Source: Anaeramoeba ignava BMAN
Lineage: Eukaryota; Protista; Anaeramoebae
Assembly: GCA_028826165.1 (NCBI GenBank)
Contig: JAPDFW010000023.1
Span: 1 to 64,000, forward strand
Reading direction: 5' to 3'
DNA: 64,000 nt
The position numbers and the translations under genes are program-made. Positions 1 through 64,000 of the stretch are shown here, in pieces. Numbering within the stretch: position 1 is the stretch's first letter; every line of letters begins with the position of its first letter. The notes beneath the pieces were generated by a model. The model did no database searches and was not told where the DNA came from. It worked only from the letters and a program-made list of their open reading frames with translations.

Positions 1-1677
1 AATTTTAAATATTGAAATGATTAATAAATTAAAATATAAAATAAAAATAAAAGGATTTTATTACTTATTATTATTTATTATTAAATAATAATTTTGGAAA
101 AATAATTTATCAAAAACAAAATTATATTTTCTTTTTTTTCTTTTTTTTCTTTTATTTTAGATTTGAAAATTTAATTAAAATTAAGAATAAAAATTGAAAA
201 CAAAAGAAAATTTGTTTTTTGTTTTTGTTTTTGTAATTTATTTTTATTATTATTAGGTATTTTAATTAAATTTTATTATTATTTAAATTTAAATAAAAAA
301 GTAAATAAGAAATTATTTATTTATCAATTTTTATTTTTATCTCTGTAAATATAAATAAATAAATTATTTACATTTCATTTATTATTTTTATTATTTTTAT
401 TTTTCTTTTAAAAACAAAAAATTGATAATCAAAAAAAAATTAAATAAGATTTTCTTCTTATAAATAATAATAATAATATTTATAAAGAAAAAGAAATAAT
501 TTGATTTTTTTATTTTTTTTGAAAATTTTTGTTTTACTTAAAATATAAATATAGGAGAATTTATGATAATATTTAAAATAAATATTTTTTTTTCACATTT
601 CTTAAATTTATTAATATTAATAATAATATTATATTTTTTCTCTTAATTTCTTCTTTTTTTTTTAAAAAATAAATCTCTTTTCAAATTTGAAAATAAAATA
701 TTTTTTTTTTCTTATTTTTTTTTGAAAAAGAAAAAGAAAAAGAAAAAGATTAAATTAAATTAGATTAAATTTGGGAAAAAGAAATGAAATTATATTATTT
801 ATTAATTTCTTTTTTTTATTTATTTTTATTATTATGATTATTTATTAAAATAAATTATTTGAAAATATCTTTATTTGTAATTAATAAATTGATGAAATAT
901 TTTCTTTTAAAAAATTAATTTGATTATTGTAAATTAAAAATACAAAAGAAAAGAAAAAAAAAAAGAAAAAGAATAATTTAATATTCTTATTCTTTTTTTT
1001 TCCACAAATTTATTTAAATTTAATAAAAATCTAATTTCAATTTTGTTTTTAAAATTTTTTGTTTTATAAAATAATTTAATTTATTTATATAAAATTTATT
1101 ATTTTCCTTCTTTTCTAAAATAAAAGAAATGAAAAGAAATGAAAGAAAACTTATTTAGATTTAATTTTTAATTCAATTCTTCTTTTATTTATTTTTTAAA
1201 AATTTAATTATATTTTTTTTGGGAAATAATAAATAAATAAAAATAAAAATAAAACAATTTATTTATCCTAATTTAATTTGAAAAAAAAATTTCCTTTTTA
1301 ATTTTAATATTTTTTTATTTGATTTGATTTGAAAATTTCATTTTTATTTTAATTATTTATAAAAATAAAATTATTCAAAATATTTTATATATTTATATTT
1401 ATATATTCAGAGAAATGTTATTAAATTATAAAACTTCAAAAAAAAAATAATTTATAATAATTTATTGATTTGATAAAGTAAAAAAAAAATAAATAATTTT
1501 ATTTTAATTAAAATAAAATGGAATAATATTCATTTTGTTTTTCTTTCAGAATGAAATGATTTAATGATATTTATATATATTTGATTAAATAATAATAATA
1601 ATTTTATTCTCAAAAATTGGAGAAAAGAAAATAAAAATAACAAAAATTTTAATTTTAATTTTATTATTATTATTTAC

Positions 1678-3190
1678 AAACTATTTTAATTAATAAAAAA
1701 AAGTAAAGAAAGAAATTATTTAATATTAATAAATTTTTTTGATATTTTTGTTTATTTGTTTTTAAATTAAAATTATAAAGTTAATTCAATTTATTTTCAT
1801 TTATCTAACATAAAAAATAAATAAATATAAATATAAAATAAATATAATTATAAATATTAAATATAATTTCAAAAAAATAATTAATTTGATAAATATTTAT
1901 TTCTTTTTCTTTTTTTTTTTGGATTATGAATAAATTTAAATTTAAATTAATAATAAATTATTATTGAAATAAAAAATAAAGAAATAAAAAAGAAATAAAA
2001 GAGTTTTGAATAATTTCTATTTATTTATTTATTTACTCCTATTTTTTTTAAAATCAAAATTTGTTTAATTATTAATAATTATTTTTTGTTTTGTTTTTTT
2101 GTTTTTTAGAATTTAAAGATATTAATTAGAATTAAAAAAAAAGAATTAAAAAAGAAATTTGAATAAAAAATCCATTTTTTTTCTTGTAAGAGATTTATTT
2201 TATATTATAAATAAATGAAAAGAAAGAAAAATTCATTTTTTATTTTGAAATTTAAATTTGAAAAAAAAGAAAATAAATTTGATATTTTTTTTTTTTTCTT
2301 TTTCTTTTTCTTATTGGAATTTAAATTAAAACAAAATTTAATAAAGAAAAATTGAATAAAATTTATTTTTTTCTTTATTATTATTATTATTTTGAATAAA
2401 AATTTCAAATAAATACATATTCATTCATCTTATTCTTTTGTTCTTTTTTTTCTTTTTAAATTTATTAATTATTAATATTATTTACAAATAAAGAAAATAA
2501 TATTTATTCCTTAATTCATTTTAATTCATTTTAATTTTTAAAATTAAAAATAAAAAAATTATGATAAAAATGAAAATAATCAAAAAAATGAAATAATAAT
2601 AAATTATCTTCTTTTTTTTTAAAAAATTTTTACAAAAGAAAAGACAAGATAATAATTTCAAATTCAAAAAATAAAATTGTTTTCTTTTCTTTTCCAATTT
2701 AATTTAATTTAATTTTAATTTTAATTTTAAGAATTATTTTGTAAAACTTGTGTTTTTTTTTTGAAAAGAAAAAAATAAAAAAAATTTAAATATAAAAGAG
2801 AAAAGAAAATATTTAAAAAAAAATATAATTCAAATCTTTCTTTTTACATATTTAAATTTTATAAAATAATATCTAATAAATTTATTATTTAATTTTTATT
2901 ATTAATATTTTACAGCCTATTTTATTTAATTTTATTTATTATTCAAAAAAAAAAGTTTTAGAAAAAAATTCAAAAATTTTTGTTTTTAATTTTCATAAAT
3001 TTTGTTTTCCAAATTAAAAATAAAATGGAAAATTAAATTATTAAATAAAATTTACCACCTATTATTATTATTATTATTATTAGATTTATTTTTAAAAATA
3101 AAATTTTATTAAAATAAAAAACAATTTAAATTTAAAAAAAATATAATTTTGATTATTATTTATTTAATTTTTTTTGGAAATAATTACTCT
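1678..3190 (-). other. Further candidate microexons: 3188-3190 AGA, 3056-3058 GTG, 2914-2916 GCT, 2037-2038 GA (2 nt), 1678-1680 TTT
   Basis: Same ATAG-(N2-3)-GTAA pattern and strand; the first three are spaced about 130-140 nt apart. No protein motif confirms them. Confidence 0.45.
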
Positions 3191-3879
3191 CTATTATTTT
3201 TTATTTAAATAAATAAATAAATTATTATTATTATTATTATTTTGAATAAAGAAAATTAAATTTAAATTTGATTTATTTAATAAAATTGGAAAGAAAAAGA
3301 AAAAAGGAAAATAATTTAAATTTTCATTTCAAAAATAAATAAATCAAATTATTTTATTTTTCTTTATTTAAATTTGATTTAATATTAAAATAATAATAAT
3401 AATAATATTTTTATTTTTTCTAAGTAAATTTATTAAATAATTTATTCATTTTATTAATCTTGGAAGAAAAAAAAGAATAAAAATTTTGTTTTTTGTTTTT
3501 GTTGTTTTTGAAAATAAAAATAATCCAAAATTAAATGTAAAATATAGATAATAAAAATATAAATTTTTGTTTTTTTTTTAAATTTTTTTTATGTGTGATT
3601 TTTGAAAAAAAGAAAAAATTAAATAAAACTAATTTTCATTTAATTTCCATTTTCATTTTTCATTATCAAAAACAATAACAAATAAATTTTATTTTTGAAT
3701 TGAATTTAATTTAAATTTAAATTTTTTTTGTTTGGAAAAAAAAGAAAAGAATAAAATTTTAATTTCTGAATTTAATGTTAATCTTTTGTTAAATAAAAAT
3801 GAAGTGAATTAAATTTTGATTTGAATAGAAATAAAAATTTTTTTGTTTATTTTATAAATATTTTTATTTGGAAGAAAGT

Positions 3880-5720
3880 ATATATATATTGTTATTATTA
3901 TGTTAAATGAGTATCAATTTATTGAAAAAAAAAAGAAAGAAAATTTTTTTCATTCCTTTGAATAAAATATATATGTGGAAACTCAAATTTTCTATATTAA
4001 ATTTATTTTCAAACAAAAAAAACAAAAATGAAATCAAAAAAAAAAGAAATCAATAAAATTTTCATCTTTCCAAAAAAAAAATTGAATTATTAAGAAGAAA
4101 TAGAAATTATAATAATTTTTATTTCAAAAATATTTTGAGATCTTAGTTCAAAATATATAATGAAAAATATTAATCAAATTATTATAATTTGGATAAAATA
4201 TTTTATTGGATAAAAGAGATTAGTTTTTCTTGATAATCCTCAATTATTAAATTTGTTTTCTTTTAGAAAAAATTTCAATATCTAAATTGAAAAAATTTAT
4301 ATAAAAAAATTCTAATTTATTAACTAATGTAAAACTTAATATAGATCATTTAATTTTTATTTAATTATTTTTTTTTAGATTTTTTTTTAGATCAGGATAA
4401 TAAGAGATTTATTGATTTTTTTTAAGAAAGAGATTATTTTATTAAATTAAATAATATTTTATAATAATCAAAAAAAAAATCAATTTTTTCATCTTTTGTT
4501 TTTTTTCTTGTTATTTAGATAATTAATAATTTACAAAAAAAAATTAAAGAAATGATATCTTCTTTTCTGAATAAAATTAATGAATTTATTCCAGATATTT
4601 CCCTTTATAATATTCATAATTTGGATATTTATTTGATTAAAAATTATTTCATTTTAAGAAGTTTATTATTTTTTTTTCAATTCTTATAGGTAAATTTTTT
4701 AGTTTAATTAATATTCATTTTTTAACTGAAAATCAATTTGAGAAAATAACTGTAGATATTGGAAAAGAAATTTTAACAACTTTTGAATATAATTTAAATT
4801 ACAATAGAAAAGATAAGGAATTATTTGAAAAGTTGTATTTTTTTTTCAATAATTTAATAATAATTTATTTAGAAATTGATTTGATGAATATTCAATTACA
4901 AATCATTTGTGATTTATCAAGAAAAGGTTTCAATATAAGAGAATTAATAATAATTTTTGAATATATAAAAACTGGAAAAAACAAAATTTTTTTTTGATTC
5001 AATTCATATTTTGAGGAAAGAATATTTTAAAGGAATAAATAAGAATATAAAGAATAAATCAATAATTTTACATCTAAATGGAAAGACAAAATATCAATTT
5101 CTTTAATTGTTAATGATAAGGATAGAAACTCAATTCAATCATTATTAGATATTTAATCCAAATGTAAATTTAAACTGGATATAAATCATTATATTGAGAA
5201 TATCAAAAAGAGGTTTATAAATAAAAATGGTTAAATTTTTTTATGTTTACAGAAAATTATATCATCTCTTTATTCTTGAGTCTTTATACTGTTTAAATAA
5301 ATATTATTATAACTCTCTTAAATTTAAAAACAATTTTTTTTAACATCATTTATTATCATTATACATATTTAGAGTATGAGAAGTGTTTTTTCTATACAAA
5401 ATATTTTTAATCTCAATAAAAATGGATTATAAAATAACTAAAGAAATAATAACTGAAAATAGAATTTGATTTGATTCTTGAAGATTTTTCCATTTTTTTT
5501 TGTGTAATAATTTATCAATAAACTCTTGTAAAGAAAAAAATATTTATTTTTTCATTATAAAACAATATTTTTGTCAAATATAATTAATTCACTAAAACAA
5601 TTCAAATTTCAATTTATAATAATTATTTTCAAAAAGGGAAAAAAAACCAAATGAAAAATTGAAGTTTTATAAAAAATGAATTTTATTGTATTACAAGAGA
5701 GAAACCAAAAAAAATGTATA
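3880..5720. pseudogene. Possible heavily decayed coding/TE remnant of unknown family
   Basis: Sequence complexity and G+C are slightly higher than in the flanks, with short codon-like stretches broken by stops and homopolymers. No recognisable motif. Confidence 0.25.
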
Positions 5721-6586
5721 AAAATTTGAAAAACAAAAACAAAAACAAAAACAAAATTTTACAAGAATAAATTTTTTTTTGAATTAATTTTTTTTTGTTT
5801 AATTTTGAAGTTTTCAATAAAAAAAATAAATTAAATTAAATTAAATTAAATTAAATTAAATTAATAATTTTTTTTTGATTAAATTGGAAAATATTATTTC
5901 AATTCCTTTTTGTTTTTTTTTTCTAAAATTATAAAATTAATAAATTAATAAATTTCTTTTCTTGATTTAATATCCAAAATTTTAAATAAAATAAAAATAA
6001 AAATAAAATAAAAAAGAAAGAAGAATTTGAATTGAGAATAAAACAAAATTGAATTAAATTTGTAAATCTGAATAAAATAAAAACAAAATAAAAAAAGAGA
6101 GAGGAATTATAATTAATTAATTAAATATTAATTTTAAATTTTTTCTTTTTCTTTTTTTTTCTTTTCAAATTTTTAAAGTTGAAAATTTTTAAAAAAAAAT
6201 GAATTAAAATGAAAATATTTCTTTTTTTGGAAAATAATTGAATATTAAATTGAATTTGAAATTGAATTTATTTTTTTTTGGATTAAAATAAATTGAAATA
6301 TAATAATCAAATAATAAATATAAATATTATTTTGATTTTTTTTTGGAATAAAAATTATAATTAAAATTATAATTAAAATTTATTTCTTTTTTTTTGATTA
6401 TATTCTTATTAATTTTAAAAAAAATTCAAAATTGTTTTGTTTTAATTAATAAAATAATTGAAATAAAAATATTGTTTTTGTTTATGTTTATGTTTATTTA
6501 AAAATGGAAATGAAATATCTTCTTATAAAATTATTATTAATATTTTGAAAAAGAAAAATAAATTAATTAATTAATTAAAAACTTAC

Positions 6587-6682
6587 TCCACTTAAATTAA
6601 AATTAGCTCCATTATCAACTAATAATTTAATCATATCAAATGTAATTGATTCATTCCTACATAAATAATGAACTGGAGACCA
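6587..6682 (-). CDS. Ankyrin-repeat exon
   Basis: AAG|TGG TCT CCA GTT CAT...AGT GGA|GTAAGT; 32 codons WSPVHYLC...[14 protein letters not shown]. Confidence 0.88.
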
Positions 6683-9600
6683 CTTTTTTTTTGTTTTGAA
6701 ATAATAAATTAAATTAAATTAAATTAAATTAAAAAATAAATTTCTCTTTAATTTATATTTTAAATAATTTTCTCTTATATTTTTTTTGTTATTTAAAATT
6801 AAAAAATTTATAATTTTTTTTGAAATAATATTTTTTTTGTGTTTTTTTGAAAATCAAAATTAAAATAATAAATAAAATTACTCTCTAATTTATTATTTAT
6901 TTTTAATTTAAAAAAGAAAAGATTAGATTTAAATTGTTTTTTGTTTTTTGTTTTTTGTTTTTGAAAAAAAATAAAATAATTAAATTGAGGAAATTTTGTA
7001 TATTTATTAAGATTTTCCATTAATTTCCAAATATATTTAATTTAATTTAATTTAATTTAATTTAATTTAATTTAATTTAATTTAATTTAATTTAATAAAT
7101 ATATTAAAATCTTATTAAATTATTAAAGGTTAATTGAAGAGAAATAATAATAATATAGATTTATATTTTAAGGTTATGAAAGATAGAGAGATTATAAAGG
7201 AATAAATAATAAGATGAAAAGAGGAATATATTTATATTTATATTTATATTTATATTTATATTTATATTTATATTTATATATATTTATATTTATATTTATA
7301 TTTATATTTATATTTATATTTATATTTATATTTATATTTATATTTATATTTATATTTATATTTATATTTATATTTATATTTATATTTATATTTATATTTA
7401 TATTTATATTTATATTTATATTTATATTTATATTTATATTTATATTTATATTTATATTTATATTTATATATTTTTATATTTATTTTATATTTATATTATT
7501 TTATTTTTATATTTATATTTATATTTATATTTATTTATATTTATATTTATATTTATATTTATATTTATATTTATATTATATTTTATATTTATATTTATAT
7601 TTATATTTATATTTATATTTATATTTATATTTATATTTATATTTATATTTATATTTATTTAGTTAAAATATCTAAGATAAGAGATAATTACAAAAACAAG
7701 ATAAATTCAATTTGAAAAAAAAATCAAAATAATAAAAATAATTTATCAAAAAATTAAATTTAATTAATTAATAAGAAAGAAAGAAATTGAAAATATTCAA
7801 TCTAATCAATAAAAAAAATATGAGAAATAATAATATTTTAAATAAGATTAAAGAAATAATACAAAAAAAAAAGTAATTCTTTAAATTAAATTAAATTAAA
7901 TTAAATTAAATTAAATTAAAATTATTCAAATAAAAATAAAAAAGATTTTGAATAATTTATAAATAAAAGTGTTAATTATTCTTATTTAAAAATTTATAAT
8001 AAAAATAATAAATAAATAATTTATAACAAGAAATATCAAAATTTTTTTCTTATTTTTATAAAATTAGGAAATAGATATAAATTTAAAGAAAAAAAATCAA
8101 ATTAAATATAGAAATTCAAAAATATTAAATTAAAAATTAATTAAAACAAGATATTACAAATTTTAAATTTATATAAATTAATTATCAGAAAATCATTTCT
8201 TAATATATTTGAAATTATTAATAATATTATCAATTTTCATCTATTAGGAATTATTCAAAATAAAAATAAAAATAATATATTAACTCTTTTTTTTTGAAAT
8301 TTTAAAAATGAAAGGAATAAAATATCAAATAAAAAAAATATTCAAAATTTATTTAAAAATATTAAAAAAGAAAGAAAATTGAAATAATAAAATGAATTAA
8401 ATTCACAAAAAATAAATCAATTCTAAATTTAAAATATAATTTATTTATTAATATTAATGAATTAAATAGAATAAATAAAACTCAAAAAAAAATTAGAAAT
8501 AAATTTAAAAATATATTTCTAAAATAAAGAATAACAATTTCCATAATACAAGAAATATATTTGAGAAAAAAGAATATATTTTGAAAATTATTATTAATTT
8601 AAGAAATAAATCAAAGAGGAATAAAAATATTTATCAAATAATATATATATAAGTAAATATACTCAATAAATTAAAAATTATAATAAAAATATTAATATAA
8701 ATTAAAATAGAAGAATTAAATGTTATTAGAGAATATATGAAATATATAAATCAATATCAAATTATGAATAAAATAAATCAAATAATTGAAAAAAAAATTA
8801 GGAAAGGAAATAAAAATATATAATAAGATGAGGATATTTTAATCAAATAAACAAATAAAATTGAAAAAAAAACATTTGTGATTTAATACTCAAATCATAT
8901 TTAATATTCAAAATAATGTAATAAGAAATATAAATCATTTTTTTTTGGAAATCAAAAATTAAATTAAAATAAAAATTATCTCAAAAACAAAAATAAATAT
9001 TAATCAAGAAGAAAGAAAAAAGAAAAAAGAAAAAAAGAAATATTATCAATCAATAAAATAATAATTTCAAGATATAATAATGAGAAGAATTGAGAAATCA
9101 AAAAAAAAATTTAAATCAGAAATCAATTCTCAATATTTCAATAATTAGAAATATAAAAGATAATAAATTTAAGAAAAGAAAATTTATATAAATATAAATA
9201 TAAATAGATAAAAAATTAAGATTGGAATTAATTTAACATAATTTAATTCAAAAAAAAAAAGTAAATAATATTGATAAAAAAATATTTTGAGGAATAAAAA
9301 ATAGATAATAAAAAATAGATAAATAAATTAATGAATTGAAATGAAAAGAATAAAGAAAAAGAAAAAGAAAAAGATATTATATTTAATAATAAATAAAAAA
9401 TAATTTAAATAACTTATTGATGAAATTAAAATACAAGTTAAAGAATCAATATTTAAATAAAATAAAATAAAATAAAATAGAAAATAAAATAATAATCATA
9501 CAATTTGATATTAAATAAATTAAATAAATAATTCCTTATAATAAATTAATAAAAAATAATTTAAAATTCAAGAAATAGTTCAATTTATGAATATAATAAG

Positions 9601-10293
9601 ATAAAAAATTTATCAAAAATTATTATATTATATTATATTATATTGAAAAAAAGAAAATTCAAAAATATTATTATTATCAATTTATTAAATAAATAAACAG
9701 AATAATGAAAGAATAAATAAAGAATATGAATCCAAAAGTAATAAATTAAATGTTTTCAAGAAGAATTATGTTTATCTATAAACAATTTATTAATAAGAAT
9801 ATTTATTATTTTTTTTTGAAAAGAATATTTGAATAAATTAAATTATTATGAGAATATATCTTGTATAAATAAATTGGATTTAGAAAAAATAATGAATATA
9901 AGAATAGAAATTTTAAAATTACAAAATAAATTAATATAAATAAAATAACCTTATATAATAAATATAAATATTCAAAAATATTTTGATATAATTAATTAGA
10001 AAATTAATTAGAAAAATTATTATCAAATTTCATCAATATTATTATTATTATTATTTAAAACTTCTTAAATAAATATTATAAGGTAAATAAATATGGAATA
10101 AATCAGAAAGAGAAATATTATTTATCCCTTTTTTTAATATTTGGAATGATTAATCATTTTATTATTGAAGAGATAAAATTTATTATTGATTATATGATTA
10201 TATTGATATAAAAAATTTTCATATATAGAAATTGTATTTAAAAGTTCAAATAATATTAATAACAATTCTTGAAAAAAATTATGAATAAAATCA

Positions 10294-10324
<31 letters not shown>

Positions 10325-13300
10325 GGAAATATTAAATATCTTGAAATTATTCTTAATTCAAATAAATATATTGAAAATAATATTCAAAAAAAAAAATTCA
10401 GAAAAAAAACAATTTTTTAATTAATTAATTAAGGTTTATAATCAATTTAAATAATATTTCAAATCATTTATAAAATAATTATTTATAAAATAACAATTCT
10501 TACATAATTATATTATGTAACAAAAACCCTAATAATATTATTATTATTAATAAAAAGAAATAATATCAAAGAATAAATTTAATTGTTAATAAACATATTA
10601 AATCAAGTTTTATTTAAAAAAAATTAATTTATATTCATATATTTTGACTTTTTGGAATGAAATAAACATTTCTAATTTCATAATTCAAATAAATATAAGA
10701 AGATAGAAAATAATAGAAAAAAATTAAAATAAAATTAGAAAATCTTAATTCAAGAAATTATATTCAATCTTTATAAATAAGATAGAAATAAGGAATACAA
10801 AATATTTCAAAATAATTCAAAGAATATTTATTTTTTAGAAAGATAAAAAGAAATTAGAATGAATCAAGGATAGAAAAAAAAATAATTTATTTAGAAATAA
10901 TTAAATTATAAACCAAAAAAAAAATCAAAGAATAAAAAAATATCTAAAATATCAATAAAAAAAATATTATTCTTCTAAAATTAATAATTTTCATAAATGG
11001 AATCAATAAATATACTTATTAAATGAAAAAAAAATAATAATATGAAATATATCTATGTTATTTAAAGAAAAGAAAAGAAATATTAAATTATTTTCTTTAT
11101 TTGTAAATATTAAATTTATCAAGAAATAAGAAATAAATGAATAAAAATCAATTCATTCAATTAAATAAATAAACAAAAACTAATAAAAGAAATTAACAGA
11201 AGGTAAATATATGAAAAAATAAACAATAGAATATATTCAGAAGATATTTGAAATTATATCATAATTTATAGTTAATGGGAAATAGAATATAATATAAGAA
11301 AGATGAATAGAAAATGAGAAATAATGAAGAAAATCAAATTCAAAATCAAATTCAATAATGATAATAAAATTAATAAGATAAATAACAAGGATAATTCTGA
11401 AAATAAAAACAAATTCAAAAATAAAAACAAATTCAAAAATAAAAACAAATTCAAAAAAGAAAGAAAAATTCAAAGAAAATAAATTATAACAAAGAAAATA
11501 AATCTAAGAAAGGATATAAAGAATATTTGGAAATATAAATTAACAAAGATATCAGAATTAGAGTTAGAATCAAAATAATGAAAAGAATAATCAGAATATT
11601 ATACAGATTATTTGATAGATTATTCTTAATTGAAAGATTAAATAGAATATGATTATAAAAATTAATTTAAAAATGAATTATTCCATTTTCCTTTATTTTC
11701 TTTTTATCAAAATTACTTCAAAAAAAACATAAAAAAAACATGTAGAAATCTCACTTATGATTTTCTTAATAAAATTAAAAATCAAAATCTTATTTGATAT
11801 TTCCCCAATTTCAAATTAAATTAAATTAAATTAAATTTAAAATTAAATTTAGATTATTTTTTTCAAATGAACTAAATAAATATTATTTTATTTGGGAAAT
11901 TTGTTTTTGTTTTTATTCAAAAGAAAAATCACAAAAAAAAATGTTTATTTTTACATACTATTTTTTTTCAAAATAAAATAAAAACAAATTTTCATTCAAT
12001 AAATAATTCATTTTTTTCAAAAAGGAAAAAAAGAAAAAAAAGTAAATTTTGATTTTGATTTATTTTTACTTCCTATTATAAATAATTTAATATTATTCAA
12101 TTTAAAATAAAAATTGATTATTTTTGATATTTATTTATTATTTAAATAAAATAATTTTAAATTTAATTTTAATTGTTTTTGTTTTTGTTTTTTGAATAAT
12201 AAAAATGTAATTTAAATTGGAAAAAATTTTATATTATTTTACATCTTGTTTATTCCAATCAGCTCCTGATTTAATAAAATGATTAAAAAGATCCTTATTA
12301 ATTGGTTTCTTTTGTGCAAAATAATGTAATAAAGTTGCTCCATTCTTTTTTATTTTTGTTTTTAAATTTAATATTGGAAAAACAAAATAATTCAAAAAAG
12401 AAATGAATTAAAATAAATTATTCATAATTTAAATAATAAAAATGAGTTAATAAATTAAAGAACTAATTGTTGTTAATTTTAATCAAAAAAATAATTCAAA
12501 CCTCCTCTTTCTAAATTTATTTTTTAAATTAAATAAATTAAATTAAAATTAAATTAAAAATATTAAAAATGTTTTTGTTTTGTTTTTGTTTTTGTTTTGA
12601 ATTACATAATCTGATTTGTTAAATTCATCTTCCAAAAGCTTTAATTCCTTTTCAATTTCAACAGTATTGATCTTTAAATTTGTAAAATTTTTTTGTTAAA
12701 ATTAAATAATAAATCAAAATAGATTAATTTTTTTTTCCAAAACAATAATAAATATTAATTTAATATATTTTAATATTAATTTCTTTTTTTTTTTAAATTT
12801 AATTATTTACTGGCTATTTATTAAATTGAATAATAAATAATTAATTAAAAAAGGATTGTGAAGAAAAAAATAGGCAAAAAAAAAGATATTTACTTCCTAT
12901 TTATTTTATGAATAATTATTTTTGAGTTAATAAATTTTTAAATATTTTATGAATAAATTAAAATAATTAGGTTTAAAAAAAAGAAAAAATATTTAATTTT
13001 TAAATTCCACAAATGAACAAAATGGCAAGGAAAATATATTTACTTTCTATTTATTAAATAATAAATAATTATAAATAAATAAAAAGAATTGAGCATAAAA
13101 AAAAGGAGAGAATATTTATTTTGAAATTTCTCAAATTAAAAAAATTGGGAAAATGAGAAAAAATGGGAAATGAAAAATATATTTACTTTCTATTTTATAA
13201 ATAATTTTCATTTTTGTTTTGAGAATTGTTTTTTGTTTTTAAATATATTAATTTACAGGCTATTTTGTTTTTATTAAATATTTTCAATTCAAATTATTTA

Positions 13301-13738
13301 AAATAAATTTATTAATTTAAAAAAATAATTACTGGCTATTTTTATTTGAATGAAAATTAATTAATTAGTTTTGGAAATAAATATATTAATAATTAATAAA
13401 TTAGAGATTAATTAAATTCAAATTATATTTTTTATTTAAATTTGAAAAATATATATATTAATTTGAAATAAAATTACTTCTTTTTCGTTCATTAATTCTT
13501 GTTCTTTGTTGATTAATTCTTGTTTTTCTTTCATTAATTTTTGTTCTTTGTTAATTAATTCTTGTTTTCCTTTCATTAATTCTTGTTCTTTGTTAATTAA
13601 TTCTTGCTTTCCTTTCATTAATTCTTGTTCTTTGTTAATTAATTCTTGCTTTTCTTTCATTAATTCTTGTTCTTTGTTAATTAATTCTTGTTTTTCTTTC
13701 ATTAATTCTTGTTCTTTTTTTGTAGTAAAATTTTCCAT
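6587..13738 (-). CDS. Multi-exon gene for a coiled-coil + ankyrin-repeat protein (partial model; probably extends in both directions)
   Basis: Phase-0 exons bounded by AG/GT on the minus strand: 13478-13738 (heptad repeat), six 3-nt exons (P,P,K,K,E,P), 12606-12671 ([22 protein letters not shown]), 12243-12344 ([34 protein letters not shown]), three 3-nt exons (E,Y,R), 6587-6682 ([32 protein letters not shown]). The spliced product is open and shows ankyrin motifs (D-x-x-G-x-T-x-L-H ... L-x-x-G-A-D/N-x-N). Confidence 0.8.
6882..6884 (-). CDS. Single-codon microexon AGA (R)
   Basis: TTAG-AGA-GTAAT; occupies the ankyrin 'G' position to give D-E-Y-R-W-S-P-V-H. Confidence 0.55.
6960..11790 (+). 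mobile_element. Degenerate full-length relative of the LINE at 14970-20510 (no ORF left)
   Basis: Colinear matches: 6998 gtatatttattaagattttccattaatttc vs 14999 gtatgtttatgcagactctccattaatttc; 8181 attatcagaaaatcatttcttaatatatttgaaatt identical to 15711; ~8830 matches the GDFN region; ~10120 matches the PLIFG region; ~11740 tgtagaaatctcactt...ttaataaaa vs 20461 tgcaggaatctcactt...ttaataaaa. Confidence 0.9.
7226..7660. repeat. (TATATT)n microsatellite expanded inside the LINE relic
   Basis: About 70 hexamer units; LINE homology resumes on both sides. Confidence 0.95.
11955..12072 (-). CDS. Two single-codon microexons: 12070-12072 GAA (E), 11955-11957 TAT (Y)
   Basis: ATAG-GAA-GTAAA and ATAG-TAT-GTAAA; they fill the ankyrin D-x-x linker. 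Confidence 0.65.
12243..12344 (-). CDS. Ankyrin-repeat exon
   Basis: AAG|AAT GGA GCA ACT...CAA GAT|GTAAAA; 34 codons NGATLLHY...[10 protein letters not shown]. Confidence 0.88.
12606..12671 (-). CDS. 66-nt exon leading into first ankyrin repeat
   Basis: AAG|ATC...TAT|GTAAT; 22 codons, no stop; ends SDY and joins NGATLLHY. Confidence 0.75.
12811..13335 (-). CDS. Cluster of six single-codon microexons: 13333-13335 CCA, 13257-13259 CCT, 13187-13189 AAA, 13044-13046 AAA, 12894-12896 GAA, 12811-12813 CCA
   Basis: Each reads ATAG-NNN-GTAA on the minus strand. They are separated by 67-147-nt introns and lie between two conventional exons of the same gene. Confidence 0.65.
13478..13738 (-). CDS. 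Exon encoding heptad coiled-coil repeats ([14 protein letters not shown])n; 21/42-bp coding minisatellite
   Basis: Part of ORF 13436..13738. GTAATT donor after ...EKE at 13477; AATAG immediately precedes the ATG, so this may be an internal exon. Confidence 0.7.
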
Positions 13739-13829
13739 CTATTTTTATTTTTATTTTTATGTTTTTGTTTTGATATTTTTAAATTAATGAATTTTTTGTA
13801 TTGTTTGTTTTTGGAATAATTAAAATTAA

Positions 13830-14690
13830 TAATATTAATTAATAGTTTATAAATATTTTGATTATTTAAATAATTTAAATAAATAATTTATGTTTAAAAT
13901 AATAATTTAATATTTTTAATTTAATTATTTTTTAATTTTTTAATTTGTTTTTTTTTTTTCCTTTTTTTTTAATAAATAAAATAAATAAAAATTAAATAAT
14001 ATTAATTAAATAATTTATAAATATTTTGATTATTTAAATAATTTAGATAAATAATTTATGTGTAAAATAATAATTTAATATTTTTAATTTAATTTATTTT
14101 TTAATTTTTAATTTGTTTTTTCCTTTTTTTTAATAAATAAAATAAATTTAAATTAAATAATATTAATAAATAATTTATAAATATTTTGATTATTTCTTTT
14201 TTTAGATAAATAATTTATGTTTAAAATATTCAAATTTAATATTTTTAATTTAATTATTTTTAATTTGTTTTTTCCTTTTTTTAATAAATAAAATAAATTG
14301 AAATTAAATCAATATTAATTAATAATTTATAAATATTTTTATTTAAATAATTTAAATAAATAATTTATGTGTAAAATAATAATTTAAAATTTTTTAATTT
14401 AATTATTTTTAATTTTTAATTTTTAATTTATGTTTTTCCTTTTTAATAAATAAAATAAATTTAAATTAAATAATATTAATAAATAATTTATAAATATTTT
14501 GATTATTTAAATAATTTAAGATAAATAATTTATGTTTAAAATAATATTTTAATATTTTTAATTTAATTATTTTTAATTTTTAATTTATGTTTTTTTCTTT
14601 TTTTTAATAAATAAAATAAATTTAAATTAAATAATATTAACAAATAATTTATAAATATTTTGTTTATTTAAATAATTTAGATAAAAAATT
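13830..14690. repeat. ~160-bp AT-rich tandem repeat, 5-6 copies
   Basis: ataaatattttgattatt-like anchor recurs near 13848, 14017, 14177, 14328, 14490, 14651. Confidence 0.8.
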
Positions 14691-14978
14691 TTTAAAAAAT
14701 AAATAAAAAATAAATATTTTTTATTTTGTGTTAACTTTTAAGATGAAAAATGAAAAATGAAAAATTTGTTTTTATTTTTTTAATTAAAAAAAAAGAAAAA
14801 AGAAAAAAGAAAAAAGAAAATTTCTTATTTATTAAGTTTTGAATAAATTTCAAAACAAATTGTTTATTTAATTTCTTTTTCAAAAATGAAATAAAATTGA
14901 TAAAATTGTTCTTAATCATAATTTTGAATTTTTTTAACTAAATTTATTTATTTTATTTTTTTCTTTTCTTTGAAAAAA

Positions 14979-17900
14979 ATGGTCAAATGGGGAAACCTGT
15001 ATGTTTATGCAGACTCTCCATTAATTTCAAAACATGTCTTCTTTGACATATTAAAACCATATAAAATAGTGAGAGGATACTTGAGAAGGAATAAGGATAG
15101 TACCGATGGACACTTTAAAGTAATTCACGATAAGAAAGCAAGAAAAGAACAAAGAAGAACATGGAGAGAAGGTTATTCAATTACAGTATCTAAAGCAAGA
15201 GAGAGTTACACTTCAAAAGAAAATCAACTTGAGAAATTAAAAGAAAAAATAACGGATCGAAATCAACGGTCACATAAAGAAAATATAGAAAAAATAATTT
15301 ATCAAACATTGAATTCAAATAACTTTATTAAGAATCCATTAATAATTAAGAAGAAAGAAATTGAAAACATTCAATCTAATCAAGAGAAACATGAAAATAT
15401 TTTAAATGAGATCAAAGAAACAATACAAAAAGCAATTCCTCAAATGAAATCAAAGAGAATAATTCAAAAAGATTTACAAGAATTTATAAATAAAAGCGTT
15501 AATTATTCTTATTTAAAAACTTATAAACAACATAATCCATATAGTTATCAGAGAACTCACAATTTACAACAAGAAATTTCAGATTCTCTGATTCAACACA
15601 ATTGGGAAATTGATACAAATTTAAGAAAAACAATTAATTATCGAAATTCAAAATATTATATGGAAACAAATTTTAACAAGATACTACAAATTTTAGATTC
15701 ATATAAATTAATTATCAGAAAATCATTTCTTAATATATTTGAAATTCTTAACATCATTAACAATTTTCACCCACTGAGAATCATTCAAAAAGGGAATCAT
15801 CAAGCTGAGATATGGGATCGAAAAAATAACATATTAAATCTTTTTCGAGATTGTAAAAATGAAAGAAATAGAATACCAAGAAATTTCAAAATTCAATTAA
15901 AAACAACAGAAGGAAACAAAATTGAAACAATAAAAGGAACTAAATTAACAAAAATAAATCAATTCTCATTCAGAATAGCATCTATAAATATCAATGGATT
16001 AAATAAAATAGGAAAGATCCAAAAATTAGAAAAAATATTCCTCCAACAAAGAATAACAATTGCTATTATACAAGAAACTCACTTGAGAAAAAGATTATAT
16101 TTTGAAAACTATCATTCATTTGAGAAACAAGGATATGGAACAATAGCACAAGGAGGAATAGCAATAATCATCAAAAAATGTATATCAAAATATGCTCAAG
16201 AAATAAAACATCCAGATAAGGATATTATACAAATTAAAATAGGAGAATTAAATATTATTGGAGTCTATATGAGACATGGAACACAATCTCAAATGATGAG
16301 TCAATTAAACGATATTATTGAAAAATTAGGAGAGGAAAGATATATAATAGCAGGAGATTTTAACCAAACAGACAAAGAAATGGAAAAACATTTCAGATTT
16401 AATACTCAAATAATACATAATACTGAGAATAGTGCAATAAGAAATATTGATCATTTCTGCGTCAAAAATCAAAATAGAGAAATTTTATCACAAACAGTAA
16501 ATATTAATCAAGAAGAAAATCTCTCAGATCATAAAATGATAGTTACAATTGAGAAAATCAATATATTGAGTGAAGAGAGAAAAGAATATTACCAACCGAC
16601 AAAACAACAATTCCAAGATATGATAATAGAAAAATTAATAAAACAAAATTTATCTGAGAAATCAATGCTCAACATTTCAATAATTAAAAATGTAAAAGAA
16701 AAATTCAAAAAAAGAAGTATCATCCATATAAATACAAAAAATAAGATAGGAATTAACTTAACAGAATTTAACTCAAAAAATAAATATAATTGGAAACAAG
16801 CTCTGAGGAAAAGGTGGAGAGAAACCATGAGAGGGATAGAAATAGATAACCAAAGCAAAACAAACTATTGGACAGAAGTAAAAAGGATAACAAAAGCTAG
16901 AAAAGATATTATATTTAATAATAATGAAAAAGAAAAAGAATTTAAACAACTTATAGATAAAATTAAAATTCCAGTTCAAGAATCAATACTTCAAGAAATA
17001 GAAAATAAAATAATAAATATAGAACCTGATATAAGATCAATCAAACAAATATTTCCCCATGATAAATTAATAAAAACAATTCAAAACTCAAGAAATAGTT
17101 CTACTTGTGATTATGATAAAATCGAAATGTATCAAAATCCTTATATTGAAAGAGAACATCCAAAATATTATGAATTTATCAAATCAGTAAACAGAATGAT
17201 GAGAGAATGGATAAGAGATCCCAACCAAGAAGTAATAAAATATATGCTTTCAAGAAGAATGGTGTTCATCTTTAAACAAGGGGATCCTAACCAAATCTCT
17301 AATTATCGCCCAATATCTATAAATAATGCTTTAGTAAGAATATTTTTGAAAAGAATACTTGAAGAAATTGAACCAATATGGGAATACATCTCGTATCAAC
17401 AAATGGGTTTTAGAAAAATGATGGATACAAGAATAGCAGTCTTAGAGTTACAAAAGAAATTGAAAGAAATAAAAGAACCATATATAATAAGTATAGACAT
17501 TCAAAAATGTTTTGATACTATTGATCATGGATTAATTAGAAAAGTTATTAATAAATTCATCAGCAATAATAATATTAAAAAACTATTAAATGAATATTAT
17601 AAGGGAAATGGATGTGGCATCTATCAAGGAGATCCATTATCACCTTTAATATTTGGAATGGTCAGTCACTTTATAATTGAGGAAATAAAAATAAGGGTTG
17701 ATCATATACAAATGTATGCTGATGATATGATACTATTAGTAAAAAATTCTTATAATAAAGTCATAACTAAAGTTCAATCAATATTACAAATTCTTGAAAA
17801 TTATGGATTAAGACCTAATAAAAATAAAACTATAATAACAAAACAAAAAAGAAATGTTAAATATCTTGGGATTATACTTGATGCAAAGAAACATATAGAA

Positions 17901-18950
17901 AATAATATAGAAAAATGTGAAAAAACTTTTCAAAAATTGAGATTTATAATACAATCCAACCAAATTTCTAATCACTTGAAAATTATAATTTATAAAATGA
18001 CGATTCTTCCACAACTATATTATGGCACAGAGGCATTAATACTCAGAAAGAAACAATATCAAAAAATGGATTTAATGGTGAACAAACATATGAAATTAAT
18101 TTTAAAAATAAACTTTCATTCACCTACGCTTACCTTTCGAAATGAAACGAATACCCCCAGTTCCAGAACACAAATAAATGTGCGTAGGTGGAAAATAAGA
18201 GAAAAATTAGATAAAATTGAAAAATCAGAACTTAAAGAATTATGTCCAATCTTCACAAATGAAAGAGAGAGAAATGATAAAATATGGGAGAATCAAAACT
18301 TGAAAATCATCCAAAAATATTTATGTTTAGCAAGGCACCAAGAAATGAGTATCAATTCAGGATGGAAAACAATAGCCTATTCAGAAATTACTAAATTAGA
18401 ACCTAAAAAACCAAAAATAAAAACATATTTAAAATATCAAAAAAGTACTATATTAATGAAATTAAGAATATTCACAAATGGACTTAAATCATATAGCCAC
18501 CACATGAGAAATAGTGATGTGAAATGTCCATGTTGTGGAGAAGAAGAAGAAACATTGGATCATTTTTTTTGGAAATGTCCAATGTATCAAGAGATAAGAA
18601 ATAAATGGTTGAAATCAATACATCCAATAAAACAAACAATTAAATTAATGAAAGAAATTAGCAGAAAGGGAATATATGACAAAACTATAGAATATATTCA
18701 AAAAGCTTTTGAGATTAGATCAGAAATGATAATGGATGAGAATATAATTGAGATAGATGAAGAGAATATTGGAAATGAAGAAAGAAATCAAAATGAAAAT
18801 CAACAACAAAGTGACATGAATAATGAAAATAATGAGAATAATAGAGGTTGGGATGGAATCCCTCTTGGTTCGCGGATATCTATATTTGGTCGCGGATGTT
18901 CTTTTGTATCCACGAACAAAAAATTATCCTCGAAATTTTTTTTTCCGTAG
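14979..18950 (+). CDS. LINE polyprotein: RRM-like N-terminus, AP endonuclease, reverse transcriptase, CCHC zinc knuckle (last ~35 aa are read-through into the inserted transposon)
   Basis: APE motifs SININGL, IQETH, GGIAII, IIAGDFN, IDH, SDH; RT motifs NYRPISI, QMGFR, DIQKCFD, QGDPLSP, YADD, KYLGI; CPCC-x8-H-x4-C. First ATG at 14979. Confidence 0.95.
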   Translation: MVKWGNLYVYADSPLISKHVFFDILKPYKIVRGYLRRNKDSTDGHFKVIHDKKARKEQRRTWREGYSITVSKARESYTSKENQLEKLKEKITDRNQRSHKENIEKIIYQTLNSNNFIKNPLIIKKKEIENIQSNQEKHENILNEIKETIQKAIPQMKSKRIIQKDLQEFINKSVNYSYLKTYKQHNPYSYQRTHNLQQEISDSLIQHNWEIDTNLRKTINYRNSKYYMETNFNKILQILDSYKLIIRKSFLNIFEILNIINNFHPLRIIQKGNHQAEIWDRKNNILNLFRDCKNERNRIPRNFKIQLKTTEGNKIETIKGTKLTKINQFSFRIASININGLNKIGKIQKLEKIFLQQRITIAIIQETHLRKRLYFENYHSFEKQGYGTIAQGGIAIIIKKCISKYAQEIKHPDKDIIQIKIGELNIIGVYMRHGTQSQMMSQLNDIIEKLGEERYIIAGDFNQTDKEMEKHFRFNTQIIHNTENSAIRNIDHFCVKNQNREILSQTVNINQEENLSDHKMIVTIEKINILSEERKEYYQPTKQQFQDMIIEKLIKQNLSEKSMLNISIIKNVKEKFKKRSIIHINTKNKIGINLTEFNSKNKYNWKQALRKRWRETMRGIEIDNQSKTNYWTEVKRITKARKDIIFNNNEKEKEFKQLIDKIKIPVQESILQEIENKIINIEPDIRSIKQIFPHDKLIKTIQNSRNSSTCDYDKIEMYQNPYIEREHPKYYEFIKSVNRMMREWIRDPNQEVIKYMLSRRMVFIFKQGDPNQISNYRPISINNALVRIFLKRILEEIEPIWEYISYQQMGFRKMMDTRIAVLELQKKLKEIKEPYIISIDIQKCFDTIDHGLIRKVINKFISNNNIKKLLNEYYKGNGCGIYQGDPLSPLIFGMVSHFIIEEIKIRVDHIQMYADDMILLVKNSYNKVITKVQSILQILENYGLRPNKNKTIITKQKRNVKYLGIILDAKKHIENNIEKCEKTFQKLRFIIQSNQISNHLKIIIYKMTILPQLYYGTEALILRKKQYQKMDLMVNKHMKLILKINFHSPTLTFRNETNTPSSRTQINVRRWKIREKLDKIEKSELKELCPIFTNERERNDKIWENQNLKIIQKYLCLARHQEMSINSGWKTIAYSEITKLEPKKPKIKTYLKYQKSTILMKLRIFTNGLKSYSHHMRNSDVKCPCCGEEEETLDHFFWKCPMYQEIRNKWLKSIHPIKQTIKLMKEISRKGIYDKTIEYIQKAFEIRSEMIMDENIIEIDEENIGNEERNQNENQQQSDMNNENNENNRGWDGIPLGSRISIFGRGCSFVSTNKKLSSKFFFP

Positions 18951-19909
18951 ATGTTAATTGAGATTCGCGAAAAATGATTAATTCGCTAAAATGAGGAAGT
19001 TCGGAAAATGTCCCTATTTGATCTCGGTGAATTATTTTGAAAAAAATTATTTTTGATCATTTTTTTCTTATGGAAAATTCGTTTTAATTTTATCAAAATT
19101 CTCAATAAAATCGCTAACCAATTCTTCTTGAAGAATTTTCTGATAGTGAAGAAGAAATTAGAGATTTTGATTCAATAAAATTTGAAGAACTGCAAGCAAC
19201 TAATAATGAACAGAGATTAGAAATTCTAACCAATTTTGGATTTCAAGATTTTCTCAGTTTATTTCAATTAGTCGAACTCGATTTTCAATATCAGGGAAGA
19301 GGAGCTAGAAGAATGAAGCAAACAAATGAAACAACTTTTCTCATGGCCTTGGTATGGAAGATTTTTTCAAGAATATTCATTAATAGTTGATAAAGCATAT
19401 TATGATCTTCAAAATGAAATTCAAATTGTGATCCCTTTCAAAAAACCGAGAGGATGTGAACTCAATCAAGAAGAACATTTTTTTAATGTTAGATTATCTT
19501 CTCTTTGGATCCAAATTGAGCATTATTACGGAAGATTAAAAGTTCTATGGTCATGCATGTCCAATAATTGGTGTGGAGAAAGAGAATATTTTTATCAAAA
19601 AGTTTTTGGAGTTTGTGTTTCCTTAACTAATTTTGAGATTCGATCTGGCCATCCTCTATCTTATAATGATTAAATTAAAAAGAAGAACAACAATCATTTT
19701 CATTTTTCAAACAATAATTTTTTTTCATAACAAATCTCTTTCTTTTTTTTTCTCATTTCAATTCCTTTTTCCTTTTGGAAATGAAAGAAAATAAAAAATT
19801 CTCAAAAAAAAATTTTTTTTTATTCCGAACAACTTAAAATAAGCGGAAATCAATTTTTTCGCGAATAGATTGATTTCCGCGAACCAGAGGGGATTCCATC
19901 CCAACCTCT
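18843..19909 (+). mobile_element. Internally deleted PIF/Harbinger-superfamily DNA transposon (~1.07 kb)
   Basis: Terminal inverted repeats AGAGGTTGGGATGGAATCCCTCTTGGTTCGCGGA and TCCGCGAACCAGAGGGGATTCCATCCCAACCTCT; flanking AAT...AAT duplication (alternatively TA); carries a transposase fragment. Confidence 0.9.
19120..19673 (+). pseudogene. Harbinger/IS5-type DDE transposase remnant
   Basis: C-terminal part LIVDKAY...PFKKP...FN..LSS...IEHYYGRLK..W matches the DDE_Tnp_4-type pattern. An upstream frame gives LTNFGFQDFLSLF...GRG...FLMALVW (HTH-like), joined out of frame near 19357; the middle of the catalytic domain is missing. Confidence 0.82.
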
Positions 19910-20350
19910 AATGATGAAAATAATAAGAATAATAATGAAATTAATAATGAAATTAATAATGAAAACAATAATGAAAATGATAATGAGAATAAAAACAAAC
20001 CCAAAAAGGTAAGGAACAAATCAAAAAAGAAGAAATCAAATCAAAAAGAAATGAAGATCAAAAAAAAGAAAAAGAAAGAAAGAAAAAAGAAAGAGAAAAA
20101 GAAAGAGAAAAAGAAAAAGAACAAAAAAAGAGAAACCAATGAAAAAGAGAAAAAAACAAAGATAATAAAGAGTAATAACAGAAGAAGAAATCTAAGAAAA
20201 AATCCAGAGAAAACTTGGAAATATCAATTATCGAAAATATCTGAATCAGATTCAGAATCAGAAACAAAGTCATGGGAAAAAGAATCGGAATATGATACAG
20301 ATTATGCTCCAGATTCTTCTTCCTTGGAAAGCTCAATAGAGAGCGACTAA
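19910..20350 (+). CDS. Displaced C-terminus of the LINE ORF (Asn-rich, Lys-rich, then acidic tail)
   Basis: Open from 19910 through ORF 20051..20350, and in frame with the main ORF once the transposon plus one target duplication is removed. Confidence 0.8.
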   Translation, partial: NDENNKNNNEINNEINNENNNENDNENKNKPKKVRNKSKKKKSNQKEMKIKKKKKKERKKKEKKKEKKKKNKKRETNEKEKKTKIIKSNNRRRNLRKNPEKTWKYQLSKISESDSESETKSWEKESEYDTDYAPDSSSLESSIESD

Positions 20351-20699
20351 ATATAGTCAAAAATGAGATGTTCCACTTACTCTTCTTTTTTAAAGTTTTT
20401 AAATTTTTTTTTATCTTCATTTCTTATTTTTCATTTCAAAAATTATTTACAAAAGAAGCATGCAGGAATCTCACTTGAGATTTCCTTAATAAAATCAAAT
20501 CAAAATCTAAATTTATTTATTTTTTCCAAATAAAAATCAATTAAAATATTTTTTTTGAAAGAATTTATAAATAAATTAAATCTATTTAAATATTGAATTT
20601 CTTTCTATTTTTTTTTTGGAAATAATTTAATAATAATTTTTAAATCAAAACAATTCAATTCTATCTATTTTTTTTTGGAATTTAAATATTAATTCTATT

Positions 20700-23600
20700 A
20701 ACAAAAAAGAGAAAATTTTTGAATATTTTATATTTTGTAATAAAAAATCAAGAAATATTTCTTTTTTTGGAAATGTTTTGATTTGAGTTTGAGGTTTATA
20801 AAGGAAATAAATTTGGAAATAAATTTGGAAATTTTGTTGAATAAGAAAGGAATGAATGAATAAATAAATAATAAATAGTTTTTTTCAAAGTTATTCAAAA
20901 GTAGAATTAAATAAAATCTTCCAAAATTTGAAGATAAATATTTTAAAGAAGATTTGTTGAGTATTTATATAATAATTGATTTATCTTTATAATATTTGTG
21001 AATTTGGAAATATTTTGAAATCAAATTTGTTTTGAATTATATTTTGGATTAAGTAAATGAACAGATATCATGTTTTTTAAAAAGAATTTTGAATATTTCT
21101 TGATTAAATTGATTTAAATAATAAATTAAATAAGAGTTAGAATTTTGATATTTATATCATTTTCCAATATTTAAGTAAAGAGAATTGAAATTTAAAAGTG
21201 ATTTGGGGATTTTGAAGATTATTTTCATTTGTTTCATTTTGTTTTTCCAATAAGGATTTAATTTCTCAATTTTAAAGAAGTTAGAATTTATAAATAATTT
21301 TTTTTGTTGTTGTTAAATAATTAAGATTAATGAACAGAAATAACTTGTTATTGTTTAGAATTTTGTGAATTTAAATTGGATTTGAAATTGAATTTAATAT
21401 TTTGAAAAAGAATTTTCTTGTTTGATATTAATGGAAATCTTTTCAAAATGGAATGATTAATAAATATTTATGATTAGGAATTTTGTAACTTTATCAATTA
21501 TTTTGGAGAAATGAAGAATAATTTTGTATTAAATTAAATTAAATTAAATTAAATTAAATTAAATTAAATTAAATTAAATTAAATTTATTGATAAAATTGA
21601 GTTCTATCTATTATATTTTTTGAATAGATTAAATAGAAGTATATTTCCTTGAAATAAATAAAGAATTTGTGAATATTATTGAAATTATTAAGAAATGTAT
21701 TTTCAATTCAATTCAATTCAATTTAATATTCTTTTTCTTGAAGAAAATAATTGAATAATAATTTTTGAAATGGAAATAAATAATATTCTGGAAACTGGAA
21801 ATATTTCTAAAGAGAAAGGATATATAAATTATTCAAAAATGTTGTTGAATTTTGTTAATTTTGTTTTAAAATATAAAAAGTTGTAATTAATCATCAATTT
21901 CAAAATATTTGTGGAAAATATTCTTTTTGTGTGTGTATTGAATAATTGATATTTACAAATAAAAGGAGAAATATTTTGTGAAGATTTGTGAAAATAAGTA
22001 TTCATTGATATCAGTAATTTTTTATTCAAAAAAAAATATTCAAGAAATATATTTTGATTTTATCTTTTTTTTCAGTTTCAAGAAAATGGAAAAATTTCCA
22101 TAATTTCAATATTTGGTTAATTGTTTATTTGTGATATTTTGATTCAAGAAAGAAATAAATATCCAAATTATTGTTTTAAGTTATTGAATATATGTATCAA
22201 GTGTTTCCAATGCAAAAGTAAATTGAAGATATTTAAATAATTTTCATAAATTCTTGAAATAATAAAAATGGAAATAAGTATTTCTGTTTATGGATTAAAT
22301 TGTTGAATATATGTAAGATAGATATTTTAGTTGTTGATAATAATTCAAATTCTTCTTTCTTTTCATAATATAAATAAAATAAAATAATCTTGAAAAATTG
22401 TGAGATTTGAGAAATATTGATTAAATTGGAAGAAAATATTTCTGTAATGATGTAAACAGTTAGAAAGTTTGTTTTTGAAAGGGAAATGAATGAAAATTGT
22501 TGTATATTCAATATTAAAAGATCAAATAATTGTTGAAATATTTTGGAAATCAAGAATATTTTCTTTTCTTTTCATTGTAAATGTTTCAATTTGTGGATTA
22601 TCTCTTAATTGTTATTCTATTTTTTTCTTAATAGAAAAATTTATATTAAATAAAATTCTTTCTTTCTTTCTTTCTTCTTTTAAATTTCTTTTTAAAATAT
22701 CCAGTAATGTTAAATATCAATACTTTTCATTTAATTCAAATATTAAAATGAATTCTGTAATAAGATCTATAAAAAAAACAGGAGAAACAAATAAGAATTA
22801 ATAAAATATTTCATGTGTTAATTATAGATTTTAAGGAAATATTTTGGTTATTAATTTAATTCCACAAATTTCTTCTTCTTCTTCTTTTTCGAATAAGAAA
22901 TAACATTAAAAAGAGAATATAAAGGTTTTTCTTTATAATATCAATAAATAGATTATGAAAATACAGTAAGTTTGTTATTGTTTGTTTTATGTTAAATTCT
23001 TTTTTTGATTTTGAAATGTAGAATTGTTTTAAAATATCAATTTTTAAGTTCTTTTTCTTCTGTAAAATATTCCATAATAATATTTGGTTTTATCTTGATA
23101 TTTGATTTATTGATTTCAAATTTTTTTCCAATTAGATTCAATCTATTTTCTTTGTGTTTCTATTCAAAGATTCTGTTTTAATATCAATTTTATCAACTGA
23201 AATATATTTTTTTTATTGTATTATTTTTGAATTGAGAAAAGAGATATAATGTTATTGGTGAATTTTTTTTTTGATTTAATACAAAGGTGAAAACTTGAAT
23301 ATTTATCAATTTGATTTCCTTTTTCTTTTATTATTATTTTTTTTGTTTTTGTAATTAAATTTTCATAATCAAAATTAATGTAAATTTGATTTGATTTATT
23401 TTAAATATTATGAAGAGATATATTTATTTTGTTGATTATAATTTTGTTTGAATTTCATTTCAATTTGTAAATAATTTGATAATTTAAATTATTTGTGTTT
23501 TGATAATTGAAATTTATTGTTAGATTTCTTTTTTTGTAGAAAATGTATCAATTTTGATTTTTTGATTTGGGAATTTTGTTTCATAATTTTATTCAATTAA

Positions 23601-23700
23601 TATAATAAGTTTCATTTTCAAAATTATTTTTTTTTGAATATAAAGAAATAATTTATAAATTTTTGAGAGTTTTTATTTAATAAATTCTATTGTATTCCTT
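20700..23700 (-). pseudogene. Probable heavily decayed reverse-transcriptase element (different family, opposite strand)
   Basis: Minus-strand fragments in RT motif order: KISILHIFNNLIHK (~22300, like RPISL), QFTF (~22220, like QxGF), LISM..FHKSSQNIS (~21990, like DFSKAFD), FQGNILLFNLF (~21640, like QGDxLSPxLF). All are degenerate and the boundaries are approximate. Confidence 0.4.
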
Positions 23701-24474
23701 TTTTAAATAAATAAAAAATTATTTTGGAATTTGAATTAAAAAAAATTTTAAATCAAATAAAATAATTTACTATTGAATAATAACAATCATCTTCAATTTT
23801 CTAAATTGTTTTAATAATTATTTCTTGAATAAAATCAGCAATTTCAAATCATTTTTGAAGCAAAGAATTTTGAAATTTTCTTTAATAATAATATCTAAAT
23901 ATTTCTTCAATTTTAATTTCTTCATTATTAATTTTAACATATTTATATCTATTTTTAAATCTATTTTGAATTAATTTAGATAATAAATTCTTTTTATAAA
24001 TTATATAAATAAATTATTTTATATTTTAATTTTAATTTTTATTATTTAATTTTTTGATTAAATTTATATTAAAAATGATTAAATTATTTTGTTAATTATT
24101 TAATAAGAAATTAAATAATAAAATTATATTTTATATTATTAATTTATTTCAAATTAATTTATAATTTAAATTTAATTAAATATTATTATTTAGATTTATT
24201 TAATATTATTTTATTTTTGGAAATAAAATTAATTAAATTTATTTTTTTTTGATTTAAATTTATTTTTATTTTTAAATCAATTTTGAATTAATTTAGATAA
24301 TAAAATCTTTTTATAAATTATATAAATAAATTATTTTATATTTTAATTTTAATTTTTAAAATTTTTTTTATTTTTATTAATTTTATTTTTGAAATTTTTA
24401 TTTGATTTTTTCTTTTTTTCTTTTTATTTTTTTAATTTAGAAAAAAACAAAAAAAATGAAAAAAATGAATAAAA

Positions 24475-24975
24475 GTTTTAAAATCATTTCTTAATTAATT
24501 TTTTATTGCAAAATAATAAATAAATTATTATTAAAAATTAAGTAAAATAATAAATAAAATATTTTAATTAAATTTATTTCATTATTTTTAATAATAATAA
24601 TTTAATATTAATAATAAATTCTTTTTGAAATCATTTCTTAATTAATTTTTAATTGCAAAATAATAAATAAATAATAATTAAAAATTAAATAAAATATTTA
24701 TCTTAATTTTTGTTTCAAATTTATTTCTTTATTTTTAATAATATTTATTTATTATTAATAATAAATTCTTTTAAAATTATTTCTTAATTAATTTTATTTT
24801 AAAAATAATAAATTAATTATAATTAAAAATTAAATAAAATATTTATCTAATTTTTGTTTTAAATTTATTTCTTTATTTTTAATAATATTTATTTAATATT
24901 AATAATAAATTCTTTTTAAAATCATTTCTTAATTAATTTTATTACAAAATAATAAATTAATTATTATTAAAAATT
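24475..24975. repeat. ~146-bp AT-rich tandem repeat, about 3.5 copies
   Basis: aatcatttcttaattaattt-like anchor near 24482, 24629, 24775, 24920. Confidence 0.75.
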
Positions 24976-24989
24976 AAATAGAATTGAAT

Positions 24990-25700
24990 ATTTTTTTAGT
25001 GTTTGGTATTTCCTTTCATTTTCTAAAGGTAATTTTTATATTTATATTTATATTTATAAATATTCTTTGAAAAGAAAAAAAAATGAAAAATGAAAAATGA
25101 AAAATGAATTTGGAAATTTAAAAATAAAAATTATTAAAAAACAAAAACAAAAACAAAAACAAAAAACAAAAAATGAATTAGAAATAAATTATTGATTTAT
25201 TTTATTTTATTATTTATTAATCAATTAATGATATTTTCCAAAATCAAAATCAAAATGTATTTATTATTTAAAAATAAAAATAAAAATAAAAATAAATAAA
25301 GTAATTTAAAATGATAAATAATTTAGAATAATAGATAAATCTAATCTAATTTAATCTAATTTAATTTAATTGAAAAAAGAAATTCCATTAATTAATTTTG
25401 ATAAATTATAATTATAAATAATGATAGATATTAATAAATATAAATTTAGATTTTTTTTGGAATTATTTTTATTTTGGAAATGGAGATGAATAAAATAAAA
25501 TAAAATAAAATAAAATAAACATTTTATCTAATATAAATATAAATATAAAAATAAATTAGAATAAATATTAATTATAAATAGAATAAAATTAATTAATTTA
25601 TTAATTTATTTTTGGAAATTAAAATAAACTTACAAATAATAAATTAGTTAATAAAGTAATTTTTGGATTTAGATATTAAATTTACTTGAAATAAAATATA
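24990..25700 (+). repeat. Diverged direct repeat, copy 1 (copy 2 at ~28835-29410, partial copy 3 at ~30070-30310)
   Basis: Shared blocks atttcctttcatttt...aaggtaattttt, gatattttccaaaatcaaaa, taaaataaacttacaa, ttagttaataaagta...ttggatttagatattaaatt..cttgaaataaaa. Confidence 0.8.
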
Positions 25701-25743
25701 TAAATATAAATATATAAATATAAATATAAATATAAATATAAAT

Positions 25744-25916
25744 ATAAGAAAGGATCATATCGCGTACTTTGTCGTTTTTCGAGTAAATGCCCCAATGTCT
25801 TTCAACTTCACCTCCCCCAATGCACCGGCCTTCGGCCTCTCCGCTACGCTACGGCGGGGAGGCTCAGTTGACGACTTGGGGCTTTACACGAAGACGACAA
25901 ATGTCGCGTTTCTTAT
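25744..25916. other. GC-rich long imperfect hairpin with two terminal ears (candidate structured RNA or ssDNA element)
   Basis: Nested pairings CGCG/CGCG, TTTGTCGT/ACGACAAA, GTAAA/TTTAC, GCCCCAA/TTGGGGC, TCAACT/AGTTGA, CCTCCCC/GGGGAGG; the apex holds GGCC-TTC-GGCC and GC-TAC-GC. Confidence 0.75.
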
Positions 25917-26034
25917 TTATTTCTTTTCATTATTGTTCTTATATTGTTCAATTTTGATTAGAATTATTAATTATTAAATTGATTTTAAATTGATTTAATT
26001 TGGATTGATTAATAATTAATAATTAGAAATAAAT

Positions 26035-26140
26035 AAGGGCGTAGACTCGGGTGAGTATGTTAACACCAGCTTTTTCTTTGGGCGGGTGGCTAATTTCAAA
26101 GCTTAAAACATTGCCAAAGATGAACATCCCCTTTTTTTTA
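26035..26140. other. Second GC-rich island with possible pseudoknot, followed by a T-run
   Basis: AGCTTT(26068)/AAAGCT(26098) interleaved with TCTTTGG(26075)/CCAAAGA(26114); hairpin ACTC-GGGT-GAGT at 26045-26056. Confidence 0.45.
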
Positions 26141-26829
26141 TTTTTATTTTTATTTTTATTTTTATTTTTATTTTTATTTTCAAATTTTCAATAGATTTAT
26201 TTATATATTATATATATAAAAAAAAAGAAAAATGAAAGAAGAAGAAAAAAATGAATTCCACTTTTTAAAAAAAAAAATCCACAAAAACATTTTTTTTCCA
26301 TTTTTTCTTTCAATTTTTTTTATTTAAATTTAGAATAATTTTAATTAAGGAATTGTATCTAAATTTCAATTACTTTGAAAGTTTATATTTATATTTATTT
26401 TCATTTTCATTTTTTTTGTTTATATTATTTATTTACTTCAATCTTTTATTATTTATTTATTTATTTATTTATTAATTAATTAAAATCTAAAATAATTTTT
26501 AATTTATAAATAAATAAATAATAAATTAATTAATTAATTACATTCAAAGTTTACATGATTTTTATTTTTATTTTGATTTTGATTTTGATTTTGATTTCAA
26601 AAATGTTAAATAAATAAATAAATAAATAAAAAATCATTTCTTTTTATTTTATTTATTGAAAATATAAATATAAATATAAATATAAATATAAATATAAATA
26701 TAAATATAAATATAAATATAAATGTTATTTTTTATTTAAATATAAAATTCTTAAAATGAAAATAAATCAATTCATTTTTTTTTGTAAAAATTTATTTATT
26801 CAATAAAAAAATAAATAAAATAAATCATT

Positions 26830-27955
26830 TTAAAAAATAAATCTAAAAATAAATCTGAAAATAAATCTGAAAATAAATCTGAAAATAAATCTGAAAATAA
26901 ATCTGAAAATAAATCTGAAAATAAATCTGAAAATCAATCTGAAAATAAATCTTAAAATAAATCTAAAAATAAATCTGAAAATAAATCTGAAAATAAATCT
27001 AAAAATAAATCTGAAAATAAATCTTAAAATAAATCTGAAAATAAATCTGAAAATAAATCTAAAAATCAATCTGAAAATAAATCTGAAAATAAATCTAAAA
27101 ATAAATCTGAAAATAAATCTGAAAATAAATCTGAAAAAAAATAAATCTGAAAATAAATCTGAAAATAAATCTTAAAAATAAATTAAAAATAAATCTAAAA
27201 ATAAATCTGAAAATAAAATAAATCAAAATAAATCTGAAAATAAATCTGAAAATAAATCTGAAAATAAATCTTAAAAATAAATCTGAAAATAAATCTGAAA
27301 ATAAAATCAAAATAAATCTTAAAAATAAATCTGAAAATAAATCTGAAAAATAAATCTGAAAATAAATCTGAAAATCGAAAATAAATCTTAAAATAAATCT
27401 GAAAATAAATCTGAAAATAAATCTGAAAATAAATCTGAAAATAAATCGAAAATAAATCTGAAAATAAATCCAAAAAATCAATCTTAAAATAAATCTGAAA
27501 ATAAATCTGAAAATAAATCTTAAAAAATAAATCTGAAAATCAATCTGAAAATAAATCTGAAAATAAATCTGAAAATAAATCCAAAATAAATCTAAAAATA
27601 AATCTGAAAACAAATAAATCTAAAAATAAATCTAAAAATAAATCTGAAAATAAATCTGAAAAATAAATCTGAAAATAAATCTAAAAATAAATCTGAAAAT
27701 TGAAAAAAATCTGAAAATAAATTTGAAAATAAATTAAAAATAAATGAAAATAAATCCCAAAAAATCTGAAAATAAATCTGAAAATAAATCTAAAAATAAA
27801 TCTGAAAATAAATCTGAAAATAAATCTAAAAATAAATCTGAAAATAAATCTAAAAATAAATCTGAAAATAAATCTGAAAATAAATCTGAAAATAAATCTG
27901 AAAATCAATCTGAAAATAAATCTTAAAATAAATCTAAAAATCAATCTGAAAATCA
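26830..27955. repeat. 12-bp minisatellite (AAAATAAATCTG)n, about 90 copies
   Basis: Directly visible; it produces the FRFI/SENK/QIYF pseudo-ORFs. Confidence 0.95.
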
Positions 27956-28834
27956 ATCAATTTATTTTTCGTTATTTTTGTTTTAAATTATCAACAACAA
28001 CAACAACAAGAACAATAACAACAATAAGAAATTTCCTTCAATAAATGTAAATTAAAATTAAAATTAAAAATTAAAAATTTAGAATTAATATTAATAAATT
28101 TATTTTGTTAATGAATAGTTTTTTTTGTTTTGATTATTGATATTGAAAGAAAAATTGATTTTAATATTATTATTAATATTAATATTGATTATTTTTTGAT
28201 TTTTTGATTTTTGATTACATTTTAAATAATTAAAAAGATTTTGTTAATTATTTTTGAATCTTATATTAATTAATTTAGAATCAATTAATTAATTATAAAT
28301 TCTTTTCATTTTTGATTTTTGATTTTTGATTTTTGATTTTTGATTTTTGATTTTATAAAGATTACATTAATTAAAATGTTTTTGAAAGTGAATATATTTT
28401 TGTTTTTGTTTTTAAAAAATAAAAGCACTAATCAAAATTTTCAATTTAAAACCTATTTAACCTAATAAAAAATAATAAATAAATAATTATAGAAAATAAA
28501 ATAAATATAAAATTAATAATAGAAATAAAATAATTAATTTAAAATTTATTATTTAATTATTTATAATTGAAATAAAAATAATAATAATTAAAATAATTAA
28601 ATAATTAATAATAAAAATAAATAATAAAATATAATTTTATAATTTAAAATAAATATAAAATTAATAATAGAAATAAAATAATTAATTTAAATTTATTATT
28701 TAATTATTTATAATTGAAATAGAAATAAAATTAAATTTTTAAATTTTTAAGTAAATAAATAAATAAATTTACTTTTGAATTGAATTGAATTGAATTTGAA
28801 TTGGATTGAATTGGATTGGATTGGATTGAATATT

Positions 28835-29410
28835 TTATTAGTTTTTGAGATTTCCTTTCATTTTGTGAAGGTAATTTTTATTTTTATTTTATTTTATTTT
28901 TATTTTTATTTTTATTTTTATATTTATTCTCTGAAAAAAATGAAAAATGAAAAAAATGAAAAATGAAAAATGAAAATTAGAAAAATAATTTATTTATTAA
29001 TTATTAATGATATTTTCCAAATCAAAAATCCATTTATTTATAAATAAAAATATAAATAAAAATAATTTGGAATAAATTAATAAATGAATAATAAATAAAT
29101 AAATAAATAATCAGATAAATTGAATCTAATATAATCTAATCTAATCTAAATGAAGTGAAAAAGAAGTTTCATTAATTCAATAAATAAATAAATAATTAAT
29201 TAATTTTGGTAAATTGTGGATTATAAATAATGATTTTTTTTTTGGAAGAATTGAAAATGAATAAAATAAAGATTTTATCTAATATAAATATAAGTAAAAT
29301 TAATTAATTAATTTATAAATTTATAAATTTTGTGAATTAAAATAAACTTACAAGTAAATTAGTTAATAAAGTAGTTTTGGATTTAGATATTAAATTGTCT
29401 TGAAATAAAA
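28835..29410 (+). repeat. Diverged direct repeat, copy 2
   Basis: Colinear with 24990-25700. Confidence 0.8.
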
Positions 29411-30329
29411 AGTTTTCAAAATAAATAAAAATAATTAAATAATTAATAATAAAAATAAATAATAAAATATAATTTTATAATTTAAAATAAATATAAAATT
29501 AATAATAGAAATAAAATAAATAATTTAAATTTATTAATAATAAAAATAAATAATAAAATATAATTTTATAATTTAAATTAAATATAAAATTAAGAATAGA
29601 AATAAAATCAATAATTTAAATTTATTAATAATAAAAATAAATAATAAAATAATAAAATGATAAATATTTTAAAATGAATACAGACATTTTAAGGAATTCC
29701 AAAAACTTATAAAAAAATTAATAATCAATTTTTATTTTTATTTTTATTTTTATGGAATATTTTGAATCAATAAAAAGAAAAGAAAAGAAAAAGAAAAATT
29801 GGATTTTTAATTTATTTATTTTAGATAAAAATATTAAAAGAAATGAAACAAACAAAACAAAACAAATTTGATGATTTTTTTTTGTTTCTAAATAAAACAT
29901 ATAAAAATAATATCAATTTGATTTTTTTTATATTTATATTTAGATTTTTATTTTCAGAACAAATTATCAATAGATTTTGAATTTTGATTTAATTTAAATT
30001 TGGATTTTAATTTTGAATTTAAATTTTTAAATTTGATTTAAATTTAAAATTTTTTGAAATTTAAATTTTGAAAATGGAAAAAAATGAAATGAATTAGAAA
30101 TAAATTATTGATTGATTATTAATTAATTGATTGATATTTTCCAAAATCAAAATTTATTTAATAAAAATAAAATAATTTAAAATAATAAATAAATAATAGA
30201 TAATAATCAGATAAATTGAATCTAAATGAAGTGAAAAAGAAATTTAATTAATTACCTTTGATAAATTATAAATATAAATAATGATATAAATAAGTATAAA
30301 TTTAGATTTTTGAAATTATTGATTTTTTA

Positions 30330-31915
30330 TTTTTGAATTTAAATTATTAAATTATTTATTATAAATTTGTTTATAATATATATAAATAAATTGATTTTTA
30401 TTTTTAATTTAAATTATAAATAAATTGAAAATTAAATTTATATATTTTATATATAGAGAGAAATTGATTTTTTATTTTTTGAATATAAATTATAAATAAA
30501 TTGAAAATTAAATTAATAAATTATTTTATTATAAATTTGTTTATAATATATATAAATAAATTGATTTTTTTATTTTTAATTTAAATTATAAATAAATTAA
30601 AAATAAATTTATATATTTTATATATAGAGAGAAATTGATTTTTATTTTTGAATATAAATTAAATAAATAAATTGAAATTAAATGAAATTAAATTATTCAA
30701 ATTATAAATTAAATTTTATATAAATATATATAAATTTTGATTTTTATTTTAAATTGAAAATTATAAATAAATTGAAAATTATATTTAAAATAAAATTTAA
30801 AATAAATTAAATTTTTTATATATAAATGAAAATAAATTGATTTTTATTTTTGAATATAAATTATAAATAAAATCCAAAAAAATTAAATTAATAAATTATT
30901 TTATTATAAATTTTATTTATATTATATATATAAATAAATTGATTTTTATTTTTTTAATTTAAATTATAAATAAATTAAAATTAAATTTATATATTTTATA
31001 TATATAGAGAGAAATTGATTTTTATTTTTGAATATAAATTATAAATAAATTGGAAATTAAATTAATAAATTATTTTATTATAAATTTGTTTATAATATAT
31101 AAATAAATTGATTTTTATTTTTAATTTAAATTATAAATAAATTGAAAATAAATTTATATATTTTATATATAGAGAGAAATTGATTTTTATTTTTTTGAAT
31201 ATAAATTATAAATAAATTGGAAATTAAATTAATAAATTATTTTATTATAAATTTGTTTTATAATATATATAAATAAATTGATTTTTTATTTTGAATTTAA
31301 ATTATAAATAAATTGAAAATTAAATTTATATATTTTTATATATAGAGAGAAATTGATTTTTATTTTTGAATATAAATTATAAATAAATTGAAAATTAAAT
31401 TAATTAAATTATTTTATTATAAATTTGTTTTATATATATATAAATAAATTTTTATTTTTTTTTAAATTTAAATTAAAATAAAATTAAAAAAAAAATAATT
31501 TTATATATTTTATATATAGAGAGAAATTGATTTTTATTTTTGAATATAAATTATAAAAATAAATTGAAAATTAAATTAATTAATTATTTTTATTATAAAT
31601 TTGTTTTAAATATATATAAAAAAATTGATTTTTATTTTAAATTTAAATTATAAATAAATTAAAAATTAAATTTATATATTTTATATATAGAGAGAAATTG
31701 ATTTTTATTTTTGAATATAAATTATAAATAAATTGAAATTAAATTAATTAATTATTTTATTATAAATTTGTTTTATAATATATAAAATAAATTGATTTTT
31801 TATTTTTAATTTAAATTATAAATAAATTGAAAATTAAATTTATATATTTTATATATAGAGAGAAATTGATTTTTATTTTTGAATATAAATTATAAATAAA
31901 TTGAAATTCAAATTA
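30330..31915. repeat. ~170-bp satellite, 8-9 copies
   Basis: tatatagagagaaattgattttt anchor near 30455, 30626, 31006, 31171, 31344, 31518, 31689, 31857. Confidence 0.9.
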
Positions 31916-34900
31916 ATTATATAAATATTAAAAATGAAAATGAATTGAAATGAAATGAAATTAAATTATATTTAAAATAAATTAAATTGTAAATGAAATT
32001 AAAATGAAATTTTGAATAAAATAATAAATGAAAATAAATAAATAATTATTCTAAAAATATAAAAAGAATTACAAAATAAAAATCAAATCCAAAAAGAATA
32101 TTTAATAAAAATATATTTTTATTAATATATTTATTATTCTGATATTATATTTATTATATTATTTATTAATATAATATTGATAATAAATTTGATTCCATTA
32201 TTATATTAATTTTGAATATATATTTTGATTTAATATTTATTATTTAAAAATGTTTAAAATATATAAATTGGAATAAAATTTGATTTTTTTATTTTTTTTG
32301 ATTTATATTTATATAAATTGAAATAAAGTTGATAAAAATATTATTTATTTTGATTTATACTTTTAAAAATTTATTTTTATTTTTAAACATTTTATATTAT
32401 ATATATTTTGAATTTATATTTATTATTATATATTTATTAATTATATATTCATTCATTATATTTATATAATATAATTAATATTCATTTTTATTTATTATTT
32501 TTCATTTCAAATTTATTTATTTTAATAATTAATAATAATAAATTTTGATTTATAATTAATTAATTAATTAATTTTAATATTTTTATTTTATTAATAATTC
32601 AATTATTATTTTCAAAATTTATTTTTATTTATTTTATTAATTTTATTTTTGATTTTTCAAAATTCATTTACACAAAATAAAATGAAAATAAAATAAATTA
32701 CAATTAAAAATATTTTATTTATTTAATTTATAAAATATAAAATATGAATTAAATTGAATTAAAATTAAATTAAATTGAAAATTAAAATGAAAATAGAAAT
32801 TAAATTGTAAAATGAAAATGAAATTGAAAATGAAAATTAAATTAAAATTGAAAATGAAATTGCAAATAAATAAATAAATAAATAAATAGAAGAAGAAGAA
32901 AAAGAAGATAAAATATATATTATATTTTAAAAATTGATTATTAATAATTAAATTAATAAAAAAAAACAAAAATTAAAATTAAATTAAATTAAATTAAATT
33001 AAAATAAATATTTATTTATAAATATTTTAATTTACAAAATACTAAAAATATATATATCAAATATAAAAATAAATTTCAAAATTAAAAACATAAATTAAAA
33101 ATAAAAATAAAAAATAAATTAAATTATGAATAAATTATGAATAAATTATTATTAATCCCCTTATGCTCCTTCAACCCAAACCAATTTTAATTTACTTTTT
33201 ATTTCCTTTATAAATTAACTATAAATGAAATTGAATATAAATTTGAATTAAAATAAATGTAAATCAAATGGAATTATGTTGTAAATTAATTCAAAACATA
33301 CTTCAATTTTGTTTTACAATTAAAGTGAAATAATTATTTTATATTAAATCAAATAAAAAATATAATAAAATAACTCAATTCAATATTGGTTTATTTTTTG
33401 TTCTATTTTAATTCAAAATAATTGAAAATCAAAATAAATCAATGAAAATCAAATAAAATTGAAATAAAATTGAAAAATAACTTTTTAAACATAAATTCGT
33501 TTTAATAAATAAATAAAATGAAAATAAAATAAAATGTAATTTAATTTAATGAAATTAAATTGATTTTATTAATTTAATTTAATTATAAATTGAATTAATT
33601 GTTTATTTATTTAATTGTAAATTGAATTATTTTATATTTAATTGTAATTGAATTTATTTATAAATTAAATTGAATTATTTATTTAATTTAATTGTAAATT
33701 GAATTAATTATTTATTTAATTTAATTGTAAATTGAATTAATTATTTATTTAATTTAATTGTAAATTGAATTGAATTTATTTAATTTAATTGTAAATTGAA
33801 TTATTTATTTAATTTAATTGTAAATTGAATTAATTTATTTAATTTAATTGTAAATTGAATTAATTTATTTAATTTAATTGTAAATTGAATTATATTTATT
33901 TAATTTAATTGTAAATTGAATTATATTTATTTAATTTAATTGTAAATTGAATTTATTTAATTTATTTAATTTAATTTATTTAATAAATTGAATTAATTAT
34001 TTTATTTAATTTAATTTAAATTAAATTTAATTAATTTTAATTTAATTGTAAAATTGAATTAAATTTATTTAATTGTAAATTGAATTATATTTATTTATTT
34101 AATTTAATTGTAAATTGAATTATATTTATTTAATTTAATTGTAAATTATATTTATTAATTTAATTGTAAATTGAATTTAATTTATTTAATTTAATTGTAA
34201 ATTGAATTGAATTTATTTAATTTAATTGTAAATTGAATTTATTTATTTAATTGTAAATTGAATTAATTTATTTAATTTAATTGTAAATTGAATTTATTTA
34301 TTTAATTTAATTGTAAATTGAATTATTTATTTATTTAATTGTAAATTAATTGAATTTTTATTTAATTTAATTGTAAATTGAATTTTATTTATTTAATTTA
34401 ATTGTAAATTGAATTTATTTTATTTAATTGTAAATTGAATTATATTTATTTAATTTAATTGTAAATTGAATTATATTTATTTAATTTAATTGTAAAATTG
34501 AATTTATTTATTTAATTTAATTGTAAAATTGAATTTATTTATTTAATTTAATTGTAAATTGAATTATATTTATTTAATTTAATTGTAATTTTAAATTAAT
34601 TTAATTTAATTTAATTGTAAATTGAATTAAATTCAAAATAAAAATAAAAAGAAAAATTTAATTAAAAATGAAAAATTGAAATGAATATTGATTGAATTTT
34701 TTTAATTTATTTGTAAAATTGAATTAATTTATTTAATTTAATTGTAAATTGAATTTATTTATTTAATTCAAATTGAATTTAAAATTCAAATTGAATTTTC
34801 AAAAATTGAATTGTAAATTGAAATTAAAATTTAATTTAAATCCAAATTAAATTAAATTGTAAATTGAAATTATTTAATTAAATTCAAATTCAAAATTCAA

Positions 34901-37900
34901 ATTAAAAAATTTAATTTAATTCAAATTGAATTTATTTAATTTAATTGTAAATTGAATTTATTTATTTATTTAATTTAATTCAAAATTGAATTTTTTATTT
35001 ATTTAATTTAATTTAAATTGAATTTATTAATTTAATTGTAAATTGAATTTATTAATTTAATTGTAAATTGAATTTATTAATTTAATTGTAAATTGAATTT
35101 ATTAATTTAATTGTAAATTGAATTTATTAATTTAAAATTAAATTGCTTAATTCAAAATAAAAATAATAAAAATCAAAAAATAAATCAAAATGAAATTCAA
35201 TTGATTTTTGTGTTCAAATCAATTATAAAAAATTCAAATTAAATTGAAAATTTAAAAATTCAAATTCAAATTCAAATTCAAATTCAAATTCAAATTAAAT
35301 TCAAATTAAATCCAAATTAAATTCAAATTTAAATTCAAAATGAAAATGAAAATGAAAATGAAAAAAATGAAAATGAAATTAAATTATATTTAAAATAAAT
35401 TAAATTGTAAATGAAATTAAATGAAATTTGAATAAAATAATAAATAAAAATAAATAAATAATTATTCTAAAAATAAAAGAATTACAAAATAAAAATCAAA
35501 TCCAAAAAGAATATTTAATAAAATATATTTTATTAATAAATTTATTATTCTGATATTATATTTATTATATTATTTATTAATATAATATTGATAATAAATT
35601 TGATTTCATTATTATATTAATTTTGAATATATATTTTGATTTAATATTTATTATTGAAAATGTTTAAAATATAAATTGAATAAAATTTGATTTTTATTTT
35701 TGATTTATATTTATATAAATTGAAATAAAGTTGATAAAAATATTATTTATTTTGATTTATACTTTTAAAAATTTATTTTTATTTTTAAACATTTTATATT
35801 ATATATATTTTGAATTGATATTTATTATTATATATTTATTAATTATATATCCATTCATTATATTTATATAATATAATTAATATTCATTTTTATTTTTATT
35901 TTCATTTTCAAATTTATTTATTTTAATAATTAATAATAATAAATTTTGATTTATAATTAATTAATTAATTAATTCTAATATTTTTATTTTATTAATAATT
36001 CAATTATTATTTTCAAAATTTATTTTTATTTTATTAATTTTATTTTTGATTTTTCAAAATTTAATTTACACACAAAAATAAAATGAAAATAAAATAAATT
36101 ACAATTAAAAATATTTTATTTATTTAATTTATAAAATATAAAATATGAATTAAATTGAATTAAAATTAAATTAAATTGAAAATTAAAATGAAAATAGAAA
36201 TTAAATTGGAAAATGAATTTGAAATTGAAATTAAATTAAATTAAATTGAAAATGAAATAAATAAATAAATAAATAAATAGAAAAGAAGATAAAATATATA
36301 TTATATTTTAAAAATTGATTATTAATTCTAAATTAATAAAAAACAAAATTAAATTAAATTAAATTAAATTAAATTAAAATTAAAATAAATATTTATTTAT
36401 AAATATTTTAATTTACAAAATACTAAAAATATATATATCAAATATAAAAATAAATTTCAAAATTAAAAACATAAATTAAAAATAAAAATAAAAAATAAAT
36501 TAAATTATGAATAAATTATGAATAAATTATTATTAATCCCCTTATGCCCCTTCAACCCCAACCAATTTTAATTTCCTTTTATTTCCTTTATAAATTAACT
36601 ATAAATGAAATTGAATATAGATTTGAATTGAAATAAATATGAATTAAATGAAATTCTGTTTTAAATTAATTCAAAACATAATTCAATTTTGTTATATAAT
36701 TGAAGTGAAATAATTGTTTTATATTAAATCAAATAAAAAATATAATAAAATAACTTTATTCAATATTGATTTACTTTTTGTTCTGTTTTAATTCAAAATA
36801 ATTGAAAATCAAAATAAATCAATGAAAATCAAATAAAAATCAAATAAAATTGAAAAATAAGTGTTTGAACATAAATTCATTTTATTGATAAATAAATAAA
36901 ATGAAAACAAAATGTAATTTAATTTGATTTAATTGTAAATTGAATTAATTTTTGATTTAATTGTAAATTGAATTATTTATTTAATTTAATTGTAAATTGA
37001 ATTATATTTAATTGTAAATTGAATTTATTTAATTTAATTGTAAATTGAATTTATTTAATTTAATTGTAAATTGAATTTATTTATTAATTTAATTGTAAAT
37101 TGAATTGAATTTATTGAATTTAATTGTAAATTGAATTTATTTAATTTAATTGTAAATTGAATTACTTATTTAATTGTAAATTGAATTATTTATTTAATTT
37201 AATTGTAAATTGAATTCAAAATAAAAATAATAAGAAAAATCAAAATAAAAATCAGAAATGAATATTGATTGATTTTTTTTGTGTTTATTTATTATGTAAA
37301 GTTGATTGTAATCTAAATTGAAAATTAAATTAAATTCAATTTAAATTCAAATCAAATTAAATTCAAATTCAAATTCAAATTAAATTCAAATCAAATTCAA
37401 ATCAAATTCAAATTCAAATTAAATTCAAATCAAATTCAAATTAAATTCAAATCAAATTCAAATCAAATTCAAATTCAAATTAAATTCAAATTAAATTCAA
37501 ATCAAATTCAAATTCAAATAAAATTAAAATCAAATCAAATTAAAATCAAATTAAAATCAAATTCAAATTAAATTTAAATTCAAATTCAATTTAAAATCAA
37601 ATTCAAATTAAATTCAAATTAAATTCAAATTCAATTCAAATTAAATTCAAATTAAATTAAATCCAAATCAAATTAAATTAAATCCAAATTCAAATTCAAA
37701 TTCAAATCAAATTCAAATCAAAATCAAATCAAATCAAATTCAAATTCAAATCAAATCCAAATCAAATTCAAATTCAAATCTAAATTGAAAATGAAAATGA
37801 AAATGAAAATGGAAATTAAATTAGATTTAAAATAAATTAAATTGTAAATGAAATTAAAATGAAATTTTGAATAAAATAATAAATGAAAATAAATAAATAA

Positions 37901-40900
37901 TTATTCTAAAAAATATAAAAAGAATTACAAAATAAAAAATCAAATCTAAAAAAAAGAATATTTAATAAAATATATTTTTATTAATATATTTATTATTCTT
38001 ATATTATATTTATTATATTATTTATTAATATAATATTGATAATAAATTTGATTCCATTATTATATTAATTTTGAATATATATTTTGATTTAATATTTATT
38101 ATTGGAAAAATGTTTAAAATATATAAATTAGAATAAAATTTGATTTTTTTTGTTTTTGATTTATATTTATATAAATTGAAATAAAGTTGATAAAAATATT
38201 ATTTATTTTGATTTATACTTTTAAAAATTTATTTTTATTTTTAAACATTTTACATTATATATATTTGGATTGATATTTATTATTATATATTTATTAATTA
38301 TATATTCATTTATTATATTTATATAATATAATTAATATTCATTTTTATTTATTATTTTTCATTTCAAATTTATTTATTTTAATAATTAATAATAATAAAT
38401 TTTGATTTATAATTAATTAATTAATTAATTCTAATATTTTTATTTTATTAATAATTCAATTATTGATTTTCAAAATTTATTTTTATTTATTAATTTTATT
38501 TTTGATTTTTCAAAAATTCATTTACACATAAAATAAAATGAAAATAAAATAAATTACAATTAAAAATATTTTATTTATTTAATTTATAAAATATAAATTG
38601 AAATTGAAATTGAAAATTAAAATTTAAATTAAAATTTAAGTTGAAAATTGAATATAATTGAATTAATATTAAATTAATTATTATTTAATATTTTATATAT
38701 TAATTATTTTTGAATGAAAATTAAATTATTATTTATAAATATTATTTATATTTTTGATAAAGAATAATAAAATAATAAAATAATAAAGAAATAAAAATAA
38801 TTAAAAACAACTATCAATTTTATATTTATTTTTCTCCTTTTTAATTTATAATTTTATTTTCTCCATTTCAAAAATACTTTTTATCTTTTAAAAATACTTT
38901 TTATCTTTTCTATTTTTCTCCTTTTTAATTTATAATTTTATTTTCTCCATTTCAAAAATACTTTTTATCTTTTTATTAAATTAAATTAAATTAAATTAAA
39001 TTAAATTAAATTAAATTAAATTAAATTAAATTAAATTAAATTAAATTAAATTAAAACTTTTAATTGTATTTTTGATTAATTTAAATTCAAAATATCTTTT
39101 ATTTATTTATTTATTAATTTTTGTTACAAAATTTTCAATAAATTAATTTAAAATGAGATTAATGAATAAAGAATAAATCAAATAAATAAATCAAATAAAA
39201 TGAATAGATATATAAATAGTTATTAATAATAATAATGAATATAAATAGAATATTTATTTAATATTAATTAATTATTAATTTAAATTTAATTTCATTTATT
39301 TTATAATTCAAAATTAAATTCAAAATGAAAATGAAATTGAAATTGAAAATAAAATGAAATTATATTTAAAATAAATTAAATTGTAAAATGAAATAAAAAT
39401 GAAATTTTGAATAAAATAATAAATGAAAATAAATAAATAATTATTCTAAAAATATAAAAAGAATTACAAAATAAAAATCAAATCTAAAAAGAATATTTAA
39501 TAAAATACATTTTTATTAATATATTTATTATTCTTATATTATATTTATTATATTATTTATTAATATAATATTGATAATAAATTTGATTTAATTATTATAT
39601 TAATTTTGAATATATATTTTGATTTAATATTTATTATTGAAAAATGTTTAAAATATATAAAATTAGAATAAAATTTGATTTTTATTTTTGATTTATATTT
39701 ATATAAATTGAAATTAAGTTGATAAAAATATTATTTATTTTGATTTATACTTTTAAAAATTTATTTTTATTTTTAAACATTTTATATTATATATATTTTG
39801 AATTGATATTTATTATTACATACATATTTATTAATTATATATTCATTATTTATATTTATATAATATAATTAATATTCATTTTTATTTATTATTTTTCATT
39901 TCTGAATTGAAATAAATGTAAATTAAATATAATTATGTTGTAAATTAATTCAAAATATACTTCAATTTTGTTTTACAATTGAAGTGAAATATTTGTTTTA
40001 TATTAAATCAAACAAAAATATAATAAAATAACTTAATTCAAAATAGATTTACTTTTTGTTCTGTTTTAATTCAAAATAATTGAAAATCAAAATAAATCAA
40101 TGAAAATCAAATAAAAATCAAATAAAATTGAAAAATAAGTGTTTGAACATAAATTCGTTTTGTTAATAAATAAATAAAATGAAAACAAAATGTAGAATTT
40201 TTAATTTAATTGTAAATTGAATTTATTTATTTAATTTAATTGTAAATTGAATTATATTTATTTAATTTAATTGTAAATTGAATTATATTTATTTAATTTA
40301 ATTGTAAATTGAATTATTTATTTAATTTAATTGTAAATTGAATTAATTTATTTAATTTAATTGTAAATTGAATTATTTATTAATTTAATTGTAAATTGAA
40401 TTATTTATTTAATTTAATTGTAAATTGAATTTATTTATTAATTTAATTAAATTGAATTTAATTTATTTAATTTAATTTAATTGTAAATTGAATTTATTTA
40501 ATTTAATTGTAAATTGAATTTATTTAATTTAATTGTAAATTGAATTAATTTATTTAATTTAATTGTAAATTGAATTAATTTATTTAATTTAATTGTAAAT
40601 TGAATTTATTAATTTAATTGTAAATTGAATTATTTATTGATTTAATTGTAAATTGAATTATTTATTAATTTAATTGTAAATTGAATTATTTATTTAATTT
40701 AATTGTAAATTGAATTATTTATTTAATTTAATTGTAAATTGAATTATTTATTGATTTAATTGTAAATTGAATTATTTAATTTAATTGTAAATTGAATTAT
40801 TTAATTTAATTGTAAATTGAATTATTTATTTAATTTAATTGTAAATTGAATTATTTATTGATTTAATTGTAAATTGAATTATTTATTTAATTTAATTGTA

Positions 40901-43900
40901 AATTGAATTATTTAATTTAATTGTAAATTGAATTATTTATTTAATTTAATTGTAAATTGAATTATTTATTTAATTTAATTGTAAATTGAATTGAATTTAT
41001 TTTATTAAATTTGAATTTAATTTAATTGTAAATTGAATTATTTATTAATTTAATTTAATAAATTGAATTTATTTAATTTAATTAATTAAATTGAATTTAT
41101 TAATTTAATTGTAAATTGAATTTATTTATTAATTTAATTGTAAATTGAATTATTTGATTTAATTGTAAATTGAATTTAATTGAATTTAATTTAATTATAA
41201 AATTTTAATTTAATTTAATTTAAATTAAATTTGAATTTAATTTAATTGTAAATTGAATTTAATTTATTTAATTTGAATTGTAAATTGAATTTAAATTGAA
41301 TTTATTTAATTTAATTGTAAATTGAATTATATTTATTTAATTGTAAAATTGAATTAATTTAATTGTAAATTGAATTTAATTTATTTAATTGTAAATTGAA
41401 TGTAATTTAATTGTAAATTGAATTAATTTATTAATTTAATTGTAAATTGAATTATTTATTTAATTTAATTGTAAATTAAATTGAATTTATTTAATTTAAT
41501 TGTAAATTGAATTTATTTAATTTAATTGTAAATTGAATTTATTTAATTTAATTTAAAAATTGAATTTAATTTATTTATTTAATTGTAAATTGAATTAATT
41601 ATTTAATTTAATTTAAATTGAATTTAATTTATTTAATTTAATTGTAAAAATTGAATTATTTATTTAATTTAATTGTAAATTGAATTTATTTATTTAATTT
41701 AATTGTAAATTGAAATTGATTTAATTTATTTTAATTTAATTGTAAATTGAATTTATTTAATTTAATTGTAAAATTGAATTATTTATTTAATTTAATTGTA
41801 AATTGAATTTATTTAATTTAATTGTAAATTGAATTGAATTTATTTAATTTAATTGTAAATTGAATTTATTTAATTTAATTGTAAATTGAATTAATTTATT
41901 TAATTTAATTGTAAATTGAATTATTTATTTAATTTAATTGTAAATTGAATTATTTATTTAATTTAATTGTAAATTGAATTTATTTAATTTAATTGTAAAT
42001 TGAATTATTTAATTGATTTAATTGTAAATTGAATTTATTTTAATTTAATTGTAAATTGAATTTAATTTATTTAATTTAATTGTAAATTGAATTTAATTTA
42101 TTTAATTTAATTAAATTGAATTTAATTTATTTAATTTAATTGTAAATTGAATTATTTATTTAATTTAATTGTAAATTGAATTATTTATTTAATTTAATTG
42201 TAAATTGAATTAATTTATTTAATTTAATTGTAAATTGAATTATTTATTTAATTTAATTGTAAATTGAATTAATTTATTTAATTTAATTGTAAATTGAATT
42301 ATTTATTTAATTTAATTGTAAATTGAATTTATTTAATTTAATTGTAAATTGAATTGAATTTAATTTATTTAATTTAATTGTAAATTGAATTAATTTATTT
42401 AATTTAATTGTAAATTGAATTTAATTTATTTAATTTAATTGTAAATTGAATTTATTTAATTTAATTAATTTAAATTTATTGAATTTAATTTATTTAATTT
42501 AATTGTAAATTGAATTTAATTTATTTAATTTAATTGTAAATTGAATTTATTTAATTTAATTGTAAATTGAATTAATTGAATTTATTTAAATTTAATTGTA
42601 AATTGAATTTATTTAATTTAATTGTAAATTGAATTTATTTATTTAATTTAATTGTAAATTGAATTATTTATTAATTTAATTGTAAATTGAATTTAATTTA
42701 ATTTAATTGTAAATTGAATTAATTTATTTAATTTAATTGTAAATTGAATTATATTTATTTAATTTAATTGTAAATTGAATTATTTATTTAATTTAATTGT
42801 AAATTGAATTTATTTAATTTAATTGTAAATTGAATTTATTTATTAATTTAATTTAATTGTAAATTGAATTTATTTATTTAATTTAATTGTAAATTGAATT
42901 TATTTATTTAATTTAATTGTAAATTGAATTTATTTAATTTAATTGTAAATTGAATTTATTTATTTAATTTAATTGTAAATTGAATTCAAAATAAAAATAA
43001 TAAGAAAAATCAAAATAAAAATCAGAAATGAATATTGATTGATTTTTTTTGTGTTTATTTATTATGTAAAGTTGATTGTAATCTAAATTGAAAATTTAAA
43101 TGAATTCAAATTAAATTCAAAATTAAATCCAAATCAAATTCAAATTAAATTAAATTCAAATTAAATTAAAATCAAATTCAAATTCAAATTCAAATTCAAA
43201 TTCAAATTAAATTCAAAATCAAAATTCAAATCAAATTCAAATTCAAATTAAATTCAAATCAAATTAAATTCAAATTCAAATTCAAATTCAAATTAAATTC
43301 AAATTAAATTCAAATTAAATTCAAATCAAATCAAATTCAAATCCAAATTAAATTGAAAATGAAATTCAAAATGAAAATGAAATTAAATTATATTTAAAAT
43401 AAATTAAATTGTAAATGAAATTAAAATGAAATTTTGAATAAAATAATAAATGAAAATAAATAAATAATTATTCTAAAAAATATAAAAAGAATTACAAAAT
43501 AAAAATCAAATCCAAAAAGAATATTTAATAAAATATATTTTTATTAATATATTTATTATTCTGATATTATATTTATTATATTATTTATTAATATAATATT
43601 GATAATAAATTTGATTCCATTATTATATTAATTTTGAATATATATTTTGATTTAATATTTATTATTGAAAATGTTTAAAATATATAAATTAGAATAAAAT
43701 TTGATTTTTTTTTATTTTTTTTTTGATTTATATTTATATAAATTGAAATAAAGTTGATAAAAAAATATTATTTATTTTGATTTATACTTTTAAAAATTTA
43801 TTTTTATTTTTTAAACATTTTACATTATATATATTTTGGATTGATATTTATTATTACATATTTATTAATTATATATTCATTCATTATATTTATATAATAT

Positions 43901-46117
43901 AATTAATATTCATTTTTTATTTATTATTTTTCATTTCAAATTTATTTATTTTAATAATTAATAATAATAAATTTTGATTTATAATTAATTAATTAATTAA
44001 TTCTAATATTTTTTATTTTATTAATAATTCAATTATTATTTTCAAAATTTATTTTTATTTATTTTATTAATTTTATTTTTTTTGATTTTTTTCAAAATTC
44101 ATTTACACACAAAATAAAATGAAAATAAAATAAATTACAATTAAAAATATTTATTAAATTGTTTACAAAATATAAATTGAAATTGAAAATGAAAATTAAA
44201 ATTAAATTAAATTTTAAGTTGAAAATTGAATATAATTGAATTAATATTAATATTAATTATTATTTAATATTTTATAGATTAATTATTTTTTTGAAATGAA
44301 AATTAAATTATTATTTATAAATATTATTTATATTTTTGATAAAAGAATAATAAAATAATAAAATAATAAAATAATAAAGAAATAAAAATAATTAAAACAA
44401 TTATCAATTTTATATTTATTTTTTTTCTCCTTTTATTTTTTATATTTTTCTCCATTTCAAAAATACTTTTTATCTTTTTTAAAAATACTTTTTATTTTTC
44501 ATTTTTTATCTTTTTAATTTATAATTTTATTTTCTCCATTTTCAAAAAATACTTTTATCTTTAAATTAAATTAAATTAAATTAAATTAAATTAAATTAAA
44601 CAACTTTTAATTGTATTTTTGATTAATTTAAATTCAAAATATCTTTTATTTATTTATTTATTTATTTTTGTTACAAAATTTTCAATAAATTAATTTAAAA
44701 TGAGATTAATGAATAAATAAAGAATAAATCAAAATAAATAAAATCAAATAAAATGAATAGATATATAAATAGTTATTAATAATAATGAATATAAATAGAA
44801 TATTTATTTAATATTAATTAATTATTAATTTTATTTAATTTCATTTATTTTATAATTCAAATTTAAATTGAAATGAAAATGAAATGAAAATGAAAATGAA
44901 ATTAAATTATATTTAAAAATAAATTAAATTGTAAATGAAATTAAAATGAAATTTTGAATAAAATAATAAATGAAAATAAATAAATAATTATTCTAAAAAA
45001 TATAAAAAGAATTACAAAATAAAAAATCAAATCCAAAAAAAAGAATATTTAATAAAATATATTTTTATTAATATATTTATTATTCTGATATTATATTTAT
45101 TATATTATTTATTAATATAATATTGATAATAAATTTGATTCCATTATTATATTAATTTTGAATATATATTTTGATTTAATATTTATTATTGAAAAATGTT
45201 TAAAATATATAAATTAGAATAAAATTTGATTTTTTTTATTTTTTTTTTGATTTATATTTATATAAATTGAAATAAAGTTGATAAAAAAAATATTATTTAT
45301 TTTGATTTATACTTTTAAAAATTTATTTTTATTTTTTAAACATTTTATATTATATATATTTTGAATTGATATTTATTATTATATATTTATTAATTATATA
45401 TTCATTCATTATATTTATATAATATAATTAATATTCATTTTTTATTTATTATTTTTCATTTCAAATTTATTTATTTTAATAATTAATAATAATAAATTTT
45501 GATTTATAATTAATTAATTAATTAATTCTAATATTTTTTATTTTATTAATAATTCAATTATTATTTTCAAAATTTATTTTTTATTTATTTTATTAATTTT
45601 ATTTTTTTTTGATTTTTTCAAAATTCATTTACACACAAAATAAAATGAAAATAAAATAAATTACAATTAAAAATATTTTATTTATTTAATTTATAAAATA
45701 TAAAATATGAATTAAATTGAATTAAAATTAAATTAAATTGAAAATTAAAATGAAAATAGAAATTAAATTGTAAAATGAAATTGAAATTGAAAATTAAATT
45801 AAATTAAATTGAAAATGAAATTGCAAATAAATAAATAAATAAATAGAAGAAGAAGAAAAAGAAGATAAAATATATATTATATTTTAAAAATTGATTATTA
45901 ATTCTAAATTAATAAAAAACAAAATTAAATTAAATTAAATTAAATTAAATTAAATTAAATTAAAATAAATATTTATTTATAAATATTTTAATTTACAAAA
46001 TACTAAAAATATATATATCAAATATAAAAATAAATTTCAAAATTAAAAACATAAATTAAAAATAAAAATAAAAAATAAATTAAATTATGAATAAATTATG
46101 AATAAATTATTATTAAT

Positions 46118-46144
46118 CCCCTTATGCCCCTTCAACCCAACCCC
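46118..46144 (-). other. Putative G-quadruplex / i-motif box CCCCTTATGCCCCTTCAACCCAACCCC (same at ~48997, ~58880; variants at ~33157, ~36538)
   Basis: Four tracts of 3-4 G on the minus strand with 2-5-nt loops. Confidence 0.65.
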
Positions 46145-49100
46145 ATTTTAATTTCCTTTTTATTTCCTTTATAAATTAACTATAAATGAAATTGAACATA
46201 AATTTGAATTGAAATAAATGTAAATTAAATGAAATTATGTTGTAAATTAATTCAAAACATACTTCAATTTTGTTTTACAATTGAAGTGAAATAATTGTTT
46301 TATATTAAATCAAATAAAAAATATAATAAAATAACTTAATTCAAATATTGATTTACTTTTTGTTCTGTTTTAATTCAAAATAAATAAAAATCAAAATAAA
46401 TCAATGAAAATCAAATAAAATTGAAATAAAATTGAAAAATAAGTGTTTGAACATAAATTCGTTTTATTGATAAATAAATAAAATGAAAACAAAATGTAAT
46501 TTATTTAATTTAATTGTAAATTGAATTGAATTTATTTAATTTAATTGTAAATTGAATTTATTTTTAATTTAATTGTAAATTGAATTATTTATTTATTGAT
46601 TTAATTGTAAATTGAATTTATTTAATTTAATTGTAAATTGAATTATTTATTTAATTTAATTGTAAATTGAATTATTTATTTAATTTAATTGTAAATTGAA
46701 TTTATTTATTTAATTTAATTGTAAATTGAATTAAATTATTTATTTAATTTAATTGTAAATTGAATTAATTTATTTAATTTAATTGTAAATTGAATTAATT
46801 TATTTAATTTAATTGTAAATTGAATTTATTTATTAATTTAATTAATTTAAAATTATTTATTTAATTGTAAATTGAATTATTTATTTATTTAATTTAATTG
46901 TAAATTGAATTTATTTATTTAATTTAATTGTAAATTGAATTATATTTATTTAATTTAATTGTAAATTGAATTTATTTTTAATTTAATTGTAAAATTGAAT
47001 TTATTTATTTAATTTAATTGTAAAATTGAATTTGAATTTAATTTAATTTAAATTTTATTTATTTAAAATTGAATTATTTGTAAATTTAATTAATTTAATT
47101 TGAATTTAATTGTAAATTGAATTTATTTAATTTAATTGTAAATTGAATTAAATTTATTTATTTAATTTAATTGTAAATTGAAATTTAATTTAATTAATTG
47201 AAATTATTAAAAATCAAGAATTGTAAATTATTAATTTTTTAAAATTTATTTATTAATTTAATTGTAAATTGAATTATTTATTTAATTTAATTGTAAATTG
47301 AATTATATTTATTTAATTTAATTGTAAATTGAATTATTTTTTATTTAATTTAATTAAATTTAATTGAATTTTAATTTAATTTAATTGTAAATTGAATTAT
47401 TTATTTAATTGTAAATTGAATTTATTTAATTTAATTGTAAATTGAATTAATTATTTATTTAATTTAATTGTAAATTGAATTAAAAAAAAATTTATTTTAA
47501 ATAATAAAAAAAAATAAAAATAAAAATCAAAATAAAAATCAGAAATGAATATTGATTGATTTTTTTTGTGTTTATTTATTATGTAAAGTTGATTGTAATC
47601 TAAATTGAAAATTTAAATTAATTCAAATTCAAATCAAATTAAATTCAAATTCAAATTCAAATTAAATTCAAATTCAAATTCAAATCAAATTCAAATTCAA
47701 ATCAAATTCAAATCAAAATTAAATTCAAATTAAATTGAAATTAAATTGAAAATGAAATTGAAATTGAAAATGAAAATGAAATTAAATTATATTTAAAATA
47801 AATTAAATTGTAAATGAAATTAAAATGAAATTTTGAATAAAATAATAAATGAAAATAAATAAATAATTATTCTAAAAAATATAAAAAGAATTACAAAATA
47901 AAAATCAAATCCAAAAAAAAAGAATATTTAATAAAATATATTTTTATTAATATATTTATTATTCTGATATTATATTTATTATATTATTTATTAATATAAT
48001 ATTGATAATAAATTTGATTTCATTATTATATTAATTTTGAATATATATTTTGATTTAATATTTATTATTGAAAAATGTTTAAAATATATAAATTAGAATA
48101 AAATTTGATTTTTTTTTATTTTTTTTTGATTTATATTTATATAAATTGAAATAAAGTTGATAAAAAAAATATTATTTATTTTGATTTATACTTTTAAAAA
48201 TTTATTTTTATTTTTTAAACATTTTACATTATATATATTTTGAATTGATATTTATTATTATATATTTATTAATTATATATTCATTCATTATATTTATATA
48301 ATATAATTAATATTCATTTTTTATTTATTATTTTTCATTTCAAATTTATTTATTTTAATAATTAATAATAATAAATTTCGATTTATAATTAATTAATTAA
48401 TTAATTCTAATATTTTTTATTTTATTAATAATTCAATTATTATTTTCAAAATTTATTTTTTATTTATTTTATTAATTTTATTTTTTTTGATTTTTTCAAA
48501 ATTCATTTACACACAAAATAAAATGAAAATAAAATAAATTACAATTAAAAATATTTTATTTATTTAATTTATAAAATATAAAATATGAATTAAATTGAAT
48601 TAAAATTAAATTAAATTGAAAATTAAAAATGAAAATAGAAATTAAATTGTAAAATGAAATTGAAATTGAAAATTAAATTAAATTAAATTGAAAATGAAAT
48701 TGCAAATAAATAAATAAATAAATAGAAGAAGAAGAAGAAAAAGAAGATAAAATATATATTATATTTTAAAAATTGATTATTAATTCTAAATTAATAAAAA
48801 ACAAAATTAAATTAAATTAAATTAAATTAAAATTAAAATTAAAATAAATATTTATTTATAAATATTTTAATTTACAAAATACTAAAAATATATATATCAA
48901 ATATAAAAATAAATTTCAAAATTAAAAACATAAATTAAAAATAAAAATAAAAAATAAATTAAATTATGAATAAATTATGAATAAATTATTATTAATCCCC
49001 TTATGCCCCTTCAACCCAACCCCATTTTAATTTACTTTTTATTTCCTTTATAAATTAACTATAATTAAAATTGAACATAAATTTGAATTGAAATAAATGT

Positions 49101-49369
49101 GAATTAAATGTAATTATGTTGTAAATTAATTCAAAATATACTTCAATTTTGTTTTACAATTGAAGTGAAATAATTGTTTTATATTAAATCAAATAAAAAT
49201 ATAATAAAATAACTTAATTCAAAATAGATTTACTTTTTGTTCTGTTTTAATTCAAAATAAATGAAAATCAAAATAAATCAATGAAAATCAAATAAAAATC
49301 AAATAAAATTGAAAAATAAGTGTTTGAACATAAATTCGTTTTATTGATAAATAAATAAAATGAAAACAA

Positions 49370-52300
49370 AATGTAATTTAATTGTAAATTGAATTGTTAT
49401 TTAATTGTAAATTGAATTGTATTTAATTGTAAATTGAATTAATTGTAATTTAATTGTAAATTGAATTATATTTATTAATTTAATTGTAAATTGAATTTAT
49501 TTATTTATTTTTAATTTAATTGTAAATTGAATTAATTTATTAATTTAATTGTAAATTGAATTTATTGAATTTAATTGTAAATTGAATTAATTATTTAATT
49601 TAATTGTAAATTGAATTATATTTATTTAATTTAATTGTAAATTGAATTTAATTTATTAATTTAATTGTAAATTGAATTTAATTTATTAATTTAATTGTAA
49701 ATTGAATTTATTTAATTTAATTGTAAATTGAATTATTTATTAATTTAATTGTAAATTGAATTATTTATTTAATTTAATTGTAAATTGAATTTATTTAATT
49801 TAATTGTAAATTGAATTATTTATTAATTTAATTGTAAATTGAATTATTTATTTAATTTAATTGTAAATTGAATTATTTATTAATTTAATTGTAAATTGAA
49901 TTATTTATTAATTTAATTGTAAATTGAATTATTTATTAATTTAATTGTAAATTGAATTATTTATTAATTTAATTGTAAATTGAATTTATTTAATTTAATT
50001 GTAAATTGAATTTAATTTATTTAATTTAATTGTAAATTGAATTTAATTTATTTAATTTAATTGTAAATTGAATTATTTATTTAATTTAATTGTAAATTGA
50101 ATTTATTTAATTTAATTTAATTGTAAATTGAATTTATTTTTAATTTAATTGTAAATTGAATTAATTAATTTAATTGTAAATTGAATTTAATTTAATTGTA
50201 AATTGAATTTAATTTAATTTAATTGTAAATTGAATTTAATTTAATTGTAAATTGAATTTAATTTAATTGTAAATTGAATTTAATTTAATTGTAAATTGAA
50301 TTTAATTTAATTGTAAATTGAATTTAATTTAATTGTAAATTGAATTTAATTTAATTGTAAATTGAATTTAATTTAATTGTAAATTGAATTTAATTTAATT
50401 GTAAATTGAATTGAATTTAATTTATTGAATTTAATTTAATTGTAAATTGAATTATTTATTTAATTTAATTGTAAATTGAATTAATTTATTTTTAATTTAA
50501 TTGTAAATTGAATTAATTTATTTAATTTAATTGTAAATTGAATTTATTTTTAATTTAATTGTAAATTGAATTTATTTTTAATTTAATTGTAAATTGAATT
50601 TATTTATTTAATTTAATTGTAAATTGAATTTATTTAATTTAATTGTAAATTGAATTTGAATTATTAATTTAATTGTAAAATTGAATTTATTATTAATTTA
50701 ATTGTAAATTGAATTTATTATTAATTTAATTGTAAATTGAATTTATTATTAATTTAATTGTAAATTGAATTTATTATTAATTTAATTGTAAATTGAATTT
50801 ATTATTAATTTAATTGTAAATTGAATTTATTATTAATTTAATTGTAAATTGAATGTAATTTAATTTAATTGTAAATTGAATTATTTATTTAATTTAATTG
50901 TAAATTGAATTATTTATTTAATTTAATTGTAAATTGAATTATTTAATTTAATTGTAAATTGAATTATTTATTTAATTTAATTGTAAATTGAATTATTTAT
51001 TTAATTTAATTGTAAAATTGAATTAATTATTTAATTTATTTAATTTAATTGTAAATTGAATTTATTTATTAATTTAATTGTAAATTGAATTTAATTTATT
51101 TAATTTAATTGTAAATTGAATTAATTTATTTTAATTTAATTGTAAATTGAATTTATTTATTAATTTAATTGTAAATTGAATTATTTATTTTAATTTAATT
51201 GTAAATTGAATTATTTATTTAATTTAATTGTAAATTGAATTATTTATTTAATTTAATTGTAAATTGAATTATATTTATTTAAAAATAATAAATTAATTTA
51301 ATTTTATTTTATTGTAAATTAAAATTAATTTATTTAATTTAATTTAATTGTAAATTGAATTTATTTATTTAATTTAATTGTAAATTGAATTATTTATTTA
51401 ATTTAATTGTAAATTGAATTATTTATTAAATTTAATTGTATATTGAATTGAATTTATTTAATTTAATTGTAAATTGAATTATTTATTAATTTAATTGTAA
51501 ATTGAATTATTTATTGATTTAATTGTAAATTGAATTATTTATTTAATTTAATTGTAAATTGAATTTATTTAATTTAATTTAATTGTAAATTGAATTAATT
51601 TATTTAATTTAATTGTAAATTGAATTTATTTATTTAATTTAATTGTAAATTGAATTATTTATTTAATTTAATTGTAAATTGAATTATATTTATTTAATTT
51701 AATTGTAAATTGAATTATTTATTTAATTTAATTGTAAATTGAATTTATTTATTAATTTAATTGTAAATTGAATTAATTTATTAATTTAATTGTAAATTGA
51801 ATTAATTTATTAATTTAATTTAATTGTAAATTGAATTATTTATTTAATTTAATTGTAAATTGAATTATTTATTTAATTTAATTGTAAATTGAATTAATTA
51901 TTTATTTAATTTAATTGTAAATTGAATGAATTTAATTGTAAATTAAATTGAATTTATTTAATTTAATTGTAAATTGAATTTAATTTATTTAATTTAATTG
52001 TAAATTGAATTTAATTTAATTTAATTGTAAATTGAATTATTTATTTAATTTAATTGTAAATTGAATTATTTATTTAATTTAATTGTAAATTGAATTTATT
52101 TATTTAATTTAATTGTAAATTGAATTTATTTATTTAATTTAATTGTAAATTGAATTATTTATTTAATTTAATTGTAAATTGAATTGTATTTATTTAATTT
52201 AATTGTAAATTGAATTTATTTTATTGATTTAATTGTAAATTGAATTTATTTATTGATTTAATTGTAAATTGAATTTATTTATTGATTTAATTGTAAATTG

Positions 52301-53960
52301 AATTATTTATTGATTTAATTGTAAATTGAATTATTTATTGATTTAATTGTAAATTGAATTATTTATTGATTTAATTGTAAATTGAATTTATTTATTGATT
52401 TAATTGTAAATTGAATTTATTTATTGATTTAATTGTAAATTGAATTTATTTATTAATTTAATTGTAAATTGAATTTATTTATTGATTTAATTGTAAATTG
52501 AATTGAATTTAATTGTAAATTGAATGTAATTTAATTGTAAATTGAATTAATTTAATTGTAAATTGAATTTATTTATTGATTTAATTGTAAATTGAATTTA
52601 TTTATTGATTTAATTGTAAATTGAATTTATTTATTGATTTAATTGTAAATTGAATTTAATTTATTTAATTTAATTGTAAATTGAATTATATTTAATTTAT
52701 TTAATTAATTTAATTGTAAATTGAATTTATTTTAATTGTCAAATTGAATTTGTTTAATTGTAAATTGAATTGTATTTAATTGTAAATTGAATTATATTTA
52801 ATTGTAAATTGAATTATTTATTTAATTGTAAATTGAATTATATTTAATTGTAAATTGAATTATATTTAATTGTAAATTGAATTATATTTAATTGTAAATT
52901 GAATTATATTTAATTGTAAATTGAATTATATTTAATTGTAAATTGAATTTATTTATTAATTTAATTGTAAATTGAATTTATTTAATTGTAAATTGAATTT
53001 ATTTAATAAATTTAATTAAATTTAATTGTAAATTTAATTGTAAATTTAATTGTAAATTTAATTGTAAATTTAATTGTAAATTTAATTGTAAATTTAATTG
53101 TAAATTTAATTGTAAATTTAATTGTAAATTTAATTGTAAATTTAATTGTAAATTTAATTGTAAATTTAATTGTAAATTGAATTTAGTAAATTTAATTGTA
53201 AATTTAATTGTAAATTTAATTGAATTTAATTTAAATTTAATTGTAAATTTAATTTTAATTTAATTGTAAATTGAATTGTAATTTAATTGAATTGTAATTT
53301 AATTGTAAATTGAATTTAATTTAATTGTAAATTGAATTGTAATTTAATTGTAAATTGAATTGTAATTTAATTGTAAATTGAATTGTAATTTAATTGTAAA
53401 TTGAATTTATTTAATTTAATTGTAAATTGAATTTAATTTATTTAATTTAATTGTAAATTGAATTATATTTATTTAATTTAATTGTAAATTGAATTTATTT
53501 ATTTAATTTAATTGTAAATTGAATTGAATTTATTTATTTAATTTAATTGTAAATTGAATTTATTTATTTAATTTAATTGTAAATTGAATTATTTATTTAA
53601 TTTAATTGTAAATTGAATTAATTTATTAATTTAATTGTAAATTGAATTTATTTAATTTAATTGTAAATTGAATTTATTTATTAATTTAATTGTAAATTGA
53701 ATTTATTTATTAATTTAATTGTAAATTGAATTTATTTATTAATTTAATTGTAAATTGAATTTATTTAATTTAATTTAATTGTAAATTGAATTTAATTGTA
53801 ATTTAATTGTAAATTGAATTATTTATTAATTTAATTGTAAATTGAATTATTTATTTAATTTAATTGTAAATTGAATTTATTTATTAATTTAATTGTAAAT
53901 TGAATTATTTATTTAATTTAATTGTGAATTGAATTTATTTAATTTAATTGTGAATTGAAT
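49370..53960. repeat. Longest 20-28-bp minisatellite array (core TTTAATTGTAAATTGAATT); others at ~33530-35150, 36910-37215, 40200-42985, 46495-47480, 59255-61640
   Basis: Directly visible constant core with short variable A/T linkers. Confidence 0.92.
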
Positions 53961-56900
53961 TCAAAATAAAAATAATAAGAAAAATCAAAATAAAAATCAG
54001 AAATGAATATTGATTGATTTTTTTTGTGTGTTTATTTATTATGTAAAGTTGATTTTAATCTAAATTGAAAATTTAAATGAATTCAAATCAAATTCAATTC
54101 AAATTAAATTCAAATTAAAATTAAATTCAATTCAAATTAAATTCAAATTAAATTGAAAATTAAATTCAAATTAAATTCAAATTAAATTCAATTCAAATCA
54201 AATTAAATTCAAATCAAATTAAATTCAAATTAAAAAATCAAATCAAATTCAAATTAAATTGAAAAATGAAAATCAAAATCAAATTGAAAATGAAAATGAA
54301 AATGAAAATAAATTATATTTAAAATAAATTAAATTGTAAATGAAATTAAAATGAAATTTTGAATAAAATAATAAATGAAAATAAATAAATAATTATTCTA
54401 AAAAATATAAAAAGAATTACAAAATAAAAATCAAATCCAAAAAAAAGAATATTTAATAAAATATATTTTTATTAATATATTTATTATTCTGATATTATAT
54501 TTATTAATATAATATTGATAATAAATTTGATTTCATTATTATATTAATTTTGAATATATATTTTGATTTAATATTTATTATTGAAAAATGTTTAAAATAT
54601 ATAAATTAGAATAAAATTTGATTTTTATTTTTGATTTATATTTATATAAATTGAAATTAAGTTGATAAAAAATATTATTTATTTTGATTTATACTTTTAA
54701 AAATTTATTTTTATTTTTTAAACATTTTACACTATATATATTTTGAATTAATATTTATTACATATTTATTAATTATATATTCATTATTTATATTTATATA
54801 ATATAATTAATATTCATTTTTATTTATTATTTTTCATTTCAAATTTATTTATTTTAATAATTAATAATAATAAATTTTGATTTATAATTAATTAATTAAT
54901 TAATTCTAATATTTTTATTTTATTAATAATTCAATTATTATTTTCAAAATTTATTTTTATTTTATTTTATTAATTTTATTTTTGATTTTTCAAAATTTAT
55001 TTACACACAAAAATAAAATGAAAATTAAATAAATTACAATTAAAAATATTTATTTATTTAATTTATAAAAATAAAATATGAATTAAATTGAAAACAAATT
55101 GAAAATGTAATTGAAAATTGAAATTAAATTATAAAAATGTAATTGAAATTAAAAATTTGAAAATGAAAAAGAAAATAAAGAAAAAAAAAAATAAAATTTG
55201 AAAATTTAATTAAAATTAAATTAAAATATAAAATTGAAATTGAAAATAAAAATGAAATTGAAAATGAAATTAAATTATATTTAAATTCAAATTCAAATTC
55301 AAATCAAATTAAATTCAAATCAAATTCAAATCAAATCCAAATTCAAATCAAATTAAATTCAAATCAAATCAAATTAAATTCAAATTAAATTCAAATTAAA
55401 TTCAAACAACTAAATCAAATTCAAATTCAAATTTATTTTCCAAAATTCAAATTAAAATTAAATTAAATCAAATAAAATTAAATTAAAATTAATATTAAAT
55501 TTCAAATCAAATTCAAATTAAAAATTTAAATTCAAATTAAATTCAAATTAAATTCAAATTAATAAATTCAAATTAAATTAAATTAAAATTAAATTAAATT
55601 CAAATTGAAAATTCAAAAATTAAATTAAAAATTCAAATCAAATTCAATTCAAATTAAATTCAAATTAAAATTAAATTCAATTCAAATTAAATTCAAATTA
55701 AATTGAAAATTAAATTAAAATTCAAATTAAATTCAAATCAAATTCAAATCAAATCAAATTCAAAATTAAATTAAATTCAAATTAAATCCAAATCAAATTC
55801 AAATTAAATTCAAATTCAAATTAAAATGAAATTGAAATGAAAATGAAATTGAAAATGAAATTAAATTATATTTAAAATAAATTAAATTGTAAATGAAATT
55901 AAAATGAAATTTTGAATAAAATAATAAATGAAAAGAAATAAATAATTATTCTAAAAAATATAAAAAGAATTACAAAATAAAAATCAAATCCAAAAAAAGA
56001 ATATTTAATAAAATATATTTTTATTAATATATTTATTATTCTGATATTATATTTATTATATTATTTATTAATATAATATTGATAATAAATTTGATTCCAT
56101 TATTATATTAATTTTGAATATATATTTTGATTTAATATTTATTATTGAAAAATGTTTAAAATATATAAATTAGAATAAAATTTGATTTTTTTATTTTTTT
56201 TGATTTATATTTATATAAATTGAAATTAAGTTGATAAAAAAATATTATTTATTTTGATTTATACTTTTAAAATTTATTTTTATTTTTAAACATTTTATAT
56301 TATATATATTTTGAATTGATATTTATTATTATATATTTATTAATTATATATTCATTCTTTATATTTATATAATATAATTAATATTCATTTTTATTTATTA
56401 TTTTTCATTTCAAATTTATTTATTTTAATAATTAATAATAATATATTTTCATTTATAATTAATTAATTAATTAATTCTAATATTTTTATTTTATTAATAA
56501 TTCAATTATTATTTTCAAAATTTATTTATTTATTTTATTAATTTTATTTTTGATTTTTCAAAATTCATTTACACACAAAATAAAATGAAAATAAAATAAA
56601 TTACAATTAAAAATATTTTATTTATTTAATTTATAAAATATAAATTGAAATTCATTGAAAAATGTAATTGAAAATGAAATTGAAAATTAAATTGAAAATC
56701 AAATTAAAATTAAATTGAAATTGAAAATGAAAATTAAAAAATTGAAAATTGAAAAATGTAATTGAAAATTAAAATTGAAAATGTAATTGAAAATGTAATT
56801 GAAAATGAACAATTGAAAATGTAATTGAAAAATGTAATTGAAAAAATGTAATTGAAAATGTAATTGAAAATGTAATTGAAAATGTAATTGAAAATGTAAT

Positions 56901-59900
56901 TGAAAATGTAATTGAAAAATGAAAAAAAGAAAAAAAAAAAATTAATTAAAAAAAATAATTAAATTAATTATTTATTAAAATTTTAAATTCAAATAAATTT
57001 AAATTTAAATTAAATTAAAATATTTTGAAAATTCAAATTAAAAAAATTCAAATTGAAATTAAATTAAATTAAAATTAAATTATTTTTAAATTAAATTTAA
57101 ATTAAAAATTAAATTAAATTTTTTTAAATTCATTTCAAAAAAAATCAAATTAAAATTAAAATTTAAATTATTATTTTTTAAATTAAATTTAAATTAAAAT
57201 TAAATTAAATTCAAATTTAAATTTAAAATTTGAAAATCAAATTTAAATCAAAATCAAAAATTAAATTAAAAAACAAAAAATTAAATTAAAATTAAATTAA
57301 ATTAAATTCAAATTCAAATTCAAATTCAATTTAAATTCAAATTTAAATTAAAATTCAAAATTTCAAATTAAATTAAATTTCAAAATCAATTTCAAATTCA
57401 AATTAAATTTCAAATTAAATTTAAATTTAAATAAATTAAAATTTTAAATTCAAAATTAATTCAAATTTTTAAATTCAAATTAAATTAAATTAAATTTTAA
57501 AAATCAAATTAATTTAAAATTTAAAATTAAATTTAAATTAAAATAAATTTTAAATTCAAATTCAAATTCAAATTCAAAATTAAAATTAAATTAAATTCAA
57601 ATTAAATTCAAATTAAATTAAATTGAAAATTCAAATCTAAATGAAAATCAAAATCGAAAATGAAAATGAAAATGAAATTAAATTATATTTAAAATAAATT
57701 AAATTGTAAATGAAATTAAAATGAAATTTTGAATAAAATAATAAATGAAAATAAATAAATAATTATTCTAAAAATATAAAAGAATTACAAAATAAAAATC
57801 AAATCCAAAAAGAATATTTAATAAAATATATTTTTATTAATATATTTATTATTCTTATATTATATGTATTATATTATTTATTAATATAATATTGATAATA
57901 AATTTGATTCCATTATTATATTAATTTTGAATATATATTTTGATTTAATATTTATTATTGAAAAATGTTTAAAATTTATAAATTAGAATAAAATTTGATT
58001 TTTTTTTTTATTTTTTTTTGGATTTATATTTATATAAATTGAAATAAAGTTGATAAAAATATTATTTATTTTGATTTATACTTTTAAAAATTTATTTTTA
58101 TTTTTAAACATTTTACATTATATATATTTTGAATTTAATATTTATTATTATATATTTATTAATTATATATTCATTTATATTTATATAATATAATTAATAT
58201 TCATTTTTATTTATTATTTTTCATTTCAAATTTATTTATTTTAATAATTAATAATAATAAATTTTGATTTATAATTAATTAATTAATTAATTAATTCTAA
58301 TATTTTTATTTTATTAATAATTCAATTATTATTTTCAAAATTTATTTTTTTATTTATTTTATTATTTTTTTTGATTTTTCAAAATTCATTTTACACACAC
58401 AAAATAAAATGAAAATAAAATAAATTACAATTAAAAATATTTTATTGATTAATTTATAAAATATATAAAATATGAATTAAATTGAATTAAAATTAAATTA
58501 AATTGAAAATTAAAATGAAAATAGAAATTAAATTGTAAAATGAAAATGAAATTGAAAATTAAATTAAATTAAATTGAAAATGAAATTGCAAAAAATAAAT
58601 AAATAAATAAATAAATAGAAGAAGAAGAAAAGAAGATAAAATATATATTATATTTTAAAAATTGATTATTAATTCTAAATTAATAAAAAACTAAATTAAA
58701 TTAAATTAAATTAAATTAAAATTAAAATAAATATTTATTTATAAATATTTTAATTTACAAAATACTAAAAATATATATATCAAATATAAAAATAAATTTC
58801 AAAATTAAAAACATAAATTAAAAATAAAAATAAAAAATAAATTAAATTATGAATAAATTATGAATAAATTATTATTAATCCCCTTATGCCCCTTCAACCC
58901 AACCCCATTTTAATTTCCTTTTTATTTCCTTTATAAATTAACTATAATTAAAATTGAATATAAATTTGAATTGAAATAAATGTAAATTAAATTGAATTAT
59001 GTTGTAAATTAATTCAAAACATACTTCAATTTTGTTATATAATTGAAGTAAAATACTTGTTTTATATTAAATCAAACAAAAAATATAATAAAATAGCTTA
59101 ATTCAATATAGATTTACTTTTTGTTCTGTTTTAATTCAAAATAAATAAAAATCAAAATAAATCAATGAAAATCAAATAAAATTGAAATAAAATTGAAAAA
59201 TAAGTGTTTGAACATAAATTCGTTTTGTTAATAAATAAATAAAATGAAAACAAAATGTAATTTAATTTGATTTAATTGTAAATTGAATTATTTATTGATT
59301 TAATTGTAAATTGAATTAATTTATTTAATTTAATTGTAAATTGAATTAATTATTTATTGATTTAATTGTAAATTGAATTATTTATTGATTTAATTGTAAA
59401 TTGAATTATTTATTGATTTAATTGTAAATTGAATTAATTATTTATTGATTTAATTGTAAATTGAATTAATTTATTTATTAATTTAATTGTAAATTGAATT
59501 TATTTATTGATTTAATTGTAAATTGAATTTATTTAATTTAATTGTAAATTGAATTTATTTAATTTAATTGTAAATTGAATTTATTTATTTAATTTAATTG
59601 TAAATTGAATTATTTATTAATTTAATTTAATTGTAAATTGAATTTATTTATTTAATTTAATTGTAAATTGAATTAATTTATTTAATTTAATTGTAAATTG
59701 AATTTATTGATTTAATTGTAAAATTGAATTATTTATTTAATTTAATTGTAAATTGAATTAATTTTATTTTAATTTAATTGTAAATTGAATTTATTTAATT
59801 TAATTGTAAATTGAATTATTTATTTAATTTAATTGTAAATTGAATTATTTATTTAATTTAATTGTAAATTGAATTATTTATTTAATTTAATTGTAAATTG

Positions 59901-62900
59901 AATTAATTTATTTAATTTAATTGTAAATTGAATTATTTATTTAATTTAATTGTAAAATTGAATTATTTATTTAATTTAATTGTAAATTGAAATTAATTTA
60001 TTTAATTTAATTGTAAATTGAATTAATTTATTTAATTTAATTGTAAATTGAATTATTTATTTAATTTAATTGTAAATTGAATTATTTATTTAATTTAATT
60101 GTAAATTGAATTGAATTTATTTAATTTAATTGTAAATTGAATTTATTTATTTAATTTAATTGTAAATTGAATTTATTTATTTAATTTAATTGTAAATTGA
60201 ATTAATTTATTTAATTTAATTGTAAATTGAATTTATTTATTTAATTTAATTGTAAATTGAATTTAATTTAATTGTAAATTGAAATTTAATTAAATTGAAA
60301 AATTGAATTTAATTTTTAATTGTAAATTGAATTGTAATTTAATTGTAAATTGAATTTAATTTAATTGTAAATTGAATTGTAATTTAATTTAATTGTAAAT
60401 TGAATTGTAATTTAATTTAATTGTAAATTGAATTTAATTTAATTGTAAATTGAATGTAATTTAATTGTAAATTGAATGTAAATTAAATTTTTTTAATTTA
60501 ATTGTAAATTGAATTTAATTTAATTTTAAATTGAATTTATTATTTAATTTAAAATTGAATTTAATTTAATTTAATTTAAATTGAATTATTTATTTAATTT
60601 AATTGTAAATTGAATTTATTTATTTAATTTAATTGTAAATTGAATTTATTTAAATTTATTTAATTTTAATTGTAAATTGAATTTATTTAATTTAATTGTA
60701 AATTGAATTTATTTAATTTAATTTAATTATAAATTGAATTTAAAATTTTATTTATTTAATTTAATTGTAAATTGAATTTAATTTATTTAATTTAATTGTA
60801 AATTGAAATTGAATTTATTTATTTTAATTTAATTGTAAATTGAATTTATTTATTTAATTTAATTGTAAAATTGAATTTAATTGAATTTAATTTATTTGTA
60901 AATTGAATTTATTGAATTTTATTTAATTTAATTGTAAATTGAATTTATTTATTTAATTTAATTTAAATTGAATTTATTTATTTAATTTAATTGTAAATTG
61001 AAATTTAATTTATTTAATTAAATTTTATTTAATTTAAATTAAATTGAATTTATTTAATTTATTTTTAATTTTGATTTTATTTATTTTAATTGTAAATTGA
61101 ATTAATTTATTTAATTTAATTGTAAATTGAATTTATTTATTTAATTTAATTGTAAATTGAATTTATTTAATTTAATTGTAAATTGAATTTATTTATTTAA
61201 TTTAAATTGTAAATTGAATTATTTATTTATTTAATTTAATTGTAAAATTGAATTTATTTAATTTAATTGTAAATTGAATTTATTTAATTTAATTTTAATT
61301 AAAATTTGAATTTAATTTATTTAATTATAATTTTAAATTGAAATTGAAATTAATTTAATTTAATTTAAATTTGAATTTAATTTATTTAATTTAATTGTAA
61401 ATTGAATTTAATTTATTTAATTTAATTGTAATTGAATTAATTTAAAAATAAAATAAAATTGAAATTTATTTAATTTAATTGAAAAAATTTAATTTTTTAA
61501 ATTGAATTATTTAATTTAATTGTAAATTGAATTTATTTAATTTAAAAAAAATTGAATTTTTTATTGAAATTGAAAATTTAAATTAAATCAAATTATTTTA
61601 AATTTCAAATTGAAAATCAAAAATTTATTTAATTTAATTGTAAATTAAAATTAAATTAAATTAAATTAAATTGAAAAATTAAAATTCAAATTTAAATTGA
61701 ATTATTTAAATTTAAAAATCAAAATTCAAATTCAAATTCAAATTAAAATCAAATTTAATTTTTAAATTCAAATTAATAAAAAATTAAAAAATTTAAATTC
61801 AAATTCAAATCAAAAAGAAAATTCAAAATAAAAATCAGAAATTAAATTCAAATCAAAATTGTGTGTTCAAATTCAAATTCAAATCAAATTCAAATTAAAT
61901 TGAAAATTCAAATTCAAATCAAATTAAATTCAAATTCAAATTCAAATTCAAATTTAAATTTAAATTAAATTGAAATCAAAATCAAATTAAATTCAAATTC
62001 AAATTAAATCAAAATTAAATTCAAATCAAATTCAAATGAAATGAAATTAAATTATATTTAAAATAAATTAAATTGTAAATGAAATTAAAATGAAATTTTT
62101 GAATAAAATAATAAATGAAAATAAATAAATAATTATTCTAAAAATATAAAAAGAATTACAAAATAAAAATCAAATCCAAAAAGAATATTTTAATAAAATA
62201 TATTTTTTTATTAATATATTTATTATTCTTATATTATATTTATTATATTATTTATTAATATAATATTGATAATAAATTTGATTCCATTATTATATTAATT
62301 TTGAATATATATTTTGATTTAATATTTATTATTGAAAAATGTTTAAAATATATAAATTAGAATAAATTTGATTTTTTTATTTTTTTGATTTATATTTATA
62401 TAAATTGAAATAAAGTTGATAAAAAAATATTATTTATTTTTGATTTATACTTTTAAAAATTTATTTTTATTTTTAAACATTTTACATTATATATATTTTG
62501 AATTGATATTTATTATTATATATTTATTAATTATATATTCATTCATTATATTTATATAATATAATTAATATTCATTTTTATTTATTATTTTTCATTTCAA
62601 ATTTATTTATTTTAATAATTAATAATAATAAATTTTCATTTATAATTAATTAATTAATTAATTCTAATATTTTTTATTTTATTAATAATTCAATTATTAT
62701 TTTCAAAATTTATTTTTATTTTATTAATTTTATTTTTGATTTTTCAAAATTCATTTACACAAAATAAAATAAAAATGAAAATAAAATAAATTACAATTAA
62801 AAATATTTATTAAATTGTTTATAAAATATAAAATGAAATTGAATGAAAATAAAATTAAATTAAATTTTAAGTTGAAAATTGAATATAATTGAATTAATAT

Positions 62901-64000
62901 TAATATTAATTATTATTTAATATTTTATAGATTGATTATTTTTTGAAATGAAAATTAAATTATTATTTATAAATATTATTTATATTTTTGATAAAAAGAA
63001 TAATAAAATAATAAAATAATAAAATAATAAAGAAATAAAAATAATTAAAACAATTATCAATTTTATATTTATTTTTCTCCTTTTATTTTTATATTTTCTC
63101 CATTTCAAAAATAATTTTTATCTTTTTTTATTTTTTTTTAAAAATACTTTTTATCTTTTCTATTTTTCTCCTTTTTAATTTATAATTTTATTTTTCCATT
63201 TCAAAAATACTTTTTATTTTTAAAAATAATTTTTATCTTTAAAAAAATACTTTTTATTAAATTCTATTTAATTCCTTTTTAATTTATAATTTTATTTTCT
63301 CCATTCAAAAATACTTTTATCTTTTATTAAATTAAATTAAATTAAATTAAATTAAATTAAATTAAATTAAATTAAATTAAATTAAATTAAAATTAAACAA
63401 CTTTTAATTGTATTTTTGATTAATTTAAATTTAAAATATCTTTTATTTATTTATTTATTTTTGTTACAAAAATTTTCAATAAATTAATTTAAAATGAGAT
63501 GAATAAATAAATAAAATAAATCAAATAAATAAATCAAATAAAAATGAATAGATATATAAATAGTTATTAATAATAATAATGAATATAAATAGAATATTTA
63601 TTTAATATTAATTAATTATTAATTTTATTTAATTTCATTTATTTTATAATTCAAATTGAAAATCAAATTGAAAAAAATGAAATTGAAAATGAAATTAAAT
63701 TATATTTAAAATAAATTAAATTGTAAATGAAATTAAAATGAAATTTTGAATAAAATAATAAATGAAAATAAATAAATAATTATTCTAAAAATATAAAAAG
63801 AATTACAAAATAAAAATCAAATCCAAAAAGAATATTTAATAAAATATATTTTTATTAATATATTTATTATTCTGATATTATATTTATTATATTATTTATT
63901 AATATAATATTGATAATAAATTTGATTCCATTATTATATTAATTTTGAATATATATTTTGATTTAATATTTATTATTGAAAAATGTTTAAAATATATAAA

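Follow-up and report, generated by a model that had tools for sequence, protein, structure and literature searches.

Single-codon exons seem to encode the loop between two ankyrin repeats at a LINE-bearing locus of Anaeramoeba ignava

Locus and exon layout

The window analysed is a stretch of 64,000 nucleotides of the Anaeramoeba ignava BMAN genome (assembly GCA_028826165.1, contig JAPDFW010000023.1, positions 1 to 64,000). The gene under study lies on its minus strand, and its exons and upstream candidate elements, in the order of transcription, are as follows.

13478..13738, minus strand: exon 1, with ATG at 13738 and coiled-coil repeats, ending in NEKE followed by a donor GT
12811..13335, minus strand: six ATAG-NNN-GTAA motifs between exons 1 and 2, with codons CCA (13335-13333), CCT (13259-13257), AAA (13189-13187), AAA (13046-13044), GAA (12896-12894) and CCA (12813-12811)
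12606..12671, minus strand: exon 2, 22 residues, included in NCBI model KAJ5079628.1
12502..12510, minus strand: candidate 9-nt microexon AAAGAGGAG (K-E-E) between exons 2 and 3, with acceptor TTTAG and donor GTTTGA
12243..12344, minus strand: exon 3, 34 residues encoding a single ankyrin repeat (NGATLLHY...GADWNKQD), followed by a GT donor at 12242-12241
6587..6682, minus strand: exon 4, one ankyrin repeat of 32 residues, with AG before it and GTAAGT after it
6498..6521, minus strand: possible short last exon predicted from the sequence (KIFHFHF, then stop), after a 65-nt intron

Exon 1 matches the N-terminus of KAJ5079628.1 identically. This model splices exons 1, 2 and 3 directly to one another and ends in KQD-VK-stop, two codons past exon 3, with all microexons and exon 4 being omitted. 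Most of the coding sequence at the locus is contained in exons of 66-261 nt, and no further ankyrin exon was found downstream of exon 4 on the same strand. Re-reading of the minus strand bore out the first-pass annotation of the junction, with exon 3 ending in WNKQD and exon 4 beginning with WSPVHY, both boundaries being in phase 0.

The six motifs upstream of exon 2 would read P-P-K-K-E-P and lie outside the NCBI model, the series being retained in seven of the nine other near-identical copies of the locus. The 9-nt candidate was found in most of the ten near-identical copies, and a 12-nt homologue of it (KNNE) is included in NCBI model KAJ5069518.1 of a paralogue on C93. The first-pass annotation had taken D-Y-N-G-A-T-L-L-H as the preceding repeat for comparison; this corresponds to the NCBI join of exons 2 and 3, but probably overlooks the candidate 9-nt microexon that intervenes.

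Candidate single-codon exons at the junction of exons 3 and 4

Three candidate exons of 3 nt were identified between exons 3 and 4.

12070..12072, minus strand: candidate GAA (E), TAATAG-GAA-GTAAAAAT (TAG-GAA-GTAAAA), with a 168-nt intron upstream
11955..11957, minus strand: candidate TAT (Y), AAATAG-TAT-GTAAAAAT (TAG-TAT-GTAAAA), with a 112-nt intron upstream
6882..6884, minus strand: candidate AGA (R), AATTAG-AGA-GTAATTTT (TAG-AGA-GTAATT), with a 199-nt intron downstream

Each lies between an AG acceptor and a GT donor of the local consensus. GAA and TAT lie 168 and 283 nt past the exon 3 donor and AGA is 199 nt upstream of the exon 4 acceptor, all ordinary intron distances. A pattern search of the minus strand returned exactly these three AG-NNN-GT motifs in the whole 5,560-nt gap, a count that had been claimed for its non-LINE parts; the 3.6-kb LINE part contained none on the gene strand. 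Block shuffles of the interval gave a mean of 2.0-2.25 bare motifs (P(≥3) 0.33-0.40), while the extended form TAG-NNN-GTAA, present in three of three motifs, was expected about 0.15 times in the same 5,560 nt (P about 0.001). The argument from motif number holds in its extended form, but the bare "exactly three" is near chance by itself.

Conservation of this junction was examined in four diverged paralogues (C2, C61 and two on C93) that carry no LINE and whose flanking exons are 72-91% identical, with introns that cannot be aligned. The paralogue alignment, proposed as a check by the first-pass annotation, was in its favour: each paralogue has three AG-NNN-GT motifs at the same junction, reading E-K-Q, K-Y-N, N-Y-K (here with a doubtful fourth motif) and D-F-N, a pattern (x-Y/F/K-x) similar to that of the local codons.

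Ten near-identical copies of exon 3 were found in the genome. The GAA-site motif is present in all ten, with GAA, AAA or GGA as the codon, and the TAT codon is identical in all ten; the AGA-site motif occurs at the same place in eight copies, with AGA in five, GAT in two and AAA in one. Seven of eight copies retain an intact exon 4 and third motif; in the C137 copy, exon 4 is degraded. Introns at the locus resemble only those of the duplicate copies. Twelve codons of exon 3 vary among the ten copies, eleven of them non-synonymously, a variation that fits either diversifying selection or the neutral decay of copies that are dead. All ten have an exon 3 without stops or frameshifts.

It could be argued that a long AT-rich interval yielded the three motifs by chance and that they were fitted to the number needed. 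The bare motif is indeed expected about 2.1 times, and the number required was known before the motifs were counted. This reading is nevertheless barely credible, as all three motifs carry the extended consensus, the LINE part holds none, and homologous motifs occupy the same junction in all the near-identical copies as well as in the four diverged paralogues. The paralogue comparison in particular already brings it close to refutation.

Fit to the ankyrin repeat

The consensus of the ankyrin repeat runs ...GADVNAKDKDGxTPLH.... When the exons were aligned one by one to the Pfam Ank profile, exon 3 covered positions 1-32 of 33 and the W of exon 4 fell at position 3 (the exon 4 query was one codon off, which was allowed for), so that positions 33, 1 and 2 are left unfilled. 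Direct joining is thus three residues short, as had been claimed. Exon 4 passed the cut-off of Ank_3 (PF13606; 23.0 bits against 22.3), and the scores of exons 3 and 4 on Ank (PF00023), 16.9 and 19.2 bits, were both below the cut-off of 21.1, as expected for single repeats.

In the predicted protein, the spacing between the G of GAD and the T of TPLH is 9 by direct join and 12 with the three codons. A spacing of 9 was found in 22 of 27 junctions of the NCBI models of A. ignava from which the motifs are missing, and one of 12 in homologues from A. flamelloides (7 of 7) and from metagenomes (8 of 8); an unsplit A. ignava ankyrin gene has 12 or 13. Homologues without split loops are exactly three residues longer per junction, and the loops of A. 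flamelloides (QYD, QYN) resemble the x-Y-x of this junction.

In relation to the canonical repeat (PF00023, 33 residues), the three codons would bring this junction to the canonical G-to-T spacing of 12. The turn between helices is two residues longer here, giving 32 exon residues plus 3, or 35, in this family. The third residue of the junction is R, in contrast to the G of the consensus, and many A. ignava junctions carry longer loops of 6-15 codons. The "exact ankyrin spacing" of the first-pass annotation would be correct for this junction with its codons included; elsewhere junctions hold 2-15 motifs, and exact canonical spacing is thus a tendency and not a rule.

Genome-wide survey of single-codon motifs

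The survey covered 41 ankyrin junctions of standard form, with an exon end 8 residues past the G of GAD and the following exon beginning 1 residue before TPLH. None of the 41 lacked a motif, and three was the commonest number (19 junctions). Among these 19, K is at position 1 in 14, D (11) or Y (6) at position 2, and G at position 3 in 8. The commonest tripeptide is K-D-G, which matches the consensus ...NAKDKDGxTPLH. Another ankyrin gene (C1:1324-1326 kb) has 31-residue exons with two motifs at each of three junctions, equalling the canonical 33. Motifs between ankyrin exons came in runs of 2-15, linker arrays had runs exceeding 30, and such runs recurred across the sampled loci; the introns separating the ankyrin loop codons differ from one another.

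The triplets behave like codons. Not one of 295 triplets in phase-0 ankyrin introns is a stop codon (background 8.6%, P about 3e-12), and their GC content is 25% against an intron background of about 12%. Motifs number 298 on the sense strand versus 17 antisense, and among spacers of 0-15 nt only that of exactly 3 nt is enriched (e.g. 63 versus at most 6). A BTB-TLDc gene (C1:1057-1067 kb) also has a large motif array within a phase-1 intron; a good TLDc domain results there from direct joining alone, so not every motif need be included. The layout recurs genome-wide and is missing from public annotation.

A different reading is that exons 3 and 4 are joined directly in the mRNA, with the motifs skipped or used in a minor isoform only, and that the A. 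ignava loop is truly three residues shorter. NCBI models of paralogues do join in this way (P0080, ...VDWNQQN-WSPVHY; P0017, ...WNKQD-CSPVHY), motif skipping would keep the reading frame because all boundaries are in phase 0, and a good domain results from direct joining in the case of the BTB-TLDc array. However, skipped motifs would not be expected to retain G/C-rich codons, to lack stops in 295 of 295 cases or to place K-D-G where the consensus has it, and the unsplit ankyrin genes of A. ignava and A. flamelloides show the longer spacing. The same public models also run through introns (GVKQ... in P0004 and P0001) and are thus unreliable at ankyrin junctions. We regard direct joining as improbable.

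The interpretation of the triplets as loop residues is favoured by the paralogues, the survey, the codon behaviour and the spacing, against which stands a public model that ends after exon 3. The protein-level argument for single-codon loop exons is supported by these comparisons, and we consider it likely that the layout is real in this gene family.

The LINE and the long intron

Two further features were identified in the intron that separates TAT from AGA.

7763..11349, plus strand: decayed LINE, a non-LTR retrotransposon in antisense orientation relative to the gene
7214..7666, strand not assigned: (AAATAT)n microsatellite

The decayed LINE is 69% identical (blastn) over about 3.6 kb to an intact element at 14970..18950 that encodes Exo_endo_phos (endonuclease), RVT_1 (reverse transcriptase) and zf-RVT domains, and this homology places it among LINEs of the APE-type endonuclease class. 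Protein matches (tblastn) are short and colinear with changing frames, weaker ones extending back to about 6996, and no plus-strand ORF of at least 60 aa was found within 7763..11349. The nucleotide identity and the colinear, frame-broken protein matches uphold the earlier description of the intron as LINE-filled. At 5,070 nt, the intron compares with a longest annotated A. ignava intron of 4,168 bp and an annotated mode of 76 nt. The same insert is carried by at least five near-identical copies, in which exons 3 and 4 lie 5.35-6.2 kb apart. The antisense LINE would have inserted between the second and third single-codon exons in this copy and its recent duplicates, stretching the intron to its present length, and later decayed.

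Such an insertion raises the possibility that this copy is dead or truncated even though the family does have the layout. Splicing between the second and third codons would then have been broken by the LINE, the transcript would end just after exon 3 with a stop two codons into the former intron, and AGA and exon 4 would be relics carried in recent block duplications. KAJ5079628.1, which ends WNKQD-VK-stop without exon 4, agrees with this, as do a required intron longer than any annotated, an insert common to at least five copies, the degraded exon 4 of the C137 copy and the eleven of twelve variable exon 3 codons that are non-synonymous. On the other hand, seven of eight copies keep exon 4 and the third motif intact, and exon 3 is free of stops and frameshifts in ten of ten. 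Furthermore, an Augustus-style run to the first stop is the default where an aligner cannot place reads with 3-nt exons, so the annotation at this locus is weak evidence. We judge a dead copy to be rather unlikely, though the most serious of the alternatives.

Overall, the locus is probably best explained as a local case of a recurrent A. ignava layout in which one intron was stretched by a LINE. That this particular LINE-bearing copy still makes the full message is put at even odds or slightly better.

Proposed mechanism

In the proposed layout, the helical core of each ankyrin repeat would be one exon of ~96 nt and each residue of the hairpin loop between cores would have its own 3-nt exon of the form (A/T)AG-NNN-GTAA, with ordinary short introns of ~70-200 nt between the loop codons. 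A junction in this family would comprise three such exons, x-Y-x (here E-Y-R), filling Pfam Ank positions 33, 1 and 2. The loop between the two ankyrin repeats here seems to be encoded in this manner, and we infer that the codons are included in the mRNA and translated, with the LINE-bearing copy being spliced through to exon 4. Splice sites would presumably be recognized across introns and not across exons. Introns would be removed stepwise, each step first joining a codon to an adjacent exon; this would be required, since a 3-nt exon places its acceptor and donor too close together for simultaneous binding. No transcript-derived version of the protein was found in the protein databases searched.

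Comparison with known systems

Isolated 3-nt microexons have been described in animals, namely micro-Ex8 of Drosophila homothorax (PMC7392893) and a three-base exon of MAP4K5 (PMC8632122). Like the A. ignava candidates, these are single, conserved, in-frame codons bounded by AG and GT, and read aligners and gene predictors have difficulty detecting them. The animal microexons sit singly in ordinary genes, whereas those of A. ignava form runs (2-15, and more than 30 in linker arrays) and recur at an equivalent structural site within a repeated domain. With phase-0 flanks, no stops among 295 triplets, 25% GC, consensus residues and conservation in paralogues, the tiny exons of A. ignava would appear to be the same kind of microexon, here in runs at ankyrin loops.

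Micro-exon genes (MEGs) of Schistosoma encode secreted proteins and have most of their coding sequence in microexons of about 6-36 nt. These genes, reportedly described by DeMarco and colleagues in Genome Research in 2010, are said to contain long strings of symmetric tiny exons linked to protein variation. Many symmetric (multiple-of-three) tiny exons per gene are the shared feature; in A. ignava, by contrast, the spacer is exactly 3 nt with no other length enriched, and the microexons alternate with ~96-nt exons and code loops only. A gene of the MEG type was rejected on this enrichment and on the share of coding sequence in 66-261-nt exons.

Recursive splice sites, or ratchet points, of long Drosophila introns are zero-length exons (AG-GT) from which nothing is retained in the mRNA. 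They are alike in their juxtaposed acceptor and donor, which cut a long stretch into units removed successively, but the three bases between AG and GT in A. ignava would stay. Recursive splice sites were rejected on account of these three bases, a spacer of 0 (AG followed by GTAA) not being enriched.

Introner-like elements are families of near-identical introns dispersed in unrelated genes. An array at C1:409-413 kb likewise shares more than 30 nearly identical introns of ~72 nt, its units differing mainly in the triplet between them; near-identical units in A. ignava were seen only here, in tandem and not dispersed, and introns that separate ankyrin loop codons show no such likeness.

Positions of the loop codons are those that are randomised in designed ankyrin binders. 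Single-codon exons at such target-contacting positions, each includable or skippable alone, might give a combinatorial set of loops, with new units arising by tandem duplication of a codon and its intron of about 75 nt. This splicing-based generator of diversity is speculative and on balance unlikely; if it did operate, one gene would yield combinatorial loop lengths and sequences. Two side observations would fit it: the codon of the third exon (AGA/GAT/AAA) is the most variable spot among the near-identical copies, and the C1:409-413 kb array combines near-identical introns with differing triplets.

Organization of the C25 ankyrin gene

The ankyrin gene examined here is located on the minus strand of the window (C25:1-64000, C25 being contig JAPDFW010000023.1 of a 42.8 Mb assembly) and was found to be in phase 0 at every exon boundary. 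The GC content of the window is 6-16% outside the LINE (a non-LTR retrotransposon) and its neighbourhood; the A. ignava genome has been described as 80.65% A+T overall and 91.86% A+T in introns (PMC11550330).

Features of the C25 ankyrin gene and of the neighbouring LINE
13738..13478, minus strand, exon 1, coiled coil, ending NEKE
13335..12811, minus strand, six ATAG-NNN-GTAA motifs (CCA CCT AAA AAA GAA CCA)
12671..12606, minus strand, exon 2, ending ...NKSDY
12510..12502, minus strand, AAAGAGGAG (K-E-E), a candidate microexon of 9 nt between exon 2 and exon 3
12344..12243, minus strand, exon 3, NGATLLHY...GADWNKQD
12242..6683, minus strand, 5,560-nt interval containing three AG-NNN-GT motifs and a decayed LINE
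6682..6587, minus strand, exon 4, WSPVHY...NFNLSG
14970-18950, plus strand, apparently intact LINE with one 1,326-aa ORF (endonuclease, reverse transcriptase and zf-RVT domains)

The six motifs that separate exon 2 from the coiled-coil exon would spell P-P-K-K-E-P, a series kept in seven of nine other near-identical copies of the gene and skipped by the NCBI model of the locus, KAJ5079628.1. Intron units around 12.8-13.3 kb were not detected by a tandem-repeat finder. The 9-nt candidate AAAGAGGAG is present in most of ten near-identical copies and is omitted from KAJ5079628.1, with a 12-nt homologue (KNNE) being included in the NCBI model of a paralogue on contig C93. The first-pass annotation had read the start of the exon 3 repeat as D-Y-N-G-A-T-L-L-H, which matches the reading of the NCBI model but probably overlooks the 9-nt candidate.

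Candidate single-codon exons between exons 3 and 4

A pattern search of the 5,560-nt interval on the gene strand identified only three AG-NNN-GT motifs, namely GAA (12072..12070), TAT (11957..11955) and AGA (6884..6882), the same three that the first-pass annotation had proposed as one-codon exons (E-Y-R). Their bare number is unremarkable, with shuffled sequences giving approximately 2.1 (P(>=3) = 0.33-0.40); it is the extended consensus that is non-random, the fuller form TAG-NNN-GTAA being found in all three motifs against an expectation of 0.15 (P ~0.001).

It had also been proposed that direct joining of exons 3 and 4 leaves the ankyrin repeat three residues short. Spacing was assessed for each exon using profile coordinates, with a correction for the exon 4 reference, which was one codon off. 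Exon 3 covers positions 1-32 of the 33 of Pfam Ank and the W of exon 4 falls at position 3, so that exactly three profile positions are unfilled, as had been proposed.

The description of the interval as LINE-filled was likewise upheld, as a decayed LINE (7763..11349) was found between TAT and AGA, on the strand opposite to that of the gene and sharing 69% identity with the intact element (14970..18950) across ~3.6 kb. Given this position of the LINE, the four introns would measure 168, 112, 5,070 and 199 nt. The intron of 5,070 nt needed here exceeds the longest annotated in A. ignava, which is 4,168 bp (n=32,108, mode 76 nt; PMC11550330 supplement). A gap of 5.35-6.2 kb is common to at least five loci, indicating that the LINE insertion is older than the duplications; copies on C25, C42, C57 and C108 are among those that bear the LINE.

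More AG-NNN-GT motifs (TTT, GCT, GTG, AGA, AGA) are present on the minus strand downstream of exon 4 (1676-3192 and 5312-5318), where the AT-rich DNA seems empty; the motif at 5312 is kept in the duplicate copies, and its donor (GTTATA) is poor.

Paralogues at the same junction

Near-identical copies of exon 3 and exon 4 were identified ten and eight times in the genome, respectively. Among these, the second codon is TAT throughout, the first may be GAA, AAA or GGA, and the third (6882-6884 in the window) is AGA in five, GAT in two and AAA in one. The difference between AGA and GAT amounts to three base changes in 3 nt, with the flanking intron nearly constant. The copies vary more at coding positions than in introns and 11 of the 12 variable codons of exon 3 are non-synonymous, and the LINE-bearing copies could be dead. 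Both observations fit diversifying selection, or decay under AT-biased mutation.

Four diverged paralogues on other contigs of the assembly (C2:9268-9722, C61:361770-362327 and two C93 genes) are free of the LINE, with merely 264-802 nt between exons 3 and 4. Their introns could not be aligned with those of the C25 gene, yet each contains three AG-NNN-GT motifs at the same junction, an outcome in favour of the one-codon exons from the paralogue alignment that the first-pass annotation had suggested as a check. The tripeptides of these genes would be E-K-Q, K-Y-N, N-Y-K (in a gene with a doubtful fourth motif 29 nt later) and D-F-N, so that, with C25 included, an aromatic residue would occupy the middle of the loop in all but one of five genes.

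Comparison with unsplit relatives and public gene models

When exon 4 was searched against 1.84 billion proteins, the matches comprised NCBI models of A. ignava and their homologues from A. flamelloides.

Spacing from G to T in ankyrin repeats
A. ignava models with directly joined ankyrin exons: 9 at 22 of 27 junctions
A. flamelloides homologues: 12 at all 7 junctions
Metagenome homologues: 12 at all 8 junctions
Unsplit A. ignava ankyrin gene: 12 or 13 at 10 of 11 junctions

The spacing of 9 as against 12 indicates that the public A. ignava models are three residues short exactly at three-motif sites. The loops of A. flamelloides (QYD, QYN) resemble the x-Y-x of the C25 junction.

Public models at ankyrin junctions are unreliable, with several translating intron. 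Comparison of KAJ5072428.1 and KAJ5075244.1 with the loci on contigs C71 and C67 showed that these models contain GVKQ... low-complexity intron runs at junctions for which the genome offers single-codon motifs spelling K-D-G or K-D-K. In KAJ5079628.1 (145 aa), exon 1 runs straight into exon 2 and exon 2 into exon 3, and the model terminates with 'KQD-VK-stop', with no microexons and no exon 4. When transcript-derived protein was sought, the C93 model as query matched only itself and exon 1 matched only KAJ5079628.1. A query for RNA sequencing runs covering 6480-13780 listed none; stranded poly(A)+ RNA-seq of A. ignava BMAN is described in PMC11550330. Should the 3-nt exons prove real, the public proteins of A. 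ignava would be systematically wrong at ankyrin genes: at each repeat junction the models would be missing some three residues or more, or would carry translated intron in their place, and KAJ5079628.1 would miss one entire ankyrin repeat.

Recurrence of the motifs across the genome

Genome-wide, ATAGNNNGTAAA was found 1,346 times versus 1,025 for the reversed control, a modest excess; the signal resides in clustering, strand and spacer length, not in this total. Clustering is strong, as exemplified by more than 30 motifs spaced ~75 nt at C1:409-413 kb. When the distance from AG to GTAA was varied from 0 to 15 nt, enrichment was seen at 3 nt only (63 versus at most 6 at one 9.9-kb locus and 26 versus at most 2 at another, where 2-5 were expected). 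Recursive zero-length splice sites were rejected, as a spacer of 0 shows no enrichment. Ten isolated ATAGNNNGTAAA matches on C1, inspected in a search for conserved non-ankyrin genes, proved mostly to be chance occurrences inside ordinary exons or satellite, with the sole informative one being another ankyrin gene. The ankyrin gene at C1:1324-1326 kb has 31-aa exons and, at three junctions, a pair of motifs apiece, giving 33.

Ankyrin junctions were surveyed by parsing ~232 kb of loci with a small profile made from local ankyrin exons, a standard junction (n=41) being one in which the exon ends 8 residues past the G of GAD and its successor begins 1 before TPLH. None of these junctions had zero motifs; 19 had three and the remainder 2-15. 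Tripeptides of the three-motif junctions were KDG (seven times), as well as KYK, KDK, KYD, QYG, NYK, EDE, KDE, KKR, TFQ and EYR, with K at position 1 in 14, D or Y at position 2 in 11 and 6, and G at position 3 in 8 of the 19. The textbook ankyrin consensus is ...GADVNAKDKDGxTPLH, and the preferred residues, as predicted from the motifs, are the K-D-G of this consensus; in the C71 genes, for example, the predicted junction would read ...NLEA-KDG-KTPL...

Within phase-0 ankyrin introns, 295 triplets included no TAA, TAG or TGA (intron background 8.6%, P ~3e-12), and their GC content was 25% versus ~12% in the surrounding intron. They code mostly for K, D, Y, E, N, R and G, and the motifs are strongly strand-biased (298 sense versus 17 antisense). 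The motifs are conserved and strand-specific, resemble codons, and have a single exact length. A chance origin of the three C25 motifs was rejected, as was a ciliate-type genetic code, given that Q is encoded by CAA, and in-frame TAA is absent, in both the LINE ORF and the exons.

Not every such motif may be assumed to be included: at C1:1057-1067 kb, a large array occupies a phase-1 intron in a BTB-TLDc gene for which direct joining already yields a good TLDc domain. On the minus strand of C1:1057000-1066999 there are two tandem BTB-TLDc genes, each with an ATAG-(ATN/CTT/TTG)-GTAAAT array that, if included, would add a Tyr/Asp/His/Asn-rich stretch within the TLDc domain.

Proposed splicing and origin of single-codon exons

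The motifs would be exons retained in the mRNA, with splice sites recognized across short introns. With acceptor and donor three bases apart, exon definition could not operate and simultaneous recognition is improbable. Both sites of a 3-nt exon would accordingly not be occupied at the same time and, if they are never bound together, introns would be removed stepwise.

Tandem duplication of units of a codon and an intron may partly account for the origin of the motifs. It agrees with the array at C1:408500-414500 (minus strand), where more than 30 tandem near-identical ~72-nt introns are each followed by a differing triplet, and with runs of identical adjacent triplets, but is at odds with the unlike introns between ankyrin loop codons. 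This C1 array separates a coiled-coil exon from the one that follows it, contains an (ATT)n run of ~1 kb, and has lost the donor in some units (GC or AT for GT).

In animals, lone exons of 3 nt have been described (PMC7392893, PMC8632122). No paper on Anaeramoeba and microexons was found in the searchable literature, and microexons are unmentioned in the A. ignava genome paper and its supplements (PMC11550330). If the reading as exons is true, up to 15 one-codon exons in succession would be spliced from one ankyrin exon to the next, and linker arrays might bring the number above 30; A. ignava would then offer a natural system in which to study ordered, intron-defined splicing and would illustrate intron multiplication at codon boundaries.

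Other features of the window

Five similar islands of ~110 nt, with G+C above their surroundings and the plus-strand translation IIINPLMPLQPNPILI, were observed, and look like a dispersed or long-period repeat.

Islands with the translation IIINPLMPLQPNPILI
33118-33225, plus strand
36498-36610, plus strand
46078-46196, plus strand
48957-49068, plus strand
58840-58952, plus strand

An AGTATGT motif is located ~180 nt from three of the five islands. The segment at 25722-26157 has a GC content of 33%, the highest in the window outside the LINE.

Follow-up and report, generated by a model that had tools for sequence, protein, structure and literature searches.

Codon-sized exons in described systems

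Codon-sized exons in the nank genes of the truffle Tuber melanosporum were reportedly described by Iotti et al. in 2012. According to later accounts, these NACHT-ankyrin genes carry tens of 3-bp exons per gene, and these are alternatively spliced (PMC4986451, PMC3689799, PMC10197012, PMC13449251). The micro-exon genes (MEGs) of Schistosoma mansoni, which encode secreted proteins, have 10–20 exons per gene, mostly of 15 bp (range 6–81 bp) and separated by introns of 0.1–5 kb (PMC10526429). Isolated microexons of 1–15 nt in plants and animals are described as canonically spliced (GT-AG) and often misannotated (PMC8831610), and MAP4K5 has a 3-nt exon (PMC8632122). Introners are dispersed, near-identical insertions that in fungi have a stable predicted structure (PMC3609843, PMC3879977). 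For Anaeramoeba, microexons go unmentioned in the main texts and supplements of the genome papers, and no report of one-codon exons was found in the literature within reach of our search, which most subscription journals lay outside.

Here we analyse a window of 64,000 nt at the start of contig C25 of Anaeramoeba ignava BMAN (assembly of 42,843,398 bases in 147 contigs). Judged from its DNA, A. ignava appears to encode parts of many proteins one residue per exon, with about 1,000 exons of 3 bases, overlooked in the public annotation, the longest run numbering 61, and the predicted run of six in the window is one small case of this genome-wide layout.

Comparison with truffle nank genes is the closest that can be drawn: codon-sized, frame-neutral exons occur many per gene, in an expanded ankyrin-repeat family, in both. 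However, the A. ignava exons are also found in coiled-coil/ankyrin, BTB, BTB-TLDc and kinase genes, with about 1,100 excess sites, runs of 61, homogenised introns and phase-1 forms. Alternative splicing is reported in Tuber and is a possibility in A. ignava. No match to a NACHT domain was found in the exons of the window gene, and its paralogs carry BTB or kinase parts. The predicted layout thus resembles nank but is not a member of that family and, as one organism is a metamonad and the other a fungus, the likeness is most likely convergent. Earlier reports of such a layout come mainly from this one gene family of truffles; A. ignava adds a new lineage, a larger scale, a wider range of domains, phase-1 forms and homogenised arrays. 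The first-pass annotation of the window had recognised the run of six as a string of one-codon exons; it set their scale too low, given the genome-wide excess, and their uniqueness too high, given that T. melanosporum genes with tens of codon-sized exons had already been reported.

The remaining systems are more distant. Like the Schistosoma MEGs, the A. ignava genes string together small exons, most of them frame-symmetric, which automatic annotation overlooks, but their exons are of 3 nt, their introns of about 70 nt, and their intracellular domains lie in ordinary large exons. Membership among the MEGs was rejected on exon size, on intron size and because ordinary exons, carrying ankyrin, BTB or kinase domains, encode most of the protein. 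Isolated plant and animal microexons establish that GT-AG splicing handles exons down to 1–3 nt; unlike the exons studied here, however, they are old and conserved and occur singly or at most in adjacent pairs, with no long one-codon runs in the sources consulted. Introners share with our arrays the many near-identical intron copies, but the A. ignava copies are in tandem, three bases apart, and form no consistent hairpin, and the arrays are probably not introners.

A run of six putative one-codon exons

The gene lies on the minus strand, and its spliced model is given below in the order of transcription, with positions numbered within the window.

13478..13738, minus: exon 1 (also the first exon of KAJ5079628.1), 87 codons with a coiled-coil-like 7/14-residue repeat, ending in phase 0
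13333..13335, minus: 3-nt exon CCA (Pro), TAG-NNN-GTAA, kept in 7 of 7 aligned copies
13257..13259, minus: 3-nt exon CCT (Pro), TAG-NNN-GTAA, in the paralog alignment
13187..13189, minus: 3-nt exon AAA (Lys), TAG-NNN-GTAA, in the paralog alignment
13044..13046, minus: fourth microexon, 3-nt exon AAA (Lys), which is GAA (Glu) in six aligned paralogs
12894..12896, minus: 3-nt exon GAA (Glu), TAG-NNN-GTAA, in the paralog alignment
12811..12813, minus: sixth microexon, 3-nt exon CCA (Pro), which is CTA (Leu) in the C57 copy
12606..12671, minus: 66-nt exon, a helical cap ahead of the ankyrin repeats, common to paralogs with other N-termini (BTB, kinase, ankyrin)
12502..12510, minus: 9-nt exon (K-E-E), absent from the NCBI model; it gives an ungapped register with A. 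ignava protein P0028
12243..12344, minus: 102-nt ankyrin repeat exon (Pfam Ank, weak, E 0.008)
12070..12072, minus: 3-nt exon GAA (Glu) for the first ankyrin hairpin residue; paralogs have AAA or GGA
11955..11957, minus: 3-nt exon TAT (Tyr), ankyrin hairpin residue 2
6885..11954, minus: 5-kb intron with a decayed antisense LINE copy (about 7763–11349; 69% identity over 3,780 nt to an intact LINE)
6882..6884, minus: 3-nt exon AGA (Arg), hairpin residue 3, at the usual Gly position
6587..6682, minus: second ankyrin exon, 96 nt (Pfam Ank_3, E 1.5e-4), with many paralogs
Within 1678..3190, minus: candidate 3-nt exons AGA (3190), GTG (3058), GCT (2916) and TTT (1680)
Within 1678..3190, minus: candidate 2-nt exon GA (2038)

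All six TAG-NNN-GTAA sites claimed between the coiled-coil and cap exons are present on the minus strand, separated by gaps of 73, 67, 140, 147 and 80 nt, with outer introns of 142 and 139 nt. Each triplet is bounded by a canonical AG acceptor and GT donor, both flanking exons are in phase 0, and the 67–147 nt introns fit the spliceable size for a species whose 32,108 introns have a mode of 76 nt, a minimum of 35 nt and 8% G+C (PMC11550330). From exon 1 through to the second ankyrin exon, all pieces have AG/GT ends and lengths divisible by three; nine of them are 3-nt exons, three at the hairpin. The motif is also strand-specific: the window has 13 TAG-N3-GTAA sites on its minus strand, each of them downstream of exon 1, and none on its plus strand, and other spacer lengths (TAG-Nk-GTAA) give 0–5 sites in the window. 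Chance was rejected as a source of the run, as base shuffles of the 806-nt block never gave six sites; even for the less strict AG-NNN-GT, the mean over 20,000 shuffles was 0.24 and the maximum did not pass four. The further claim that the few C/G-containing spots of this block are mostly such motifs stood for the GT and AG dinucleotides, most of which belong to the motifs (7 of 10 GT, including the first donor), but not for C or G bases as such, of which the block has 62 and 33.

We consider it very probable that genuine spliceosomal exons of 3 nt lie at the six sites and hold, with equally high confidence, that they would insert P-P-K-K-E-P ahead of the ankyrin cap, as a linker to the coiled-coil exon; for this linker the coding tests described below bear on the microexon class, there being no homologous intronless sequence for the linker itself. 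NCBI model KAJ5079628.1 omits all the small exons and ends after the first ankyrin exon. Domain and protein searches of the spliced model, run exon by exon, gave 88 matches to that ankyrin exon in a representative protein library (those examined were ankyrin proteins), and an Atlas search confirmed the assignment, while an Rfam search returned no match. The matches from the protein searches are NCBI genome models that lack the microexons. EukProt transcriptome protein P0208, from a gene without such an insert, is identical to its model and thus uninformative on microexons. Exon 1 could be an internal exon, since its ATG comes right after a TAG; no GTAA donor was found upstream of it as far as 14970. 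At the other end, no further large exon was found between the candidates at 1678..3190 and the end of the contig.

Six paralogs near contig ends retain all six sites in the same order, and their upstream exons, while variable, end in phase 0 every time. The differences among copies within the run—Lys to Glu at the fourth site and Pro to Leu at the sixth in one copy—both change the residue. In the paralog alignment, none of the 24 splice-dinucleotide columns is variable, against 64 of 680 intron columns (p = 0.16), which is weak evidence and not significant alone, the copies being too young. Single-base frameshifts in two copies (L004 and L009) may be assembly errors. The cap-plus-ankyrin module (window 12243–12671) is also present on C1, C27, C28, C42, C57, C108, C137, C138 and C140, where it follows a coiled coil, BTB, kinase or more ankyrins, mostly near contig ends; these paralogs reflect shuffling of a phase-0 module, probably at subtelomeric locations.

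Genome-wide pattern and coding signature

Counts of AATAG-Nk-GTAAA across the genome are 74, 124, 1,219, 91 and 124 for k = 0, 2, 3, 4 and 6, so that spacer 3 stands far above the others. The figure of 1,219 is a lower bound, since this narrow pattern misses other flanks. Spacer lengths were compared with one another because a reversed-pattern control, high for spacers 0, 2, 4 and 6, is not a fair null. At seven other loci, the gene strand has 249 of the 3-nt sites and the opposite strand 7. The introns between microexons have a median length of 73 nt.

The triplets themselves carry a coding signature. Among the genome-wide 3-nt sites, the stop triplets TAA and TAG occur twice and the Tyr triplets TAT and TAC 44 times. 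Read in the frame that the flanking exons dictate, neither 184 phase-0 codons nor 80 phase-1 codons include a stop, against 16.5 and 5.5 in shuffles. G+C content by triplet position is 0.44/0.34/0.02 in phase-0 runs (184 exons) and 0.23/0.07/0.50 in phase-1 runs (86 exons); the wobble position thus shifts with the phase given by the flanking large exons, falling on the third base in phase 0 and on the second in phase 1. This coding signature (stops, wobble and the ankyrin register described below) was found for the microexon class as a whole rather than for the six exons one by one. Phase-0 one-codon exons, as originally proposed, are strongly supported by these indirect tests of spacer, strand, stops, wobble and register. 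The layout is predicted to cover linkers, low-complexity tails and variable loops, i.e., ankyrin hairpin tips and the TLDc loop after GPxFG.

The ankyrin register bears directly on translation of the triplets. In other organisms, 207 of 233 junctions have three residues, usually ending in Gly, from ankyrin repeat position 32 to the start of the following repeat, and the same holds for 16 of 18 junctions in A. flamelloides; NCBI models of A. ignava have zero hairpin residues at 11 of 13. The window gene has exactly three microexons at this junction, matching the residues that those models lack, and the hairpin triplets of the C42 copy read K-F-G, with Gly at the conserved place. Elsewhere, at C2:7559-8353, at least eight 3-nt exons separate two ankyrin exons at a junction that usually has three residues, which implies either a long loop or a choice among exons. 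About six lie between successive ankyrin exons at C73:175504-176485, and another long array is at C87:271578-274194; all three loci are taken from search listings.

The triplets of TLDc genes are located in the loop that follows GPxFG, where the A. ignava paralog models differ most in length (about 2 to 11 residues). The BTB-TLDc genes on C1 (L014:3260-3890, L015 and L016:4020-6470) have phase-1 3-nt exons at this place, and their inserts are Asp/Tyr/Phe-rich and of 7 to more than 20 residues.

Long arrays in unrelated genes

Long runs also occur in a kinase gene (C137), in BTB genes (C1 and C57) and in BTB-TLDc genes (C1). The kinase array is the strongest example: 61 consecutive 3-nt exons (L017:4596-9172) with near-identical introns of about 68 nt are followed, after a 4-kb insert, by 43 more (L018:3319-6768). 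The two runs probably belong to the same gene, in which case one kinase gene may have more than 100 one-codon exons; NCBI model P0001 runs into an intron instead. Introns of the L017 array show 91% similarity, with 50 identical pairs, and which codon is present is independent of the intron variant. Only eight codons are used in this run, and all 15 of its Ser codons are TCT, against 28 of 115 in ordinary exons (p ~6e-10). The long L018 run reads as a coherent peptide. In L013, L016 and L017, some units have lost their donor or acceptor to decay.

The BTB genes at L013:3290-7130 (C1) and L020 (C57) have about 30–36 one-codon exons each. In the L013 array, some units have mutated donors, and an ATT microsatellite of about 1 kb lies inside it; two sites in L020 are of 2 nt, for which homopolymer assembly errors are possible.

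Origin and use of the one-codon exons

Runs between near-identical introns most likely grew by tandem duplication. We propose that runs would expand through duplication of intron-plus-codon units, that unequal exchange within introns would reshuffle these units, and that single residues could in this way be gained, lost or reordered without frameshift. In the window, introns 4 (13047–13186) and 5 (12897–13043) are mutually homologous (local alignment z = 9.4 vs shuffles), a putative trace of such a duplication, while most introns within the run are dissimilar to one another. In splicing, each short AT-rich intron would be recognised across the intron and removed one by one, with each 3-nt exon fused to the lengthening exon upstream of it before splicing proceeds to the following donor.

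Whether subsets of exons are skipped, so as to generate many binding-loop variants, is a sub-question within this reading. By analogy with the nank genes of T. melanosporum, which offer a precedent (PMC4986451, PMC3689799, PMC10197012), combinatorial use is a real possibility, though we judge it somewhat the less likely outcome. Every exon preserves frame, the sites lie at ankyrin hairpins and in the length-variable TLDc loop, the ankyrin junction on C2 (exons 8353 and 7559) has more exons than the usual three residues, and the arrays hold units with decayed splice sites. Constitutive use, however, fits the window gene, in which three exons supply the three residues needed, as well as the coherent peptides of long runs such as L018, and the run of six encodes a linker rather than a known binding surface. 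Where three exons supply three needed residues, we expect inclusion to be mostly full; in the longer runs we expect some skipping, with the odds roughly even. A broader scheme of genome-wide diversification, in which units would be copied and reordered in DNA and skipped in RNA to vary ankyrin, BTB-TLDc and kinase binding loops residue by residue, possibly for recognising symbionts or viruses, is speculative and rather unlikely.

The system may alternatively be real in the species while the copy in the window, possibly a truncated gene, is a subtelomeric duplicate, silent or broken, whose six exons are unused today. The gene heads toward the contig start with no large exon past 6587, its LINE-filled 5-kb intron exceeds the longest annotated intron of 4,168 nt (PMC11550330), and frameshifts, possibly assembly errors, are present in the L004 and L009 copies. 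Yet all exons are open and in phase with intact splice sites in surroundings that erode to about 8% G+C, and they remained open on either side of a LINE copy that decayed to 69% identity and shifted strongly toward A+T. We consider a silent copy unlikely.

An origin by a mobile, introner-like intron that entered an already existing coding sequence between each codon and the next is harder to sustain and seems improbable. It would account for different codons flanked by identical introns, and for the arrays of unrelated BTB (L013) and kinase (L017) genes sharing the first 18 and last 17 intron bases. However, the few codons of the L017 run, its all-TCT serines and the independence of codon and intron variant are a better fit to reshuffled codon cassettes than to intron insertion, although selection of TCT may also owe something to avoiding exons that end in a cryptic AG; moreover, the copies seen are in tandem, and nine introns showed no consistent hairpin (z -2.9 to +1.3).

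That the motifs are untranslated intron-internal signals (recursive ratchet sites, nested introns or decoys) or a tandem repeat agrees with the annotation of the block as a single intron and with long runs being arrays of near-identical units, but is very improbable, as zero-spacer AG-GT is not enriched (74 sites), the introns of the window run are mostly dissimilar, and stop avoidance, phase-following wobble and exact ankyrin register would be left without reason. Recursive splice sites with zero-length exons were rejected on the spacer counts (74 sites for spacer 0 and 1,219 for spacer 3), and a plain satellite on stop avoidance, wobble and ankyrin register.

If the one-codon exons are real, 61 of them in a row would be an extreme of gene layout and back-to-back 3-nt exons a natural test of the spliceosome. 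It would also suggest that a free-living metamonad independently reached the ankyrin-microexon design of the truffle and extended it to other domains. Many A. ignava models in NCBI and UniProt would be wrong at likely binding loops, and the intron count for the species would be too low. RNA-seq of A. ignava BMAN exists (BioProject PRJNA634776; PMC11550330).

Surroundings of the gene

An AT-rich tandem repeat (period 161, 5.4 copies; window 13818–14691) lies directly upstream of exon 1, and a repeat akin to it also precedes the C57 copy. Beyond this repeat, an intact LINE-type ORF of 1,326 aa on the plus strand (window 14970–18950) has endonuclease, reverse transcriptase and zf-RVT domains, and adjoins a patch of 27% G+C with short ORFs on both strands (window 19326–20420). 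From 30300 to 62100, the window consists of large AT-rich satellite arrays (periods 26–31, 171 and others) with extreme GC skew, in which no gene was seen.
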